From Gemmatales bacterium (GTDB lineage Bacteria; Planctomycetota; Planctomycetia; Gemmatales; HRBIN36), in NCBI GenBank assembly GCA_041640595.1, contig JBEPZY010000007.1, forward strand, positions 149,611 to 213,610: a stretch of DNA of 64,000 nucleotides, in the 5' to 3' direction. Shown here piece after piece: positions 1 to 64,000 of the stretch. The notes beneath the pieces were generated by a model. The model was not told the DNA's origin. It worked only from the letters and a program-made list of their open reading frames with translations, and searched no databases. The position numbers were made by a program, and so were the translations under genes. The first letter of the stretch is position 1; the number at the start of each line of letters is the position of its first letter.

Positions 1-426
1 CGCTTCCGGTCGTGGCGGACAACCGGCAACATAAACATCCACCGGTACAACTAAATCCACGCCTTTGACGACGTTATAACCGTACTTATAGTACGGCCCG
101 CCGCCGGAGGTACAGGCACCCATAGCAATAACAAACTTCGGTTCCGGCATCTGGTTATAAAGTCGGCGGACGCGGCTGGCCATTTTGAAATTGACGGTTC
201 CCGCGACGATCATCAAATCAGCTTGCCGGGGCGTGGCGCGAAACGCTCCGGCGCCAAAGCGGTCAATATCGTAGCGGGACGCGCCGGTGGCCATCATTTC
301 AATGGCACAGCAGGCCAGCCCGAAAGTCATCGGCCAGACGCTTGCCTGTCTCGCCCAGTTAATCGCCTGTTCCAGCGTGGTCACGACCACGCCGCCCTGG
401 TCAAATTTTCCTTCCAGTAAGCCCAT
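1..426 (-). CDS. nuoB: NADH-quinone oxidoreductase subunit B (3' end runs off window)
   Basis: Not in the ORF track. Manual translation from ATG at 426 gives [10 protein letters not shown]...[16 protein letters not shown]...[16 protein letters not shown]...[13 protein letters not shown]...[14 protein letters not shown], the canonical NuoB motifs. Confidence 0.97.
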
Positions 427-468
427 AGCGATTCCCCTCACGCACGAGCGTGCATTGGGTTACGTATG

Positions 469-1077
469 CTAAGCGGAAAGCGAAGCGGCTTCGGTTTCCA
501 GGATAGCCTTAGGCGGTGCGGCTTCGATTCGCAGAATCTGATTGCCCCGCGTTGTTCGTACCCATTCAATATCACCGCGTCGCCATAAATAAGCATAGCC
601 GAGCAGGAGTACGCCAAAAAACACGGCGATATCTATGAACGCCAACCAACCCCATACGAGAGCTTGTTCCGGCGACACAAGACTACCCGCGCTATCTGGG
701 TCTGTCGCCAACTTGGTTCGCATCTCGCCGGAATTAGCAAAAGTGTGCTCCGAAAAGAGTGTCGCTTCAATAGCGTGGCGGTGCTCTGGTGCAAGTGTAC
801 TGTCCGCCAGGGCTACGTATTTACCGAAAACTACCGCCCAGGGGAAAAAGAAGGCTACTTCGACGTCGAAAATGACGAACAGCAAAGCTACCACGTAATA
901 GCGAACGTCGAACTGAACCCAGGCCGTGCCGACACTGGGTTCACCGCACTCGTATGCGGTGAGTTTTTCCGGTTCCGGACGTTCCGGCCGAATCAGTTTG
1001 CCGATCAGTAAATTGACCAGCACGAAACCAGCGCCGACCACTGTAAAAATAAGCACGGCGGCAAGGATTATGCCCAT
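469..1077 (-). CDS. nuoA: NADH-quinone oxidoreductase subunit A with an insertion before the last TM helix
   Basis: KLTAYECGE, FDVRYYVVALLFVIFDVEVAFFFPWA and LLLGYAYLWRRGDIEW motifs; GGAGG-type RBS upstream; directly precedes nuoB. Confidence 0.95.
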   Translation of the reverse strand: MGIILAAVLIFTVVGAGFVLVNLLIGKLIRPERPEPEKLTAYECGEPSVGTAWVQFDVRYYVVALLFVIFDVEVAFFFPWAVVFGKYVALADSTLAPEHRHAIEATLFSEHTFANSGEMRTKLATDPDSAGSLVSPEQALVWGWLAFIDIAVFFGVLLLGYAYLWRRGDIEWVRTTRGNQILRIEAAPPKAILETEAASLSA

Positions 1078-1131
1078 GGCTATTGTCCCTCCAGCCCGGG
1101 ATCGTCCGAGCAGGCCAGACCTGCTCGCTGT

Positions 1132-1578
1132 TTAGCAGGATTTAGCGGGGCTTTGCGTATCGTTGGGTAGCTCTAGCTTTTGTCGGCCCGCAAAGCCGGC
1201 ATCCAGTTCATGCCAGTGTTGTACTTCCGGTTCTCCCAGTTTCCAGCAGAGGAATACTTCGCGTCCGTGCAGGATGGCTGGAAAATCTACCAGACCTTCC
1301 CAGCCCTTGAATTCCACGCCGAGCCGATGCAACTCTTCCAGGTATTCTTCCAGACGGCTCATGTCTTGCTGCAGTTCTTCGATCACGAGAGTTCGCTCTT
1401 CATCGTAGTAACGGCCGAAACCCGAACGGGCTTCGAGTTCGCCTAACCGTTGCTGGCGTTGTTGAATTTCTGCAGCCAACGAACAGATATCGCGCACGAT
1501 GACGCGGATCAGCGGCAGCATACGGTTGGCTTGTTCGACCGTGAAATGCCGGTCATATCGAAATGGCCGTCGCGGCAT
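1132..1578 (-). CDS. DUF2203-family protein
   Basis: FTVEQANRMLP...GLVDFPA...EVFLCWKLGE..V.HWHELDAGFAGRQ pattern. Confidence 0.88.
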   Translation of the reverse strand: MPRRPFRYDRHFTVEQANRMLPLIRVIVRDICSLAAEIQQRQQRLGELEARSGFGRYYDEERTLVIEELQQDMSRLEEYLEELHRLGVEFKGWEGLVDFPAILHGREVFLCWKLGEPEVQHWHELDAGFAGRQKLELPNDTQSPAKSC

Positions 1579-1620
1579 GGATGACGCGCCTATATGCTAG
1601 TGGGGCGAAGAAAAGTTTAT

Positions 1621-2211
1621 TCAGGATGAGCTAGCTGCTGCCTGGGGCTTAGCAGGCGGTTGATCTGGGGGCTTAACCCAAACCGGTTCCGTTCGCACCT
1701 TTGAAGCGGCTATGGCTGTCGGGTTAAGGGTTGCCTGTCCCCAGGCAACATCGAGCGGCAATTTGGCGAAATCTACCACCAGACCGTCTCGTGAATAACA
1801 GCTGATATCGTAATTCCATCCCATCCAGATGCAATCCACAGGACAGGGATCAACACACAAAGCGCAAAACATGCACTTGGAATAGTCAATTTTGAACCCG
1901 GTGACCAGGAAGCCTTTGCCTCTGGGATTGCGAGTTTTTTCGATGTAAATGCAATCCACCGGACAAGCGCGAGCGCACTTATCGCAACCGATGCAGGTGG
2001 TCAAATCGAAACGGTGAAAACCGCGGTAGCGCGGCTTTACGGGCACGGGCTTTTCCGGATATTCGAAAATGTGGGTGAAAGTTCCGTCAGCTTCGTAGGC
2101 TCCCAGCTTGCGGTTGCCACGAAGCGTGTCGAAGAAATACCGGAGGGTTACCAGCATTCCCTGGGCGACGGTCACCACGGCGACCAGCACATTGCGGAAC
2201 CATTCACGCAT
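1621..2211 (-). CDS. nuoI: NADH-quinone oxidoreductase subunit I (2x[4Fe-4S])
   Basis: FEYPEK...[19 protein letters not shown] and [19 protein letters not shown]; start taken at MREWFRN. Confidence 0.9.
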
Positions 2212-2370
2212 AGCGTAGCTCCGGCGTTGGTTCGAGGATTGTTTTCCTATCGTTGGTGTCATTGTACGAATTGCTGGCTACCTCTGCCAGAGCCGATAGC
2301 CCTAGACAGTACCAGAACTCGCAACGTTTGGCGACAATTCACGCAAACCAGTGCCGGAAGATACACAAGA

Positions 2371-2408
2371 CCCGGTGCTGGAGGACCTAGCAGCGCTCCA
2401 GCACCGGG
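2371..2408 (-). terminator. Probable intrinsic terminator downstream of the wHTH gene
   Basis: Perfect 13-bp inverted repeat CCCGGTGCTGGAG / CTCCAGCACCGGG with a 12-nt loop, followed on the minus strand by TCTTGTGTATCTT. Confidence 0.5.
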
Positions 2409-2536
2409 CCCATGCAGGGATTGCACAATGACAGCTGCCGCTTGCAAGCCAGGGCGAGCCGCCAGCAGCGGTCAATCAATTCCGGCTCGCGCAATAAGCT
2501 TCCGAAGCGACCGCAAAGAAGCTGGCGCAGCTTGGA

Positions 2537-3004
2537 CTATGCCAGGGTGTAGGTACGGCTGGCAGGATCGCGCTTGACCTGGCCAAGTTCTACTAATTTG
2601 GTCAGGGTCTGGTTGACGATAACAGAAAAGCGCTGGCTGGTGGTCTTGTAGCCGGCATCGAGGACTGCCTGCTGAATGTCTTTCGGACGCATCGGTTTGC
2701 CGGCTTCGCGGAGCACCTTCAAGATGTATTCCCGCAAAGAGCCGGCTTCGGCTGGAGCACGACCGCGACGCTTAGCCGGGGCAGCAGGCGCTACTGCTTT
2801 CGGTGCCCGACGCATACCATCACCGGCTTGAACCGCTTTCAGTTCCTGGCGAATTTCTTCCGTGGCCTTTTCCTGGATGGAACCCAGCTGCTCCAAGGTT
2901 TGTTCGATTTGGGCCTGCAAGGAGCGTAATTGCTCCAGACGCTTGTTTAACAGTTTCTGAATCTCTGAGATGCTAAGTTGACTGATCGCGGGACCTCTAG
3001 GCAT
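2537..3004 (-). CDS. Coiled-coil + basic linker + winged-helix DNA-binding protein (Rok/H-NS-like architecture)
   Basis: N-terminal heptad helix; A/P/K linker with KRRGR; C-terminal SLREYILKVLREAGKPMRPKDIQQAVL...RTYTL winged helix; strong AAGGAGGT RBS. Confidence 0.75.
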   Translation of the reverse strand: MPRGPAISQLSISEIQKLLNKRLEQLRSLQAQIEQTLEQLGSIQEKATEEIRQELKAVQAGDGMRRAPKAVAPAAPAKRRGRAPAEAGSLREYILKVLREAGKPMRPKDIQQAVLDAGYKTTSQRFSVIVNQTLTKLVELGQVKRDPASRTYTLA

Positions 3005-3046
3005 GGGATTTACCTCCTTCTTTGTAAGTCCCAGGATAGCGTTACC

Positions 3047-3067
3047 ATAAGCTCCCCGTGAGCTTAT
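3047..3067. promoter_or_regulatory. Palindrome in the divergent wHTH/HD-GYP intergenic region (operator or 5'-UTR hairpin)
   Basis: ATAAGCTC-CCCGT-GAGCTTAT, perfect 8-bp arms in an AT-rich intergenic stretch. Confidence 0.4.
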
Positions 3068-3290
3068 CTGAACTTATATCTAAGTAAGAAACGGTCAGGT
3101 GGCAAGTGTCTAAACTAAAATTTTCGGTTTTTCCCAAGCGAACGAACCTGATTCAAGCATCAATTTCAGGAAAGCCGATGATTAGAGAGACTTTACTTGG
3201 CCCTTAGGTTTTGCCCGGTTTAGAGGGGCACAAGGCTGCTCGAAGCAGTGAACAAGCTAAATTTTGCTCTGGTGAACCGGGAGAGACGGA

Positions 3291-4739
3291 ATGACGCAGG
3301 TGCAAGTGGTCGAACGTGTTTCGGCGTTACGCAAACGGCTGGAAGAGATTGCTCCGAGTCATCCGCAACCCCTAAGCGAACTTTATCCTCAGCTAAAACA
3401 ACTTCAGGAGCTTTCTCGCCAGGCCCAGGTCTTGCAGACGCATTTGGGCAAAGTGCAAGACCGGCTCGATACGCTGGCTCCTAATGTTTCCTCCCTGGTT
3501 CATACTGGGCACCACCTGGCGGGCCCCCGGCAACTGTCGTGGCAAACCCGGCGATTATTGCTCGAATGTCGGGAGTGCCTGCAAACGCTTAGGAACATGG
3601 GTGAGGATTTGTCTGAAGAAGTCCTGGATAATCAGCGCTGGCTAGCCGCTTACCAGTTGACCGTTCACATGACCGAATGTTTATTGCGTGGCTTACAGGC
3701 TTTACCGGAAAGTGCTTTGGACCAAAACCGTCTGGCTCAGGGACTGGCAGGATGGCTAAACTGGCTGAGGGCGCAGGTGAACGCATTGGTTTCGCTCCGC
3801 GAGCGGCATAAACGCTTAGCCGAGCACATTTACGCCTTAGGCCACGCTATAGCGAACTTATCCCAGGGCCGACCGGTGTTGCAACGTCCCTTACTGGCGA
3901 TCGCAGAGGAGCTATTGCAAAGCGATCTGGCTAACCAACCGCTCGAGCTGCTGACACCTGTGCTGCCCCAGGAGCGATGGGCAGCAATACACGGCTGGAA
4001 TACCGCCCAGGTCGTGGCCCGAATAGTGAACCGGCATCCGGAATGCCGTAGTCGTGCTTTGTTTGCAGTGGTGGCAGCGCTTCTGCATGATTGTGGTATG
4101 GCCAGTCTATCGGCCAACATTTTTGAACAGGCATCGCCGCTTAGCGACGATCAGCGGCGTGAGGTGGAGGCTCATGTAGGAGTTAGTGCGGAAGCAATGC
4201 GCTTGCTGTGGCCTGATGAAACCTGGTTGGTAGAGGGTGTGCGAGCCCACCACGAACGTTTAGACGGGAGCGGTTATCCCTTTGGGGCGCAGGGTAAAGC
4301 AATAAACAGCCTGGCGCGCCTGCTGGCTGTAGCGGATACCTATGCCGCACTTTGTACTCGGCGCGCTTATCGTCCGGCCTATTCGCCACGTCAGGCTCTT
4401 ATGGAAGTACTGGCCGAATCCGAGCAAGGACGATTAGACGTAACCGCCGCCGAATTGTTGCTGGAATTGTCGCTCTACCCGATCGGTTCCATCGTGGAAT
4501 TGTCTGACGGCAGCATTGGCCAGGTGATTGCCCTCAATCAAGTTGCTTCCGATCAGCGATTAGCCACGCCTATCGTCGCCGTGCTTTTGGACGGTGAAGG
4601 TAAACCGCTGGGAATGCCGCGATACATCAACCTGGCGTCTAAGTCGGGCCCGCATCTGGTTCGGAACATACCCGTTGAAGAGTTACTGGAAATGCAACCC
4701 GGCGGATTCTGGGTGCAAATTTTGCCCGTTGTTGGATAA
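3291..4739 (+). CDS. HD-GYP domain cyclic-dinucleotide phosphodiesterase with helical N-terminus
   Basis: ALLHDCG, HHERLDGSGYPFG, LAVADTYAAL..RRAYR and YPIGSIVELSDG. Confidence 0.92.
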   Translation: MTQVQVVERVSALRKRLEEIAPSHPQPLSELYPQLKQLQELSRQAQVLQTHLGKVQDRLDTLAPNVSSLVHTGHHLAGPRQLSWQTRRLLLECRECLQTLRNMGEDLSEEVLDNQRWLAAYQLTVHMTECLLRGLQALPESALDQNRLAQGLAGWLNWLRAQVNALVSLRERHKRLAEHIYALGHAIANLSQGRPVLQRPLLAIAEELLQSDLANQPLELLTPVLPQERWAAIHGWNTAQVVARIVNRHPECRSRALFAVVAALLHDCGMASLSANIFEQASPLSDDQRREVEAHVGVSAEAMRLLWPDETWLVEGVRAHHERLDGSGYPFGAQGKAINSLARLLAVADTYAALCTRRAYRPAYSPRQALMEVLAESEQGRLDVTAAELLLELSLYPIGSIVELSDGSIGQVIALNQVASDQRLATPIVAVLLDGEGKPLGMPRYINLASKSGPHLVRNIPVEELLEMQPGGFWVQILPVVG

Positions 4740-5465
4740 GTGGTGCCCGTTATGTTTTTCGATCGCAGTTATTTTGCAGCCACATGTCATCCCTGGGTGT
4801 CGGGCCTGTATATAGTGGCGATGTTGTTATGCTATGAGATTGGCGTGTGGTATTGCCAGCAAGGGGACGATCTCGCCTGGCGGACTGGAATAGATGCGGG
4901 CTGGCGTTATCACATTCGACAAACGCCTTGGTACTGGCTCGAATGGGCACCAGCGGGATGTGTCATTCTTAGCCTGGGCGTCTGGTCGTTGTGGCGGTGG
5001 AAGGATAAACCGAGCGAGCCTGTGGCTACCCTCGCCGGAATGGTGCTGGAAAGTTTTGTCCTGGCGTTGCCGTTATTAGCACTGGCTCGGGCAGTAGCGC
5101 TGTGGGGTAATACAACTCTCCCTGGTACGGCACTAACTTCGCAGCGCGGGGCTAGCATCCTGGCCAGTCTGGGTGCCGGCGTTTACGAAGAAATCGTATT
5201 TCGGCTGATCCTGATTCCGGTTCTGCTTGCAATTGGCCGACTACTTGACCTCGGTCGGATATGGCGGCTTCTTCTGGCAGTAGTCCTGTCCGGAGTGTTT
5301 TTCGCAGCGGCACATCACATTCCGCCATTTCAGGAACCTTTCCGTCGGGAACTCTTTGTTTTTCGGGTCCTGGCAGGAACTTATTTCGGCCTGGTTTATC
5401 GCTTTCGAGGTATTGGGATCGCGGCGGGTACCCATGCTTGCTACGACTTACTGGCTACGGGATAA
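4740..5465 (+). CDS. CPBP (Abi/CAAX) family intramembrane glutamic endopeptidase
   Basis: AGVYEEIVFR, FFAAAHH and GTHACYD motifs; multiple TM segments. Confidence 0.88.
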   Translation: MVPVMFFDRSYFAATCHPWVSGLYIVAMLLCYEIGVWYCQQGDDLAWRTGIDAGWRYHIRQTPWYWLEWAPAGCVILSLGVWSLWRWKDKPSEPVATLAGMVLESFVLALPLLALARAVALWGNTTLPGTALTSQRGASILASLGAGVYEEIVFRLILIPVLLAIGRLLDLGRIWRLLLAVVLSGVFFAAAHHIPPFQEPFRRELFVFRVLAGTYFGLVYRFRGIGIAAGTHACYDLLATG

Positions 5466-5531
5466 ATGCAAACGGTAACACCGTGCTGGTTTGTTACCCA
5501 AGCCGCAGCACAGCTGAGACCAGGTGCCGGG

Positions 5532-7247
5532 CTAAACACGGCGTTGTAAGCGCTTGCCTAGCCGTCGTAAGGCCGGGCTTACATCTCCTGGAGGGATATG
5601 GACATTCAGCAAGCTAAAGGTGTCGCGATTCTTCAACGCGGCGTGCATGGCTTTTTCCAGATCGGTTTCGGTTCGAACTTCGAAACCCCAACCAGAGCCC
5701 AGAATATCAGGCAGGCGATGATAATTCCAGTTGAGAATGTCGTTAAACTTGCCTTCCATAATGAATCGCTCCGTCTGGTAACCGCCATTGTTGATGACGA
5801 TCACGATTGGATTGAAACCGAGTCGAACCGCGGTGCTAAGTTCCATGCCGGTCATCTGGAAGGCACCATCGCCTACCAGCACTAATGGTCGCAGCTTGCG
5901 ATCAGCGCATTGCACACCGATGGCTGCCGGTACCGAAAAGCCCATACTCGTGTAATAGGCGGGACTAATAAACTCGGTTTTCTGATGGATGGCTAAATCA
6001 GAGGCCCCGAACAGGGAATCGCCGATATCGGCCACGACCACCATATTGTCATCAAGAATGGAATTGATTTTCTGGAAAAGTCGGCGAATGGTGATAGGCG
6101 TATCGGGTTTGGCTTCCCAGGGTGCGTATATAGGATCTCGGGCTTCGGGCAGGGGGCGATCGTATTGAGGCAGGTTCTGTTCATATAGAGCCCGAAGGAA
6201 ATCTTCCAGCAGAATGCCCTGGTAATGGTGGTAACGAATTCGCACCGACTCCGCGGTGGCGAGGATAATGCGGCTCTCGTCAAACTTTTGCGTATAAATG
6301 CCCATCTCCATATCGGTCAGGTAAGTGCCCAGGGCCAGCAGACAGTCGGATTCCTCTACAAACTTAGTGACCTCAGGACGGCCCAATGCCGCCTCGTACA
6401 CGCCAACATAAAGGGGATGGCTTTCCTTGATGGCCGACTTTCCTAACAGTGTCGAGGTGATGGGAATGTGGGCTTTCTCAGCCAGTTGGACCACTAAATC
6501 CTGCAAACCAAAGCGGTGTACCTCAACGCCAGCCAGGATAATTGGCCGGGTGCTTTGCTGAAGCATCGCCAGGGCTTCCGAGACCGCTTCCTGCAGGGCA
6601 TTCGGATCGCTGCGAGGCTTTTCCAGGAAGGGACAGTGCTGGTAGAGAGGCCGGGTTTCGATAATGTCGCGGGGCAGCTCGATATAGACCGGCCGCTTGT
6701 AGCGGATACATGCGAATAACACCCGATCAATTTCTCGAAACGCGGTCAGTGGGTCTTCGAGAGCGGCACTGGCCACAGTGAGATGGCGGAACACTTCACG
6801 CTGGGTCTCGAAACTGCGAACGACGTGGTGCAAATACTGGTGGGGACCGCGCTCCCGCAGACCCGGCGCTCCGCTGATAACGACCACCGGGGATTCTTCT
6901 GCATAGGCACAGGCCACAGCATTGACAATGCTGAATCCTCCCACGCCATAAGTGACGCAGGCGACACCGATCCCCTTGATGCGGGCATAAGCATCTGCCG
7001 CGTAACCCGCCGATAGCTCGGTCGTCGTGCCCACCAGTTCCAGCGGACTGTTTTCCAACAGCTTGTAAAAACCGAGCACATAATCGCCCGGAATCCCGAA
7101 AACATGCCGGGCACCCAAATCATAAAGGCGACGAATCAGGTACTGCCCTAACGGCAACGAGACGGTATCTCGGACGCTTACAGCACCAGCAGTTCGGGAA
7201 CGATGCGGAACCTTTTTGGCCACGGGCGTAACTTTTTTGTTCGGCAT
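5532..7247 (-). CDS. TPP-dependent alpha-keto acid (indolepyruvate/pyruvate-type) decarboxylase
   Basis: FGIPGDY, ELSAGYAADAYARIKG, LHH and GDGAFQMTG...INNGGY; start at MPNKK after GAGGAG. Confidence 0.93.
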   Translation of the reverse strand: MPNKKVTPVAKKVPHRSRTAGAVSVRDTVSLPLGQYLIRRLYDLGARHVFGIPGDYVLGFYKLLENSPLELVGTTTELSAGYAADAYARIKGIGVACVTYGVGGFSIVNAVACAYAEESPVVVISGAPGLRERGPHQYLHHVVRSFETQREVFRHLTVASAALEDPLTAFREIDRVLFACIRYKRPVYIELPRDIIETRPLYQHCPFLEKPRSDPNALQEAVSEALAMLQQSTRPIILAGVEVHRFGLQDLVVQLAEKAHIPITSTLLGKSAIKESHPLYVGVYEAALGRPEVTKFVEESDCLLALGTYLTDMEMGIYTQKFDESRIILATAESVRIRYHHYQGILLEDFLRALYEQNLPQYDRPLPEARDPIYAPWEAKPDTPITIRRLFQKINSILDDNMVVVADIGDSLFGASDLAIHQKTEFISPAYYTSMGFSVPAAIGVQCADRKLRPLVLVGDGAFQMTGMELSTAVRLGFNPIVIVINNGGYQTERFIMEGKFNDILNWNYHRLPDILGSGWGFEVRTETDLEKAMHAALKNRDTFSLLNVHIPPGDVSPALRRLGKRLQRRV

Positions 7248-7447
7248 GATGGTTCTCCTCAAGCAGATGACGCTTGCCGTTTTTGCCTTCCATTGAAACA
7301 ATAAGGCGAGCTTATGCTTCCGACAAGGCGCTATACCGGGTTTCGGAGACGAATGGCGTAACATAGGTTACAAACCAGGTTTTCGCTAATGTTCGGACGG
7401 GGTTGGAACTGCCCAACTGAGTCAGGCAAGACCGACCGGGAGTTGGT

Positions 7448-8443
7448 TTATCGGCTCCTGGAACTCGCAAAGCCCCGAGGATGCGTCCGATGCCAGCGCC
7501 AGGCCGTCTCAACGATGCTGCGCAGGTCAGTATAACGAGGTTGCCAGCCTAATAGCTGGCGAGCTCGGCTGCTATCGGCAACTAAGTGTGGGGGATCTCC
7601 CGGTCGCCGGGGACTTTCACGCACCGCGATCGGTTTACCCGTAACTTCCTTGCACGCGGCGATGACTTGGCGGACACTGTATCCCCGACCGATTCCCAGA
7701 TTGCAAACGATTCCTTCACCAACGCGGATTCGTTCCAGAGCACGCACATGGGCATCGGCCAGGTCGTCCACATGCACATAATCGCGAATGCAGGTACCGT
7801 CCGGGGTATCATAGTCGGTGCCAAAAATTTCGACGAAGGGCCTGAGGCCCAGCGCGGTTTGTAATACCAGAGGAATTAGATGGGTCTCCGGCTCGTGATC
7901 TTCTCCAATGCTTGCGTCTGGATGTGCCCCAGCCGCATTGAAATAACGCAGACTCGCATAGCCGAGTTTGCCAACCCGGCAAAGGTCAGCCAGGGCCCAC
8001 TCGAAAGCCAGCTTGCTTCGTCCGTACGGGTTGACTGGAAGGGTCGGTGAGTCTTCAGGAATCGGGATGGTGGTCGGCACCCCGTACACTGCGCAGGTGC
8101 TTGAGAAAACTATCTTCGGAACATCTGCCTGTAGCATCGCTTGCAGGAGTGCCAGTCCACCGCGTAGGTTGTTTTCGTAGTAAAGTTGTGGTTGCTGCAT
8201 GGATTCGCCGACCAGGGCAAAGGCAGCGAAGTGCAATACCGCTTCAATCCGTTTTTCTCGTAACACCCGTGTGAGGTGGTCAACGTCGCGAATGTCGCCG
8301 GGAATTAGAACGTCCTCGGGCACCGCCTCTCGATGACCGCGCGAGAGATTGTCCAGCACCCAAACCTGGTGTCCGGCTTCGAGCAAAGCTCGCACCGTGT
8401 GGCTACCAACATAACCTGCCCCACCGGTCACCAGAATACGCAT
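7448..8443 (-). CDS. galE: UDP-glucose 4-epimerase
   Basis: VTGGAGYVGSH, NPYGRSK, LRYFNAAGA and DGTCIRDYVHV. Confidence 0.95.
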   Translation of the reverse strand: MRILVTGGAGYVGSHTVRALLEAGHQVWVLDNLSRGHREAVPEDVLIPGDIRDVDHLTRVLREKRIEAVLHFAAFALVGESMQQPQLYYENNLRGGLALLQAMLQADVPKIVFSSTCAVYGVPTTIPIPEDSPTLPVNPYGRSKLAFEWALADLCRVGKLGYASLRYFNAAGAHPDASIGEDHEPETHLIPLVLQTALGLRPFVEIFGTDYDTPDGTCIRDYVHVDDLADAHVRALERIRVGEGIVCNLGIGRGYSVRQVIAACKEVTGKPIAVRESPRRPGDPPHLVADSSRARQLLGWQPRYTDLRSIVETAWRWHRTHPRGFASSRSR

Positions 8444-8461
8444 GGATTCTCCCCAATTACG

Positions 8462-9931
8462 TTATGAATGCTCAGGAATAGAACTGCTGGAGCATTCTGG
8501 TGGATTGGCTCGTTCAAGAACCAATGGCTTATCAATCGCAGCGAGATTTTCGACCTGGCCTCGAAGGTCTCCTGCATCCAGTGCAACGAGCGGACTTATT
8601 TCAATGGGCACGCGAACCTGACCTTGCGGTGTTCGGGGTACGGCTACACCGGCTTGCTCCAGCCAGCTGGCGTAGAGTTCGCTCAGGGCTGCGCGAACCG
8701 TCTCCGGAGAGTTTTCTCCGCTGGCATTTTTAAGCGGCTCAAACTCCTCACGACGGCTCGTTTCCACAATCAAAACACGTCTGGCCAGAGGCAAAACATC
8801 GAAGATAAACTGCTCCCACTTGACGGCGTTGGGCTCCTCTGGTTCGACAAGCTCGCCGGTATCCGAGAGGAACGGAACTTTCTTGATCGCGCCATGATAC
8901 GGTAAGACCGTCTTTTGCTCGATCAACCGCTGCAAAAAAGCCACACTAAACACATGGATGGCCGTATTGCCTGCGTCCAGCCAGAAGGAGCCGGTTGCAT
9001 CTCGTTTGCTTTGGTACTCGAGCGGGATCTCCGTGTATTCGACCAGATGATACCGGCCGCGGTACCGAATCACCTGGCCGAGTTTTTCCTGGGCGTGCCG
9101 GCGCCGCACTACTTTCACAGAAACGTCGGCATTGGCACGGATGTGCTGACCCAGAAACGGGGGGTCCGCGATTTTTACCAGTGGATTGTCCACTTGAAAG
9201 TAGAACAACCACCTGACGCCACGCTGCTGTATCTCTTCGAGGACACTGGCATCCCGCAGGGCAGCCAGGAATCCGCCATGTCCGTTTGGCCCCAGCGCCA
9301 AATGAAACTTGCTCCGCATCAGCAATCGGCCCGTATTTTTGTCGAGAGCTGGCAGGGTGCCCTGGCTGAAAAAGACCACCTGTTCCGGTGGAAGACCGAA
9401 ATAGCGATGCTCGGCAAACCAGCTGCGTGTAGCGGCATCGTTATCGGGACTGGTCATGATGTAAAATCGCAGTGGCACCTCGTAACGCTGGGACAAAGCA
9501 AGCACTTTTTCGGCGTGCACCTGGAATAAACTGCGATTGCTCACCGGGCCGATCGGGTACGTGCCTTTGGGGCCAGGATGACCCAGCCGGCTGCCATGAC
9601 CGCCAGCCACCAGGCAAATGGCCACCTCACCCTGCCGCAAGGCCCGTTCACCGATGGCGCTGGCTTGTTGTTCTTCTTCCCAGGCAGCAAAAGTTGTCGC
9701 CGGGCGTAACACTTCGGGAGGTTCGACCTCATTCCAGTCAAACGGGGCTGGCGTAGGCGTGGTTTGCCATTCGAGGAACAAACGCTGAAGTTCCGCCAGG
9801 TCAATACTCTCGATTTCTGCCGCGAGTTCTGTGCGCTCCTGTTCCGTTAACTCCGGCCACCAGCGCAGGACATGCTCCTGTCCAAACGGAGCAAGTTTTG
9901 CTCGCAATCGTTCGTAAAGCAGGTCGGCCAT
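8462..9931 (-). CDS. UDP-N-acetylhexosamine pyrophosphorylase, UDPGP type 1 (UAP1-like) family
   Basis: VAGGHGSRLG..GPKG, PNGHGG, FQVDNPL, VEYTE, KWEQFIFD and EFEPLKNA; start at MADLLYE. Confidence 0.92.
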   Translation of the reverse strand: MADLLYERLRAKLAPFGQEHVLRWWPELTEQERTELAAEIESIDLAELQRLFLEWQTTPTPAPFDWNEVEPPEVLRPATTFAAWEEEQQASAIGERALRQGEVAICLVAGGHGSRLGHPGPKGTYPIGPVSNRSLFQVHAEKVLALSQRYEVPLRFYIMTSPDNDAATRSWFAEHRYFGLPPEQVVFFSQGTLPALDKNTGRLLMRSKFHLALGPNGHGGFLAALRDASVLEEIQQRGVRWLFYFQVDNPLVKIADPPFLGQHIRANADVSVKVVRRRHAQEKLGQVIRYRGRYHLVEYTEIPLEYQSKRDATGSFWLDAGNTAIHVFSVAFLQRLIEQKTVLPYHGAIKKVPFLSDTGELVEPEEPNAVKWEQFIFDVLPLARRVLIVETSRREEFEPLKNASGENSPETVRAALSELYASWLEQAGVAVPRTPQGQVRVPIEISPLVALDAGDLRGQVENLAAIDKPLVLERANPPECSSSSIPEHS

Positions 9932-10184
9932 GGCTTGCGTCCCGGTTGCGTTGGCCCGACATTTCGCTAATTGCACGGGCGTTCTACGGGCGCAGTCCGA
10001 ATATCCCCTGGGGAATCTATCAAGTCTAGTGCATTTTTCGGCGCGAATATAGCCAACAAGGTTGTGTTCGCATGCTTCGAACGTTCGCACCTCAGCAATC
10101 CGAGGACTTTACCGGGAGACCGAGGCGGCGGACAAAAAGTGGTGCGGAGTCTTTGCTCGGCAACGGAATAGTAGCCTGTTTGTT

Positions 10185-11459
10185 TTAGGCATGGCGGACC
10201 GCCGGAATTGCTACCGATTGTTCGACGCGCGCGGATACCGCGCACACCGGCACAGCCGCATGTTCTTCCGCCCAGCTGGCTGCCAGATGGCAGGCGAGAC
10301 GGATGGTTCGCTCCAGAGCATCCACCTCGATCAAGCGCAGGTCATCTCGCAAGGTATGCAGATAAAAGGAGTATCCCACCACATCACCCAGGATGCTGAG
10401 GCTGGGTAATTTGCGACCAGCAAAAGGCTGATGGTCCATTCCTGCCCCCAGCACGTGTAACCGTGATGGATGCATACCGAGTTCGCGGGCCCGTTTCTCC
10501 GCCCAATCGAGGGTGGCTGGTGCACCTGAGAGATAGCAACGAGAGCCGGCCCCGACGCTTTCCAGGTTGATCAGTAACGTCGGCATTTCGTTCAACCAGT
10601 TGAGATGGTGTGCCAGAAAATGACGCGCTCCGTCCAGGTCGGTTTCTTCCGCGCTGGTGGCCACCCAGATTGCCTCGACCTGGCGAAGTGACGGGTGTTC
10701 CAGACGAATCTGCTGCTGCCAGAGTTGGGCCAGCGCAAGCAGTGCACCCACACCGGAAGCGTTGTCGAGTGCCCCAGGGCTGCGATTACCAGTGTAATTG
10801 GCCGCGAGTCCGGCCAGACACACAACAATTACCACCGTCAGGATCCAGGGATTGGGAGTTTCCGGCAGCCAGCTCGGCCATAACGGACTCAACCACCACG
10901 CCGTCAATCCCACCAAAGCCCAGGCACAAATCCACACGCTGGTTACCAGCGCCACCCGCAAACCCGTTGGCAAAACCTGCGACTTGGTGTCGTAGTGGGC
11001 CATGAAAACCACCCGCACCGCGGCCGTGGATCGGTTTCGCAAATAGCCGAGGACGTTTTCGCTCCAGGTGCTCGTTGGCAAGTTAGAGCGGCTCGATGGA
11101 GTGGTCAGGCGCCAGGGCTGGTTGACCAGCATCGTTACGCTCGCCCAGGCCAAAAGCGAAACCAGCGGATAAATGTCCAAAGCCAAAGCTCCGACGACGG
11201 CCAGGATTGCGCAGCCAGCAAATAACAACCGATGGTGCCATTCCCGAAAGCTCGCGAAAACCGGAAATTCCTCACGGCGAACCTGCAATCCGGCCTGCCG
11301 CATCTGCGCTTCGATGTAATCCGCGGCCCGGCGTTCGCCTTCAGTGCCGACTCGACGGGGATAACAAAGCTGCTGCACGTGTTGCTTTGCTAGTTCGCCA
11401 TAATTGCACAGCGTTTCAGTTCTCATCCTGTAGGTTCCCGATTCGGTATGCCAGCCCAT
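10185..11459 (-). CDS. Membrane-bound M28 family metallopeptidase
   Basis: MAHYDTK, PGALDNASG, SAEETDLDG, INLESVG, DHQPF and LHT..D; TM helices. Confidence 0.88.
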   Translation of the reverse strand: MGWHTESGTYRMRTETLCNYGELAKQHVQQLCYPRRVGTEGERRAADYIEAQMRQAGLQVRREEFPVFASFREWHHRLLFAGCAILAVVGALALDIYPLVSLLAWASVTMLVNQPWRLTTPSSRSNLPTSTWSENVLGYLRNRSTAAVRVVFMAHYDTKSQVLPTGLRVALVTSVWICAWALVGLTAWWLSPLWPSWLPETPNPWILTVVIVVCLAGLAANYTGNRSPGALDNASGVGALLALAQLWQQQIRLEHPSLRQVEAIWVATSAEETDLDGARHFLAHHLNWLNEMPTLLINLESVGAGSRCYLSGAPATLDWAEKRARELGMHPSRLHVLGAGMDHQPFAGRKLPSLSILGDVVGYSFYLHTLRDDLRLIEVDALERTIRLACHLAASWAEEHAAVPVCAVSARVEQSVAIPAVRHA

Positions 11460-11761
11460 GTTCTTTTACGAGCCGTAAACGTCTTTAGTATCGCTGGCGA
11501 GGATGCGTTTGGCAAGCCGAAAATGGCCGGCATCTGTCCCGGCCGAATTTTTCGCGCGTTTCTCAATCGCCGTGCAAATACTAAGCACCGTTTTCACCAT
11601 AGATGGGCGATTGCTTGAGTCTGAGGGCACGGGTCCAGGAATCAGGCGTGGGATGTTCAGGGTCGGGCAACGCGGATACTCCCATTTGCAAGTATCGCAC
11701 CAAATTCATAGCTCATGACCAGGCCTGGCTGAAAATTTAGCAAGAGCGTGAAAAATTTTTC

Positions 11762-11791
11762 TTGACGAGGTCGGGCCTTTTCCATAACAAT
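11762..11791 (+). promoter_or_regulatory. Putative sigma70-type promoter
   Basis: TTGACG, then 17-18 nt, then TAACAAT, preceded by the AT-rich tract GAAAAATTTTTC; lies upstream of the ORF at 11895. Confidence 0.35.
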
Positions 11792-11894
11792 GAACGCCAA
11801 ACTTAGGGCTCCTTGCCTTGCGCGCCGAAATTCGAGCCCTGTTTCGAATTGGTCGGAACAGGGTTTTTTGTTTTGGGAGAGGAATGAGGAACGG

Positions 11895-12515
11895 ATGAGA
11901 GCTATGCCAAGCAGCCTGAAAACATCTGGGAGCGACGCCCTGAATGGCCAGGCTCGGAGCATCACCAACGGTCACGCGAGCAATGCAGGAAACGGTTGGG
12001 ACGCGGCAAAATGGGTACCGCCAGTCCCGCCTCGCTTTCTGGTAGCGCTGTTCCGCCGCGACCCGAGCAAGGACACCCGTACAGACCGCCGTGTCTTTGA
12101 GGGTTATCAAATATGCTGGCCCGATGGCGAGCCAGCCAGCATCAGTTTGGAGCGTTTCTGCCAGCTGGGGTGCCGTTTGCTTGGTCTGGGTAAGCGCATG
12201 CAGGGTAAGGAAGAGCAGCTCGTCGAAATGGGAGTCTATCCGCTGCCGGAAGGTTTGGAAGCGCCCCTGACCCCAACGCCGCCCGGTGTCCGTTGCCGCA
12301 GGTTTTACCTGATGCGGGAAAATGGCCTGGCTCGCGTTTACTTCTTCAACGGTAGCCCGACTGAGGTCTGCTTCGATATCGAACACGATGATCCGCGAGT
12401 ATTGGAATGGATTGGCGCTTCAGACCTTCCGCTGGGGGAACAGCGGTGGTTTGACTTCACCGCTCGTACTCTGGAAGCCCCTTCTGAACAGCGCAACGGC
12501 CAGACCTCAGGGTAA
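11895..12515 (+). CDS. Hypothetical protein
   Basis: GAGGA RBS before ATG 11895; globular-looking sequence; no family recognised. Confidence 0.7.
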   Translation: MRAMPSSLKTSGSDALNGQARSITNGHASNAGNGWDAAKWVPPVPPRFLVALFRRDPSKDTRTDRRVFEGYQICWPDGEPASISLERFCQLGCRLLGLGKRMQGKEEQLVEMGVYPLPEGLEAPLTPTPPGVRCRRFYLMRENGLARVYFFNGSPTEVCFDIEHDDPRVLEWIGASDLPLGEQRWFDFTARTLEAPSEQRNGQTSG

Positions 12516-13600
12516 AGGACGAATGTCGCGCGCAGTTACGATTTCAGCCCGAAGGTCACCGCGATAAACCGGCCGGGTTCCGTACACTTCTACGCTTCTG
12601 TGGATCAAGGCTTGCCACTTTGCCGAATCCTGCCCAGACACGTAGCAGCGCAAGCGGCCCAGATGATCTTCCAGGTAGTAGAGTGGTTGGCCATGCTCGA
12701 AGTAGGCCGACCGGCGAAGAATACCGCATACGCGATAAGATGCGTCCATTTGATCGTTTTTCACTCCCGATGATGCCGTGCTGCCTGGTTTGTCGGTGTG
12801 AGTCGGCCTGTCCGGCAACGTAAAGCCGGGCGATGGGCTTTGAAACGCTGCGGGTTGAACGTGCTGAATATCCGGACGGTTATTTCGGGAGCCCATTCCC
12901 GTTCGCGTAAACGGATAAATTCCAGCCGATTCATGGCTTCCCAGCGCATGGAAGCATCGCCGACTTCGTTGAGTGCCTCGTAGAGTCGTTTGGCCTCGCG
13001 AAAGTCGCCGGTTTCACAACCACGCCGATAGGCTTGTTCAGCCTGCTGGCGAAGTTCGGCAAGGGGGATGCCCGTAACAGTTCGGGGCTGGGAACTCGAG
13101 TTTCCCTGGTGGACCAGGGGTTGTGATAATGCTATTGCTGACCTGGGGACATAGCGTTTTTCGCCAACTGGTTCAATGCGATAAACAGCCAACTCTTCTT
13201 GCCCCGCGATAATCCGCTCCTGGCCGAGAATTCGTACCAGGGTACCCGGTGCCAACCGGACCCCTTGCGTGCTGCATTTGGCTTCCATCTGACTTCCGAT
13301 GAATGTGCTCACGGACTCTTGCACAACGCCGACGGACGTTTCCCCGGGCACCGGTCGAATAGCCTTACAGGGAACGTAACTGAAACTGCCATCCGGGGGA
13401 CGAATGGCATAGAAGTCTCCTTCTTCGGCCAGCACGGTTACCGTCTGGCCTGGCTCGAGACTGGCGGTAGGGTAAAAAGGAGGGATGCTGCCGGGCCCGC
13501 TTTGTACCAGGACAGGGCGAATCACCGTGCCGATGGTTTGCGGCCATGCTGGGCTGGCCGTGATTAGCACCAGAATTGTGGCGACGACCCGTTTGCACAT
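12507..13600 (-). pseudogene. Exported SH3-like domain protein split by a frameshift near 12890-12900 (true pseudogene or sequence error)
   Basis: Signal peptide plus two SH3-like segments and a TPR-like helix pair in 13600-12900; a folded-looking C-terminal domain (GILRRSAY...YYLED..GRLRCYV...VEVYG...YRGDLR) continues in another frame (12896-12507). Confidence 0.7.
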
Positions 13601-13769
13601 ACGGTTTTCCCACTGTCATTCAGCTGTGCCTTCTATTTCTCATTCGGCATTTGGCCTGGTGATCGGTTTGGGCAACTAGTGTTGGAGTGCATATAATCGC
13701 TGACATTAGCCGTGCAAAGACCACGAGGCCTACGCGAATGCTTCAGGTCGCCGCAGCGGAGCAGCAGCG

Positions 13770-14468
13770 ATGCTGGATTTCACCTACGAAAGCATAGCCA
13801 GGATGATTGACCACTCGCTGTTACACCCAAAATTGACGGACGCCGAACTGGAGGCTGGTTGTTTGCTGGCACGCGAATATGGCGTGGCTTCCGTGTGTAT
13901 CAAGCCTTACGCTGTGCCACTGGCCAGTCGTATTTTGGCAGGTTCGTCTGTCGCCGTAGGTACCACCGTGGGCTTTCCTCACGGCGGACACGCTACTCTA
14001 ACCAAGGTGGTCGAAGCTGAGACAGCCATCCGTGACGGTGCCCGCGAACTCGACATGGTCGTCAATATCGGCAAAGTCCTTAGCCGCGACTGGGATTATG
14101 TTCGCCGAGATATTGCGGCGGTGGTCGAGGCTGCCCACGCGCTGGGGGCGATCGTCAAGGTGATCTTCGAAAATTCGTTCCTTCAGGACGAACATAAGAT
14201 TCGACTTTGCGAAATTTGCGGCGAAGTAGGTGCGGACTTTGTCAAGACTGCGACCGGTTACGGCGAAGGTGGTGCTACGGATGAAGATTTGCGTCTGATG
14301 CGTCAACATAGCCCGCCGCATGTGCAGGTAAAAGCAGCGGGGGGAATCCGTACGCTGGACCGTCTTCTGGCAGTGCGTGCCTTAGGAGTAACGCGTGTCG
14401 GCGCGACCGCGACCAAAGCGATCCTCGATGAGTGCAAACTTCGCCTCGCCGCTGCCCAGTCAGGTTGA
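13770..14468 (+). CDS. deoC: Deoxyribose-phosphate aldolase
   Basis: IDHSLL, VGFPHG, ELDMVVNIG, VKVIFE, ADFVKTATG and VKAAGGIR. Confidence 0.96.
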   Translation: MLDFTYESIARMIDHSLLHPKLTDAELEAGCLLAREYGVASVCIKPYAVPLASRILAGSSVAVGTTVGFPHGGHATLTKVVEAETAIRDGARELDMVVNIGKVLSRDWDYVRRDIAAVVEAAHALGAIVKVIFENSFLQDEHKIRLCEICGEVGADFVKTATGYGEGGATDEDLRLMRQHSPPHVQVKAAGGIRTLDRLLAVRALGVTRVGATATKAILDECKLRLAAAQSG

Positions 14469-15188
14469 AGGCTGCCATACTTCGTCTCGTTAGCCGTGGT
14501 TGAAACATGCTCACAGAACTGCTGCGTCAGATGCGGGGCGTGGTAGTAATGTTCCTCTACCCCGGTAGGATGTTCCAGGAAGGCATGGGAACCCTTTTAC
14601 TGGGACCGCTGCGACCTGCAAGGTTTGTATTCGTACTTACGCCCAACTTCGCCCGAATCTTTTTCTTGGCACCGCTGCGATTCGGAGCACGGCCAGTAAG
14701 AGTTTTTGAGTTGCCGCCTGGTGATGCGTGGCTGCGGTTGAGTTGGTTTCGCTGGGCCAGGCCTTCGCCAAATCTTCGCTAGTTGGAACAGGCGGCACGG
14801 CTGCGGATGTTGATGGCCCGCGTTTTGCTATCCTGGTTGCCAATGCAGCCAGGCGGCAACGCGAGTTTAGCCGTAGCAAAGTCGGTTTGCGGGGGCATGC
14901 TGGTCTCAGCCGAACCGCGCACCTGTTCCCGGTGGGCAGACGGACGCGGCTTTGCGTTGGTGAATCAGAGAATAGCGCAGCCCCTTCGGTTCTGTAACGG
15001 TCTTGTAACTATGCCGCAGCTGGGCAGTAGCTTCGGGAACCGACGCATAGCGCAGTCCTCTTTGCCCGTGCAGCGCTGAACCTGGTCGGCATCTCCGCTT
15101 CGATTACGCAAGCGGGTTCGCGGGCATTTGTTGCGCGGCAGGCAACCGACAAAAGAGTCGCCAGCCAGTTCAGTTCGAGAGAACGCTG

Positions 15189-17396
15189 TTACAAGCCGAC
15201 GTTGAAAGTGGTGGCCAGGTATCGGCGAATGCGCCAGTACAGGGTGTAATTGCCAACCTCAATTTTGACCCGCCCCAGGACGCCGGGATGCATGCAATCC
15301 TCCACCTCGTCAAACCGGACACTCACCAGATAATGTTGCCGTTGCGGTCGCAACACTTTTTCCTCCGGGTCTTCCTGGGTAGGGATTTCGCCGCCGGCTT
15401 TGTTGCTCAGTTGTGGTGGAACGTCCTTGGCTTCGACGGCGGCAATTTCAGAGACCGTGCCACGCCAGTAGTTGTACCCCAGACCGTGCAAGCGAATCCA
15501 GGCCTTCTGGCCTTCGACGACCAGTGCCCGGTCGTGTGGCTCGACCAGGAGAACTGCCGACAGGGCACGGTCATTAATCACTTCGCAAATCAAGGTGCCT
15601 GGTTCGAGCAACTTGCCCAGTTGCGAACGGGGCAAAAGCTGAGCGATTTTGCCATCGCGCGGGGCCCGGACAACCAAACGTTCCAGGCGGATCTGCAGTT
15701 CTTTTCTCTCCTGTTCGAGTTGTGCCAGTTCGTCCTCGATGCGTGCTTGCTCTTGTTGCAGGAGGTTGGTCAGCAGCGGTTGAATAAACCGCTGAGCCAG
15801 CACACTGTACAATTGTTGCCGGTAGGCCTCCCGCGAAGCCTGGTTGAGAGCGAGTTTGCTGAGTAACTCAGGGTTTTTCAGTCGGGCGATGATGTCGCCT
15901 CGCTGCACCTGCTGGCCGTCTTCCACGCAAATCTCATCCAGAAACGCTCCCTCTTCCGGAGCTACAACCTTCGCCCGGGCGTGGGGTTCAACCTGAACCA
16001 GGGCCAGCCCTTTCACTCGCAACGGAAAGGGTATGAGGAAAACGGCCAGGATAGCCGCTACGGCGACCGCAACGCTGATAGTTACCCGCAGTGGTTTCAT
16101 ATCCGGCAACCTCCCTCGCCGTTTCACGGCACGAATCAGCCGGTAGGTTGGATAACCTACCAGACTGGCCAGCGCTCCGGTTCCCAGAATGAAGCTGATT
16201 ACCCCAAGTTTATATGGCTTCAGGAAAGTGTACATGAATACGAGAATGACGAACGTTACGAACCAGCGGTACAGGTAGCTGACGATGGCGTAGGTAACGA
16301 ACAGGATTTTGCGGCCGAGATTCATCTGGTACGGTTCAGGAGGCACGTCAATGCCGAGGCAATATTGCATCGCCAGGTTGGTCAAATAACGGTTGGAACG
16401 TTCGCGCAGATTCGGGATTTCCAGCCAGTCAGCAAGCACATAGTAACCGTCGAAACGCATCAGCGGATTGCCATTGAAAACCACGGTGCTGATGCTGCAC
16501 AGCACCATAATGGTGAGGCAAAGGTTACTCAAAAATGTGTTTGGTTCGGACCACCACCACAGGTAGGTACACAGTGCGGCGATCATGACTTCGACGTAGA
16601 TGCCTGCCGCACCGATGATCATGCGATGCCATTTGTTCGGCAACAACCACGCGTCGGTAACGTTGCAATACAGGCAGGGGGAAAAACACAGGAACAAAAA
16701 CCCCATTTCGTGCACTTCGCCTCCGTAGTGCTTGCAGCTCAAACCGTGTCCGAACTCGTGAATGACCTTAATCACCCCAAGCGACGCCCAGGCATAGAGG
16801 ACTGTCTTGAAGCTGAAAAATTCGTGGTAAGCCGGCAGGCGGCTCAGAAAAGTATCCCAGTGCGAGGCCACCAGCAAAATGGCCGACAAGACGAATAAAA
16901 CACTGAACACAAAAAACGGCGTGGTAAAAATAAAACGCACATACGGTAACATCCGATCCAAAAGCCGATCCGGGTCAATCACCGGTATTTGGATGTACAG
17001 GATGTTCGTAAGGATTCGCAGTAAAGTGGCCCGGCGACGTTTGCGGTAGCGCGTGAACATGGTGCGACCGGAGCCGGGCATATCATTGAGTGCCAGGCCG
17101 GTCTCCATCAACTGGCTGGCAAACTGTTCGAGTTCTTCCAGGGTCAACCGCTGCGGGCGATAACGGGCTTCAAACAACTGGCGAGCATCTTCCAGGGTGT
17201 GCTGGCCATCCATGAGCCGCATCAAGAAATATTCCGGCTCGCGGAAACGGTAATATCGCAGGCTCACAGGGTCTTTGACGACATAATAGATGCGGCCTTC
17301 GTAACGCTGTTCGGTGATCACCAGGTCCGGCCGGAGCTTGACCCGTACCAGCTTGCGGCGTTCGACTTCGTTGACAGCTGCGGGTGTGCTGCTCAT
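15189..17396 (-). CDS. PqqD/RRE-like domain + M50 site-2 zinc protease + HlyD-type membrane fusion protein
   Basis: N-terminal VVKDP...YYRF...LMDGQHTLE...LEQFASQLMETGL; HEFGH (16746-16760) and NPLMRFDG; lipoyl-like VEDGQQVQRGD, coiled hairpin, VRAPRDG and PGVLGRVKI. Confidence 0.9.
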   Translation of the reverse strand: MSSTPAAVNEVERRKLVRVKLRPDLVITEQRYEGRIYYVVKDPVSLRYYRFREPEYFLMRLMDGQHTLEDARQLFEARYRPQRLTLEELEQFASQLMETGLALNDMPGSGRTMFTRYRKRRRATLLRILTNILYIQIPVIDPDRLLDRMLPYVRFIFTTPFFVFSVLFVLSAILLVASHWDTFLSRLPAYHEFFSFKTVLYAWASLGVIKVIHEFGHGLSCKHYGGEVHEMGFLFLCFSPCLYCNVTDAWLLPNKWHRMIIGAAGIYVEVMIAALCTYLWWWSEPNTFLSNLCLTIMVLCSISTVVFNGNPLMRFDGYYVLADWLEIPNLRERSNRYLTNLAMQYCLGIDVPPEPYQMNLGRKILFVTYAIVSYLYRWFVTFVILVFMYTFLKPYKLGVISFILGTGALASLVGYPTYRLIRAVKRRGRLPDMKPLRVTISVAVAVAAILAVFLIPFPLRVKGLALVQVEPHARAKVVAPEEGAFLDEICVEDGQQVQRGDIIARLKNPELLSKLALNQASREAYRQQLYSVLAQRFIQPLLTNLLQQEQARIEDELAQLEQERKELQIRLERLVVRAPRDGKIAQLLPRSQLGKLLEPGTLICEVINDRALSAVLLVEPHDRALVVEGQKAWIRLHGLGYNYWRGTVSEIAAVEAKDVPPQLSNKAGGEIPTQEDPEEKVLRPQRQHYLVSVRFDEVEDCMHPGVLGRVKIEVGNYTLYWRIRRYLATTFNVGL

Positions 17397-17467
17397 ATCG
17401 GTTTAGACTGGCTTGCGATAATCACAAAAGGCTCGCTGGTTCGGCACCAAAGCTGGCGATCGGTGCC

Positions 17468-19717
17468 TTACGGGACGAATTCCGGAAACATGGTAACGGT
17501 CACGCGTGTTCCGGGGAGCAGGCGTGAAGCATGTCGCTGGGGGTTATGCATTTCGGCACGGATTCGCACCAGGCCTGCACCGCTCTCGACTTGCTGGCCG
17601 ACAAAAATGAGCCTGCCTTCGAGGGGTCGGATGCATTCTTCCACAGGCGGAGTGGGCCAGACGCGGATGACTTTATCACTTCCGCCGGTAAAGCAGAATC
17701 GGCCATCGGGAGAAAATGCCGCGCAGGTGACCGTAGATGGATCGGGCATGGTGAAGACCCGCAGCTCGCGGGAGTCCACGGGCCACAGTTCAGGGATCTG
17801 TGTCGTCGGTTCGTCGTGCCAGACAGGCAGCGGAGGGGTCGCCGGATCGCTGACCAGAAGATGAGCACCACCTTCAGTAGCAGGCGGATCTGGCAAAGCG
17901 GGGCCGAGCCAACCCGGCAATTGTTGCGCTCCATGAGGCGTCAAAGCCGCGGACAAAACTCCGAATGCAAAGGTTGTGTTGTATTTGAAACCGCGCTGAT
18001 ACGCCAAACGTAGCCAGGCCGACTCTTCCTGGGTGGGGGGCACATTCCAGAGGTGCAGTCGGCCACTCGCAGTGGTTGTCAACACCATGCGATTGTCCGG
18101 GGAAAACAACGCTACCGAACGGAACTGGCCCAGCCGACGACTGGAAATGACGGCCAGGGTTTGGGCATCGTTTAAATCAAGAATGCGCAGCTCCTCGCCG
18201 GTTTCAAACAGGCCGCGTTTGCCGTCTCGACTGATGCCCAGTTGCGAAATATCGGCGGTGCGCCCTTCTGCACGCCAGACCAGTTCGCCGGCCCACTGAC
18301 CGTTGGCATCCTTCCCAAGGCGCCACCGAGCCAGCGTGCGATCCTGACCGGCAGAAACCAGGTCGCCCTCGGGCAAGAAATTCAAACTGGTAACCGCCGC
18401 CCGGTGAGCCGGTTCACGATGCGCTTTGGCGTCCCGCAGGTTCAGGATTGGTTGAGCGGTTTCCAAACTCGTGAGCACAATCTCGCCATCTTCCGAACCG
18501 CTGGCGAGCAGAGCATTGTCGGGGCTAATTGCCAGGCACCGAATCGGCGCACGGTGCAGCGGGGTGACTTCGCCAAATACTGTCAGCGTCTGTTTCTGCA
18601 ACCGTCCTTGAGATGACACGGTCAGCTGCCAGCGGCGAATGCGCCCATCAGCCCCGCCGACCAGAACGGTGTAGGTGACATCCTGTCCTGCTTTTCCAAT
18701 GACCGGGCTGCAGACCAGTCCGGCAAATTCCCGAGAAAACTTGGGATCGCGTAGCTCGATGGGGCGTTGTGCGGAAAATTGCCAGTCCCATAACACCACT
18801 CGCCCATCTTCGCCGCAGGATAAAAGGAATCGGCCATCGGGAGTGGTCGTTATGCCGGTTATCGTACCCGTGTGGCCACGTAATTCCCGCAACCAGCCTT
18901 GTGGTCGCTCAGGTTCCACCAGCACGCGCATGCCTGGCCTGACAAGAGCACGCATCGGTAGCGGAATGGCAGCTTCCACGTACAGGCGATCGTAGTTAGC
19001 GATGTGAACAATAGTTTCGCCCGCTTTCACGCCTTCGCCGGTGTTCTTGAAAATCCGTGTTACTTCGCCAGGAATCGGGCTGCGAACCTGGTGCAATTCC
19101 CACAAGCGGCGTTTCTGTTCGAATTCTTGCCGGGCCGCTCGCAGTTTCTCACTATTGGCCACCCACTCGAAATAGTATTTATCACGCTGAGCTTCCTGGA
19201 TGCGCAACTCGATGAGCGGTACGGTACCCGGATTACGGCGGTTGGCTTCCAGGGATTTTTCCACGTACAGTTTGTAAACTTCGTACACGAGTTTGGCGCC
19301 TTCTACTTCAGCGGTGTTTTCCGCACGAATGCGGGCAATCTCCATTTCCGGCCGGGCCACCGTATCATCGAGCTGAGCAATGAGACTGCCGGCAGACAGG
19401 CGGTCTCCTAAACGGACATACAGTTGCACTAACTGGCCATCCACGCGCGAGGGCACCTCGGCTTCCTGTACCGGCGCCAGGGTGGCGTCGGTTACCACGA
19501 TCGGATCGGGCAAAATAGCCGATACCGATCCGCTAATCCTCAGGGCAGCGGGGGGATGGGTTTGGTAGGGTGTAGCGATGGCAGGCGGCCGGTTTTCGGC
19601 ACTACCGGTGTTCGATCCGCCTGGCTGTTCGGTTGACCAGGACAATAGCCCGGTCATCCACAAAACACTCAAAGTCAACGCGACCACAGCCAGCAGGGCT
19701 AAAATGAACCGCAGCAT
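17468..19717 (-). CDS. Membrane fusion protein (HlyD/RND adaptor) with an inserted WD40 beta-propeller
   Basis: N-terminal TM; VPSRVDGQL.., VRSPIPGEV..GEGVKAGE; WD repeats (GHTG...VVLWD, AISPDN.LLASGSEDG, AFSPDG...GSDKVIRVW); C-terminal LEGRLIFV...VRIRAEMHN...LLPG. Confidence 0.9.
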   Translation of the reverse strand: MLRFILALLAVVALTLSVLWMTGLLSWSTEQPGGSNTGSAENRPPAIATPYQTHPPAALRISGSVSAILPDPIVVTDATLAPVQEAEVPSRVDGQLVQLYVRLGDRLSAGSLIAQLDDTVARPEMEIARIRAENTAEVEGAKLVYEVYKLYVEKSLEANRRNPGTVPLIELRIQEAQRDKYYFEWVANSEKLRAARQEFEQKRRLWELHQVRSPIPGEVTRIFKNTGEGVKAGETIVHIANYDRLYVEAAIPLPMRALVRPGMRVLVEPERPQGWLRELRGHTGTITGITTTPDGRFLLSCGEDGRVVLWDWQFSAQRPIELRDPKFSREFAGLVCSPVIGKAGQDVTYTVLVGGADGRIRRWQLTVSSQGRLQKQTLTVFGEVTPLHRAPIRCLAISPDNALLASGSEDGEIVLTSLETAQPILNLRDAKAHREPAHRAAVTSLNFLPEGDLVSAGQDRTLARWRLGKDANGQWAGELVWRAEGRTADISQLGISRDGKRGLFETGEELRILDLNDAQTLAVISSRRLGQFRSVALFSPDNRMVLTTTASGRLHLWNVPPTQEESAWLRLAYQRGFKYNTTFAFGVLSAALTPHGAQQLPGWLGPALPDPPATEGGAHLLVSDPATPPLPVWHDEPTTQIPELWPVDSRELRVFTMPDPSTVTCAAFSPDGRFCFTGGSDKVIRVWPTPPVEECIRPLEGRLIFVGQQVESGAGLVRIRAEMHNPQRHASRLLPGTRVTVTMFPEFVP

Positions 19718-19735
19718 GGCTTTCAGCTCCTTGCA

Positions 19736-21742
19736 TCAGAAAATGAGGTGCTCGTAGAGGAATTCCCACAGCTCATAGAACCAGACGTAGCCGACCGAGC
19801 GGTAGCCGCAACGCACTTTGGCTCGTACTTCGGCACCGACCGGCATGCGATCGAGTTGCTGGCGAGTAATGTCCACCAGTTCGACACGTGCAAACAGGGC
19901 CGGTTCGTTATTGTGCGTGGTTACCGCACCACCCAGACCTTGCAAGTACAAAAGGCCCTTATATCGGCGATTGGGATCAGTAGCGAGGAGGAGATCGACT
20001 TCCAGTGGCTGACCACGATTCTTCACCAGGGCTTCGCGAATGTGGCCCACGTGTCGCTCCGGGATGTACATCTCGATATGCCATTCTCCTTCGCGGCGGG
20101 CAATCTGCAACAACTGGTCGCCGGGTTTGACGACTTTGCCGAGGAGTTGTTCGGTTTCCGGCGTAACTACCTCGCCACTTTTCGGAGCCACCACTTTGCC
20201 CCCGCCAGTCAATTGCAATAGCAACTGAAGCTGCGCTTTGGCTGACCAGTAGCTAAACTCCTGCCGCCATAATTCCTGAAGCAGCGATTGTTTTTCCTGA
20301 CCGGTGGCCCGATGTAAGGCCTGTTTGAGCTCGGGGATTCGTCCGCGGGCCAGTTCCATTTGCGTTTCGAGTTCGTTGATGCGGCGAAGTAACTCACGGT
20401 CTTCGATAAAGAGCAAGGGATCGCCGGCTCGAACGAAATCACCGTTTTGACGCTCGACCTTGATAATCCGTCCGGTAACCTGAGCGTAAACCGTTTGCCG
20501 ATCTTTGGGCATCAGTTGACCGCGAGCGTCGAGCCGTAATGGGTACGGCACAAAGATGAGCGCCAGTATCAACGCCAGAACCGCTCCCACCACTGCGCCA
20601 ACAATCGCCAGCCGTCGCCCGCGCAGGGCATCCTTGACGTTGGCTAAAGGCACGAGCAACCAGCGTAGCGGTAACCGGCGATATTCCAGGGCGTTGTAAA
20701 GTGCAGGGGCAGCATGTCGGCCGACAACTTCCGCGCGGGCCAGCAAGGTTTCTGCCGAGATGGCCGGTTCAAAGCACTCGACCAATAAGGCCGAGCGAGC
20801 CGGCCGATCTTTGCGTTCCTTTTCCCGTTCGTCCCGCAGCGGCAACAGAACCAGCAGTTTGCTGGGGCTTTCAGCTAGGTAAGCGTCCAGCGCTTTCAAA
20901 ACCTGGGGTGGCAGCGATTCATCCTTCTTGCCGGTGTAGGTGAGCGTTTCGCCCCAATCGAGAACATGATGACACAATTCGCGCATAGTGCGAACCAGTA
21001 CGCTCCGCTTTTCAACGACATCTACGCCACTGACGGCTTCGATCCGCGTGGATTGCCCCAGGCGAGTTGCCACGCTGACCCGATCACATTCCATGATTCG
21101 CCGGCCTTCGTTGGCCACGACGTATGCAATCTCACGCGGATTCAAGCTGGCGTGCACCTGGCGGGAAAACGCTTCCAGCTGGCTCCAGACTTGCTGCTGC
21201 CCTAGCACCTGCCGCAATTGCTGATGGTGAAGGTAGCGCCCAACCAGCTCGGCGCAGGCACTCAGCAATTGCATCATGCCGCGCTGCACGGAAGGCGGAC
21301 GATTCGGGTCAATCCAGACTTCGAGGATGGCCGCAAGTTGTTTCTCCACCAGTACCGGCAAAAGCAGCAAAGTATATCCCGTGAGATTGGCCGGGCCTGC
21401 TGCACCGCTCATCGGCGGAAGCAAACGGGGACGTGCCGTTGTGGCCACCTGCCGCATCAGTTCATCATGGGCAGCACGCACCTGGTCGCCGCTTTCAAGT
21501 TGGAGGGAAGGGAAGTTGATGTGATACTGGAGTTGCAGGTTACCCTGCGGCGTTTTCGTCCAGAAAGCGGCACCGACAGCATTGAGGCTGGAAACGATCC
21601 TTTGCAAAAACTCCGCGAAAAACTCCAGAGGCGACAATGCCGACTCTGCCAGTTGCGACAGCTCCTGTAAAAAACGCTGGATGCGTTGCCGCGTTTGTTC
21701 CAGTGCTTGTTCTTCGACGCTCTGGCGCGGTTCAGAACTCAT
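19736..21742 (-). CDS. Tandem GAF-like domains + TM + HlyD-type membrane fusion protein
   Basis: Two GAF-like regions (LLLPVLVEKQLAAILEVW; VHASLN..EIAYVVANEGRRIMECDRVSV); TM; VYAQVTGRI...NGDFVRAGD, VVAPKSG and GAEVRAKVRCGYRSVGY. Confidence 0.88.
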   Translation of the reverse strand: MSSEPRQSVEEQALEQTRQRIQRFLQELSQLAESALSPLEFFAEFLQRIVSSLNAVGAAFWTKTPQGNLQLQYHINFPSLQLESGDQVRAAHDELMRQVATTARPRLLPPMSGAAGPANLTGYTLLLLPVLVEKQLAAILEVWIDPNRPPSVQRGMMQLLSACAELVGRYLHHQQLRQVLGQQQVWSQLEAFSRQVHASLNPREIAYVVANEGRRIMECDRVSVATRLGQSTRIEAVSGVDVVEKRSVLVRTMRELCHHVLDWGETLTYTGKKDESLPPQVLKALDAYLAESPSKLLVLLPLRDEREKERKDRPARSALLVECFEPAISAETLLARAEVVGRHAAPALYNALEYRRLPLRWLLVPLANVKDALRGRRLAIVGAVVGAVLALILALIFVPYPLRLDARGQLMPKDRQTVYAQVTGRIIKVERQNGDFVRAGDPLLFIEDRELLRRINELETQMELARGRIPELKQALHRATGQEKQSLLQELWRQEFSYWSAKAQLQLLLQLTGGGKVVAPKSGEVVTPETEQLLGKVVKPGDQLLQIARREGEWHIEMYIPERHVGHIREALVKNRGQPLEVDLLLATDPNRRYKGLLYLQGLGGAVTTHNNEPALFARVELVDITRQQLDRMPVGAEVRAKVRCGYRSVGYVWFYELWEFLYEHLIF

Positions 21743-22170
21743 CTTGGTTCCCCTGCGGGTGCCGACATTCGACTGACCGACCTGTGTTCGACTATTCGAT
21801 TCCTGACCGAGCACATTCGCGGTGGCTCAGTAGGGTAATGTTACTGCTGTGGCGTTGCGTACCCGTCTAAATAGCCACCGACTGCTTATGAAGTCAGGAT
21901 TGGTTGCGGTGCGGACAAGTGTCCCGGCTAAAGATCGGCGACCGATCCTGCCAGCCTTTTATCATGCTACCCGATTTGCCGCTTTTTCGCAAGGCAACCG
22001 AGTAGGTTTTTGTGATTTTTCGTCGTGTTTCCTTGCTCCGAACAGGTGTGGCGCTTAGGATGGCAATGGCATTTCCGAGGATTGCTCTGAACCGACCGGC
22101 TTTTCCAGAACTTCGGGAATGGGTGCCGGCTTGCAACAATGCCAGACAGATACACAGCGGGGCGTGGATT

Positions 22171-23157
22171 ATGGCGTTGCCCAGGCAAACTATAGCACTG
22201 TTGAAATCGGCCCGTCAGCTGGCGGTGGAGACATCGGCCGATGCCATCCTGTTACTCACCGAAACCAATCTCGACTGGAATGAGGTTCGCACGGCCCTGG
22301 AAGGTTGCCGGCTACTGGTGGCTGCTCAGGATGAGGAACTTGCTAGTCGCATCAAACGCGAACCCGGTTTGACCGTGCTGGACAGCCATCCGGGACCGTT
22401 ACCGGTACGCGACCGCCTGAGCATGGCTCTCTTGGAAGCGGTGGCTGCCGAACAGTTGCGCTTCGGTGCCCATGTCGTGGCACTGTATAACGGTATCGAG
22501 GTCGAAGACCGACCCGACCAGATTGACAGCATGAGCCTGATCCACCTCGACGAGCACCTGGAACGGCTCTCGGCACGGGAATTACGCCGGCTTCACACTA
22601 AAGTACCGCTTGAGACCCTGAAGGCGGTAGTGGACCTGGCAACCGAAATCGGTCGGGAAGGTAGGGAAGGCAAGCCTATCGGTACTATGTTTGTCGTAGG
22701 TGACCATCGCAAAGTGCTGGCTCGTTCGCGCCCGATCGGTTTCGACCCGGTGCGCGGTTACAGTCGCAAGGAGCGTAACCTCCGCGACCGTTGGGTACGC
22801 GAAAGCGTCAAAGAAATCGCCAAGCTCGACGGGGCGATCATCGTCAACAAAGATGGCACCATTGAGGCAGCCGCACGCTTCATTGAAGTGAAAACGGAGG
22901 GCGTCAACCTCGGTAAAGGACTGGGTGCCCGGCATTGGACAGCAGCAGCCATTTCTAAAGTTACCAATGCGATCGCGGTTACCGTGAGCGAATCCACCGG
23001 CGTGGTACGAATATTTCAGGATGGAGAGATTGTGCTGCACATCGAACCCATGGCCCCGCGACCGGTTGTGTGGCGTCAGTTCCAGCTGGAAGCGGCCGAT
23101 CCAGACGGCTCGCCGTTCAACTTTCAGGAAGGTCAGCGATTGGCTTCGACGAAGTGA
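22171..23157 (+). CDS. Diadenylate cyclase (DisA_N/DAC domain) with an N-terminal alpha/beta domain, DacZ-like layout
   Basis: EIGREGREGKPIGTMFVVGD, KLDGA, GLGARHW and VSESTG.VRIF; start MALPRQ. Confidence 0.88.
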   Translation: MALPRQTIALLKSARQLAVETSADAILLLTETNLDWNEVRTALEGCRLLVAAQDEELASRIKREPGLTVLDSHPGPLPVRDRLSMALLEAVAAEQLRFGAHVVALYNGIEVEDRPDQIDSMSLIHLDEHLERLSARELRRLHTKVPLETLKAVVDLATEIGREGREGKPIGTMFVVGDHRKVLARSRPIGFDPVRGYSRKERNLRDRWVRESVKEIAKLDGAIIVNKDGTIEAAARFIEVKTEGVNLGKGLGARHWTAAAISKVTNAIAVTVSESTGVVRIFQDGEIVLHIEPMAPRPVVWRQFQLEAADPDGSPFNFQEGQRLASTK

Positions 23158-23318
23158 GTCCGGATTGTGCTGAGCGCCTCGTGCTTTGGCTGGCCATTTC
23201 GGCGTCGAAACGACGGCATTCGCTGGGTTGGTCGCGTTGGCTGATTTGCTGCTGGTTCCGCGAATAAAGTGCGACTTACCCACCGATTGACCGGGGTAAG
23301 CCAACGCATATCTTTTTA

Positions 23319-23421
23319 CTGCCGAGCTTGCAACCGGTGTCGCGAGACATCAGGGAAAACGGGGCGACCCTTTCCGTAACCCACTGGGGGTGCAACGGAA
23401 ATCCCTTGCATGCGTCGGTAG
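23319..23421 (+). ncRNA. Candidate structured RNA element (class unassigned) upstream of gcvPB
   Basis: Nested stems found by hand: CTGCCGA/TCGGTAG, TGCAA/TTGCA, GGTGTC-GCGA-GACATC, GGGA/TCCC, GGG-GCGA-CCC and TTTCCGT/ACGGAAA; two GNRA loops. Confidence 0.4.
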
Positions 23422-23475
23422 GCAGGCCGGCCTTATCTGCCACAATAAGCTACGCGTTTCCATTGGGGACCTTAT

Positions 23476-24960
23476 ATGGACAAACCGCAGTCAACCGCTC
23501 TGCTTTTCGAGCTGAGCCGACCTGGGCGACGATGTCATCGTGTGCCCGCCTGTGATGTGCCGACCGGCGAAGAGCTATTACCAAAGCGCTTCCTGGCCGA
23601 CGCTCCTCCGCCGTTGCCGGAACTCAGCGAACTGGATGTGGTTCGACACTTCGTCAACCTATCCGTTCGTAACATGAGTGTAGATACGAACTTTTATCCG
23701 CTCGGTTCCTGCACCATGAAATACAATCCGAAGCGGCACGAGCGGTTGGCCAGTTTGCCAGGACTGACGCAAGTGCATCCGTTGCAGGACGAAAGTACCG
23801 TCCAGGGTTTGCTGGAATTGCTGTGGCATTTGCAAAACTTGCTGGCGGAGATCGCCGGACTGCCTGCGGTTTCGCTCCAACCGGCGGCTGGCGCTCAGGG
23901 CGAATTAACAGCCTTACTGATTGCGGCGGCGTATTTCAAACACCGGAACGAATCGCGTAATCTGGTGCTGATACCCGATAGTGCTCATGGCACCAACCCG
24001 GCCAGCGCTGCCATCGCCGGTTTCCAGGTAGTTACCGTCCGAAGCAACAGCCAGGGTCTGGTGGACTTGCAGGATTTTATCGCCAAACTCAATGACCGAG
24101 TGGCGGTGTTCATGATCACCAATCCCAACACGCTCGGCCTGTTTGAAACGAACATTCTGGAAATCAGCCGGCGGGTGCACGATCACGGCGGTCTGGTTTA
24201 TCTCGATGGAGCGAATATGAATGCGTTGCTGGGCCGTTGTCGTCCCGGTGATTTCGGGGCCGACATGATGCATTACAATGTTCACAAAACCTTTACCGGG
24301 CCGCATGGTTCGGGCGGACCGGGAGCCGGGCCGATTGCCGTGCGGGAGTTCCTTGCCCCGTTTTTGCCGGTACCAATTGTGGCTCGCGACCAATCGGGGC
24401 GATTTTATCTGGACGAGGATCGACCGCTTTCGATTGGCCGGGTACGGAGCTTTTTCGGAAACGTGGGCATTTTGATTCGCGGCTATTGCTACCTGCGAAC
24501 GCTGGGGCCGGAGGGTTTGCGGCAGGTGAGCGAACAGGCGGTGCTCAACGCGAATTACCTGCTGCATCGGGTTGCTGCGTTCCTGGATGTGCCACACGGG
24601 CAACGTTGCATGCACGAGTTTGTGGCCAGCGCTGGACGACTCAAACGTGAACGGGGCATCACCGCTATGGATATCGCCAAGCGCCTGCTCGATTTCGGCT
24701 TCCATGCCCCAACGGTCTATTTCCCGCTCACTGTCCCAGAAGCCCTGATGATTGAGCCAACCGAGACCGAGAACAAAGAAACCCTGGACGCATTCGCAGA
24801 TACCCTGCGGCAAATCGTGCAAGAAGATGCGGCTTATTTACGTCAAGCCCCGCATTCGTTGCCGATTAGCCGACCTGATGAGGTTCGCGCTGCCCGGGAA
24901 CCTGTCCTTCGGTGGCAGCCGGCGAAATCTGTCGCACCTTCATCGGCGACTGCTTCGTGA
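23476..24960 (+). CDS. gcvPB: Glycine dehydrogenase (decarboxylating) subunit 2
   Basis: FYPLGSCTMKYNP, QPAAGAQGE, SAHGTNPAS, HYNVHKTFTGPHGSGGPG and DIAKRLLDFGFHAPT. Confidence 0.96.
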   Translation: MDKPQSTALLFELSRPGRRCHRVPACDVPTGEELLPKRFLADAPPPLPELSELDVVRHFVNLSVRNMSVDTNFYPLGSCTMKYNPKRHERLASLPGLTQVHPLQDESTVQGLLELLWHLQNLLAEIAGLPAVSLQPAAGAQGELTALLIAAAYFKHRNESRNLVLIPDSAHGTNPASAAIAGFQVVTVRSNSQGLVDLQDFIAKLNDRVAVFMITNPNTLGLFETNILEISRRVHDHGGLVYLDGANMNALLGRCRPGDFGADMMHYNVHKTFTGPHGSGGPGAGPIAVREFLAPFLPVPIVARDQSGRFYLDEDRPLSIGRVRSFFGNVGILIRGYCYLRTLGPEGLRQVSEQAVLNANYLLHRVAAFLDVPHGQRCMHEFVASAGRLKRERGITAMDIAKRLLDFGFHAPTVYFPLTVPEALMIEPTETENKETLDAFADTLRQIVQEDAAYLRQAPHSLPISRPDEVRAAREPVLRWQPAKSVAPSSATAS

Positions 24961-24983
24961 GGCAGAGCGAATACGAGCGGTTC

Positions 24984-25769
24984 ATGGTGGCTATTTTTCG
25001 CATCTTGCCGGTGTTGAACGCCGATGGTCCTTTGCAAATGGCCCTCGATGAAGTGTTGCTCCAACAGGCCGAGCGAGGTATTCCTTCCTTTCGGATTTAC
25101 CTGTGGAACGAACCGACGCTCAGCCTCGGCTATTTTCAGTCTGCGGGTGACCGGCTGCGTGATCCGGCACTGGCAGGTTTGCCGTTTGTGCGGCGCATGA
25201 CCGGGGGCGGTGCGATTGTGCATGGCAGGGCGGTTGCTTTAGCGGAAGGCGTAACGCTCACCGACTGGACATACGCCATGACTTTACCGTCGGTGCTGGT
25301 GGCGGGGAAAGCAGCCTGTCATTGGCATCTGGCTATTCATGGCGCTTTGTGTCGGGTTTTGCAGCAATTGGGCGTGGCTGCGGAAGTGGTGGAACCGGTG
25401 CCTGGAGAGATTAGCTGCGGGGAGGCTCACGTCTCATCGGTTCAAGCGGCGGATAGTGCCCAGAAACAACCTGCCTCCTTATCGGGGCGCGACTTCCTGT
25501 GTTTCGCTCGACCGGCTGCGGGAGATATTGTCTGGCAATGTCATAAAATTGTCGGCAGCGCTCAGCGATTGCGAAAGGGAGCTCTGTTGCAGCACGGTTC
25601 AATGTTTTTGCCTCATTGGCCCTGTGAATGGAAAACACTGGCCGAGTTATGGCTGGCCGAGCTTGGCTGGTCCGGTCAAATAACGCCCTGGCAGGAGCAG
25701 GAATTCGAGTTGGCCCAGCGACTAGCCGAAAGTAAGTACCGCCAGCCTACCTGGAATCTTCGCCGGTAA
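24984..25769 (+). CDS. Lipoate-protein ligase / octanoyltransferase (LplA/LipM family)
   Basis: MALDEVLL, PTLSLGYFQ, VRRMTGGGAIVH and KIVGSAQ...LLQHGS. Confidence 0.88.
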   Translation: MVAIFRILPVLNADGPLQMALDEVLLQQAERGIPSFRIYLWNEPTLSLGYFQSAGDRLRDPALAGLPFVRRMTGGGAIVHGRAVALAEGVTLTDWTYAMTLPSVLVAGKAACHWHLAIHGALCRVLQQLGVAAEVVEPVPGEISCGEAHVSSVQAADSAQKQPASLSGRDFLCFARPAAGDIVWQCHKIVGSAQRLRKGALLQHGSMFLPHWPCEWKTLAELWLAELGWSGQITPWQEQEFELAQRLAESKYRQPTWNLRR

Positions 25770-25783
25770 CACTGGCAGCATGC

Positions 25784-27232
25784 TTACTCCGGAAGTGGTT
25801 TTCCTTTGGTTTCCGGAGCGAACGGGAGCAGCACGAGCGGCACAAGATAGATCAGCGACAGTGTCAGTGCCGCGTAACGCAATGGAGTATCAATACTGCC
25901 CCAACTGCTCAGCCAGGTCAGCTCGGACAGGCCAAGTTTGCCTCGCTCCGAATCCGCTGGGGCAGCGAAGAGCCCCGTAATCAGCCCCAGTCCCATGGGG
26001 CCTAAAGCGGCGATGTAACGAGCAACGTTGTAGCAAAATCCAGTGCCGGTTGACCGCAATCGCGTCGGATACAGCTCCGGGAAGTAAATGGCAAATCCAC
26101 CAAAAACCATCAGCGTGCTGAAGCCAAGAATCGGGATCATCCAGTAAATCTCGCCGGTTTCGGTCAGGAAGCCAAACACCATTACCGTCGCGGCAAAGGC
26201 GGCCAGGTAAGCAATCGCAAAGGCCATGCGGCGATTTGTCCAGGCCGTCAGCACGCTGAATAAATAGATGCCGAAAAATGCTCCCAGGTTTTGCAGGAAG
26301 GAAGTGAGAAACACATACCGACTCTGTTGCTCTTTCGGGACAAAAGAGCGCACCAGTTCCGGCGTCCAGAAGCCAATACCCCAGAGGCCCACCACACCGC
26401 AGAAGGCCAGCGATACGCCAATAAACGTGTGGTAGCGCCAGCGGCGATCGGTAAACATTTCCCGCAGGTCGCCGAGTTGCCGGGCGGCAGCGTCGGCCGA
26501 TTTTCCCCGCGCCAAAGCTTCTCGCGCCTGCACCCAGCTTTCCGGTTCGCGTAAACGACGGCGAATGATGACCACGAGCAACGCTGGCAGAATCCCAACG
26601 AGAAACACCAACCGCCAGGCGGTCAGACCGGCCAGACCTTCTTCCGGCGCCAGTCCGAATATGACCCAGTAGATAACTGCCGCTAACATGTTGCCCACGG
26701 CCGATAGTGCCTGAAGTAAACCAAGCGCAAAAGGTCGAGCCCGCGTCGGCATAACCTCAGCAACCAGGGCTACGCCAGCGGCAAATTCTCCGCCCACTCC
26801 CAGCCCCGTCAAAAACCGATACACCGCAAAGTCCCACCAGCCTACCGATAAAGCCGACAGACCAGTAAACACTGAGTAGATCAGAATGGTCAACAGCATG
26901 GTGCGTGCCCGACCCCAGCGGTCGCCAAACATGCCGAATACCAGCCCACCGGTCGCCCACCCGATGATGAAGATGCTCGTCGCAAAACCACCGTAGCGCG
27001 CCACTTCCGGACTTTGCGGTGTCTGGCCCAGCAATTCGGCAATGGCCGGTTGTCGCACCAAAACGAATAGCTGCTGGTCCATCGTGTCGAACAGCCAGCC
27101 CAGCGCCGCCACTATCAGCACGAACCAGTGGTAACTATTCAATTCCGACCACCAGGGTCGGCTGGTCTGCCCCTGGATTCCGTTGGTGAACGCTGGGCGT
27201 TCAGAAGAGGGCATGTGCTCGGGTGTGTGCAT
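25784..27232 (-). CDS. MFS transporter
   Basis: LGWLFDTMD, GDRWGR motif A, GLGVGGE, ELYPTRLR and PETKG; start MHTPEH after AAGGA. Confidence 0.93.
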   Translation of the reverse strand: MHTPEHMPSSERPAFTNGIQGQTSRPWWSELNSYHWFVLIVAALGWLFDTMDQQLFVLVRQPAIAELLGQTPQSPEVARYGGFATSIFIIGWATGGLVFGMFGDRWGRARTMLLTILIYSVFTGLSALSVGWWDFAVYRFLTGLGVGGEFAAGVALVAEVMPTRARPFALGLLQALSAVGNMLAAVIYWVIFGLAPEEGLAGLTAWRLVFLVGILPALLVVIIRRRLREPESWVQAREALARGKSADAAARQLGDLREMFTDRRWRYHTFIGVSLAFCGVVGLWGIGFWTPELVRSFVPKEQQSRYVFLTSFLQNLGAFFGIYLFSVLTAWTNRRMAFAIAYLAAFAATVMVFGFLTETGEIYWMIPILGFSTLMVFGGFAIYFPELYPTRLRSTGTGFCYNVARYIAALGPMGLGLITGLFAAPADSERGKLGLSELTWLSSWGSIDTPLRYAALTLSLIYLVPLVLLPFAPETKGKPLPE

Positions 27233-27282
27233 CGGCGGTTCCTTTTTTCGCAAGACCGGCTTTGGCCTGCTCGGCCAGACTT

Positions 27283-28125
27283 TCAGGTCTGGCTTCGCGT
27301 CGCGTCCCAAATAAATCCGAAGAGTCGCTGCTTGGCGGACTGATCCAGTGCTGCCCCGTATTCACAGGGCTCAAAGACCTCAGCAAACTCCACACGAACC
27401 CCGTGGGTAGGTCCGTAGGCAGACATGAGCAACTCCCGGAAACGCTCCGCTTGCCGGCGAAGCCTGGGCAAGAATTGCTCCGCGAGCCATTGGCGCCGGG
27501 CCTCCGGCGTACCAGGCACCTCGTGCAATCGCCCGGTGTTATACGGCAGCCATTCGTAGAACTGCGACTGATGGCAGTGGAGCATGTCCAGGATGGTGTT
27601 CACCACCGGTCCCACATCAATGGCAACCTCCGGCTGAAACGGATACGGTTTCTGAAATTCGTCGGGGAAATAGCAAATTACCGGGTCGCGTGGCAGGTGC
27701 GGCACTTCTGGCGCAATCGCCGGCACCGTCAGCAGATATGCGGAGTCCTGCACAAGCTGACTCGTGTAACGATGGTCGGGATGATAGTCATTGGGGCGGT
27801 GCGTGAGCACCAGATCGGGGCGAAACTGCCGGATCAGTCGGATCATCCACAATCGGTTCTCCAACGTCGGCACCAGATGGCCGTCGGGCTGCGAGCCGAT
27901 TTCGTATTCCGCCCCGATGATACTGCAAGCTGCTGCGAATTCTCGACTGCGCCTTGCGGCCAGCGCTGGACCGGGATGCTCATGATGTCCTGCCTGACCA
28001 TTGGTAACGCTCACCATTTTGACCACGTGGCCGAACTGCCGATACAGCGTCGCCAGTCCTCCGGCATGATACTCACAATCATCAGGATGGGCTCCGATAA
28101 GCAGCAGCCGCAATGGTTCGCTCAT
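27283..28125 (-). CDS. PIG-L/LmbE family deacetylase
   Basis: GAHPDDCE and DYHPDH. Confidence 0.93.
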   Translation of the reverse strand: MSEPLRLLLIGAHPDDCEYHAGGLATLYRQFGHVVKMVSVTNGQAGHHEHPGPALAARRSREFAAACSIIGAEYEIGSQPDGHLVPTLENRLWMIRLIRQFRPDLVLTHRPNDYHPDHRYTSQLVQDSAYLLTVPAIAPEVPHLPRDPVICYFPDEFQKPYPFQPEVAIDVGPVVNTILDMLHCHQSQFYEWLPYNTGRLHEVPGTPEARRQWLAEQFLPRLRRQAERFRELLMSAYGPTHGVRVEFAEVFEPCEYGAALDQSAKQRLFGFIWDATRSQT

Positions 28126-28314
28126 GCTTTCAGCCTCAGCTCAGCGGTTATACTTTGCCTTCTTTGACCCGGAGACCCGTTCTGGTCATCGCATAGGGTA
28201 TAGCTCCGGGGCAGACGAAACCAGTCCACAAACCCGTTTCCCTTGCGTAAGATCATTGGCGAAGCGATAGGTGCTCGCGTTTCTGCTTGGCTATCCGGCA
28301 ACTGGAGGTGCCTT

Positions 28315-28989
28315 ATGCCCAGTCCGTTTCCCGGCATGGATCCTTACCTCGAAGAAGCCTGTATCTGGCCGGCTTTTCAGCAGGAATTTCTCCTTGGACT
28401 GGCCGATTTCATTCGCCGGAAGGCTCGCAGCGAGTATTCACTGCGTTTGGATGAATACTCCTACACGCACACGCTGACTTTGTTTACCTCCGTTGTCCAG
28501 GAGGAGCATCACGAAAAATTTCTGGAAATTCGCACCCGTAGCGGTCGTTTGGTGACGCGGATCGAGTTGCTTGGAATCGGCGTCCGCACGCTGTCAACGG
28601 GTCGAGAGGTTTATCAACGCCTTCGCGAAGCCACGCTCAAACAAGGAGTCAATCTCGTCGAACTCGATTTCCTCCTGCAAGGCCGGTCTCCGTTGCCCGT
28701 GGATCGCAGTCATCTGCCAGCTTTCGATTATCTGGTGGGGATCGTACGTAGTCGCTCTCCCGATCGCTACGAACTGCACACATTCACTATTGACCGGCGT
28801 CTTCCCAAGATTCGCCTGCCACTATTGCCTGACGATAACGATTTGATGGTGGACTTGCAGGAGATTTTCGATCGCACCTATGATCGCCTGGATTTTCACC
28901 TGGACTATGGCAAGCCACCTCCCGTACTCGTGCCGGAAAGTACCGCCCGCTGGATTGACCAGATACTTCGCGAGTACCGCACTGACTGA
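28315..28989 (+). CDS. DUF4058 family protein
   Basis: MPSPFPGMDPYLE N-terminus, LVELDFLLQG and LP.IRLPL...D..VDLQ; GGAGG RBS. Confidence 0.88.
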   Translation: MPSPFPGMDPYLEEACIWPAFQQEFLLGLADFIRRKARSEYSLRLDEYSYTHTLTLFTSVVQEEHHEKFLEIRTRSGRLVTRIELLGIGVRTLSTGREVYQRLREATLKQGVNLVELDFLLQGRSPLPVDRSHLPAFDYLVGIVRSRSPDRYELHTFTIDRRLPKIRLPLLPDDNDLMVDLQEIFDRTYDRLDFHLDYGKPPPVLVPESTARWIDQILREYRTD

Positions 28990-29037
28990 TGCGTGCGGAA
29001 TAGCATGCCCGTCGAGTTTCCGTAAGAAGGTCGGTCT

Positions 29038-29589
29038 ATGGCCCAGCCTCGCGTTCATCCGCCGGTTGTGCTTATCGTCGCTGCATTCAGTCGCTATCCT
29101 GATGCACTGCAATGGGCAACAGAACAATTACAAGAGAAATTCGGCCCCATTCTGGCGGTTTCTGATCCTTTCGACTTTGACCATACCGATTATTACACGG
29201 CCACTATGGGAAAAAACCTCCGCAAGCAACTGCTGGCCTTTGAAAATCTCATCCTGCCCGAAAGCCTGCCCGAGATCAAACTGCTCACCAACGACCTGGA
29301 AAACACCCTGGCGCAATCTGGCCGCTATCCGGAACCACGTCCTGTCAATCTTGACCCTGGCTATCTCGACGCCGGTAAGTTCATTTTGGCTACCACCAAA
29401 GACCATGCCCACCGCATCTACCTTCGCCAGGGTATTTTTGCCGAGGTTACTCTTTACTACGAGGGAAAACAATTTCGCCCCTGGCCGTGGACTTATCGCG
29501 ATTACCGCCAACCCTTAGTTTTGGATTTTCTGGAACAGGTGCGCACCTGGTATCGCCGACGGCTGCACGAATCTGCGGCAAATAGTTAG
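29038..29589 (+). CDS. DUF4416 family protein
   Basis: TDYY..MG, RPVNLDPGY, LATTKDHAHRIYL..GI.AEVTL and WTYRDY. Confidence 0.88.
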   Translation: MAQPRVHPPVVLIVAAFSRYPDALQWATEQLQEKFGPILAVSDPFDFDHTDYYTATMGKNLRKQLLAFENLILPESLPEIKLLTNDLENTLAQSGRYPEPRPVNLDPGYLDAGKFILATTKDHAHRIYLRQGIFAEVTLYYEGKQFRPWPWTYRDYRQPLVLDFLEQVRTWYRRRLHESAANS

Positions 29590-29768
29590 CCCTGCAAATC
29601 CAGCCATTGCTGGAGCGATTGAATTTCCGGATGCCCGGCTAATCCATCCGGATGGTTTTCCTCCAGAGTCGGTGCAGCCAGAACAGGGTTGTGTTGCTGG
29701 TCGTCGTCGCCATCTTCCAGGGCCGGAGGAATTTCGACCACCACACGCTTACCAAAATAGGCCGGCAT
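29586..29768 (-). CDS. Small acidic hypothetical protein (60 aa)
   Basis: AGGGG RBS-like sequence before MPAYFG; stop overlaps the convergent DUF4416 stop. Confidence 0.45.
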   Translation of the reverse strand: MPAYFGKRVVVEIPPALEDGDDDQQHNPVLAAPTLEENHPDGLAGHPEIQSLQQWLDLQG

Positions 29769-30007
29769 AGTTTCGTCCCCTGGATCGGTATGCCAACTAA
29801 TGAGAATTGCACCACCATCCGACCCTTGCATGGCCGGCTGGGGTTATCCATTTTGGTACCGGGAGCTACGCGACTATGCCCGGTTCCCATACTATTCTAA
29901 AACACAAACCCCTAATATACCGTGGCCGGGCCAGCCAATTTTGCTTCCTTGCTCGACCTTGCACCGGTATAAACGGACTGGGGCGGAAATTCAGTCGGGA
30001 GACCATC

Positions 30008-30418
30008 ATGCCCGAGTGGCTTTTCAAAGAGGAACCGACTCATTATTCTTTTGACGACCTTGTACGCGAAGGTCGGACTACCTGGCATGGCGTAACTAAT
30101 GCCCTGGCCCTCAAATATCTCTCTCAGGTTCACCGCGGCGACCTAATTTTTTATTACCACACCGGCAGCGAAAAGGCTGTTGTGGGCATTATGCGGGCTG
30201 TCACCGACGCATATCTGCCAGGGAAGGAAACGAAACTCTACGTTGTAGATGTAGAGCCAGTCGAAAAACTGCCACGCCCGGTCTCGCTGGCGGAAATCAA
30301 GGCGCAGCCCCAGTGCACTGACTGGGAGCTTGTACGCTTGCCCAGATTGTCCGTTATGCCGGTGCCCAGAGCCATTTGGAATCTAATATTGAAACTGGCA
30401 AGAAAACGCTGTCAATAG
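30008..30418 (+). CDS. EVE domain protein
   Basis: WLFKEEP..YS.DDL, W.GV.N..A, GD.IFYYHTG and RLSVMPV. Confidence 0.93.
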   Translation: MPEWLFKEEPTHYSFDDLVREGRTTWHGVTNALALKYLSQVHRGDLIFYYHTGSEKAVVGIMRAVTDAYLPGKETKLYVVDVEPVEKLPRPVSLAEIKAQPQCTDWELVRLPRLSVMPVPRAIWNLILKLARKRCQ

Positions 30419-30466
30419 CGAATTTCCCTGCCGACATTGTTTCTGTTCTTATTACGGGATGCCTGA

Positions 30467-31168
30467 ATGACAGCAGCCGATCGACAGCCTGGCCTTGTGG
30501 TACGCGAACTTACCAAAAACTATATAATGCCCGGAGGAGTGTTGGAGGTTCTCAAAGGTATAGACCTTGATGTCTTTCCTGGTGAAGCCGTCGTTATCAT
30601 GGGGCCTAGCGGGTCCGGCAAAAGTACGCTGCTCTATATACTCGGAACCCTGGACTGGCCAACCAGCGGTACGGTATTGCTGCAGGGCGAAAATCCTTTT
30701 TTGCGTCCTCCGCCTGAATTGGCTCGCTTTCGCAATGAACGGATCGGGTTTGTATTTCAAGAACATTATCTAATGCCGCAATGCACGGTTTGGGAGAATG
30801 TCTTAGTTCCCAGTCTGGTCAACGAACGACAACGATCTGCAGCACCGCAGCGCGCACGCGAGCTCCTTGAACAGGTCGGACTAAGTCACCGATTGCATCA
30901 TTCACCAGCGGAATTATCGGGAGGAGAACGGCAGCGCGTCGCTATAGCCCGCGCTCTAATAAACAACCCACTCCTCGTGCTTGCTGATGAACCGACGGGC
31001 AACCTTGACCGCCATTCCGCACAGATAGTTACTTCCTTGCTGCTGGAAATAGCCCAACTGCACCGCGTTATACTTATCGTGGTCACTCACAGTATAGAAG
31101 TGGCGCGTCGGTTCCCACGTCGCTACGAATTACTTGATGGCCGATTGTCTCCCCTGACAATTAGCTAG
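30467..31168 (+). CDS. ABC transporter ATP-binding protein (LolD/MacB-type)
   Basis: [27 protein letters not shown] and VVTH. Confidence 0.95.
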
Positions 31169-31177
31169 ACACCGAGC

Positions 31178-34100
31178 TTGATGACCCACGAAATCGCTCC
31201 TGTGAGGATGACGCTGCTAACTCTCTGGTGGAGAAATCTTCGCTTCCATGCCCGAGCCCATCTGGTTATCTTTCTCGGCAGCATGATTACTTGTGCTACG
31301 CTCACCGGAGCCCTGTTAGTGGGTGCGTCATTACAGGAAAGTTTGCTACGCCTCAACCAGCAACGCCTGGGCCTGATTCAGCAAGCGATTGTGAGCAGCC
31401 AATTCTTCGAATCAGCATTGGCAGAACGGCTGGCCCAGCAGGAAATCATTCGGTCTCATGGAGTTTGCGTCGTACCCGTCTTGCAATTAGCCGGGACGGT
31501 TATTGTTCGGCACGCAGATGGGCGGCTAGCTAGTTATGTCAGGCAGGTACAGGTGCTCGGGGTTCCAGATGAATTCTGGCGTCTGTTCGGAACCCAAGTC
31601 CCTGACTTGACCGCGGCTATAGCAGTAAATGACGTGCTTGCAAATCGGCTCAACATAACACCGGGAGCACTCTTGGAATTGCGATTGCAGCGACCCAGTA
31701 CGATCCCGGCCGAAACATTAGTGGGCCGTGCAACCGACGAATCGGGCAGCGCCTGGCAATCCACGGTCAATATACAGAGTCGGCCGGTCAATTATATCGT
31801 CTCCCCTCGTGAGGGTGGGCGATTTACTCTCTATCCACAAGCACACGCTCCACTAACTGTGTACCTGCCACTTACCGACTTGCAACGCCGATTGCGCGAA
31901 CCGCTCAATCTGCAAAGTCCGGCTAATGTACTGCTGATAGGCAATTCTAATATGGGGCGACCAGTCTCTCTTTCCGATGTGGCACGTGCTTTACGCCAGG
32001 CTTTACGACTGGAAGATTATGGATTGCGTTTGCGACTTGCTGCCGGGCCTGCAAGATATGTAGCTGTGGAGTCGAACCGCTTGCTACTGGAAGACCGCGT
32101 GGCACAGGCCGCAATCGAGGCTGCTGAGAAGCTCGGCTATACTGCCAGACCGACATTGACGTATCTGGTAAATCTAACCTGGTGCCCGGAGGAGTGGTTT
32201 CCAGGATTATGCTTCGCTATAGGAAGCCAGTGTATAGGTGACAATGTTATACAACGGGTGCTGGCCTGGCACTGGTGTTATCATTATGTGCCATATATGA
32301 CGGTAACGGTATTAGACCCCAGCGAAGATGAGCCATGGGGCCCTTTTTTGTGCCTCGATGGCAGCCGCTGGACGCGCAAACTTCGCCCAGGAGAAATCTT
32401 GCTCACGGAACCGGTTGCTTATGATCTATTGCCATTTAGCTGGGGTGTTGCTAGGGGCGACGTTCCAGGCGACGAGCGGGTTATTCGAGTTCGCTATTTC
32501 CTCGAATCTGGAGGTTGGCTGCTCAAGGAACGAGAAGCGTCTTTGAAACTGGCTGGCATACTTGCCTGGAAAGGAGCGACCGTTGATCCGGTGTTAACTC
32601 CCGAATTTCCCGGGTTACGTGGGAGCAGCCCCAGGGATTGGAAGCCTCCGTTTCCCCGCACGCAGTGGCATCCGGAATGGATCCGCGGTGCCGACGACCG
32701 GCACTGGCAAAAACACAGGGCAGCGCCAAGAGCGTTTGTATCTGCCGAGACTGCCGAAAAGTTGGGTTGGTTTAGCCGACACGGTAAATGGACCTCTGTG
32801 CGAATAGCGTCGGCCGATCCGCGTATTTCCCTCGACGAATTGATGAAAAACGTGGAACGCACATTGTTAGAAGCGTTATCACCGGAGCAATACGGATTTA
32901 CATTACTGGCATCCCGGAGCGAAGCGGAAGCTGCTACCCAGCAAGGACCAGCAAGCATGTTTGGAATGATCTTTCTAAGCTTCAGTGCGGTTCTATCGGT
33001 TTCTGCTCTCATCTTGATTGTTTTATTAGTGCGGCTACATTTGCTGGAGCGATCTAAGGAGTTTGGGCTATTAGCCGCCTTGGGCTTTCGTCCAAGCGTA
33101 ATACGGCTCATGCTAATACTGGAATTAGCGCCCGCTATCATCCTAGGTTGTTTGGCAGCCACGCCGCTATCCGTGGGTTACGCAGCGATGTTGTTACAAT
33201 GGATTAGGTGGCGCTGGCCTGGCGAGGCCCTGCCTGAGGTTTTCCAATCGTACTTTGCTACCGACTGGCATGCCTGGAGTATCTTGATAAACCGCGCCAT
33301 GTTACCTGGTGTGGTCATAAGTGGCCTGGCGGGTATCGTTGCAGCGCTCCTGGCGATTAGAGAAATTAGACAGTGGTCGCCACGTGCTCTTTTGACAGGG
33401 CAGGTTTCGGAAGAAGTGGCAAGGTCGTACTCAGCTTTCCGACCGTGGTTAGATTACACTGTTGGCGGTGGTTTTCTCATAACTGCTCTGGCGTGTATGC
33501 TGGCAGGATTTCTCCGTGAGACTTATGAGGCACCCATCTGGTTTTTCGCTGGTGGTGGAGCCCTCTTATTGTTTGGATTGTTGCTGCTCAAGTCTGGGCT
33601 TCGACGGCTAGGCCCCGACTTAGTTAATCGGCCCAACTGGGTATGGTTGGGCTTACGGTTTGTTTCGCGACAACCTCGGCGAAATATGCTTACCGCTGCC
33701 CTGCTGGCGGTTGCCGTTTTCCTGATTAGTGCCGTGCAGGCCTTTTATAAGATGCCGCCGACGGATCCTTACATGGTGTCCTCTGGGACAGGGGGTTTTG
33801 CATTACTCGCGGAAAGCGATATACCTTTGCCATTTGTTCCGGAAACTGAGTCGGATTGGCAAGCACTGCTGCCGGACTGGGCACCTGAACAAATCAAGCA
33901 GCTTCTCAGAACTTTGGAAACTTGGGATGTGCGGATTTATGGTTGCCGGGTACAGCCTGGGGAGGATGTTAGTTGTCTCAATCTTTACCGACCGCATCGT
34001 CCACGTATTCTTGGTTTACCGGACTCACTAATTCGACGCGACGGTTTCTGGCTAAGCGACATACTTATCTCGAATCCCGACGAGCGGAAGAATCCGTGGC

Positions 34101-34849
34101 TTGCTTTGTATAAAGAGGAAATTTGCACACCAGCATTTGCGGATGCACAAACCGCTGAATGGGTGCTTCACGCCAGGGTGGGAGACGTTTTAACATACCC
34201 TGTGGGAGCAGGTGAACCGGTGAATCTTCGGCTGGTCGGCTTGCTGCGCGACAGTATTTTTCAGGGTGTGCTGCTGGTTAGTGAAAGGCAGTTCACGCGG
34301 CTTTTTCCAGGCCGATATGGTTATAGTTTCTTTCTCATCGAAACCAGGCAGGATGTTCCGGTACAGCTTGTCCGCGAATGTCTCGAATCTGCCTTAGGAG
34401 AACGCTATGGTTTTGGCGTTAGGCCTGCACTTGATGTGCTGGCTGAATTTGCCGGCATCGAAAATCTATATCTGCTAAGTTTCCAGTTGTTAGGCGGTAT
34501 AGGACTAATGTTAGGGGCCTGTGGACTTGGAGTGGTGTTGTTGCGCAACGTCTGGGAAAGAAGCGGCGAACTGGCACTATTACAGGCGCTGGGCTATCCG
34601 AGGCGGGTGCTCGCAATCTTACTGCTTATCGAAAACGGAACCGTGACCCTGATGGGCGTGGGGATCGGTCTAATGGCGGCGTTGCTGGGCCTGGTTCCTC
34701 ATTTGTCGTCAGGTGTTGACGTATTAGCATTCGTTATGCGGCTGGCGATCTTGATGGTAACCGTGTTGGCAACCGGCATTGTATCGGGCATACTAGCAGT
34801 TCGTAAGGCGCTACGACTACCTATTTTGGCTATCTTGCGTCGCGAGTAA
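31178..34849 (+). CDS. Large double FtsX/MacB-type ABC permease
   Basis: Two FtsX-like TM modules (ERSKEFGLLAALGF; ERSGELALLQALGY) with large extracytoplasmic domains; follows the ATPase. Confidence 0.88.
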   Translation: MMTHEIAPVRMTLLTLWWRNLRFHARAHLVIFLGSMITCATLTGALLVGASLQESLLRLNQQRLGLIQQAIVSSQFFESALAERLAQQEIIRSHGVCVVPVLQLAGTVIVRHADGRLASYVRQVQVLGVPDEFWRLFGTQVPDLTAAIAVNDVLANRLNITPGALLELRLQRPSTIPAETLVGRATDESGSAWQSTVNIQSRPVNYIVSPREGGRFTLYPQAHAPLTVYLPLTDLQRRLREPLNLQSPANVLLIGNSNMGRPVSLSDVARALRQALRLEDYGLRLRLAAGPARYVAVESNRLLLEDRVAQAAIEAAEKLGYTARPTLTYLVNLTWCPEEWFPGLCFAIGSQCIGDNVIQRVLAWHWCYHYVPYMTVTVLDPSEDEPWGPFLCLDGSRWTRKLRPGEILLTEPVAYDLLPFSWGVARGDVPGDERVIRVRYFLESGGWLLKEREASLKLAGILAWKGATVDPVLTPEFPGLRGSSPRDWKPPFPRTQWHPEWIRGADDRHWQKHRAAPRAFVSAETAEKLGWFSRHGKWTSVRIASADPRISLDELMKNVERTLLEALSPEQYGFTLLASRSEAEAATQQGPASMFGMIFLSFSAVLSVSALILIVLLVRLHLLERSKEFGLLAALGFRPSVIRLMLILELAPAIILGCLAATPLSVGYAAMLLQWIRWRWPGEALPEVFQSYFATDWHAWSILINRAMLPGVVISGLAGIVAALLAIREIRQWSPRALLTGQVSEEVARSYSAFRPWLDYTVGGGFLITALACMLAGFLRETYEAPIWFFAGGGALLLFGLLLLKSGLRRLGPDLVNRPNWVWLGLRFVSRQPRRNMLTAALLAVAVFLISAVQAFYKMPPTDPYMVSSGTGGFALLAESDIPLPFVPETESDWQALLPDWAPEQIKQLLRTLETWDVRIYGCRVQPGEDVSCLNLYRPHRPRILGLPDSLIRRDGFWLSDILISNPDERKNPWLALYKEEICTPAFADAQTAEWVLHARVGDVLTYPVGAGEPVNLRLVGLLRDSIFQGVLLVSERQFTRLFPGRYGYSFFLIETRQDVPVQLVRECLESALGERYGFGVRPALDVLAEFAGIENLYLLSFQLLGGIGLMLGACGLGVVLLRNVWERSGELALLQALGYPRRVLAILLLIENGTVTLMGVGIGLMAALLGLVPHLSSGVDVLAFVMRLAILMVTVLATGIVSGILAVRKALRLPILAILRRE

Positions 34850-34950
34850 CCTAAGTTGGATGGTTCGGAATAGCTTAGCCCGTGCGCCTTTGTCAAGAAA
34901 ATGAAAAATCTGGCTGGGAGGAACGCATAAGTTAGGTGGCTCTAAATAGC

Positions 34951-36231
34951 TTAGTCCATGTTTCTGGCCGAAGGCGGAGGTTCCCAGCGGAGCGACCAGC
35001 AGATGACCAGAACACTAATCATGGATATGGCAACTGATAAACCCAGAGGCAAAGCAATCGCCCCCAGAGCCAGCCATTTGCCGAGCCAGGGCATGAGCAG
35101 TCCACGCAGGCCGTTCAGGATGAAATGAATCCCGTTATAGGTCGGGATATCATCGGGCGCGGGTGCGAACTGTACTGAAGCCAAAGCCCAGGTTACTTGA
35201 CCGCCACCTTCTGAGACACCGCGCAGGATACTGCCTAGGTACATCAATGCCGGCACCAGCCAGATGAGACCGCCCAGGTAACAGGCCAGATAGGCGGTCA
35301 TCACGATGGCGATGATCAGGCGGGTTCGGACGATGCCGATGCGATCCAGTATCCAGCCCCATAGCGGAGAGGTGAGGGCAAGCACAAGCTGCGGCACGAC
35401 CGTCATCCAGAGAGTGATTGCTCCGGTGTCCCAGCCCAGTCGGTCATGGGCCAAAACGATGCTGACTCCCCAGCTGATAAAGAAAGCGGAACCGGACAGG
35501 AAGAACGCTACCTCGAAATAACGGAAGCGGCGATCCTGGAGCATGACCCTGCGTGCGCGGTTCCACGCCGAGCGCCACGATGCCTGTTGAGAACGGGGCG
35601 AGCGATACCGTAAACGCAATTGCGAGTAAAACACGCAACCGACCAGGCCGGATAGGCCCGCCAATGGATAGAGCCACTGGTAACTGCGTGGGTCGTAGTC
35701 GGACACCTGTCCAGCAAGCAAGGCGGCAATTACCATGCCCAGGTAGTTCCAAAAAATGAGCAGACCAAGGACGCGCCCGAAGAGACTGCGGGGATAGGTG
35801 CAGTGGTAAGTGCTGGACTGTCCCATACGCATGCCGGAATGGAAGAGCTGTGCGATAGCGATGATGGCGGTAAAAATAGCCCCGTTGTCCACCCAGTAGA
35901 GCGCGAAGAGCGGCAAGTTGGCTAATAGTGCAGTCTGCAGTACCAGCTGGTGCATGCCGACACGCCGACCCCAGGCAGCCCACAACGGACCCAGGAACGC
36001 ACCACAGGGGAAGGCACAGGTGATTACGGTGACGTAAGCCATCCGCGTCGGCAGGTCTGCGTCGAAACAGGTGGTGGCGATGGCAGGGGCGGCGAAAAGG
36101 ATCATGCCCATGAAAAAGCCGTTGAAGATCGAAAAGAGGCTTTCCATGAGCAGGTTATGGCGAAGTAATCGGTCGGGGAAGTCAAGGGCCAGGCTCTCGT
36201 CTGGCGTAGCAGCGTGTGTGACGGTACTCAT
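34951..36231 (-). CDS. MFS transporter
   Basis: About 12 hydrophobic segments; SPLWGWILDRIG motif-A-like loop; start may be 36261. Confidence 0.8.
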   Translation of the reverse strand: MSTVTHAATPDESLALDFPDRLLRHNLLMESLFSIFNGFFMGMILFAAPAIATTCFDADLPTRMAYVTVITCAFPCGAFLGPLWAAWGRRVGMHQLVLQTALLANLPLFALYWVDNGAIFTAIIAIAQLFHSGMRMGQSSTYHCTYPRSLFGRVLGLLIFWNYLGMVIAALLAGQVSDYDPRSYQWLYPLAGLSGLVGCVFYSQLRLRYRSPRSQQASWRSAWNRARRVMLQDRRFRYFEVAFFLSGSAFFISWGVSIVLAHDRLGWDTGAITLWMTVVPQLVLALTSPLWGWILDRIGIVRTRLIIAIVMTAYLACYLGGLIWLVPALMYLGSILRGVSEGGGQVTWALASVQFAPAPDDIPTYNGIHFILNGLRGLLMPWLGKWLALGAIALPLGLSVAISMISVLVICWSLRWEPPPSARNMD

Positions 36232-36369
36232 GGTTGAGCGGGAGTGCTGAAAAGGGAACATTCGTCGGCAGGCATCCGCTTTACTATACCATCAGTGAGG
36301 CAGATTGTCCCGAAGGAATCGGTACGGGGACTGGCAAGTATTAGCAAAACTTTAGCGACGACAAGGGAA

Positions 36370-36834
36370 ATGGCGATGAAACTGACAAGCCCGGCTTTTG
36401 CAAATGGAGCGGTTATTCCGAAGGAATACACGGCTGACGGTCGGGATATTTCGCCCCCTTTAAGCTGGTCGGAGGTCCCTGCGGGGACGAAAACGTTTGC
36501 CCTGTTGTGCGAGGACCCTGATGCTCCACGTGGTTTGTGGGTGCACTGGGTTATTTTCAACATACCGGCCAGCACGCAGTCGCTACCTCCAGGTGTCCCA
36601 CCGCACGACACTTTGCCGGACGGCTCACGGCAGGGCCGCAACGATTTTGGGCGGATCGGTTATGGCGGGCCTTCACCGCCGCGTGGCAAACCGCACCGGT
36701 ATTTTTTCCGGCTGTACGCTCTGGATACGGCTGTCGGCTTGCCACCCGGTGCCACCCGCGATATGCTGTTGAAAGCCATGCACGGACACATCCTTGACCA
36801 AGCCGAGTTAATGGGCACCTACGGCCGACCGTGA
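36370..36834 (+). CDS. YbhB/YbcL family Raf kinase inhibitor-like (PEBP) protein
   Basis: LTSPAF, DISPPLSW, DPDAP..WVHW and YGGPSPP.G.PHRYFF. Confidence 0.94.
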   Translation: MAMKLTSPAFANGAVIPKEYTADGRDISPPLSWSEVPAGTKTFALLCEDPDAPRGLWVHWVIFNIPASTQSLPPGVPPHDTLPDGSRQGRNDFGRIGYGGPSPPRGKPHRYFFRLYALDTAVGLPPGATRDMLLKAMHGHILDQAELMGTYGRP

Positions 36835-37325
36835 ACGGACTTGCGAGAATGAAGCGACTCTGGGAAGGACTCAGTGCGGGACTTGGTCTATCGGTTTTTG
36901 GAGTGGCGTTATCGTGCCTCGTGGGTGTGGTGCTCGGTGCTGGTTCGTTTACCGCGTATTTTGCGGAGGTTACTTCGTACTTGCGGGATGATCCCAGGGC
37001 TTGCGTGAATTGCCACGTCATGCGTGAGCATTACGATGCCTGGCAGAAGTCGGGGCATCATACCGCAGCAGTGTGTAACGATTGCCATCTCCCTCACAAT
37101 ATTGTGGGCAGGTGGCAGGCAAAAATTCGCAATGGGCTATTTCACTCGACCGCCTTCACGCTGCAAAATTTTCATGAGCCCATCCGGATTCATGGCTGGA
37201 ACGAACGCATCGTGCAAAGCAATTGTGTTGAGTGTCATCGCGAGTTTGTAAGCCATGTGGTTGCCAACAGCCAGCTTGACTGTGTTCACTGCCACAGAGG
37301 AGTAGGGCATTCGCTGAATAAATAG
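36831..37325 (+). CDS. nrfH: Cytochrome c nitrite reductase small subunit (tetraheme quinol dehydrogenase)
   Basis: TM anchor; CVNCHVM, CNDCH, CVECH and CVHCHRGVGH; precedes nrfA. Confidence 0.94.
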   Translation: MNGLARMKRLWEGLSAGLGLSVFGVALSCLVGVVLGAGSFTAYFAEVTSYLRDDPRACVNCHVMREHYDAWQKSGHHTAAVCNDCHLPHNIVGRWQAKIRNGLFHSTAFTLQNFHEPIRIHGWNERIVQSNCVECHREFVSHVVANSQLDCVHCHRGVGHSLNK

Positions 37326-37406
37326 CCGCCAAAGCAGGCTTGAGTAACCTGTCGGATTCCACGAAAGGAATTGCTCCTATCAGCCGGCAGGCAGGAGGTC
37401 ACTACC

Positions 37407-38876
37407 GTGTCGGAACAGGGACAGCAAGCGAGACGGGGATGGAGATGGTTGACTTATGGCTTGACCGTCGTACTGACGGCATGTGCGACTTTCGCTATTT
37501 TTTGGCTGTATCAGAACATAGCCGAGCGCAAATGGGAGGCGCGGGAGACCGTATTTCGCGTCGTGGAAATCACCGAGGATACGATTGACCCGTCGGTTTG
37601 GGGTAAGAACTTCCCTCGCCAGTACGACACCTACCGCCGAACCGTTGATATCGAACGGACGAAGCACGGCGGTTCGGAAGCATACCAGAAACTCGAAAAA
37701 GACCCACGCCTGAAGACGCTGTTTCTCGGTTATCCTTTCGGCGTGGATCACCGGGAAGAACGCGGCCACGCCTACATGCTCAGCGACCAGGACATGTCCG
37801 AACGGGTGAAACGATTTCCCCAACCGGGGGCATGTTTGCATTGCCATTCGGCCAGTCTGGGGGCATTTCGTCAGGCTGGCCTCAAAGCCGGTGTTCCAGC
37901 GGATGAATCCCATCGCTGGGAATCCATCATGAAAGGGTTCGAGGAAGTTTGCGCCATGCCCTATCAGGAAGCTCGCAAGCTGGTGGAACATCCGGTAAGT
38001 TGCGTGGATTGCCACGATCCGCGAACGATGGGATTACGAGTCACCCGGCCCGGATTTGTCAAGGGAATCCAGGCGCTGGCGCGTTCGGAAGATCCGGTGC
38101 CCCATTTACCCAGTATCGAGCGATGGCGCCGCGGTAACCGCAAGAAAGAATACGACCCCAATGTAGAAGCGTCGCGGCAGGAAATGCGCACGTTTGTTTG
38201 TGCCCAATGCCATGTGGAGTACTATTTTGCTCCGCCGAGAAAACTCTTGACCTATCCCTGGCACCGCGGGTTGAAGGTGGAACAAATCGAGGCCTACTAT
38301 GATGACGTCCAGTGGAAGGACTGGACGCATCCGGAAACGCAGGCGGATTTACTCAAAGCCCAGCATCCGGAGTTTGAGCTTTGGTCGCAGGGAACCCACG
38401 CTCGGGCTGGTGTAGCCTGTGCCGATTGTCACATGCCCTATCGTCGCGATGGTGCGGTAAAAATCAGCGACCATCATGTTCGCAGTCCTTTGTTGAACAT
38501 TGCCCGCTCCTGTCAGGTCTGCCATCCGGTGCCGGAAAGCGAATTGCTGGCTCGCGCTACGCTCATCCAGGATCGCACAGCCGCGCTGATTGACCGAACC
38601 GAAAATGTGGTGATGGAATTGATTGACACCATCCGCAACGTGCGGGCCAGCGGTGTGGCGGACAGCGCCCTGACGGAAGCCCGTCGTCGGCATCGCCAGG
38701 CGCAGTGGAGACTGGATTTCGTGATGGCGGAAAACTCAACGGGATTTCATGCTCCTCAGGAAGCTGCTCGTATCCTCGCGGAGGCTATCGATCTGGCTCG
38801 GCAGGGACAAATCCTGGCAATTCAAGCCCGGCAACAACAACAACTCAAAACGGGTAACGCTTCGCCAGAAAAGTAA
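37407..38876 (+). CDS. nrfA: Ammonia-forming pentaheme cytochrome c nitrite reductase (CXXCH heme-1 type)
   Basis: EERGHAY, CLHCH, CVDCH, CAQCHVEYYF, KAQHPEFE, CADCHMPY, CQVCH and AENSTGFHAP; GTG start after AGGAGG. Confidence 0.95.
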   Translation: MSEQGQQARRGWRWLTYGLTVVLTACATFAIFWLYQNIAERKWEARETVFRVVEITEDTIDPSVWGKNFPRQYDTYRRTVDIERTKHGGSEAYQKLEKDPRLKTLFLGYPFGVDHREERGHAYMLSDQDMSERVKRFPQPGACLHCHSASLGAFRQAGLKAGVPADESHRWESIMKGFEEVCAMPYQEARKLVEHPVSCVDCHDPRTMGLRVTRPGFVKGIQALARSEDPVPHLPSIERWRRGNRKKEYDPNVEASRQEMRTFVCAQCHVEYYFAPPRKLLTYPWHRGLKVEQIEAYYDDVQWKDWTHPETQADLLKAQHPEFELWSQGTHARAGVACADCHMPYRRDGAVKISDHHVRSPLLNIARSCQVCHPVPESELLARATLIQDRTAALIDRTENVVMELIDTIRNVRASGVADSALTEARRRHRQAQWRLDFVMAENSTGFHAPQEAARILAEAIDLARQGQILAIQARQQQQLKTGNASPEK

Positions 38877-39182
38877 CCCGAGCAACACGCCAGCACTTGT
38901 CAGCAGGTCTTGCTTTTCGCAATTTTCCCCGGGGCGACTGGAAAAAGGCACGGCTCGGGTATGAAGCCGGGGTGCTGGCTGCCTTTGAGCGATGCAGTTG
39001 TAAGCTTCCCAGGCACCAGCGGTAGTTGCAGCCAGCGCGGCACCTTTGGAGCGATGGCGGTAAGAACGCGGAAGCTGTCAGCGGAGCTGTCCCTTTGCTA
39101 GCCTTTTTGTGGCAGCCAAGGCCGGGAAGCTGGGAATCAATGCTCCGGGCTTTGGGTTTAGTTCGGTCAACGGGCAGTGCTG

Positions 39183-41603
39183 CTAGTTAACTCTGGCTTC
39201 CTCGACTTTCAAACCGAGGCTGGTGGCGCGTTCGCGTTCGGCCAGGAATTCCCAGGGTGTTCCGGGATGCTCTTTCAGAATGCGCTCCAATACTTTGTCC
39301 CGTTCGCGGGCCAGGTCGCGCGTTTCTTTCTGCTGCATCTTGTCGGAAGGGACGATTTTCCAGCCGTTATTCTTTTCGGGATTCTGGAGTGTGGGGTCTT
39401 TTCGAAGTTTGTTGCCGAGGACAAAATTGTACTCGCGGTACAAAGCTAGACGGCCCAGGTAGCGGGCATATACGAGGTCGAAATTGGCCTGCCAGCGTGG
39501 CGTTTCCTTTTCGTAAAACTCCGCGCGTACCTTGTCCAGCTTTTCCTTGAACTCAAACAATTCCTGATCCGCGGTCGCCAGGTTTTCCTGCTCGCGCAGA
39601 ATCTCCTTGCGGAAAGCATCCACGTTAGGGTTGGCGACGAAACTCATTCGCAGACTGCGCTCGTGCTTGTCGAGAAGTGCCAGGGCGTCGAAGACCGCTT
39701 TCCGTAACGGTTTGTCGGCGAGGGTGGCCTTCAAAGAATCCAAATCCTGGTAGTCCGGCTTATATTTTGCGACGTCTTTTGCCCAGAACGGTGGCAGCAT
39801 GGTGGCACGTAACGGCTTGCCTTTGGCCAGAGTGGCACCAACTTCCTGAAGGACCAAGTCCACGAACGCGGCTTCAACAGGTTTTTCCGGTAACGGAGCG
39901 AATTTGAGGGTAACTGCTGCTGGTAACGGATCATTAGGTGCCGGAGCAGGTCCAACACCTAACTTGCCAATCAATTTCGGTTCCTGTTCAGGGTAGCCGA
40001 GGCTTTTAATGTAGTGAGCTACATCACCGTTGATTCGCTTGGTAAGCCGCAACAGAGGCAAGTCCCATTCCGGAAACGGCTCAGCTTTTTCGAGGGCCTG
40101 GCGGTTACGCCGTCCTTGCAGATCAGGACCGGTATAAGTGGCCTCAGTAAGCATGTGGAAGAAAACGCTTCCGACCAGTCCATAGCCGCCAAAGCTGTAG
40201 GAAAATTGTTTAGCTGAACAGCTGAGCCAGACGAGCACTCCTTCCGGTGGCTGAGCAATGGCTTTTTCGGCAGCAGGGTCGAGTGGCATTTCCTTTCCGC
40301 GTAACACTCCTTCTTGCGGGTCGAGATGTGCCACGTCGAGAATCAGAAGTTTGTGCCGGGCCTTACACTGGCCCAATTGCTGATACACCCAGTCCAGCGG
40401 AATGAGTTTTTCCGGTGGGCCATTGAGTTTTGCGTCAATCGGAGCGAGAAACACTTTGTCGTCAAGCACCAGCACATGCCCGACATAAGCAATCACAATG
40501 CTGTCCTGGGGTCGCGATTCTTCGAGGAAAAGTTTGAGCGTCTCTTCGATGCTGGCTTTGAGCGGAGGATTGGGATTCTTTTCCGCAACGTCGCTTAACT
40601 CGCCAATGCATTCATCGCGGAATCCCATATTGATGAGTCGCCGGCGGAAGGTGCGAAAGCCGAGCGGGTCGTATTCTGCTCGATCGGTTTTTTCATTCTC
40701 CTTTTGCATCAAAGCACCGGTGTTGACAGGGTTGAGGTAGAAGTAATTCTGGATGCCAATGAGCAGTGCCCGGCCATCGAAATCGCGTTTTCCAGGTTTG
40801 CCCGGTTTGGGACGGCGTTCACCGCCTCCGGAACCATTAGCTGGAGCAGAGGTGGTCGCGGTGTTTTCGATTGGGCCACCTGGTGCTTGCCCATCGTCGC
40901 GCTCGTCATCGGCAGGCCTTTTCTCCGCCAGGGCCTGTTCGAACCGTGCCCGCCAGGTCGAAACCCAGGGTTGCAAGTAGGGCCAGCATGCCAGCAAAAC
41001 GAGGCCCATCAGCAGGATAGTCATACAGACTACGCCGAACTTGATCCAGAACACGCGACGACGGTGCAATAAAAGTTCTTCATAGGTCGAAAGAGGCGGC
41101 GGAGCAGGCCGCGACTGCGCTTGGTATGGTGAGGGTGAGTTTGCAGGCTGGGCATATTGCGTCCCGGTCGCCGGAAATGGTGCCGGAGGCCACGCGCCAC
41201 CCAGAAATGCTCCTGGGAAAGACGGGGCTGGCGTCGAAACTACCGGAGGCCGATCGGCTACCGGCACAGTGGCCGCACCGGTTACCACTGGGCCTTGCAT
41301 ACCCGCTGCGCTGGTACTTGCCTGGTCGGCAGCGGGAATGGGCGATGATAGCGGGCCGGGGACTCCGCCGTTGGGCGGTGAACAGTTCGTCAGGTTATTT
41401 CTTCCTTCAACCGGACCCCCAGGGACAGTTCCGCCGTTCGTCGGGGAACCGGCGGCAGGGGTGACTTGGCCAGTGGGAATCGGCACATTGGTTTCCCTGA
41501 ACACCTGGAGACAGGTTTTGCACCGCAGTAGCAATCCACGCCATTCCTGCGGAAACAGCAGCAAAGTTCGGCAATGCGGACAGGTCGCCTGGCATAGGCC
41601 CAT
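39183..41603 (-). CDS. Zinc-ribbon / Pro-rich / TM / caspase-like (peptidase C14 fold, catalytic Cys absent) protein
   Basis: CPHC..CKTC; TM; RALLIGIQNY, VIAYVGH and LLILDVAH; C-terminal helical domain with HPGTPW; start MGLCQ after AAGGAG. Confidence 0.78.
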   Translation of the reverse strand: MGLCQATCPHCRTLLLFPQEWRGLLLRCKTCLQVFRETNVPIPTGQVTPAAGSPTNGGTVPGGPVEGRNNLTNCSPPNGGVPGPLSSPIPAADQASTSAAGMQGPVVTGAATVPVADRPPVVSTPAPSFPGAFLGGAWPPAPFPATGTQYAQPANSPSPYQAQSRPAPPPLSTYEELLLHRRRVFWIKFGVVCMTILLMGLVLLACWPYLQPWVSTWRARFEQALAEKRPADDERDDGQAPGGPIENTATTSAPANGSGGGERRPKPGKPGKRDFDGRALLIGIQNYFYLNPVNTGALMQKENEKTDRAEYDPLGFRTFRRRLINMGFRDECIGELSDVAEKNPNPPLKASIEETLKLFLEESRPQDSIVIAYVGHVLVLDDKVFLAPIDAKLNGPPEKLIPLDWVYQQLGQCKARHKLLILDVAHLDPQEGVLRGKEMPLDPAAEKAIAQPPEGVLVWLSCSAKQFSYSFGGYGLVGSVFFHMLTEATYTGPDLQGRRNRQALEKAEPFPEWDLPLLRLTKRINGDVAHYIKSLGYPEQEPKLIGKLGVGPAPAPNDPLPAAVTLKFAPLPEKPVEAAFVDLVLQEVGATLAKGKPLRATMLPPFWAKDVAKYKPDYQDLDSLKATLADKPLRKAVFDALALLDKHERSLRMSFVANPNVDAFRKEILREQENLATADQELFEFKEKLDKVRAEFYEKETPRWQANFDLVYARYLGRLALYREYNFVLGNKLRKDPTLQNPEKNNGWKIVPSDKMQQKETRDLARERDKVLERILKEHPGTPWEFLAERERATSLGLKVEEARVN

Positions 41604-41943
41604 GAGTGTTCCTCCGGTCTCCTTCCTATAGTTTACGACGAAGGGTCTCACCAAACAGTTCCCAGGGGCGCCATCCAGTTCGTGTTTGCAATGGGCGGCA
41701 TCGAAGCGTTTTTGAGGCCCGCTGTACATCCTTCCGGTTACTTTATCCGCCGGACTGGCAAGTTGCCGAGTGGGTCGGATTGAGAAATGGGCTGTTCGGG
41801 AGCGGGCCAATGTGGCGAAATCGCACTCTGCTCATACAATCACCGAAAAAGGTGCGGTGATCCGCGCCCTGACCGACCGCATTTTCTCATTGGAGACGTG
41901 TAGCCGGTTACGTGTGGAGAATCGACACGAGGAGGACAGCACA

Positions 41944-42798
41944 GTGCGCACCGGTATGAATTTGCTGCTGTGGACGACTCATGTAACCGAGGAACACTTT
42001 CCTACGCTGGAACGCCTCAAGGCGGCAGGATTCGATGGAGTAGAAATCCCGATCTTTGAGGGAGACGAAAAGCATTATCGTCGCCTCGGTCAGGAGTTGC
42101 AGCATTTGGGTTTAGGATGCACTGCGGTAACCGTAGTGGGTCCGGAAGCCAGCCCTGTCAGTGCTGATGCCTCTGTGCGAAAAGCTGCTGTCGAGAGGTT
42201 GCGCTGGGCAATCAGCATGGCTAAGGCCTGTGGCGCCGAGATCCTTTGCGGCCCGTTTCATTCGCCACTCGGTATATTCACAGGTACCGGGCCTACCGAA
42301 GACGAAAAACAGCGTGCTGCCGATGTTCTGCGTCAGGCTGCCGAGATAGCGGCGCAGGCGGGAATCAGACTGGCCATCGAATATCTGAACCGTTTCGAGT
42401 GTTACTTTCTAACGACGGCAGCAGATGCTCGCCAGCTGGTACAGCGTGTCAATCATTCTGCCTTTCGCATGATGTACGACACATTCCACGCCAACATCGA
42501 GGAAAAGAACATTCCCCAAACTATTCGCTCCATATCCGACGTCATGATTCACGTTCACATCAGCGAAAATGACCGTGGCGTGCCCGGTAGTGGTCACGTT
42601 CACTGGGACGACACGTTCCGCACGTTACGGCAAATCGGTTACGATGGCTGGCTTACCATTGAAGCCTTCGGTCGAGCACTACCGGCTCTGGCCGCGGCAA
42701 CGAAAATCTGGCGGGATTTGTTCCGTTCGCCGGAAGAAGTCTATCAACAAGGACTGGCCTTTATCAAATCCATGTGGGCCAAATACGCTCCCGCATAA
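41944..42798 (+). CDS. Sugar phosphate isomerase/epimerase, D-psicose/D-tagatose 3-epimerase family
   Basis: GFDGVEIP, EYLNRFE, YDTFHANIEE, HISENDRG.PG and LTIEAF; GTG start after GAGGAGG. Confidence 0.9.
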   Translation: MRTGMNLLLWTTHVTEEHFPTLERLKAAGFDGVEIPIFEGDEKHYRRLGQELQHLGLGCTAVTVVGPEASPVSADASVRKAAVERLRWAISMAKACGAEILCGPFHSPLGIFTGTGPTEDEKQRAADVLRQAAEIAAQAGIRLAIEYLNRFECYFLTTAADARQLVQRVNHSAFRMMYDTFHANIEEKNIPQTIRSISDVMIHVHISENDRGVPGSGHVHWDDTFRTLRQIGYDGWLTIEAFGRALPALAAATKIWRDLFRSPEEVYQQGLAFIKSMWAKYAPA

Positions 42799-43150
42799 GC
42801 TGGTCTGCTCAGCCTTTGCTCAGAACAAACCGCCAACAGCCAGTCTCGATGGACGATACCCTGCCTGGATTGGCTTTCCGCCCAGTAGTTTGACGGCCAA
42901 CGACACAGAATCGGCTTTACAGACATGAACCGCTGTCGAGAGGTGCAACCGACTTCGGTATAACTCATTAACACCGCGACTTTCAGCGTGCCAACGATCC
43001 AAAAGTTTCGGTATTACGTTGTATTACCACATCAGGGCGAACTATGATACGCCAAGGCTGACGTGAACAGCCAAACCCGCTTACAAAACGGTCAGGAAAG
43101 CCGGCTATTGGCCCTTCTGGACGATTATTTTCACGATACTGGGCAGAACT

Positions 43151-43849
43151 TTAGCCAGGGGGTTTCTGGCTTGCGTCTTGGTTTTTGTGTAAAACCAAGT
43201 AGGTTAGTTGCTCTAGCTGAACTGTCAAATCTACGGAAACCAGGCTGACATGGTGGGGAACGTGGAGTACGGCAGGGGCGAAATTCAGAATACCACATAT
43301 CCCGCTAGCCACAAGCTGATCGGCGACTTTCTGGGCCGCGTCAGCAGGCACGGAAATGATGGCCAGCTGTGCGTGGGTTTTTTGTATTGTTTCGGCTAGT
43401 TGATCCATGGGTAGCACGCGTAGGTTCTCGATAGTTTGCCCTACTTTGGACGGGTCATTGTCGAAAATGGCGACAAAGTGAAACCCTTGCTGGCGAAACC
43501 CGGCATAGCGAAGCAAGGCCCGCGCCAGGTTGCCCACACCAACCAGCACGACTGGCCAGGTTCGATCCAGTCCAAGCACGCTGCGAATAACTTTAGCCAG
43601 ATCGTCGGGACGGTAGCCAATGCCCGGCTGGCCAAGACTGCCGATGGCCACCAGGTCTTTCCGAACCTGAGCAGCACTCACGCCCAATGCGTTCGCCAGC
43701 TCCTGACTGCTCACCCGTTCTGTCTGACTTTTATCCAGTCCCTGGAGATAGCGCAGGTACCAGCTCAGCCGCAACACGGTCGCTCGCGGTAAGCGGGCGA
43801 GGCTCCGTATGCCGTCTTCCTTACGCTGGGAACCCTTTTGCTGGCTCAT
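43151..43849 (-). CDS. rex: Redox-sensing transcriptional repressor Rex
   Basis: RLSWYLR, SSQELA...QVRKDL...G.PG.GY, GVGNL and GILNFAP. Confidence 0.96.
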   Translation of the reverse strand: MSQQKGSQRKEDGIRSLARLPRATVLRLSWYLRYLQGLDKSQTERVSSQELANALGVSAAQVRKDLVAIGSLGQPGIGYRPDDLAKVIRSVLGLDRTWPVVLVGVGNLARALLRYAGFRQQGFHFVAIFDNDPSKVGQTIENLRVLPMDQLAETIQKTHAQLAIISVPADAAQKVADQLVASGICGILNFAPAVLHVPHHVSLVSVDLTVQLEQLTYLVLHKNQDASQKPPG

Positions 43850-44025
43850 GAGAGCAAGTTCGCCCTGGTTAGCTCCAAAGATTCACGTGTCTGCGCTGGT
43901 GCTACTGAGCAATGGTGAGCCACCTAATTTCTCGATCAGTATCATGGTGCCTCAAGCGGTCAAAAGGTTCGGTTCAGAGGGCCATTGGTAAACAGGGCTG
44001 CAAAACAATTCGGAGGAATGCTTCT

Positions 44026-45189
44026 TCATCGCTCCAGAATTCCGGGTAGCTGAAATTCCATGCCCGAGACACGAACAACGATCACCGGCCAAGCCTCGAC
44101 GCGCGTCAGAAGCTGTGGACCTTGGGAAGTAATGGTTACCGTCTCACCGGTCAAGGCGGGACCGACGCTCGGCATCCATACCAGCGTCCAGCCCACTTGC
44201 ATTGCCGCTTCACTGTCAGGATAGATAGCCGTTTCTGCCGGTTCTCGGCCTGTAACGTATCCGATTGGAGCCGCGTGCCATTCGTGTTCCGCTCCAACCA
44301 GCGTGTAAATACGTCGTGCTGCTTGGAATACTTCGCGGACAATGGCATCCGGCCAAGTGGCTGCCGTGAGTGCCGCCAGGATTTTACTGGCACTGTGATG
44401 TGCCTGGCGCAGCACCTGGTCGGCAGCACCGAAGCATACGGTACGGGTAGCAGTCACGTGCAGGCCATATTTCTTAGCAGTCGCGCTTACCACGCACCAC
44501 TTCTCGATGGGGAGGGCCGTAAAGCCATGCCGCCGGTACTGCGAGGAACGTCCATCGGCACTGACCGAAATTTGCACCGGCCAGGCACCTCGCCGCAGTA
44601 AACGATGCGCCACCTGACCCGCTAGTTCACGCTCCGATTCCCGCGGTTGGAAGTTACGGCAGGAAGCCTCCACCGCGTGCACTACTACTTCCGCCAGTTG
44701 TCGGCAGCACGCTTGCTCGTAAGGGGTAAGACAACGTCGGCGTTCCGCTAACCAGTCCGCAGCACTGGGCAGCTCTCCCCAGGGGCGATCACACGCCAGC
44801 CGCTTCGCCTGCGCCAAGGACCGCAACAAGTAATCCCGACGCCAGTCCCACGGCCATTCCTTCAACAAAAACCCCATTTCGTCCAGTTCTTCGTCGAACA
44901 AGCGTTGCGAGTCAGCGTTGCTGGCCAGCAACCAGCGCTGCGAGGGCGTGACGAACACCGCAGGGAGTTCCTCTGCCGAACATAATCCCCGGGTCGTAGC
45001 GCCACTGGTGAACCAGGCAACGTTCGCAGGTTCCAGAAGTAGCAGCCCTTCCCAGCCCTGTTCCTCCAGGTATTTCGCTATACGCTCGTGCTTGGCGTCT
45101 ATATCGGCTCGACGGTCTTGATTCACGTTACGGCCTACTTCGTTCAACCCGACTTGGGTCTGGGATTCGATAACTGCCGCCGTGTCCAA
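44026..45189 (-). CDS. M24/creatinase-fold family protein
   Basis: Creatinase-like N-domain (LLL..ANVAWFTSG) and pita-bread-like C-domain (YGLHVTATRT). Confidence 0.72.
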   Translation of the reverse strand: MDTAAVIESQTQVGLNEVGRNVNQDRRADIDAKHERIAKYLEEQGWEGLLLLEPANVAWFTSGATTRGLCSAEELPAVFVTPSQRWLLASNADSQRLFDEELDEMGFLLKEWPWDWRRDYLLRSLAQAKRLACDRPWGELPSAADWLAERRRCLTPYEQACCRQLAEVVVHAVEASCRNFQPRESERELAGQVAHRLLRRGAWPVQISVSADGRSSQYRRHGFTALPIEKWCVVSATAKKYGLHVTATRTVCFGAADQVLRQAHHSASKILAALTAATWPDAIVREVFQAARRIYTLVGAEHEWHAAPIGYVTGREPAETAIYPDSEAAMQVGWTLVWMPSVGPALTGETVTITSQGPQLLTRVEAWPVIVVRVSGMEFQLPGILER

Positions 45190-45458
45190 GGCACCGCTCC
45201 TATGCTTACTTTACGCAGCAGTTCTGCGGAAGGCATTGGCTCGACGCTGTCACGACCGTTAATCAATTAGCATACCGCCCTTGTGCATCCATGACCACAG
45301 ATATTCACTTGTTACAGTAACTACTGTTGTCGGACCTGTACTGCCGTGCGTTTTGTGCGCTGACCGGACGCAGCGAACAATGCAGCAGAATGGCAATCGG
45401 GATAAGACAAAACATTCAAAGACGCTTGGTTCATCCATTTTGATAGTGAAGCCGCAGT

Positions 45459-45821
45459 TCAGCCTTCTGCAGATTCCGTACTTTTATTTTGTTCCCATTG
45501 CACGGCGGCACTGTAGCGCTCCAGGGCGGTGTCCGGTTCCTGCGCTTGGCTAGCTGACTGCGAAAGCCTGGCGACGTATTTCCCGGACTCATCAAGTTCT
45601 GTTTCCTGGTCAACGGAGGAATTCAGTTCCAGAGTGTCGCTGACAGTGGCTCGATTTTCCATAACCCTGGGCAACCGGTGTGTGTGCCATACCGCTTCCC
45701 GGCTAGCTTCCGTCGGTAACGGACGCCAGACGGGCGGCCAGAGAGGAGGCCATATCGGTGGCCAAAGTGGCGGCAGGTACTTCTCCCACAACCTGTCGTT
45801 TTCGCTTCGTTTTACCTCCAT
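45459..45821 (-). CDS. Hypothetical protein with tandem PPxW repeats
   Basis: AGGGAGG RBS; LPPLWPPIWPPLWPPVWRP encoded by synonymously varied codons. Confidence 0.55.
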   Translation of the reverse strand: MEVKRSENDRLWEKYLPPLWPPIWPPLWPPVWRPLPTEASREAVWHTHRLPRVMENRATVSDTLELNSSVDQETELDESGKYVARLSQSASQAQEPDTALERYSAAVQWEQNKSTESAEG

Positions 45822-46038
45822 TGCTGTTCCCTCCCTGCCAGGGAGGCAGATTGGCGTTGAGCAACATGGTCTCCCACTAGCAGTATAGCTCGCACTCCGC
45901 TGCCAGGCAAATGAAATTTATCGAATGTATCGGTCGTGCGGTTTGGGGGAGTGGTTAGGTTCGCCCACTTGTTTCGTCCTATATACAATGACGCCCACAC
46001 AATCGAAGCTGGCCTCACAGGCAAACAGGAGAAGAAAC

Positions 46039-46323
46039 ATGCGCCGATTCACCATGCTTAGTATCGCCTTCGCATCATTTTTGAGCGGCTGGCTTATAGC
46101 TCACTGCGTCTCTCCCGAGCTTTTCGGTCTCCAGACCCGCCAGCCCAAGGACGCGCGTTTTTCTCACGGCCTGGTGCTCAAGGTTCGCAACGAGAAAGAA
46201 GCCGACTTCGGACCCGGCACCAAACGTTATGGCTTGGAAGTTTATTATGACGAGAACACCAACTGCTACATTTATATCTCCGAAACCGGTAGCATTTCAG
46301 TGGTTTCCGCGCAGTCACGTTGA
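46039..46323 (+). CDS. Small exported hypothetical protein
   Basis: AGGAG RBS; signal-like MRRFTMLSIAFASFLSGWLIA; beta-rich HGLVLKVR...YGLEVYYDEN...YISETGSISVV. Confidence 0.75.
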   Translation: MRRFTMLSIAFASFLSGWLIAHCVSPELFGLQTRQPKDARFSHGLVLKVRNEKEADFGPGTKRYGLEVYYDENTNCYIYISETGSISVVSAQSR

Positions 46324-46336
46324 AAATTCCATTTCT

Positions 46337-47248
46337 TCACGAAGTCAGCGTAAACCGTGGCAGGAGATCGCGTCGGCTGTCCAAGGCCTTCGCGGCTTCG
46401 TGTGCCGTAACAAATTTATAATTCCGTAAAAGCCGCTCCAATTTCTGTGGCATGCCTCCAATTCCAGTATAGGTACGCCAGCTCTTCCACCAACCCAGGG
46501 GTAACCTTGGCTGCTCGGTGTCAAATTCCCAAGGATGAAAATAGAGCATGACGTAACTCCCTTGATTCAACAACTGCCGGATCCCGCTCTCACAAACCGT
46601 TTCCGGCCAAAACCGAAAATGGCCGCCTCCTCCGATAGCTAAGCGTATAGGTCCTAACTGCAAAGTCGCTGGGGGTAACTCCAGCAGCTCCGCGTTCCCT
46701 GAAACAGCCACAAACGGAGTTCGCGGCGCCCGCGCCACCCCGTATCGGTCATGGATCACTGGATAAACCGAAGAATCGTAAGAAAATCCCAGGTCTCTCA
46801 AAAGGGCGATAACCCAGTTCGTCTCTTGTAAGATACTGAAACTCGGGGCTCGGAATCCCCATACCGGTTCTCCGAGAACATCTTCTAAGACCCTCTTGTT
46901 TTGTTCAACATCTTGATAAGCTTCCTCCGGGCTCATCTCGGTAAACAAACGATGGGACCAACTGTGGCAGGCTATTTCATGTCCATCGCGTCTTAGTGCC
47001 CGTACTAAATAAGGAAACCGCCAGGCTAGTTCACCAACCCAGAAAAAGGTAGCCTGTACATCGTATAGACCTAAAAGCCTTCTCAGCCATTTGACTTGGC
47101 AAAGCAAACGTTTCGCTAACTCCAGGCAATCGGAAGCAGTGAGCCGTACATGCCTCGCGGCCTGGATGTGATAGATAGCTTCTACGTCGAAACTAAGGAT
47201 CACCCTTCCAGGTGGTGCGCTTCGTGAATCTGATAATCGAGCGGTCAT
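46337..47248 (-). CDS. Polysaccharide deacetylase (XrtA-system-associated / DUF3473 type)
   Basis: SFDVE, ATFF, GHEIACHSWSH, GFRAPSFS, YDSSVYP..HDRYG and YFHPWE.D; ATGA overlap with the upstream gene. Confidence 0.9.
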   Translation of the reverse strand: MTARLSDSRSAPPGRVILSFDVEAIYHIQAARHVRLTASDCLELAKRLLCQVKWLRRLLGLYDVQATFFWVGELAWRFPYLVRALRRDGHEIACHSWSHRLFTEMSPEEAYQDVEQNKRVLEDVLGEPVWGFRAPSFSILQETNWVIALLRDLGFSYDSSVYPVIHDRYGVARAPRTPFVAVSGNAELLELPPATLQLGPIRLAIGGGGHFRFWPETVCESGIRQLLNQGSYVMLYFHPWEFDTEQPRLPLGWWKSWRTYTGIGGMPQKLERLLRNYKFVTAHEAAKALDSRRDLLPRFTLTS

Positions 47249-48306
47249 ACAGGTATTCCTCGTACTAACCATGGCCCTAGCCACTTGGTCAGCGGTAAGG
47301 GAAGCCTCTGCCACCATTTAATCAAGCTTTGAAAGCGTGGGTGCTCTTTTGCCCACTGAGAAGGCTCCTTGCGTCGGGCATAATAGTACCACGTCAGGGG
47401 TTGCTCGTATGTGCCCCATTGCTTCTTGAAACGATAAGAGCCACTCCCCGGAGTGCAACGTCCAAAATCGCAGATGTGGCTACCATGCTTGATGCTGTTC
47501 ACCATGAGATGCCAGTACAGAAGCATGTTAGCACAAGTATCACGCGCATCAGGTAGGCTCGCGGCCAACGGAATCTCACTAATCCCATTTCCATGTAAAA
47601 GGACCCCTCCAGCTAGCACTTGTCGCTCCCGCAAGACTAAGACAATCTCCATTCGCTCGCGAAAGTAGTGCCACATAGCCTCGAGGAAACTGAGCGGATA
47701 AACCGGCGTTCCTAAGTGTCGCATATTGACAGCGTATACATTGTAAAATGGGCGAATCAACTCTTCCCCTCCTGTGCGAACAAACAATTGCATCTTATGT
47801 GCTTTCCGGACCTGGTTCCTCACTTTGGAATTAAGCTGCTTCCATAGCTGTTCTTCACTACGCGGCAACTCACGTATCATGAGCACCTTATGGCCTATCC
47901 GCTTAGCAAAGCCGCTATCTTCTCCTACCCCACCGCCGCGTAGCTCCAGATAGTCAACATCTAGCTCTTCGGATAGCTGTAGAGTTACTTGGATTAAACA
48001 ACGCGATGCACTAACATCGCAAGCGTAAATGCCACCCCAGTTTACGTATGGCATGCTTATTAGGAAGTTGCCCATAAAACTCCGGATATTCACCAGCGGC
48101 AAAACACCTACCAGGTTTTCATGTTCCCAGACCGTGATGTAATAAGACCTATGCCCAAGACAATGCGCTATAATATCACACCAATAGCGCGATTGTGTGA
48201 CCCGCCAACCGCTTTTGCTTTTTTCATACTTTTCAAGTGCCACTAAACTCTCGCATTGATCAATGTACCGATATAAGCGCACAGCGCACATACAAAATCC
48301 CCGCAA
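47245..48306 (-). CDS. FemAB-like GNAT protein (XrtA/PEP-CTERM-associated type)
   Basis: GVLPLV...LISMPYVNWGG, KVRNQVRKA, NMRHLGTPVY and DFGRC..GSGSYRFKKQWG. Confidence 0.88.
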   Translation of the reverse strand: MRGFCMCAVRLYRYIDQCESLVALEKYEKSKSGWRVTQSRYWCDIIAHCLGHRSYYITVWEHENLVGVLPLVNIRSFMGNFLISMPYVNWGGIYACDVSASRCLIQVTLQLSEELDVDYLELRGGGVGEDSGFAKRIGHKVLMIRELPRSEEQLWKQLNSKVRNQVRKAHKMQLFVRTGGEELIRPFYNVYAVNMRHLGTPVYPLSFLEAMWHYFRERMEIVLVLRERQVLAGGVLLHGNGISEIPLAASLPDARDTCANMLLYWHLMVNSIKHGSHICDFGRCTPGSGSYRFKKQWGTYEQPLTWYYYARRKEPSQWAKEHPRFQSLIKWWQRLPLPLTKWLGPWLVRGIPV

Positions 48307-48312
48307 GGCAGG

Positions 48313-49446
48313 CTAACCGCGGGCTTTGGCGATGAGCCTGTCGTAATCGGCCGCAAGTAGTTGCATCCTTCTGTCAAAGCTAAACTCCCGTGCCACTCTT
48401 GCTCTTGCCGACTTAACCATTTTGTCTCGGATTGTTCGGTCGTCAAGAATCTGACGTACAGCCTGAACAATAGCTGAAACGTCATTACATGGTACTAACA
48501 TTCCATCTTCACAATGTCTTATCATGTTAGGAATCGCTCCTACCTTAGTGGCTATTACGGGTACCTCCATAGCCATTGCCTCTAGAATGCTATTGGGCAT
48601 GCCCTCCCGTAGGCTGGTACATAGATAAACATCCATGCATTCGAGCCACGGACGTACATCATGTTGGTATCCGGCAAAATAGACTCGTTGTGTTAAGCCA
48701 TGATGGCGGGCCTCACTTTCCAGGGAAGCCCTCAAGGGTCCTTCGCCTACAAATAAACAATAAATTGGATAGCCCTGCAACAATAATTGTGCCGCTGTTT
48801 TAAGTACAACATCCAGATTCTTTTCTTTAGCCAGTCGAGCTACGGTACCAATCCATATTCCACGAGCTTCGAGTCCTAATTCTTTTCGCGCATCGAAAGG
48901 TTCGCGCGATCGCTTATAGATGCCAACATCAATGCCGTTAGGTAGATAGCGCAGTGCTTGCGGTGAGACTCTGCATCGCTTGGCTTCGTGATATAGTTGC
49001 GGTGATACACAATAAATGCGATCATACACACTGAGAGAAGCTTTTTCCAAACAATAGTAAATGTCGAGTTTCTTGTTTCTGTCAACCCAGCCGTGCAGGG
49101 TGCCGGCCCTAACCATAGTAGAAAGGCGTCCTAATAATGCTCCAAGGACGTGGCTCTTATAGTCGTGGGCGTGGTAAATGTGGGGGCGAATATGCCTGAT
49201 GATTTTTTTCAACTGCGCGACGACGCGAAGGTCAAACGGTCCGCAGTCCGGAATCACTGCCACCTCGACCCCTCGCTCCCGCATTTCTTGAAGGCGACGA
49301 TAGGCATCGGTATCAGCAGGATCGCAGAGATAGGCGCACACCATGTGGTAGTCGTAGCGTTTGAGGTGATGATAGGAGAGGGTTAATGTTTTCTCAGGCC
49401 CTCCCCCAGTTCCGCGTAGCACCCTTACATCCAAGACCACACGCAT
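48313..49446 (-). CDS. Glycosyltransferase family 4
   Basis: GGGPEK, HAHDYK, PNGID and SLREGMPNSILEAMA. Confidence 0.92.
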   Translation of the reverse strand: MRVVLDVRVLRGTGGGPEKTLTLSYHHLKRYDYHMVCAYLCDPADTDAYRRLQEMRERGVEVAVIPDCGPFDLRVVAQLKKIIRHIRPHIYHAHDYKSHVLGALLGRLSTMVRAGTLHGWVDRNKKLDIYYCLEKASLSVYDRIYCVSPQLYHEAKRCRVSPQALRYLPNGIDVGIYKRSREPFDARKELGLEARGIWIGTVARLAKEKNLDVVLKTAAQLLLQGYPIYCLFVGEGPLRASLESEARHHGLTQRVYFAGYQHDVRPWLECMDVYLCTSLREGMPNSILEAMAMEVPVIATKVGAIPNMIRHCEDGMLVPCNDVSAIVQAVRQILDDRTIRDKMVKSARARVAREFSFDRRMQLLAADYDRLIAKARG

Positions 49447-49460
49447 GGGCAGGAGATCTT

Positions 49461-50618
49461 TCAGTTGGATGTTGCGAGTAATCCCAAATCATCGAGCCAT
49501 TCGAGGAACAATTTAGCTTTCGCTTGCCAACTTTCCTGCCTTAGCAGGTGCTGCCGCGCCTTCAATTGGTCATGCGACGGCGGCTGGTGAATCGCTGATG
49601 CTAAGCAGGATCTAAATTCCTCGACAGTGTCGCATAAATGAAGGAAACAATCCCATCGCTCCAGTGCTGGCAAACGGCGTGCCACTATAGGTTTCCCAGT
49701 AGCTAAATATTCAAGCAACTTGAGTGGCTGCATGGCTCGTGTTACCTCGTTGTCAGCGTACGGCATCATCAAAACGTCAGCGTACTTGGCAATTGTTGGC
49801 AGGCAATGCACCTGAACGGGACCGTGAACAACTATATTCCTGTACCGGCTTAAGGAATCTGGCTTATATTGAATCGGACCGACTAACACAAATGTGACAT
49901 CGGGCAATTGCGAAGCGGCTGAGAGGATCCAACTCCAGTCCAGCCGTTTGTCAAGTAGTCCCCACCACATCACCGCTGGTTTTTTTATAGGCACGGGACA
50001 AGGAGGATATTCATCGCGCGCGCTTCTCATCCAGGTGTCAAGGTCTATACCGTGGGTAAGCAGCCTGGCCGTTCTACCATAGGTGTGAATGTGGCATTGT
50101 AATGTGGAGCTGGCTGCAAGTAGCAGTCGGGCGCGGGTAATGGTTGCTGACTCGCAATTGCGAAGCGTGTGCCCGTCAAGACCCGGCCAGTCGGTGAAAT
50201 TATCCACGCAGTAATAAACCCAAGCGTTCACAGGGATAGTGTCCAGCCAGTACGCAGGAAGCGGTATTGCGGTTACCCCGATTAGTGGAGACGTTGTAGA
50301 TTGCATGTAGCGCTTTATTGATAGACTTATGGACCTGCTGTTTAATCGTTGGATGACCGGCGAACGCCAGTTCGGAATCAGGAATGGGTTGAGAACACGT
50401 ATTTTCGAATGCGAGGGAGTAGCTTTATGGGATTGGATAAACCAGTCTCTAAGTTTTTCAACAGCCCGTCTGCATGTATAAAGGTCGAATGCTGGCTTGC
50501 GCATGCCTATGGTGTTTATCCAGAGAACCTGATAACTGCGGACGAGCTCGCGGGCTAGATATTGCGCGCTCGAGGGATGCCGTCCCCAATCATCAGCAAA
50601 AAACAGGAAGGTAGTCAT
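49461..50618 (-). CDS. Glycosyltransferase (GT-B fold)
   Basis: FADDWGRHPSS, YYCVD, HGID and PLKLLEYLATGKP. Confidence 0.88.
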   Translation of the reverse strand: MTTFLFFADDWGRHPSSAQYLARELVRSYQVLWINTIGMRKPAFDLYTCRRAVEKLRDWFIQSHKATPSHSKIRVLNPFLIPNWRSPVIQRLNSRSISLSIKRYMQSTTSPLIGVTAIPLPAYWLDTIPVNAWVYYCVDNFTDWPGLDGHTLRNCESATITRARLLLAASSTLQCHIHTYGRTARLLTHGIDLDTWMRSARDEYPPCPVPIKKPAVMWWGLLDKRLDWSWILSAASQLPDVTFVLVGPIQYKPDSLSRYRNIVVHGPVQVHCLPTIAKYADVLMMPYADNEVTRAMQPLKLLEYLATGKPIVARRLPALERWDCFLHLCDTVEEFRSCLASAIHQPPSHDQLKARQHLLRQESWQAKAKLFLEWLDDLGLLATSN

Positions 50619-51756
50619 ATCTTTCTGTTCTTAGTGAGGTACCTAGCATTCGGTCGTATATGTCCGCGTATGCGTTTACTACTTTAGACCAGTTATGCCG
50701 GCTCAGGCAAACGAGTCTTCCCATACTACCCATAATAGTGCGTTGTTCAGGATGCTGTGCCAGGTGGATTAGATACTTACCTAATGCAACATTGTCACGA
50801 ATCGGCGCCACAAAACCTGTCTTGCCATGCTCCACTATCTCGGGAACAGCTCCGCACGCTGTGCTGACAACCGGCAAAGCACAACTCATTGCCTCCAGTA
50901 CGGTTAACGGCATGCCTTCACTGAGACTGGTTAGTAGGAAACAGTCAGCGGCATGATAGTAAGGTAGCGTATTAACCTGTTGACCTAATGGAATCACGAC
51001 CGATTGCAGGCCACGTTCATGAATAAATGCAAGTATACGGGAGCGCTCTGGACCATCTCCAACTAACAAAAGACGTGAATTAGAATGTGTTTTATACAAA
51101 TGCCCGAAGGCGGAGATGGCTGTGAAGTGGTCCTTGACTGGATCGAGTCGGGCTACGTGTACCACTACAAAGCAATCTGGCGGCAGACCTAATCGGGTGC
51201 GGACGCTAAGTTTCTCGGAGTTATGGGCAGGCGAGTAGAAAGCGGTGTCCACGCCATTAGGAACCACAGCTATACGCTGCCGAGGGAGTCCCTCATATCT
51301 GATAAGCGCATCCCTAACGGAATTGCTAACTGCTGTGATCCTGTCTTCGCTGCTAAGTAGCAGGCGGTTTGTCAAAACCCGGCGCATCTGGCGTTGGTCG
51401 GGAACAAACCGGCCGTGTTCAGTAAAGAGAATGGGAATGGAATTATACTGCAAGCGGGCTAGCAAAGCATAGGCAAACGGGGTGTATTGATGGGCGTGGA
51501 TTAGATTGCACTTGTGTTGCCGTAATAATCTAACAAGCTGCATGACGAGAACCGGGTCTATCCCAGGCTGACGACTCAAAGAATATACTGGAACACCCAG
51601 CCTGGTCAAGGTGTCTTGAAGAGGCCCGGTTCCGTCAAGGGATGCGATGATAAAATCGTAGGAGCTGCATAATGCTCTTATCAGCTTGCAAGCTAAGATT
51701 TCGGCTCCACCGAGCTGGAACGTATGCAGCAATACTAAAATTTTCTTGCGAGGCAT
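50593..51756 (-). CDS. Glycosyltransferase family 4
   Basis: GGAE, HAHQYTP, FTEHG, VARLDPVKDH and SEGMPLTVLEAM. Confidence 0.92.
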   Translation of the reverse strand: MPRKKILVLLHTFQLGGAEILACKLIRALCSSYDFIIASLDGTGPLQDTLTRLGVPVYSLSRQPGIDPVLVMQLVRLLRQHKCNLIHAHQYTPFAYALLARLQYNSIPILFTEHGRFVPDQRQMRRVLTNRLLLSSEDRITAVSNSVRDALIRYEGLPRQRIAVVPNGVDTAFYSPAHNSEKLSVRTRLGLPPDCFVVVHVARLDPVKDHFTAISAFGHLYKTHSNSRLLLVGDGPERSRILAFIHERGLQSVVIPLGQQVNTLPYYHAADCFLLTSLSEGMPLTVLEAMSCALPVVSTACGAVPEIVEHGKTGFVAPIRDNVALGKYLIHLAQHPEQRTIMGSMGRLVCLSRHNWSKVVNAYADIYDRMLGTSLRTERYDYLPVFC

Positions 51757-51858
51757 GAGATAGATGGCTCAGGCTGCTTTGTAAGTACGTAGGAGTTAGA
51801 GATAGGTTAGCATGCAGCGTGCCATAAGCGGGCATGATATCCGTGAAGCTGACCCGCC

Positions 51859-53859
51859 TTATCCCCACACAGGCCAGTGATCACCAATCTGTGTGTTAAG
51901 GGAGTGGACCGAGACAAAAGCGTTGAGATGAGAGTGAGCCCTGGAACTACTCAAAGCTCCGTATGGTTCATAAAGAGTGATGCCGCGCATCCAGTAATCA
52001 TGCCACCGGAACAAACAGTAAAGATTCCAGAGAGATTGCGCAAATTCTTTGTAGTCACAATCAAAGTGCCCCACAGTTTCTCTTATGGCAGCAGTGTTCA
52101 AGATGTGCTTCCATGGTGCTGAGTGAACGTAATCTAACAACGAGGGTAGGACGGCTCTCACCTGGTGAAACAATCCACGCAACTCGAAACCTTGTTTAGG
52201 AGCATCAATTACACTGGCGGGCAAGACGTCTCTATATGCCCGGCGCAATAATCGTTTCGTGGTAGCGTAATGAAGCTTTTGATCCGGAGGAAGAACCCAG
52301 GCCCATTCAACGAGTTTATGGTCTAACAACGGCGGTCTGATTTCCAGGCCGATTGCCATACTGGCCCGGTCAGCTTTGACAAGGAATGCTTCCGGTAAAA
52401 GGAATTGTAAATCTACGTGAGCCATTCGGGAAACTGGGTGTTTCAGTGGGCTATCATTCCATAGCTGTGATAACCGTTTTAAGTCCTCGTGTAATACCTG
52501 GTTCAACTCAGGAGTAAGCCAGGTGTGTAAGAGGTCAGGTGAAGTCTGCCCGAGTGATATTGCATAAGCCAGACCATCATCTAAGTCGAGGCGATTGATT
52601 GCCCGGGCTGCCTTGCGCAGGTATCTAAGTCCATCGTACGATGTTAACCGAGATAGCTGGAATTGCTTTAGCAACTTTATGGCTCTCCTAAAACTTCTGC
52701 TCAACAAGTGTTCAATGCGATTGATGGTATATCTGCGATAACCCCAGAAGACCTCGTCACCACCATCGCCCGTAAGAAGAACCTTGACGTAGTCACGTGC
52801 ATTGGCCGTCAGAACATGCAACGGTAAAATGGAGCTATCACCCAATGGCTCGTCTAAGGCAGAAATAACGTTATCGAGCGGATTGGTTTTTGGCCTCGGT
52901 GGATCTAGGGAGATGTGTTCTATCTTCAAATGGCGTGTGGTCAATTGTGCCCGAGTAAATTCTCCATCCTGGCCATAGTCGCGGTCCCAGTTGATAGTAA
53001 ATACTACAAGGGGCGTTTTTTGTACAAATGAAGCGTGGTACGCAATTATGGAAGAGTCGAGTCCACCGCTCAGGGCGACGCCGATGGGCACGTCTGACAG
53101 TAAGTGTGCCTCAACTGCCTCTCCTATTCTCTCGCGAACATGTTTAGCAGCATCTTTCAGGGCATAATTTAGCGTATTTGTAGGAGGTTTCCAATACCGT
53201 TTTATTTCCCAGGTCCGTGAGGTTACACAAAAAGACAGGCAATGCGCGGGTTGCAGCTTTCGGATATGCATGTACGGAGAACGCCATGGCGGAAAACAGC
53301 CGTAGTAGAGAAAACTAGGAACGCTATCCATATCCATCATAACCGGAAGCAATCCGGTGGCAAATATAGCCGATGGCTGTGATGCGAACAGTAACTTGTC
53401 ATGTGTAATGGCGTAATAGAGGGGCTTGATCCCTAACCGATCGCGGGCTAAGAATAGGCATTTGCGACGGCTGTCCCAGATCGCAAATGCAAACATGCCA
53501 CGCAATTCAGACACCAGTTCTGGGCCAAGTTCCTCGTATAGGTGAACAAGTACCTCCGTGTCGGTTTTAGTCTTGAATATATGTCCTTTGCTCTGTAAGT
53601 AGTGTCGCAATTGAGGGCTGTTGTATATTTCACCGTTGAAGGAGACTACGATAGTTCCATCTTCATTGACGAGAGGTTGATGGCCATTTTCTGGGTCCAA
53701 TATTGCAAGGCGAGTGTGCACTAATAAAGCAGATTCATCCGACCAGACCCCCCAACCATCCGGGCCGCGGTGGCTAAGCGCACGGATACATGCCTTAGCA
53801 ATGCGCGTCTTCGGAAGGTGGCCGAGATGGTGAGATACGATGCCGGCAATACCACACAT
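51859..53859 (-). CDS. asnB: Asparagine synthase (glutamine-hydrolysing)-like amidotransferase
   Basis: MCGIAG, HRGPD, FNGEIYN, ARDRLGIKPLY, LSGGLDSS and GDGGDE.F.GY; context favours glycan amidation. Confidence 0.9.
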   Translation of the reverse strand: MCGIAGIVSHHLGHLPKTRIAKACIRALSHRGPDGWGVWSDESALLVHTRLAILDPENGHQPLVNEDGTIVVSFNGEIYNSPQLRHYLQSKGHIFKTKTDTEVLVHLYEELGPELVSELRGMFAFAIWDSRRKCLFLARDRLGIKPLYYAITHDKLLFASQPSAIFATGLLPVMMDMDSVPSFLYYGCFPPWRSPYMHIRKLQPAHCLSFCVTSRTWEIKRYWKPPTNTLNYALKDAAKHVRERIGEAVEAHLLSDVPIGVALSGGLDSSIIAYHASFVQKTPLVVFTINWDRDYGQDGEFTRAQLTTRHLKIEHISLDPPRPKTNPLDNVISALDEPLGDSSILPLHVLTANARDYVKVLLTGDGGDEVFWGYRRYTINRIEHLLSRSFRRAIKLLKQFQLSRLTSYDGLRYLRKAARAINRLDLDDGLAYAISLGQTSPDLLHTWLTPELNQVLHEDLKRLSQLWNDSPLKHPVSRMAHVDLQFLLPEAFLVKADRASMAIGLEIRPPLLDHKLVEWAWVLPPDQKLHYATTKRLLRRAYRDVLPASVIDAPKQGFELRGLFHQVRAVLPSLLDYVHSAPWKHILNTAAIRETVGHFDCDYKEFAQSLWNLYCLFRWHDYWMRGITLYEPYGALSSSRAHSHLNAFVSVHSLNTQIGDHWPVWG

Positions 53860-53886
53860 ACAATGATCGCAAAATTGCGGCGTCTT

Positions 53887-56800
53887 CTATGCCGGGTTCC
53901 ATTCGATGCTTATAGCGTCCACCACGGGAGTAGTATTGGGGACTGTCGAAAGCAGAGTCAGTGTATATTGCAAATAACGTGCCGGCGGATTCAGAATTGT
54001 ACCGTCTGGAGCTACGTTGGCCCAGGCAGACCAGGATTCATCTGGCGTGGGTGAATTACCAGTGCGTGTTTCAATAACGACGGAAGTACCGACGGGTTTA
54101 TTTCCTGACCAGGCTAATTTCTGCCATGCTGCTAATTGTCCTGCGTCAAAGATCCGAGAGAGATAACTGCCACTGGCCGGGTAGTCCATCGTCTCAACCC
54201 AGTCGGCAATCAGAGGATTGGTTCCATAGAAGTCTGAGAGGGCAAGTTTATATGCGACATTTGGTGGTAACTGGGCGGCCAGCGAGGCGACTAAACTTCC
54301 GTCAATGTAAAAATCTATGCGCCCAGTCGAAGGAATTATGCGGTATTGGTGCGTGCCAGTCGGTACGCTACCCAGGTCTTGTTCTAGGATGTTTCCGAAT
54401 ATGTTGAGTCGAGCAAGTAAGCGGGCACCATCCGGGCTTGTTCCGAACAAAATCCACACATTTTGGCGCGGGTCACCTAACCCTGTTGCCAACCCGAAAT
54501 GCTGGTATCCAATCGGCGAGAAAGTCAGTGCAGCTTGAGTGCCCACCAGATTGACAGGCTGAGTGGAGAGAATGCCGCTGCCGCCAAGGATGAGCTTCCC
54601 GTTATTCAAGTTCAAGGTAACCGGGCCGCCGCCAACAGTCGTCCAGGAATGATGTGTCCATCGGGTGCTAAGTATAGGTTCCTCGAAGTCATCATTTATG
54701 GTGCCAGCTAACTGAAGTTCGCCATCAGCGCGTTTCGTAGCGGTAACAAGTGTTGCTTGGCCTGATAGAAAGTCAGTATAGGAGGTATCAAGAAATCTTT
54801 GTGTTTCTCTAGTGCGGTACCGTAAACTAATATCGTGAAGAATAGGCGAACGCACTGGGTTAGTTGTGTTGAAGGCGATGCGGTATTGTGCATATCGGCC
54901 AAACAAACCGGGATTGGCCCCAACCGTGTTTATAGCAACAAAGTCGGACCAGGAAGAATCTACATGAGGTGTCGGACCCGCACGGATGGATATCTCTAAG
55001 CTAGTGTTTTGCGGAAGATTAGCCAACCAGCTAACCGCCGTCCAATAAGCATCCGTGCCGGCATCTAAAATTGCCGAAAAATATCTTCCGCTATTTGCGT
55101 ATGTGCCAGCGCGAATCCAATCCACCATTATTGGACTATTTTCAGTAGTATAATCACTGGCAGTCACACGGAGAGGCTCACTAATGCTGATGTTGTGGGC
55201 TGCTACAAGAGTACCATCAATATAATAGAGCACCTGGTTGCTCAGCCACTCTATTCGATAGACGTGATACTGGCCGAACCAATTGCCGGGGATTGTGGTA
55301 TTGATAGCTCGGTTGGAAATCGCGGTTCTTGCTAATAACGATTCACCATTGCCAGTGCTAAAAATTGCCCACCCGGAAGTGACAAGGTCCTGGGCAACAC
55401 CGAAGTGTTGATAAGGTCCACCTGTGAAAAGAACTTTGCCTTCAATAAACTGCCCGCTTGATACACTTTGCGAACTGAAAATAGCTGAGCCGTCTAAAAT
55501 CAACGATCCCTGCTGAATCGCAAGCTGGCCGTTTGGCTGCCAGCTTCTAGTGTTCCACGTTGATGTTAGATTACCTGTATCGAATTCATCGGAAATTGAT
55601 GGCCGTAAACTAAGAGCACCGTCACCGTCTCCAACGGTCACAACGTTGTCAAATGTTCCATTGGCAAAGTCGGTTACCGTTGTATGAGTTAGCTCATTTT
55701 CGTTTCCAGACGAAGACAATGAAAACGCCCAACTCTCAGCCGCTGACATTTGGTTACCTTGAAGATCGGCAACACTACGAACAGTGACTAAATAGGTGGC
55801 GCCTGGGCGAAGGTCTTCCTGAGGAGTTAATGTAACCACATTTGCCCTTACGGCTAAAACGGCATTCACACGAACACCTGAGCCGGAGTCTATCAGTGCT
55901 ATATTTGTAGGACTAACAGAAGCAGCATCCAGCAGTTCATTGAATGCAACGCGAATCTGAGGACGAGTGGTGGTCACGGTTTCATCTGGTCCTGGCTCTC
56001 GGGACACTATAAATGGACCATAACGATCGTTGCTGGCGGGGCCCACATCAAAGGCAACGACTCGAATAATCGGTACCTCTTGCAATGATTGCGGATTAGA
56101 CGCCGTGACGACCAATTTATACTGCAGGTAGCGTGAGGTCGCTTGTGTGTTAAATCCGGAATAGGGAACAGGGATGAAATCTGTCCAAGTGTCATCAGGG
56201 ATGGGAGTGTTGCCCATTCGAACATAAACCGCTATGGAAGTATTACCAGGAGTCTCCGCATCCCAAGCAAGACGCTCCCAAAGCACTCGCTGCCCCGCGT
56301 CAAATATACGGGAAAGAAACTCACCCCTCTCAGCATAAGGGCCAAGCTGTAACCAGTCAATTTCCAGGGCTGTATTGTCGCTGGTATAGTCACTGGCGAC
56401 TATCGCAAGTCGTGTGGTACCTGGTGAAGAATGTTCAGCAACTAATATGCCGTCTATGTAGTACTTTATGCGGCTAGAACGTATTTCAATGCGAAAAGTA
56501 TGGTAAGAACCAAGCCATTGAGGGCCTAAAAATGTTTCCTGGCTGGTGCCGGAGTAAGACCGTGCATATAGGCCATCGCCTGCTCGGGTGCTAAATATGA
56601 ACCAGGGTCCGAAGTTGAGGTCAGTTGCAAGTCCTATGTGCTGATAGGGACTGGCGGTGAACCGAGCACGAAATTGTAAAGTTAGATTACCGGAAAATAT
56701 CGTATCTGTGCTGAGCATAACGGCATCTAATCGAACAACGCCGTCGCGGATGATAGTGCTGCCGCTGGGCGACCAGGTAGTAACCCTAAGTCCGGAAGGC

Positions 56801-59145
56801 AGTAGATCGCGGGAAAAGTCAGCTGAGAATGTTGGTCTAGGGATAACTTCACCATTTTCTAGAGCAACTACCATTATACCAGAATCGGGAGAACCTTGTT
56901 GGAAATCCAAAGCATTATCATCAGCGAAACTAGCGGTCCGGAAGGTTGCTACTCCAGCAGAAGGATACCAACTGCGGTTGCCCCTCTGATCAGAGGAAGC
57001 CAGACGATAATAGTAGGTGGTGTTCGGGATCAGGTTCTGTAGGTAGATTGCATGGTCGGTTGCAAAATCGTTTAGTGTTACAGATTGCTGTAGATTTTGC
57101 GGATCCGGCCCATAGAAGACTACTGCATCGCTAGTTTCATCTGTCCGCCAGAAAATTGTGGCTGAGCGAGCTCCAACATTTGTGCGAACATCGCTGATAA
57201 CGGGAGGACGAGTATCTTCGGCACTTATGGTGATAATGACAGGAGTACTGGCTGGCCCGATGTTGACACTGTCGTCTATAGCACGGGCCATCAGGCGATA
57301 AGTTCCTGGGCCTGGAGGCATCCACACATAAGTCCAGTTGTTAGTTCCTTGAGCGGGATGCCAGGTATTACCGCCGTCCCAGGAGACTTCGACACCTGCC
57401 ACAACCCCTCCACCGGAATCACTTGCTGTGCCAGAAAGAGTAACCGGGATGTTTGGTGGGAAACTGCTGTTTGTATCCATAACTATATTAGCAACGGGTG
57501 CCTGTTGGTCCGTGCTAGGAAGAGCGAACACTAAATCGGGCTGCAAAGTAGCAGGTTGGACGCCCATGTCAGCGAGTAAGTTAACCGTTGCCTGTTGAAT
57601 ACGTCGGTCCGGTGGACTATAGGGGCCATCGTGCTGATCATCTAATCCCCACACCCATTGGACTGTGCCCGCACTGAAGACCAGGGCACCACTTGTGGCG
57701 CGATATAGGGTCAGGCTATGTGTTGCCGTCCCAGGTGCCACAGTTCTTCCGTAGTCAATGAGTTTTTGAGGAACCTGTTGAGTAGTTGAAGACAATCGAA
57801 TTTGACCTGGAGGTCGAAATCCATTGTCCAGGTCTTCGTTCCATTCGTAACCGAGTGTATATTGGCCCAGGTAAGCTATTTGTCCTGGCCCAAGATTCTG
57901 AATATCAGTATTGCGCCAGACGCGCAGTTGGCGAAACTCATAGGGCACTTCGATGGGCGTGCCAACTTCGTTAGGCCCACGGTTAACCGTAAAGATTGTT
58001 CCGCCCAACATATTTTCGGGCTTACCACCGTCCGCTGGAGGACTAAAGCGTGGGTCTCTCCACAGACCGGTCCAGACGTTAGGTAAAGGATCGATTTTAG
58101 CATCAGCCAGGGATTCTTTATAACAAACGAGCGTCCTGTAAGGAGTGCCCGAACCATCAATGGAAGCCTCCCAGCGAGTCTTCCAGTAAATGTTGTTACC
58201 AGCTAAAAACATAATATGGACACCGGCATCGCGAGCAGCTTGCACGTTTTGCCACATTTCTGCCGACCAGTACTCATCGTGGCCAACGGAGATGAATACC
58301 TTGTGCTCCTTGATTTCATTACCCAACCGGGCGGTGTCAACGTTAGTGAAGTAGCTAACATTATAACCATTCTTTTCCAACCATCGCACCATAGGATATT
58401 CAGCCCAGAACACGAAATTAGCTTCGCCATCGCCAACTCGGCGCGAGCGAGTGTCGAATGGACGATTATAGCTCACTTTATAAGCGCGACGCCCTCCGCT
58501 TGAAAGGTAGTCATAGAGGCTCTTACCGCCCCAGGAATTATATGCCTGCCAGGTGGCATCAGAGGTTTGCATGAGAATGTCCGAACGACCATCGTCATCT
58601 CTTACGACAAAATAAATGTGGCTGGCTCCTCTACTCCCGTCCAAACGTGTGAGTTTTGCGAAGTAAATACCGGAGACCGCGTTGCTGGGAACCTGCCACG
58701 TAACGGTCGTTCGCCAGTTTCCTGCATCTACCAGCCCTGTGGTCGTATCAACAAGAGGATTAGGTTGGGTTTGTGGCCGCCTTAGACGCATCGTAATAGA
58801 ATCAATTTTTCTGGCCCCGAGACCCCCATAATAGCCAAGACGATAAATGTCAATGGTATAGTTTGTGGAATCGGTGTTTATTTTGAAACCTATCGTCTGT
58901 CCTTTGTTTACACTTATATCCGTCGCATATCCCTGGATACTTGGATCCCCGGACCCGACGATGCCCCATTCGGACATAGGACTTCCTAGTTTCTGGTTTT
59001 CCAACACTATAGGGTTCACAGCTAGGAGTGTGCGTTCTTCTAGGAATTCCACCAATAGCCTTGCAAGATGCACGTCTTTCTGTTTAGGACTATTAGCTAG
59101 AAGCGCTATTAGGCGGCGTAGCACACCTTTTAAGGGGATCATCAT
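53887..59145 (-). CDS. 1752-aa protein: RLxxExLExRxLLA leader, DMF-amidase-beta-like (DUF6605-type) domain, Ig/FN3 domains, three lectin/jelly-roll repeats
   Basis: RLLVEFLEERTLLA; TWQAYN.WGG.SLY, VSYNRP, GHDEYWS and VFSAGTVQW; GVEVSWDGG; three repeats with YQHxGL...HxYRI...YIDG...SRIFDAG...RYLQY; GAGGAG RBS. Confidence 0.85.
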   Translation of the reverse strand: MMIPLKGVLRRLIALLANSPKQKDVHLARLLVEFLEERTLLAVNPIVLENQKLGSPMSEWGIVGSGDPSIQGYATDISVNKGQTIGFKINTDSTNYTIDIYRLGYYGGLGARKIDSITMRLRRPQTQPNPLVDTTTGLVDAGNWRTTVTWQVPSNAVSGIYFAKLTRLDGSRGASHIYFVVRDDDGRSDILMQTSDATWQAYNSWGGKSLYDYLSSGGRRAYKVSYNRPFDTRSRRVGDGEANFVFWAEYPMVRWLEKNGYNVSYFTNVDTARLGNEIKEHKVFISVGHDEYWSAEMWQNVQAARDAGVHIMFLAGNNIYWKTRWEASIDGSGTPYRTLVCYKESLADAKIDPLPNVWTGLWRDPRFSPPADGGKPENMLGGTIFTVNRGPNEVGTPIEVPYEFRQLRVWRNTDIQNLGPGQIAYLGQYTLGYEWNEDLDNGFRPPGQIRLSSTTQQVPQKLIDYGRTVAPGTATHSLTLYRATSGALVFSAGTVQWVWGLDDQHDGPYSPPDRRIQQATVNLLADMGVQPATLQPDLVFALPSTDQQAPVANIVMDTNSSFPPNIPVTLSGTASDSGGGVVAGVEVSWDGGNTWHPAQGTNNWTYVWMPPGPGTYRLMARAIDDSVNIGPASTPVIITISAEDTRPPVISDVRTNVGARSATIFWRTDETSDAVVFYGPDPQNLQQSVTLNDFATDHAIYLQNLIPNTTYYYRLASSDQRGNRSWYPSAGVATFRTASFADDNALDFQQGSPDSGIMVVALENGEVIPRPTFSADFSRDLLPSGLRVTTWSPSGSTIIRDGVVRLDAVMLSTDTIFSGNLTLQFRARFTASPYQHIGLATDLNFGPWFIFSTRAGDGLYARSYSGTSQETFLGPQWLGSYHTFRIEIRSSRIKYYIDGILVAEHSSPGTTRLAIVASDYTSDNTALEIDWLQLGPYAERGEFLSRIFDAGQRVLWERLAWDAETPGNTSIAVYVRMGNTPIPDDTWTDFIPVPYSGFNTQATSRYLQYKLVVTASNPQSLQEVPIIRVVAFDVGPASNDRYGPFIVSREPGPDETVTTTRPQIRVAFNELLDAASVSPTNIALIDSGSGVRVNAVLAVRANVVTLTPQEDLRPGATYLVTVRSVADLQGNQMSAAESWAFSLSSSGNENELTHTTVTDFANGTFDNVVTVGDGDGALSLRPSISDEFDTGNLTSTWNTRSWQPNGQLAIQQGSLILDGSAIFSSQSVSSGQFIEGKVLFTGGPYQHFGVAQDLVTSGWAIFSTGNGESLLARTAISNRAINTTIPGNWFGQYHVYRIEWLSNQVLYYIDGTLVAAHNISISEPLRVTASDYTTENSPIMVDWIRAGTYANSGRYFSAILDAGTDAYWTAVSWLANLPQNTSLEISIRAGPTPHVDSSWSDFVAINTVGANPGLFGRYAQYRIAFNTTNPVRSPILHDISLRYRTRETQRFLDTSYTDFLSGQATLVTATKRADGELQLAGTINDDFEEPILSTRWTHHSWTTVGGGPVTLNLNNGKLILGGSGILSTQPVNLVGTQAALTFSPIGYQHFGLATGLGDPRQNVWILFGTSPDGARLLARLNIFGNILEQDLGSVPTGTHQYRIIPSTGRIDFYIDGSLVASLAAQLPPNVAYKLALSDFYGTNPLIADWVETMDYPASGSYLSRIFDAGQLAAWQKLAWSGNKPVGTSVVIETRTGNSPTPDESWSAWANVAPDGTILNPPARYLQYTLTLLSTVPNTTPVVDAISIEWNPA

Positions 59146-59181
59146 CGTCTCCTCAGCTGTAATCCTGCTGGACGACTAAGA

Positions 59182-59802
59182 CTATGATGCCGGCTGTGAA
59201 GTCTGCGAGCAAGTGTTTTTGCGATGTCGTATGATTCTGGCAGGATTGCCAGCCACTATGCAATAAGGAGGCACTGGCTTAGTCACGACGGCCCCGGCAC
59301 CCACGATGCTATGTTCTCCGACATCGGCCATAACGATGGCCCTTTCACCTATCCACGCACCATGTCCGATGTGGATAGTAGGCCAGATTCCCGGCTGCTC
59401 GCAAATCCTTCGGCTGGTATCATCAAAACCGTGTTGCCTACCGCCATTAATGATGGATGCGTGGCTGGCTATGAGAACGTCATTTCCAATATGTACCTTA
59501 CCAATACTGCATCCAGGCCCGATATACACGTTGTCTCCTATAACATTACTGACGTGCGAAAAAAGTGTCCCCACTCCTATATAGAGGTTCTCTCCGGTGT
59601 AGTCAAAGCTCCATGAACAAAGTACGTAGCGAGCCACAGCGCCAAGAATACCTGGCCAGAATGCAACTACCTCATAGGTTTCTCTGAATGCTCGGTCTTT
59701 GTCAAAGAAGATTAAGAGGACCCGGCTCCAACACCAGAGGGGCAGAAGCAGAGAGGCAATTATGGCTTTGAAAAGCCGTTTCAGGATCAGCTTAGTGGTC
59801 AT
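59182..59802 (-). CDS. Hexapeptide-repeat acyltransferase
   Basis: [16 protein letters not shown] and [21 protein letters not shown]. Confidence 0.92.
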
Positions 59803-60979
59803 AGTCTTTAAAAAGACTCCTTAAAATAACCCGAGCTTTAGGGATGAGAACGTTCCAGTCGAAATAACGCTCGACCCAGCGACGTGCGAAAGTAGCCATG
59901 CCCGCTAGGCGGGTTTTATCCTTGTAAAATCGAATAATCGCTTTGGCTATATTCACCGGATCGGTACAATCTACGACCAATCCGCTCCTCCCGGGTACTA
60001 ATGTTTCCTTCGTTCCTCCAGAATTTCCGCACAGTATAGGCTTGCTGCAGGCCTGAGCTTCGAGAAGCACGATGCCGAACCCCTCACAGTCGCCATCTAT
60101 CTCGCGATTAGGCAATGCTACTAAATCAGATTCTCGATACAGTTGAAGCAACTGGTCGTCAGTGGGATTGGAAATCCATCGTATCGAACCATCCAGTGCC
60201 AGTTCGTTGGCTAACTTGCGAAGGTAATGAGCATCGTCACCGTTACCAGCCAGAATACACCTTATGTTAGGAATGTCTTTACGCACAAGGGCAATAGCTC
60301 GAAGCAACATGTCTTGCCCCTTGCGGCGTTGAAACCGACCTGGGCATGCTATGGTCAACATTAGTCTTTCACATCTATGATGCGACGGGCAAAAGTAATG
60401 GGTATCGACTCCGGGATGTAAAATCCGGACACGACGCGATGGCACTTGCCATTTGTTCACCAGCAGGTCACGGGTAAAGCGGCTGTTGGCTACTAATAAC
60501 GCAGCTTGCCGTAGGGTTGGTCTGACCAGATGATAATATTCCCGGCATCTCCAGGCTATTTCGATATCCTCACCGTGAACATAACATAGGTAGGGAATGC
60601 CAAAAATACGGTTAAGCGTCCAACAGACGAATCCTTCAGGAATACAGCGACCGGCGTGAATAACCGAAGAGTGTGTGTGGTAATAGACTTGTGAAGTGAA
60701 ATAGAGTAAGCGAGAATAAGCAAGCCAATTCCGGTAGCTCAAGAGAGTCCAGGAACGCAACGGCCAGTGTATCGAAATAACTTCGAGATGTGGGCAGCGG
60801 ATAACATTATCCGCACCTGTCAAGATGGTGACAAAGTAATCCTCTAGCCGACTATATACGTTATACAGCCACCTAGGCACACCTCCGACGTGAGGGGGGA
60901 AATGCTCAGTCAGCAGAAGTATTCTAGAATGCATGGTCGAGTGCAAGTGGACAATTTCTGAGGTGTACTTATGCGCCAT
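59792..60979 (-). CDS. Glycosyltransferase family 4
   Basis: [20 protein letters not shown] and [12 protein letters not shown]; start may be 60934. Confidence 0.92.
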
Positions 60980-62225
60980 GCTTCTTATGTGTTTCCAAAA
61001 CGTAAGCATAAAACCGCATTAGCTTGACGGTGTAATAAGAGCCCGAATAGTGATAGTGGGCATATTCACAAACGGCTTGTCTTATACGGTCAAGGGGATA
61101 TTCGCAAGCTTCAATAATTGCATGGGCCAGAGCGAAAGGATCGCCGGGACGGACACGCCACCCTGTGATTCCCGGAATTATTGTCTCACTAAGCCCATCT
61201 ATATCAGAGACGATCGCCGGGACCCCGTAGCTTGCTGCCTCAAGAGGAATCCGACCCAGTGGTTCTTCTAAAGATGGAACAATGACGACATCGAAACCTC
61301 GGTATAGCCAGCTCATGTCGGTTTGTTGAGGTAAAAAAGTTACCTTGCCCACGCTCAGCAGCTCACGCAATAGCTTATATGTCTTGTAGTCCGAGGTCGA
61401 ATGCATACCATTGCGGATACCAACGATGCATACGTGAATCGGATGTTTCTTGACCATGGTTACAGCGCTTAGAAGCGTAGCTATACCTTTCTGGGGTGTA
61501 AATTGTCCAGCAAACAAAAACAATCTATCGCCAGGAGACACACTCAATGTGCGACACAGATCGCGCCGGTAAGCGTCTCTTCCATTCATGGTCTCATGCG
61601 ACGGTATTCGTACCGGGTTATAGAGGGTAATTGACAGGACATTCTGAGCGGCTGTGTGAGAGAGAAGGCATGCTCGCAGGTAGTTACTTACACAAATAAT
61701 GCCTGTTGGCATTGGCCGCAGGTACCATTCAATGGTCTTTCGGGTAAAGCAATCGCGAAGATGGCATACGGAAGGGATGCCCGCCTTGTAAGCAGCAGCG
61801 GCAGTAATGGGGTTGACCCAGATCTGATTCGCGTGAATCAGCTGGATGTCATATTTCTCAACGATCCGGACTAGTTGTCGGGAGTTGAGTTTAACACTTA
61901 GTGTGCCATAACGATTAGTTGGCAGCAAATCACATGGTAGCCAGCGTATCCCACTCTCCTTACACCAGGACGCCATGGGTGAGTATCGAGGGGTAGCGAC
62001 AATGACATCAATTCCGAATCGTTGTAAGGATGACACCGTGATTTGTAGTGACTTTTCGGCACCACTAATAAAGGGCGCTTCAGTCACGAATAAGATGCGT
62101 GTTGAGGGCGACAGCGACATGGGATCCCGAAGAGCGCACGTCTCATACCAAGGGAAAAACTCTTCATGGTCCGCAGGTGGGACAGTTATAGGGATAAGTG
62201 AGGTCGGTAAAGTCATGTGTATCAT
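60969..62225 (-). CDS. Glycosyltransferase family 4
   Basis: SGAEKS, PQKG and EPLGRIPLEAA; start uncertain. Confidence 0.88.
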   Translation of the reverse strand: MIHMTLPTSLIPITVPPADHEEFFPWYETCALRDPMSLSPSTRILFVTEAPFISGAEKSLQITVSSLQRFGIDVIVATPRYSPMASWCKESGIRWLPCDLLPTNRYGTLSVKLNSRQLVRIVEKYDIQLIHANQIWVNPITAAAAYKAGIPSVCHLRDCFTRKTIEWYLRPMPTGIICVSNYLRACLLSHTAAQNVLSITLYNPVRIPSHETMNGRDAYRRDLCRTLSVSPGDRLFLFAGQFTPQKGIATLLSAVTMVKKHPIHVCIVGIRNGMHSTSDYKTYKLLRELLSVGKVTFLPQQTDMSWLYRGFDVVIVPSLEEPLGRIPLEAASYGVPAIVSDIDGLSETIIPGITGWRVRPGDPFALAHAIIEACEYPLDRIRQAVCEYAHYHYSGSYYTVKLMRFYAYVLETHKKHGA

Positions 62226-62377
62226 GCGCTGAGATGCAAAAATATAAACCGGAATGTGCTGGTCTTGATGTAATAATGCGTGGGTTCCTTGCGTGCTCTG
62301 GCGGTCCTAAGATAGCAGTAGGAAGATCGGTAGACTTAGCATTGACTGAGGACTAATCTTCTAAGCGACTTTAGGAC

Positions 62378-63286
62378 TTAAGCAGCGGATTTTATGAGCC
62401 GGACAAGTTTATCTGGAATTAGGCAGCGTAGGAGGAGCTGCCAATTACGAAACTCCGAGGGATTACGTATTACCGCCTTGAGCAGATGCGGCAGCGCTCG
62501 TGATCTGGGTTCATGGTACGTAATGTAATCATAGAATCCATTTGCGAATTGCCGCATAGAGGAGGCAATGGACCGGGCACTCAATCCGACGCGTTCCAGC
62601 AGTAACCTAGCTCTTTTTGCCACGAGAAGTTTTGCACGACAGATATCCAGGCACATCTTGGAGATGTTTTTTGTCATCTGATCAGGGTGTCGTCGGTAAT
62701 AGGTTAACCGCTGTGGAATATAGACAAATGGTCCCAATGCTGCTAGTCGCCACCACAATTCCCAGTCATCGGCACCCCAGAGATGGCTCTCTTCTCCTCG
62801 AACACGAAACCAGGCCTGGCGGCGGATCATCACGGTAGATGGAAAAATATAGTTACGTTGCCACAGTTCCCGCAACAAATCCACTCTCGTTCCTACCGGG
62901 TAGTGATAGGCCCGTTGCTGTGGAGGGATATAGGTGATTTGTGTGAAACAGAGAGGAGCGTGAGGGTATTTATCAAGGGCATCCTCTTGAATAGCAATCT
63001 TCTCAGAATGCCAAACATCGTCAGAATCTAACAACGCAAAAAATTCACCACGGCATAGTTCTGCGGCAAGGTTACGTGCCGAAGGAAGGCCACGGTTTAC
63101 TGTCCTATATATGCGTATTTCTAAATCTTTATAGCTTCTCGTCAGTGTAACCGGAACCCGTGAACCGTCATCAATGATGATTACTTCCCTTACCGGGCGA
63201 GTCTGAGCTGCTACGGATTCCAGTGCCTCATGTAGATAAGCTTGGGTATTATACACAGGAATAATCACGCTTGTCCTAGGTGTCAT
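62378..63286 (-). CDS. Glycosyltransferase family 2
   Basis: SVIIPVYN, IIDDGS, NRGLPSARN and LDSDD. Confidence 0.93.
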   Translation of the reverse strand: MTPRTSVIIPVYNTQAYLHEALESVAAQTRPVREVIIIDDGSRVPVTLTRSYKDLEIRIYRTVNRGLPSARNLAAELCRGEFFALLDSDDVWHSEKIAIQEDALDKYPHAPLCFTQITYIPPQQRAYHYPVGTRVDLLRELWQRNYIFPSTVMIRRQAWFRVRGEESHLWGADDWELWWRLAALGPFVYIPQRLTYYRRHPDQMTKNISKMCLDICRAKLLVAKRARLLLERVGLSARSIASSMRQFANGFYDYITYHEPRSRALPHLLKAVIRNPSEFRNWQLLLRCLIPDKLVRLIKSAA

Positions 63287-63307
63287 GCTCTAATCTACTC
63301 ATGTATT

Positions 63308-64000
63308 TTATCCAGAGAAAGCTGGCGAGCCTGCTTTCGAGGAAATGCACTGCCAGTGTGCAGATTCGTGGAAGACCCCAAATTCACGACTGAGCAGGGG
63401 ATGTGATACTAAGATGTGCGGGCCCTTAACCGCGGTATAGAGTTTGTTGAAATCGTGATCCCAAATCAGCACATCCAGACGGTAACTATCAGCCACCCAT
63501 CGCACTTGGGGAATGGTCAGGCTGACGTGGATATCGTCACCTTCCGTGGGAAGATAAAAATTGTCAAGGCGGGAACTATAAGCACAACATGGCAAACCGT
63601 CCTGGCGAATCACACTAATGACGACATTGGCTAGGGAAGGGGTTTCTCTGCAACGCAAGTGCACATTTATTGTGAGAGAGTTTCCGTAAGTGAAATAAGT
63701 CGTAGGTTTACCTGTCGCATCCTCTACTTGTATGTCCACGACGCGGAATGCTTCCAGGTGTTCACGGCTCGTAACTGGTAAGGCCCATTCCGGCGTACAT
63801 AAATACGAGTGTTTTTCGTAGAGAGCCATACCAGTCGTTGGATCGCCATCGTAATAAAGGCGACCATGTCGAAAATACAAGACCCGACTGCATAATGCTT
63901 TGATGAAGAAAAGGTTATGGGAAACCAGAAGAATTGTCGCATTCCGTCGGCGTAGTGCGTCGAGGATGCGACTGCATTTCTGTTGAAAGCGAAGGTCTCC
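63308..64000 (-). CDS. wzt: Polysaccharide ABC exporter ATPase (Wzt-type) with C-terminal Wzt_C domain; 5' end off window
   Basis: Frame is open to the window edge: GDLRFQQKC...TILLVSHN...ALCSRVLYF, then a beta-rich C-terminal domain. Confidence 0.88.
   Translation of the reverse strand, partial: GDLRFQQKCSRILDALRRRNATILLVSHNLFFIKALCSRVLYFRHGRLYYDGDPTTGMALYEKHSYLCTPEWALPVTSREHLEAFRVVDIQVEDATGKPTTYFTYGNSLTINVHLRCRETPSLANVVISVIRQDGLPCCAYSSRLDNFYLPTEGDDIHVSLTIPQVRWVADSYRLDVLIWDHDFNKLYTAVKGPHILVSHPLLSREFGVFHESAHWQCISSKAGSPAFSG

Follow-up and report, generated by a model that had tools for sequence, protein, structure and literature searches.

In the genome of a Gemmatales bacterium, a LxxExLExRxLLA-type motif is probably the part by which a cleavable, non-hydrophobic export leader is recognised, and a gene triad encoding an RRE-M50-MFP protein, a WD40-bearing membrane fusion protein and a GAF-membrane fusion protein would form the core of one machine for all of the about 29 proteins that carry it. 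Both the triad and one leader-bearing gene were located in the window, i.e., the entire stretch of 64,000 nucleotides that was analysed. The link between motif and triad had been suggested in an earlier note on this DNA, and it is now backed by co-occurrence across the phylum, operon linkage in Proteobacteria, agreement between leader subtypes and the protease tree, and the exchange of leader and Sec signal among homologues.

Residues 29–42 of the 1752-aa protein read RLLVEFLEERTLLA, their coordinates matching 59020–59061 exactly. Coordinates and hydropathy agree with the earlier description of a motif abutting the first folded domain: the first 45 aa contain no Sec h-region (best 12-residue Kyte–Doolittle mean 1.35), no twin-arginine motif was found at the N-terminus, and residues 5–18 resemble an amphipathic helix (hydrophobic moment 1.72). 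Sec and Tat readings were ruled out by the lack of an h-region with AxA and of a twin-arginine motif. An RTX reading was likewise discarded owing to the count of zero GGxGxD repeats, though the protein may carry a C-terminal signal. Pfam DMFA2_C spans residues 97–504, and since homologues align from Val43, the conserved domain region begins at this residue. The domains of the passenger (Table 1) bear out its supposed extracellular character. In its consensus, in its place close to the N-terminus and in being borne by a protein that has extracellular domains but lacks a Sec signal, the leader also conforms to the planctomycete extracellular type (PF07595/LEPR-XLL) to which it had been likened, though it scores below both model cut-offs (PF07595: 17.2 bits, E 0.004, gathering cut-off 25.5 bits; NF012209 LEPR-XLL: no match, cut-off 17 bits). 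A joint profile of both leader types matched the protein with E 6e-6. The leader was absent from all solved structures in a structure search.

Table 1 Coordinates of the triad and of the leader-bearing gene in the window
Feature	Position	Strand	Remarks
RRE-M50 site-2 protease-membrane fusion protein, 735 aa	15189..17396	(-)	Single copy in genome
RRE (PqqD-like) domain, about residues 15-105	17082..17354	(-)	TfuB1 6jx3 profile match, structure match
HExxH zinc motif HEFGH, residues 213-217	16746..16760	(-)	Invariant in family alignment
NxNPxxxxDG motif, third zinc ligand Asp316	16446..16475	(-)	
Membrane fusion protein with inserted WD40 propeller, 749 aa	17468..19717	(-)	
GAF-membrane fusion protein, 692 aa from GTG	19736..21814	(-)	
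Exopolysaccharide/glycosyltransferase cluster holding the leader-bearing gene	46337..64000	(-)	Low GC, 49% vs 57.6% in the genome
Leader-bearing ORF	53887-59145	(-)	Encodes 1752 aa
Passenger, residues 43-1752	53887..59019	(-)	DMFA2_C, Ig-like, FN3-like, GH16/ConA-like; no RTX nonapeptide repeats
Leader motif, residues 29-42, LxxExLExRxLLA type	59020..59061	(-)	Proposed RRE recognition sequence
Leader residues 1-28, amphipathic helix and basic/polar linker	59062..59145	(-)	No Sec h-region or Tat motif
Ribosome-binding site GAGGAG	59149..59154	(-)	Immediately 5' of start codons

About 29 leader-bearing proteins are encoded in this genome (4.45 Mb), none of whose proteins passed the PF07595 cut-off. 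A leader regex gave 28 matches in the first 140 residues of the long frames, compared with 0–2 in each of 20 shuffles and only 7 across the remaining 1.13 million residues downstream of residue 140, and the motif is thus above chance. With so many leader genes, at least one would lie within 40 kb of the triad by chance with P = 0.41. We therefore rejected the shared window as evidence for a leader–triad link, as the earlier note had cautioned.

The triad reported at 15–22 kb proved to consist of three genes, and the RRE fold and intact zinc motifs of its RRE-M50-MFP protein were confirmed. A profile search related the RRE domain to TfuB1 (6jx3, E 1.9e-6), and its predicted model, which has the three-strand, three-helix PqqD fold, matched TbiB1/TfuB1 with a target TM of 0.74–0.77. 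The M50 domain, a site-2 protease, found its closest fold match in 3b4r (E 1.1e-3); the HExxH motif was present in 66 of 67 homologous frames, the second zinc motif (NxxPxxxxDG) was detected by regex in 61 of 67, and the ligands His, Glu, His and Asp were invariant across 54 aligned rows of the family. The neighbouring genes encode adaptors, an aldolase and a diadenylate cyclase. No ABC transporter occurs in the triad operon or in the annotated plasmid operons described below; an ABC/FtsX pair 9 kb away appears unrelated to the triad. Six unlinked OEP genes were detected in the genome, which thereby combines three adaptors with TolC-type channels. Unlinked parts accompanying the triad, overlooked in the earlier note, are a short SecA, DUF3467 and TolC-type proteins.

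We sampled 200 Planctomycetota genomes, 57 with and 143 without the RRE-M50 fusion. The independent model NF012209 matched 28 of the 57 fusion-bearing genomes and 3 of the 143 fusion-free ones, the latter three matches all sitting mid-frame. After inspection, an N-terminal leader was assigned to 50 of the 57 and clearly to none of the 143, with a search effort that was greater for fusion-positive genomes and evened out for just 21 matched negatives (two ambiguous matches at equal effort, G108 and G178). The pattern that was to refute the link, many genomes with the motif that lack the triad, was hence not found. No leader was found in seven fusion-bearing genomes, the complete genome G035 among them. 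Profile A1 had been trained on leaders of 25 of the 31 genomes giving its strong matches, and its threshold of 2e-4 was set afterwards. Raw PF07595 matches (9 of 57 versus 9 of 143) discriminate only once antisense matches are removed. PF07595 as the sole probe (E ≤ 0.01) was abandoned: 9 of 18 positive genomes were triad-free, and their matches fell on the opposite strand of housekeeping genes, within the middle of frames or in very small frames.

Within families holding both kinds of genome, the leader tracked the fusion in 12 of 14 cases (sign test P = 2.4e-4). All of 60 relatives were leader-positive and 59 were fusion-positive, the exception being a genome that is 66% complete. Most leader genes and the short SecA gene are not linked to the triad, either here or in related genomes, and 59 of the 60 relatives keep the triad as one unlinked copy with the leader genes dispersed. 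Common descent, or the joint transfer of surface-protein islands, could in principle bring leader and triad together without any physical link, for kin are non-independent and the loci are mobile. The persistence of the pattern within mixed families, the retention of a single unlinked triad despite dispersed leader genes, and the match between leader subtype and protease clade make this explanation very improbable.

Evidence from proteobacterial plasmids consists of operon linkage. Among 16 fusion loci, hand-picked as best matches from 132 records, 12 had a leader-bearing large protein encoded upstream, and no leader was found at the other four. Several plasmid fusion operons include a TolC gene. 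A T2SS cluster comes after one plasmid fusion locus, and an ABC T1SS is located close to another. Leader subtype tracks the RRE-M50 protease tree across phyla; for instance, the LExRxxxD/DUF4347 subtype corresponds to a single clade spanning Planctomycetota and Proteobacteria. From this clade we predicted DUF4347 leader proteins, and indeed they were found in all five of five previously unexamined genomes.

To compare leader and Sec signal, we assembled 121 proteins, namely the 1752-aa protein and 120 homologues of its first domain. A leader was present in 36 and a hydrophobic N-terminus in 63, while no protein had both, and the two types of signal end at an equal position. The leader thus occupies the place of the Sec signal peptide in homologues. 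A Sec cleavage-site regex was too crude, and the register was read by eye from six short-linker homologues (P0085, P0086, P0102, P0118, P0119, P0123). We infer that the leader would be cut at Leu41/Ala42 or Ala42/Val43, the former because substrates of the homologous daptide RRE-proteases are cut after a similar motif, ELExxxxx, the latter because of the Sec-signal cleavage position in the aligned homologues. Modelled on LapA/LapG-like logic, the leader might alternatively be an uncleaved or late-cleaved retention module that keeps the protein in the exporter until the protease frees it on a GAF-sensed signal. The GAF adaptor is a conserved partner, and the passages of PMC8567305 on the motif proteins place many T. 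immobilis leader proteins in an SDS-only fraction, in keeping with such retention. Since the motif lies flush with the first domain, where the signal-peptidase site falls in homologues, and is also found on peptides of about 60–110 aa without an adhesin role, we consider retention improbable.

Returning to a cleavable leader read by the triad, the cytoplasmic RRE of RRE-M50-MFP would quite likely bind the LxxExLExR segment, much like the RREs that recognise leaders of RiPPs, and the fused zinc site-2 protease would, with somewhat less assurance, cut just past the motif at one of the two bonds named above. Both steps are deduced from homology to daptide proteases. The chain might then pass N-terminus first through a putative channel made of the M50 membrane domain, the three adaptors and a TolC-type protein with no ABC transporter, a route to which we give an even chance. 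In this lineage the short SecA would probably push the protein; a sister subtype is devoid of this SecA. Alternatively, the triad might only recognise and cleave the leader, with export left to SecYEG and the short SecA followed by a T2SS, or to a separate ABC-type T1SS. The DEAD and preprotein-binding domains of the short SecA and the secretion genes near two plasmid loci, like the ABC/FtsX pair here, are compatible with such a route. It is nevertheless unlikely, as the protease is fused to a periplasmic adaptor and accompanied by two further adaptors and often by TolC in the operon, which fits a trans-envelope conduit, and SecA_SW is missing from the short SecA.

In a tree of 13 rows, one of them a canonical SecA, this short SecA_DEAD protein (717 aa, contig C6) fell together with short SecAs of its class that are linked to triads (92/95 support). 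Phylum-wide matches to short SecA were split and not cleanly separable from canonical SecA, so that only adjacency was used. The gene adjoins the fusion in many genomes; here it lies on a separate contig, away from the adaptors, and none was seen in the stretches examined for 25 close relatives. SecA proteins bind signal peptides, and the short SecA could accordingly be the leader's reader, with RRE-M50 serving regulation or another substrate. Against its frequent position beside the fusion stand a whole clade in which leader and RRE-M50 are retained although the locus holds no SecA, five genomes (G087, G132, G146, G159, G181) with just one SecA match each, and a leader subtype that follows the RRE-M50 tree. 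We rate SecA as reader a shade less probable than retention and favour the RRE in this role.

How PF07595/LEPR-XLL proteins, some of which are among the largest in bacteria, leave the cell has been a question ever since the motif was put forward as a signal. Joining the leader to an orphan module described in 2015 would give each a function, and the pairing names testable parts, i.e., the domain that would act as receptor, the glutamate that would catalyse cleavage and a cut site narrowed to two residues. If one exporter serves about 29 substrates, a single deletion should remove much of the surface proteome. Copies of the RRE-M50 fusion also occur on E. coli plasmids, which offer a tractable laboratory system.

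Peptidase-containing ABC transporters of type I secretion systems cut N-terminal leaders. The proposed system shares with type I secretion HlyD-type adaptors, TolC and a leader removal coupled to export, but has no ABC transporter in its operons, no C39 peptidase, three adaptors and an N-terminal signal. The motif RRLxxExLExRxLLA (PF07595) goes back to Studholme 2004, as cited in PMC8567305. The passages of the latter on T. immobilis list 52 motif genes, 20 of them detected by proteomics, assign 8 of the 10 longest proteins to the class and propose a novel export signal; they name neither exporter, receptor nor cleavage site. A 36,806-aa Chlorobium symbiosis protein belongs to the same class. 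Counting against the present reading, a 2026 preprint proposed that two LEPRxLL giants leave C-terminus first via SapC/TolC/HlyD. The parts of the giant-gene preprint 10.1101/2023.11.21.568195 considered here do not mention LEPR, M50 or HlyD.

The triad itself resembles a locus that the earlier note did not cite, the secondary SecA_DEAD/T1SS-related locus of Kamneva, Poudel and Ward 2015 (PMC4452313), which comprises M50-HlyD, GAF-HlyD and HlyD proteins and a short SecA without wing/scaffold domain, and no ABC transporter. Its main text suggests that M50 forms the pore and that SecA is the motor, allows unlinked SecA cases, does not mention PqqD, leader, adhesin or Planc_extracel, and names no substrate, RRE or signal. 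Here as well, one locus encodes M50-HlyD, GAF-HlyD and a further HlyD protein, and a short SecA lacking SecA_SW is present in the genome; this SecA is unlinked, however, and one adaptor bears a WD40 propeller. A search of the openly accessible literature found no publication linking leader motif and module, which had appeared in print apart from each other, the motif in 2004/2021 and the locus in 2015.

The closest known counterpart of the protease is daptide MpaP (NF041824), an RRE-fused intramembrane site-2 protease, with 183.8 bits over 375 residues (E 5e-54), below the cut-off of 300. Sections of 10.1101/2023.03.08.531785 and 10.1101/2025.07.11.664356 describe daptide precursors with an acidic Leu-Glu motif, ELExMEAP, directly after which the products are cut; cleavage by MpaP itself is stated there in the text, without in vitro demonstration. 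Unlike MpaP, the triad protease is fused to a periplasmic adaptor, its presumed substrates are mostly large and unmodified, and the leader Arg is invariant; the triad cluster contains neither a short ELExMEAP precursor nor Dmp-forming enzymes. Whether the components amount to a distinct secretion type on RiPP logic, in which an RRE reads the acidic LExR leader, a fused site-2 protease takes it off and substrates of about 60 to >30,000 residues leave through a multi-adaptor/TolC conduit without an ABC transporter in Planctomycetota and Proteobacteria, seems to us evenly balanced. Such a secretion type may have arisen when an adaptor was added to a peptide-processing protease of the daptide kind.

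The earlier note had described extracellular-type domains behind a leader, with no Sec h-region, in the 1752-aa protein. The leader was found as claimed at residues 29–42 (RLLVEFLEERTLLA), and domain matches (DMFA2_C, Ig-like, FN3-like and GH16/ConA-like passengers) together with a sequence check bore out both other statements; the sequence has neither a hydrophobic h-region nor a Tat motif, and RTX repeats are absent too. The proposed likeness to the planctomycete extracellular motif held for the consensus, as given in the accessible part of PMC8567305, but not for the curated models, since the leader scores under the cut-offs of PF07595 and NF012209. About 29 proteins of the genome, encoded on at least 8 contigs, have the motif near their N-terminus (28 early regex matches vs 0–2 in shuffles). 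Motif position 7 is Pro in the other 28 listed; the LLA variant of the 1752-aa protein, combined with the low GC of the surrounding exopolysaccharide cluster, suggests an acquired gene. Also in this cluster are genes commonly associated with XrtA/PEP-CTERM loci: the FemAB-type match exceeds its cut-off, and the amidotransferase and deacetylase matches fall short of theirs. The triad is present once in this genome, and a 717-aa SecA without SW domain, one DUF3467 gene and six TolC-type genes are encoded away from it. The caution that sharing one window is no evidence was well placed, as leader gene and triad would lie this close by chance with P = 0.41.

Positions of the features discussed (window coordinates unless a genome or sequence handle is given)
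Feature	Position	Strand	Remark
ORF of 1752-aa protein	53887-59145	-	ribosome-binding site upstream
Leader motif	59020-59061	-	residues 29-42
Low-GC polysaccharide cluster	46337-64000		
Adaptor with inserted WD40 propeller	17468-19717	-	700-860-aa adaptor at same position in relatives
ABC ATPase + 1223-aa FtsX-type permease	30467-34849	+	9 kb from triad
NapC/NirT cytochrome + cytochrome c552	36831-38876	+	NrfH/NrfA-like pair
875-aa protein	39183-41810	-	weak caspase-like match (E 3.5e-6); no Pfam match
Broken fusion, genome G216	C1:456035-457751		
Short leader ORFs, genome G095	L227:1357-1638	-	
	L229:1378-1689	+	
	L234:1270-1614	-	
	L241:1222-1611	-	
	L245:1342-1695	+	
Short leader ORF, genome G165	L169:13965-14174	-	
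Gly/Pro-rich leader protein, genome G131	L161:4129-4863	+	upstream of GAF adaptor
Gly/Pro-rich leader protein, genome G028	L183:3392-4156	+	upstream of GAF adaptor

The 735-aa protein of the triad is an RRE-M50-adaptor fusion. An alignment of its N-terminal domain matched the lasso RRE TfuB1 (E 1.9e-6), and the top structure matches of its AlphaFold2 model (pLDDT 87) were site-2 proteases and leader-bound RREs, none reaching E ≤ 0.001. The catalytic residues are intact, with zinc ligands invariant across 54 aligned rows; the top NCBIfam match was a daptide protease (183.8 bits vs a cut-off of 300). Two assemblies (G216 and stretch L041) have the fusion broken into several frames by sequencing error or decay.

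Among 200 evenly drawn Planctomycetota genomes, 57 contained the fusion (E < 1e-30). NF012209, a curated model independent of our choices, matched in 28/57 of these vs 3/143 fusion-negative genomes, the three being rejected as mid-frame or lacking the core motif. Raw PF07595 matches (9/57 vs 9/143) included nine fusion-negative genomes whose matches were antisense, mid-frame or in tiny frames. Our joint profile A1 gave 37/57 vs 11/143 at E ≤ 0.01, with a clear N-terminal leader in none of the 11 upon inspection, and 31/57 vs 0/143 at E ≤ 2e-4, a threshold picked afterwards, with 25 of the 31 genomes having supplied training rows. With less strict searches, and after the surroundings of the triad had been inspected, leader-positive fusion genomes rose to 50/57; no leader was found in G035, G057, G107, G111, G143, G175 and G193. 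As a control for unequal search effort, 21 triad-negative genomes belonging to mixed families were screened at E ≤ 0.3 as well, yielding no clear leader and two ambiguous matches (G108, G178). The leader followed the fusion in 12 of 14 mixed families (sign test P = 2.4e-4); in the other two the fusion-positive genome showed no leader. The motif might have been common without the triad, yet no clear leader was seen in the 143 triad-negative genomes. In 60 relatives, none a source of training rows, leaders occurred in 60/60 and the fusion in 59/60, which, for such close kin, demonstrates retention rather than independent events. The complete genome G035 (L149, L150) has the fusion and a single SecA match, and neither a GAF adaptor beside the fusion nor a leader was detected; from its gene content, the system may be decaying or repurposed.

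Antisense frames repeatedly mimic the leader (stretches L045, L054, L097, L118, L127, L130 and L044, L046, L052, L053) and are a trap for six-frame searches; one, in genome G155, exceeds the PF07595 cut-off. The genes opposite are presumably NuoF/hydrogenase and Dxr, judging from their motifs.

The fusion was matched by 132 plasmid records, including 18 Escherichia and 8 Citrobacter. Of 16 loci picked from the best matches for taxonomic spread, 12 had a large leader-bearing protein upstream: Methylosinus, Thalassospira, Variovorax, Pseudosulfitobacter, E. coli, Sinorhizobium, Azospirillum, Mesorhizobium, Niveispirillum, Burkholderia, Pontibrevibacter (by annotation only) and Rhodobacteraceae M382 (inferred across the record origin). 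No such protein was seen in Phyllobacterium, Magnetospirillum and Indioceanicola, nor in Cupriavidus, whose giant was read without its start. On the E. coli plasmid NZ_CP081687.1 (L016) the subtype is the one without SecA and the giant that bears the leader is Ig-like, and one plasmid operon examined contains SapC.

On a FastTree phylogeny of 50 RRE-M50 domains, the three leader subtypes required 3 changes, compared with 11.4 on average after shuffling (27 rows with labels, which kin share). The LExRxxxD/DUF4347 type formed a single clade (support 100), mostly without short SecA, uniting planctomycetes with alpha-, beta- and gammaproteobacteria; leaders of this type, predicted for unlabelled members, were found in 5/5 genomes tested, mostly adjoining the fusion. 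One exception, G105, has this type beside a SecA-bearing locus. Leaders also occur on five short ORFs in G095 and one in G165 (about 60–110 aa, some Cys-rich, scattered, no NCBIfam match), which by sequence look like RiPP precursors; the proteases of both genomes place near an adaptor-less actinomycete RRE-M50, where long-branch attraction is flagged. The Gly/Pro-rich leader proteins of G131 and G028 (~200 aa) immediately precede the GAF adaptor and had no Pfam match.

Leader and Sec signal were mutually exclusive among the proteins compared. The 1752-aa protein and the 120 best homologues of its first domain comprised 36 leader and 63 hydrophobic N-termini and none with both. Exactly 7 residues lie between motif position 7 and a conserved Glu-Asn in 31/35 measurable leader proteins. 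In six linker-free Sec-type homologues the Ala-x-Ala site, judged by eye, stops 6 residues short of this Glu-Asn, a register in which Ala42 corresponds to position -1. Daptide cleavage falls after ELExxxxx, according to the accessible parts of bioRxiv 10.1101/2023.03.08.531785 and 10.1101/2025.07.11.664356; aligning the Leu-Glu pair of the leader with this motif places the cut after Leu41 and in front of a small residue (Ala in 23, Ser in 8, Thr in 3 and Asp in 2 of the 36 leader proteins). Taken together, the two registers predict a mature start at Ala42 or Val43.

Leader motif and module have each been published separately, and a literature search for a paper joining them found none; they probably form one candidate export route. 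The RRE would bind the leader, the fused M50 protease would cleave it, and the substrate would pass through a conduit of M50, adaptors and TolC, optionally driven by the short SecA. The present analysis adds a test of presence and absence across the phylum, the exchange of leader for Sec signal together with a predicted cut site, the clustering of subtypes and the short-peptide substrates. Kamneva et al. 2015 (PMC4452313) described the module together with the short SecA and suggested that it serves in secretion, the main text, as far as accessible, not mentioning PqqD, leaders or adhesins. The available part of a 2026 Chlorochromatium preprint reports the LEPRxLL motif in two giant proteins and proposes that export is by SapC/TolC/HlyD with the C-terminus leading. 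Another M50 protease, EpeP, is thought to cleave and also export its peptide, according to the accessible portion of PMC10885120.
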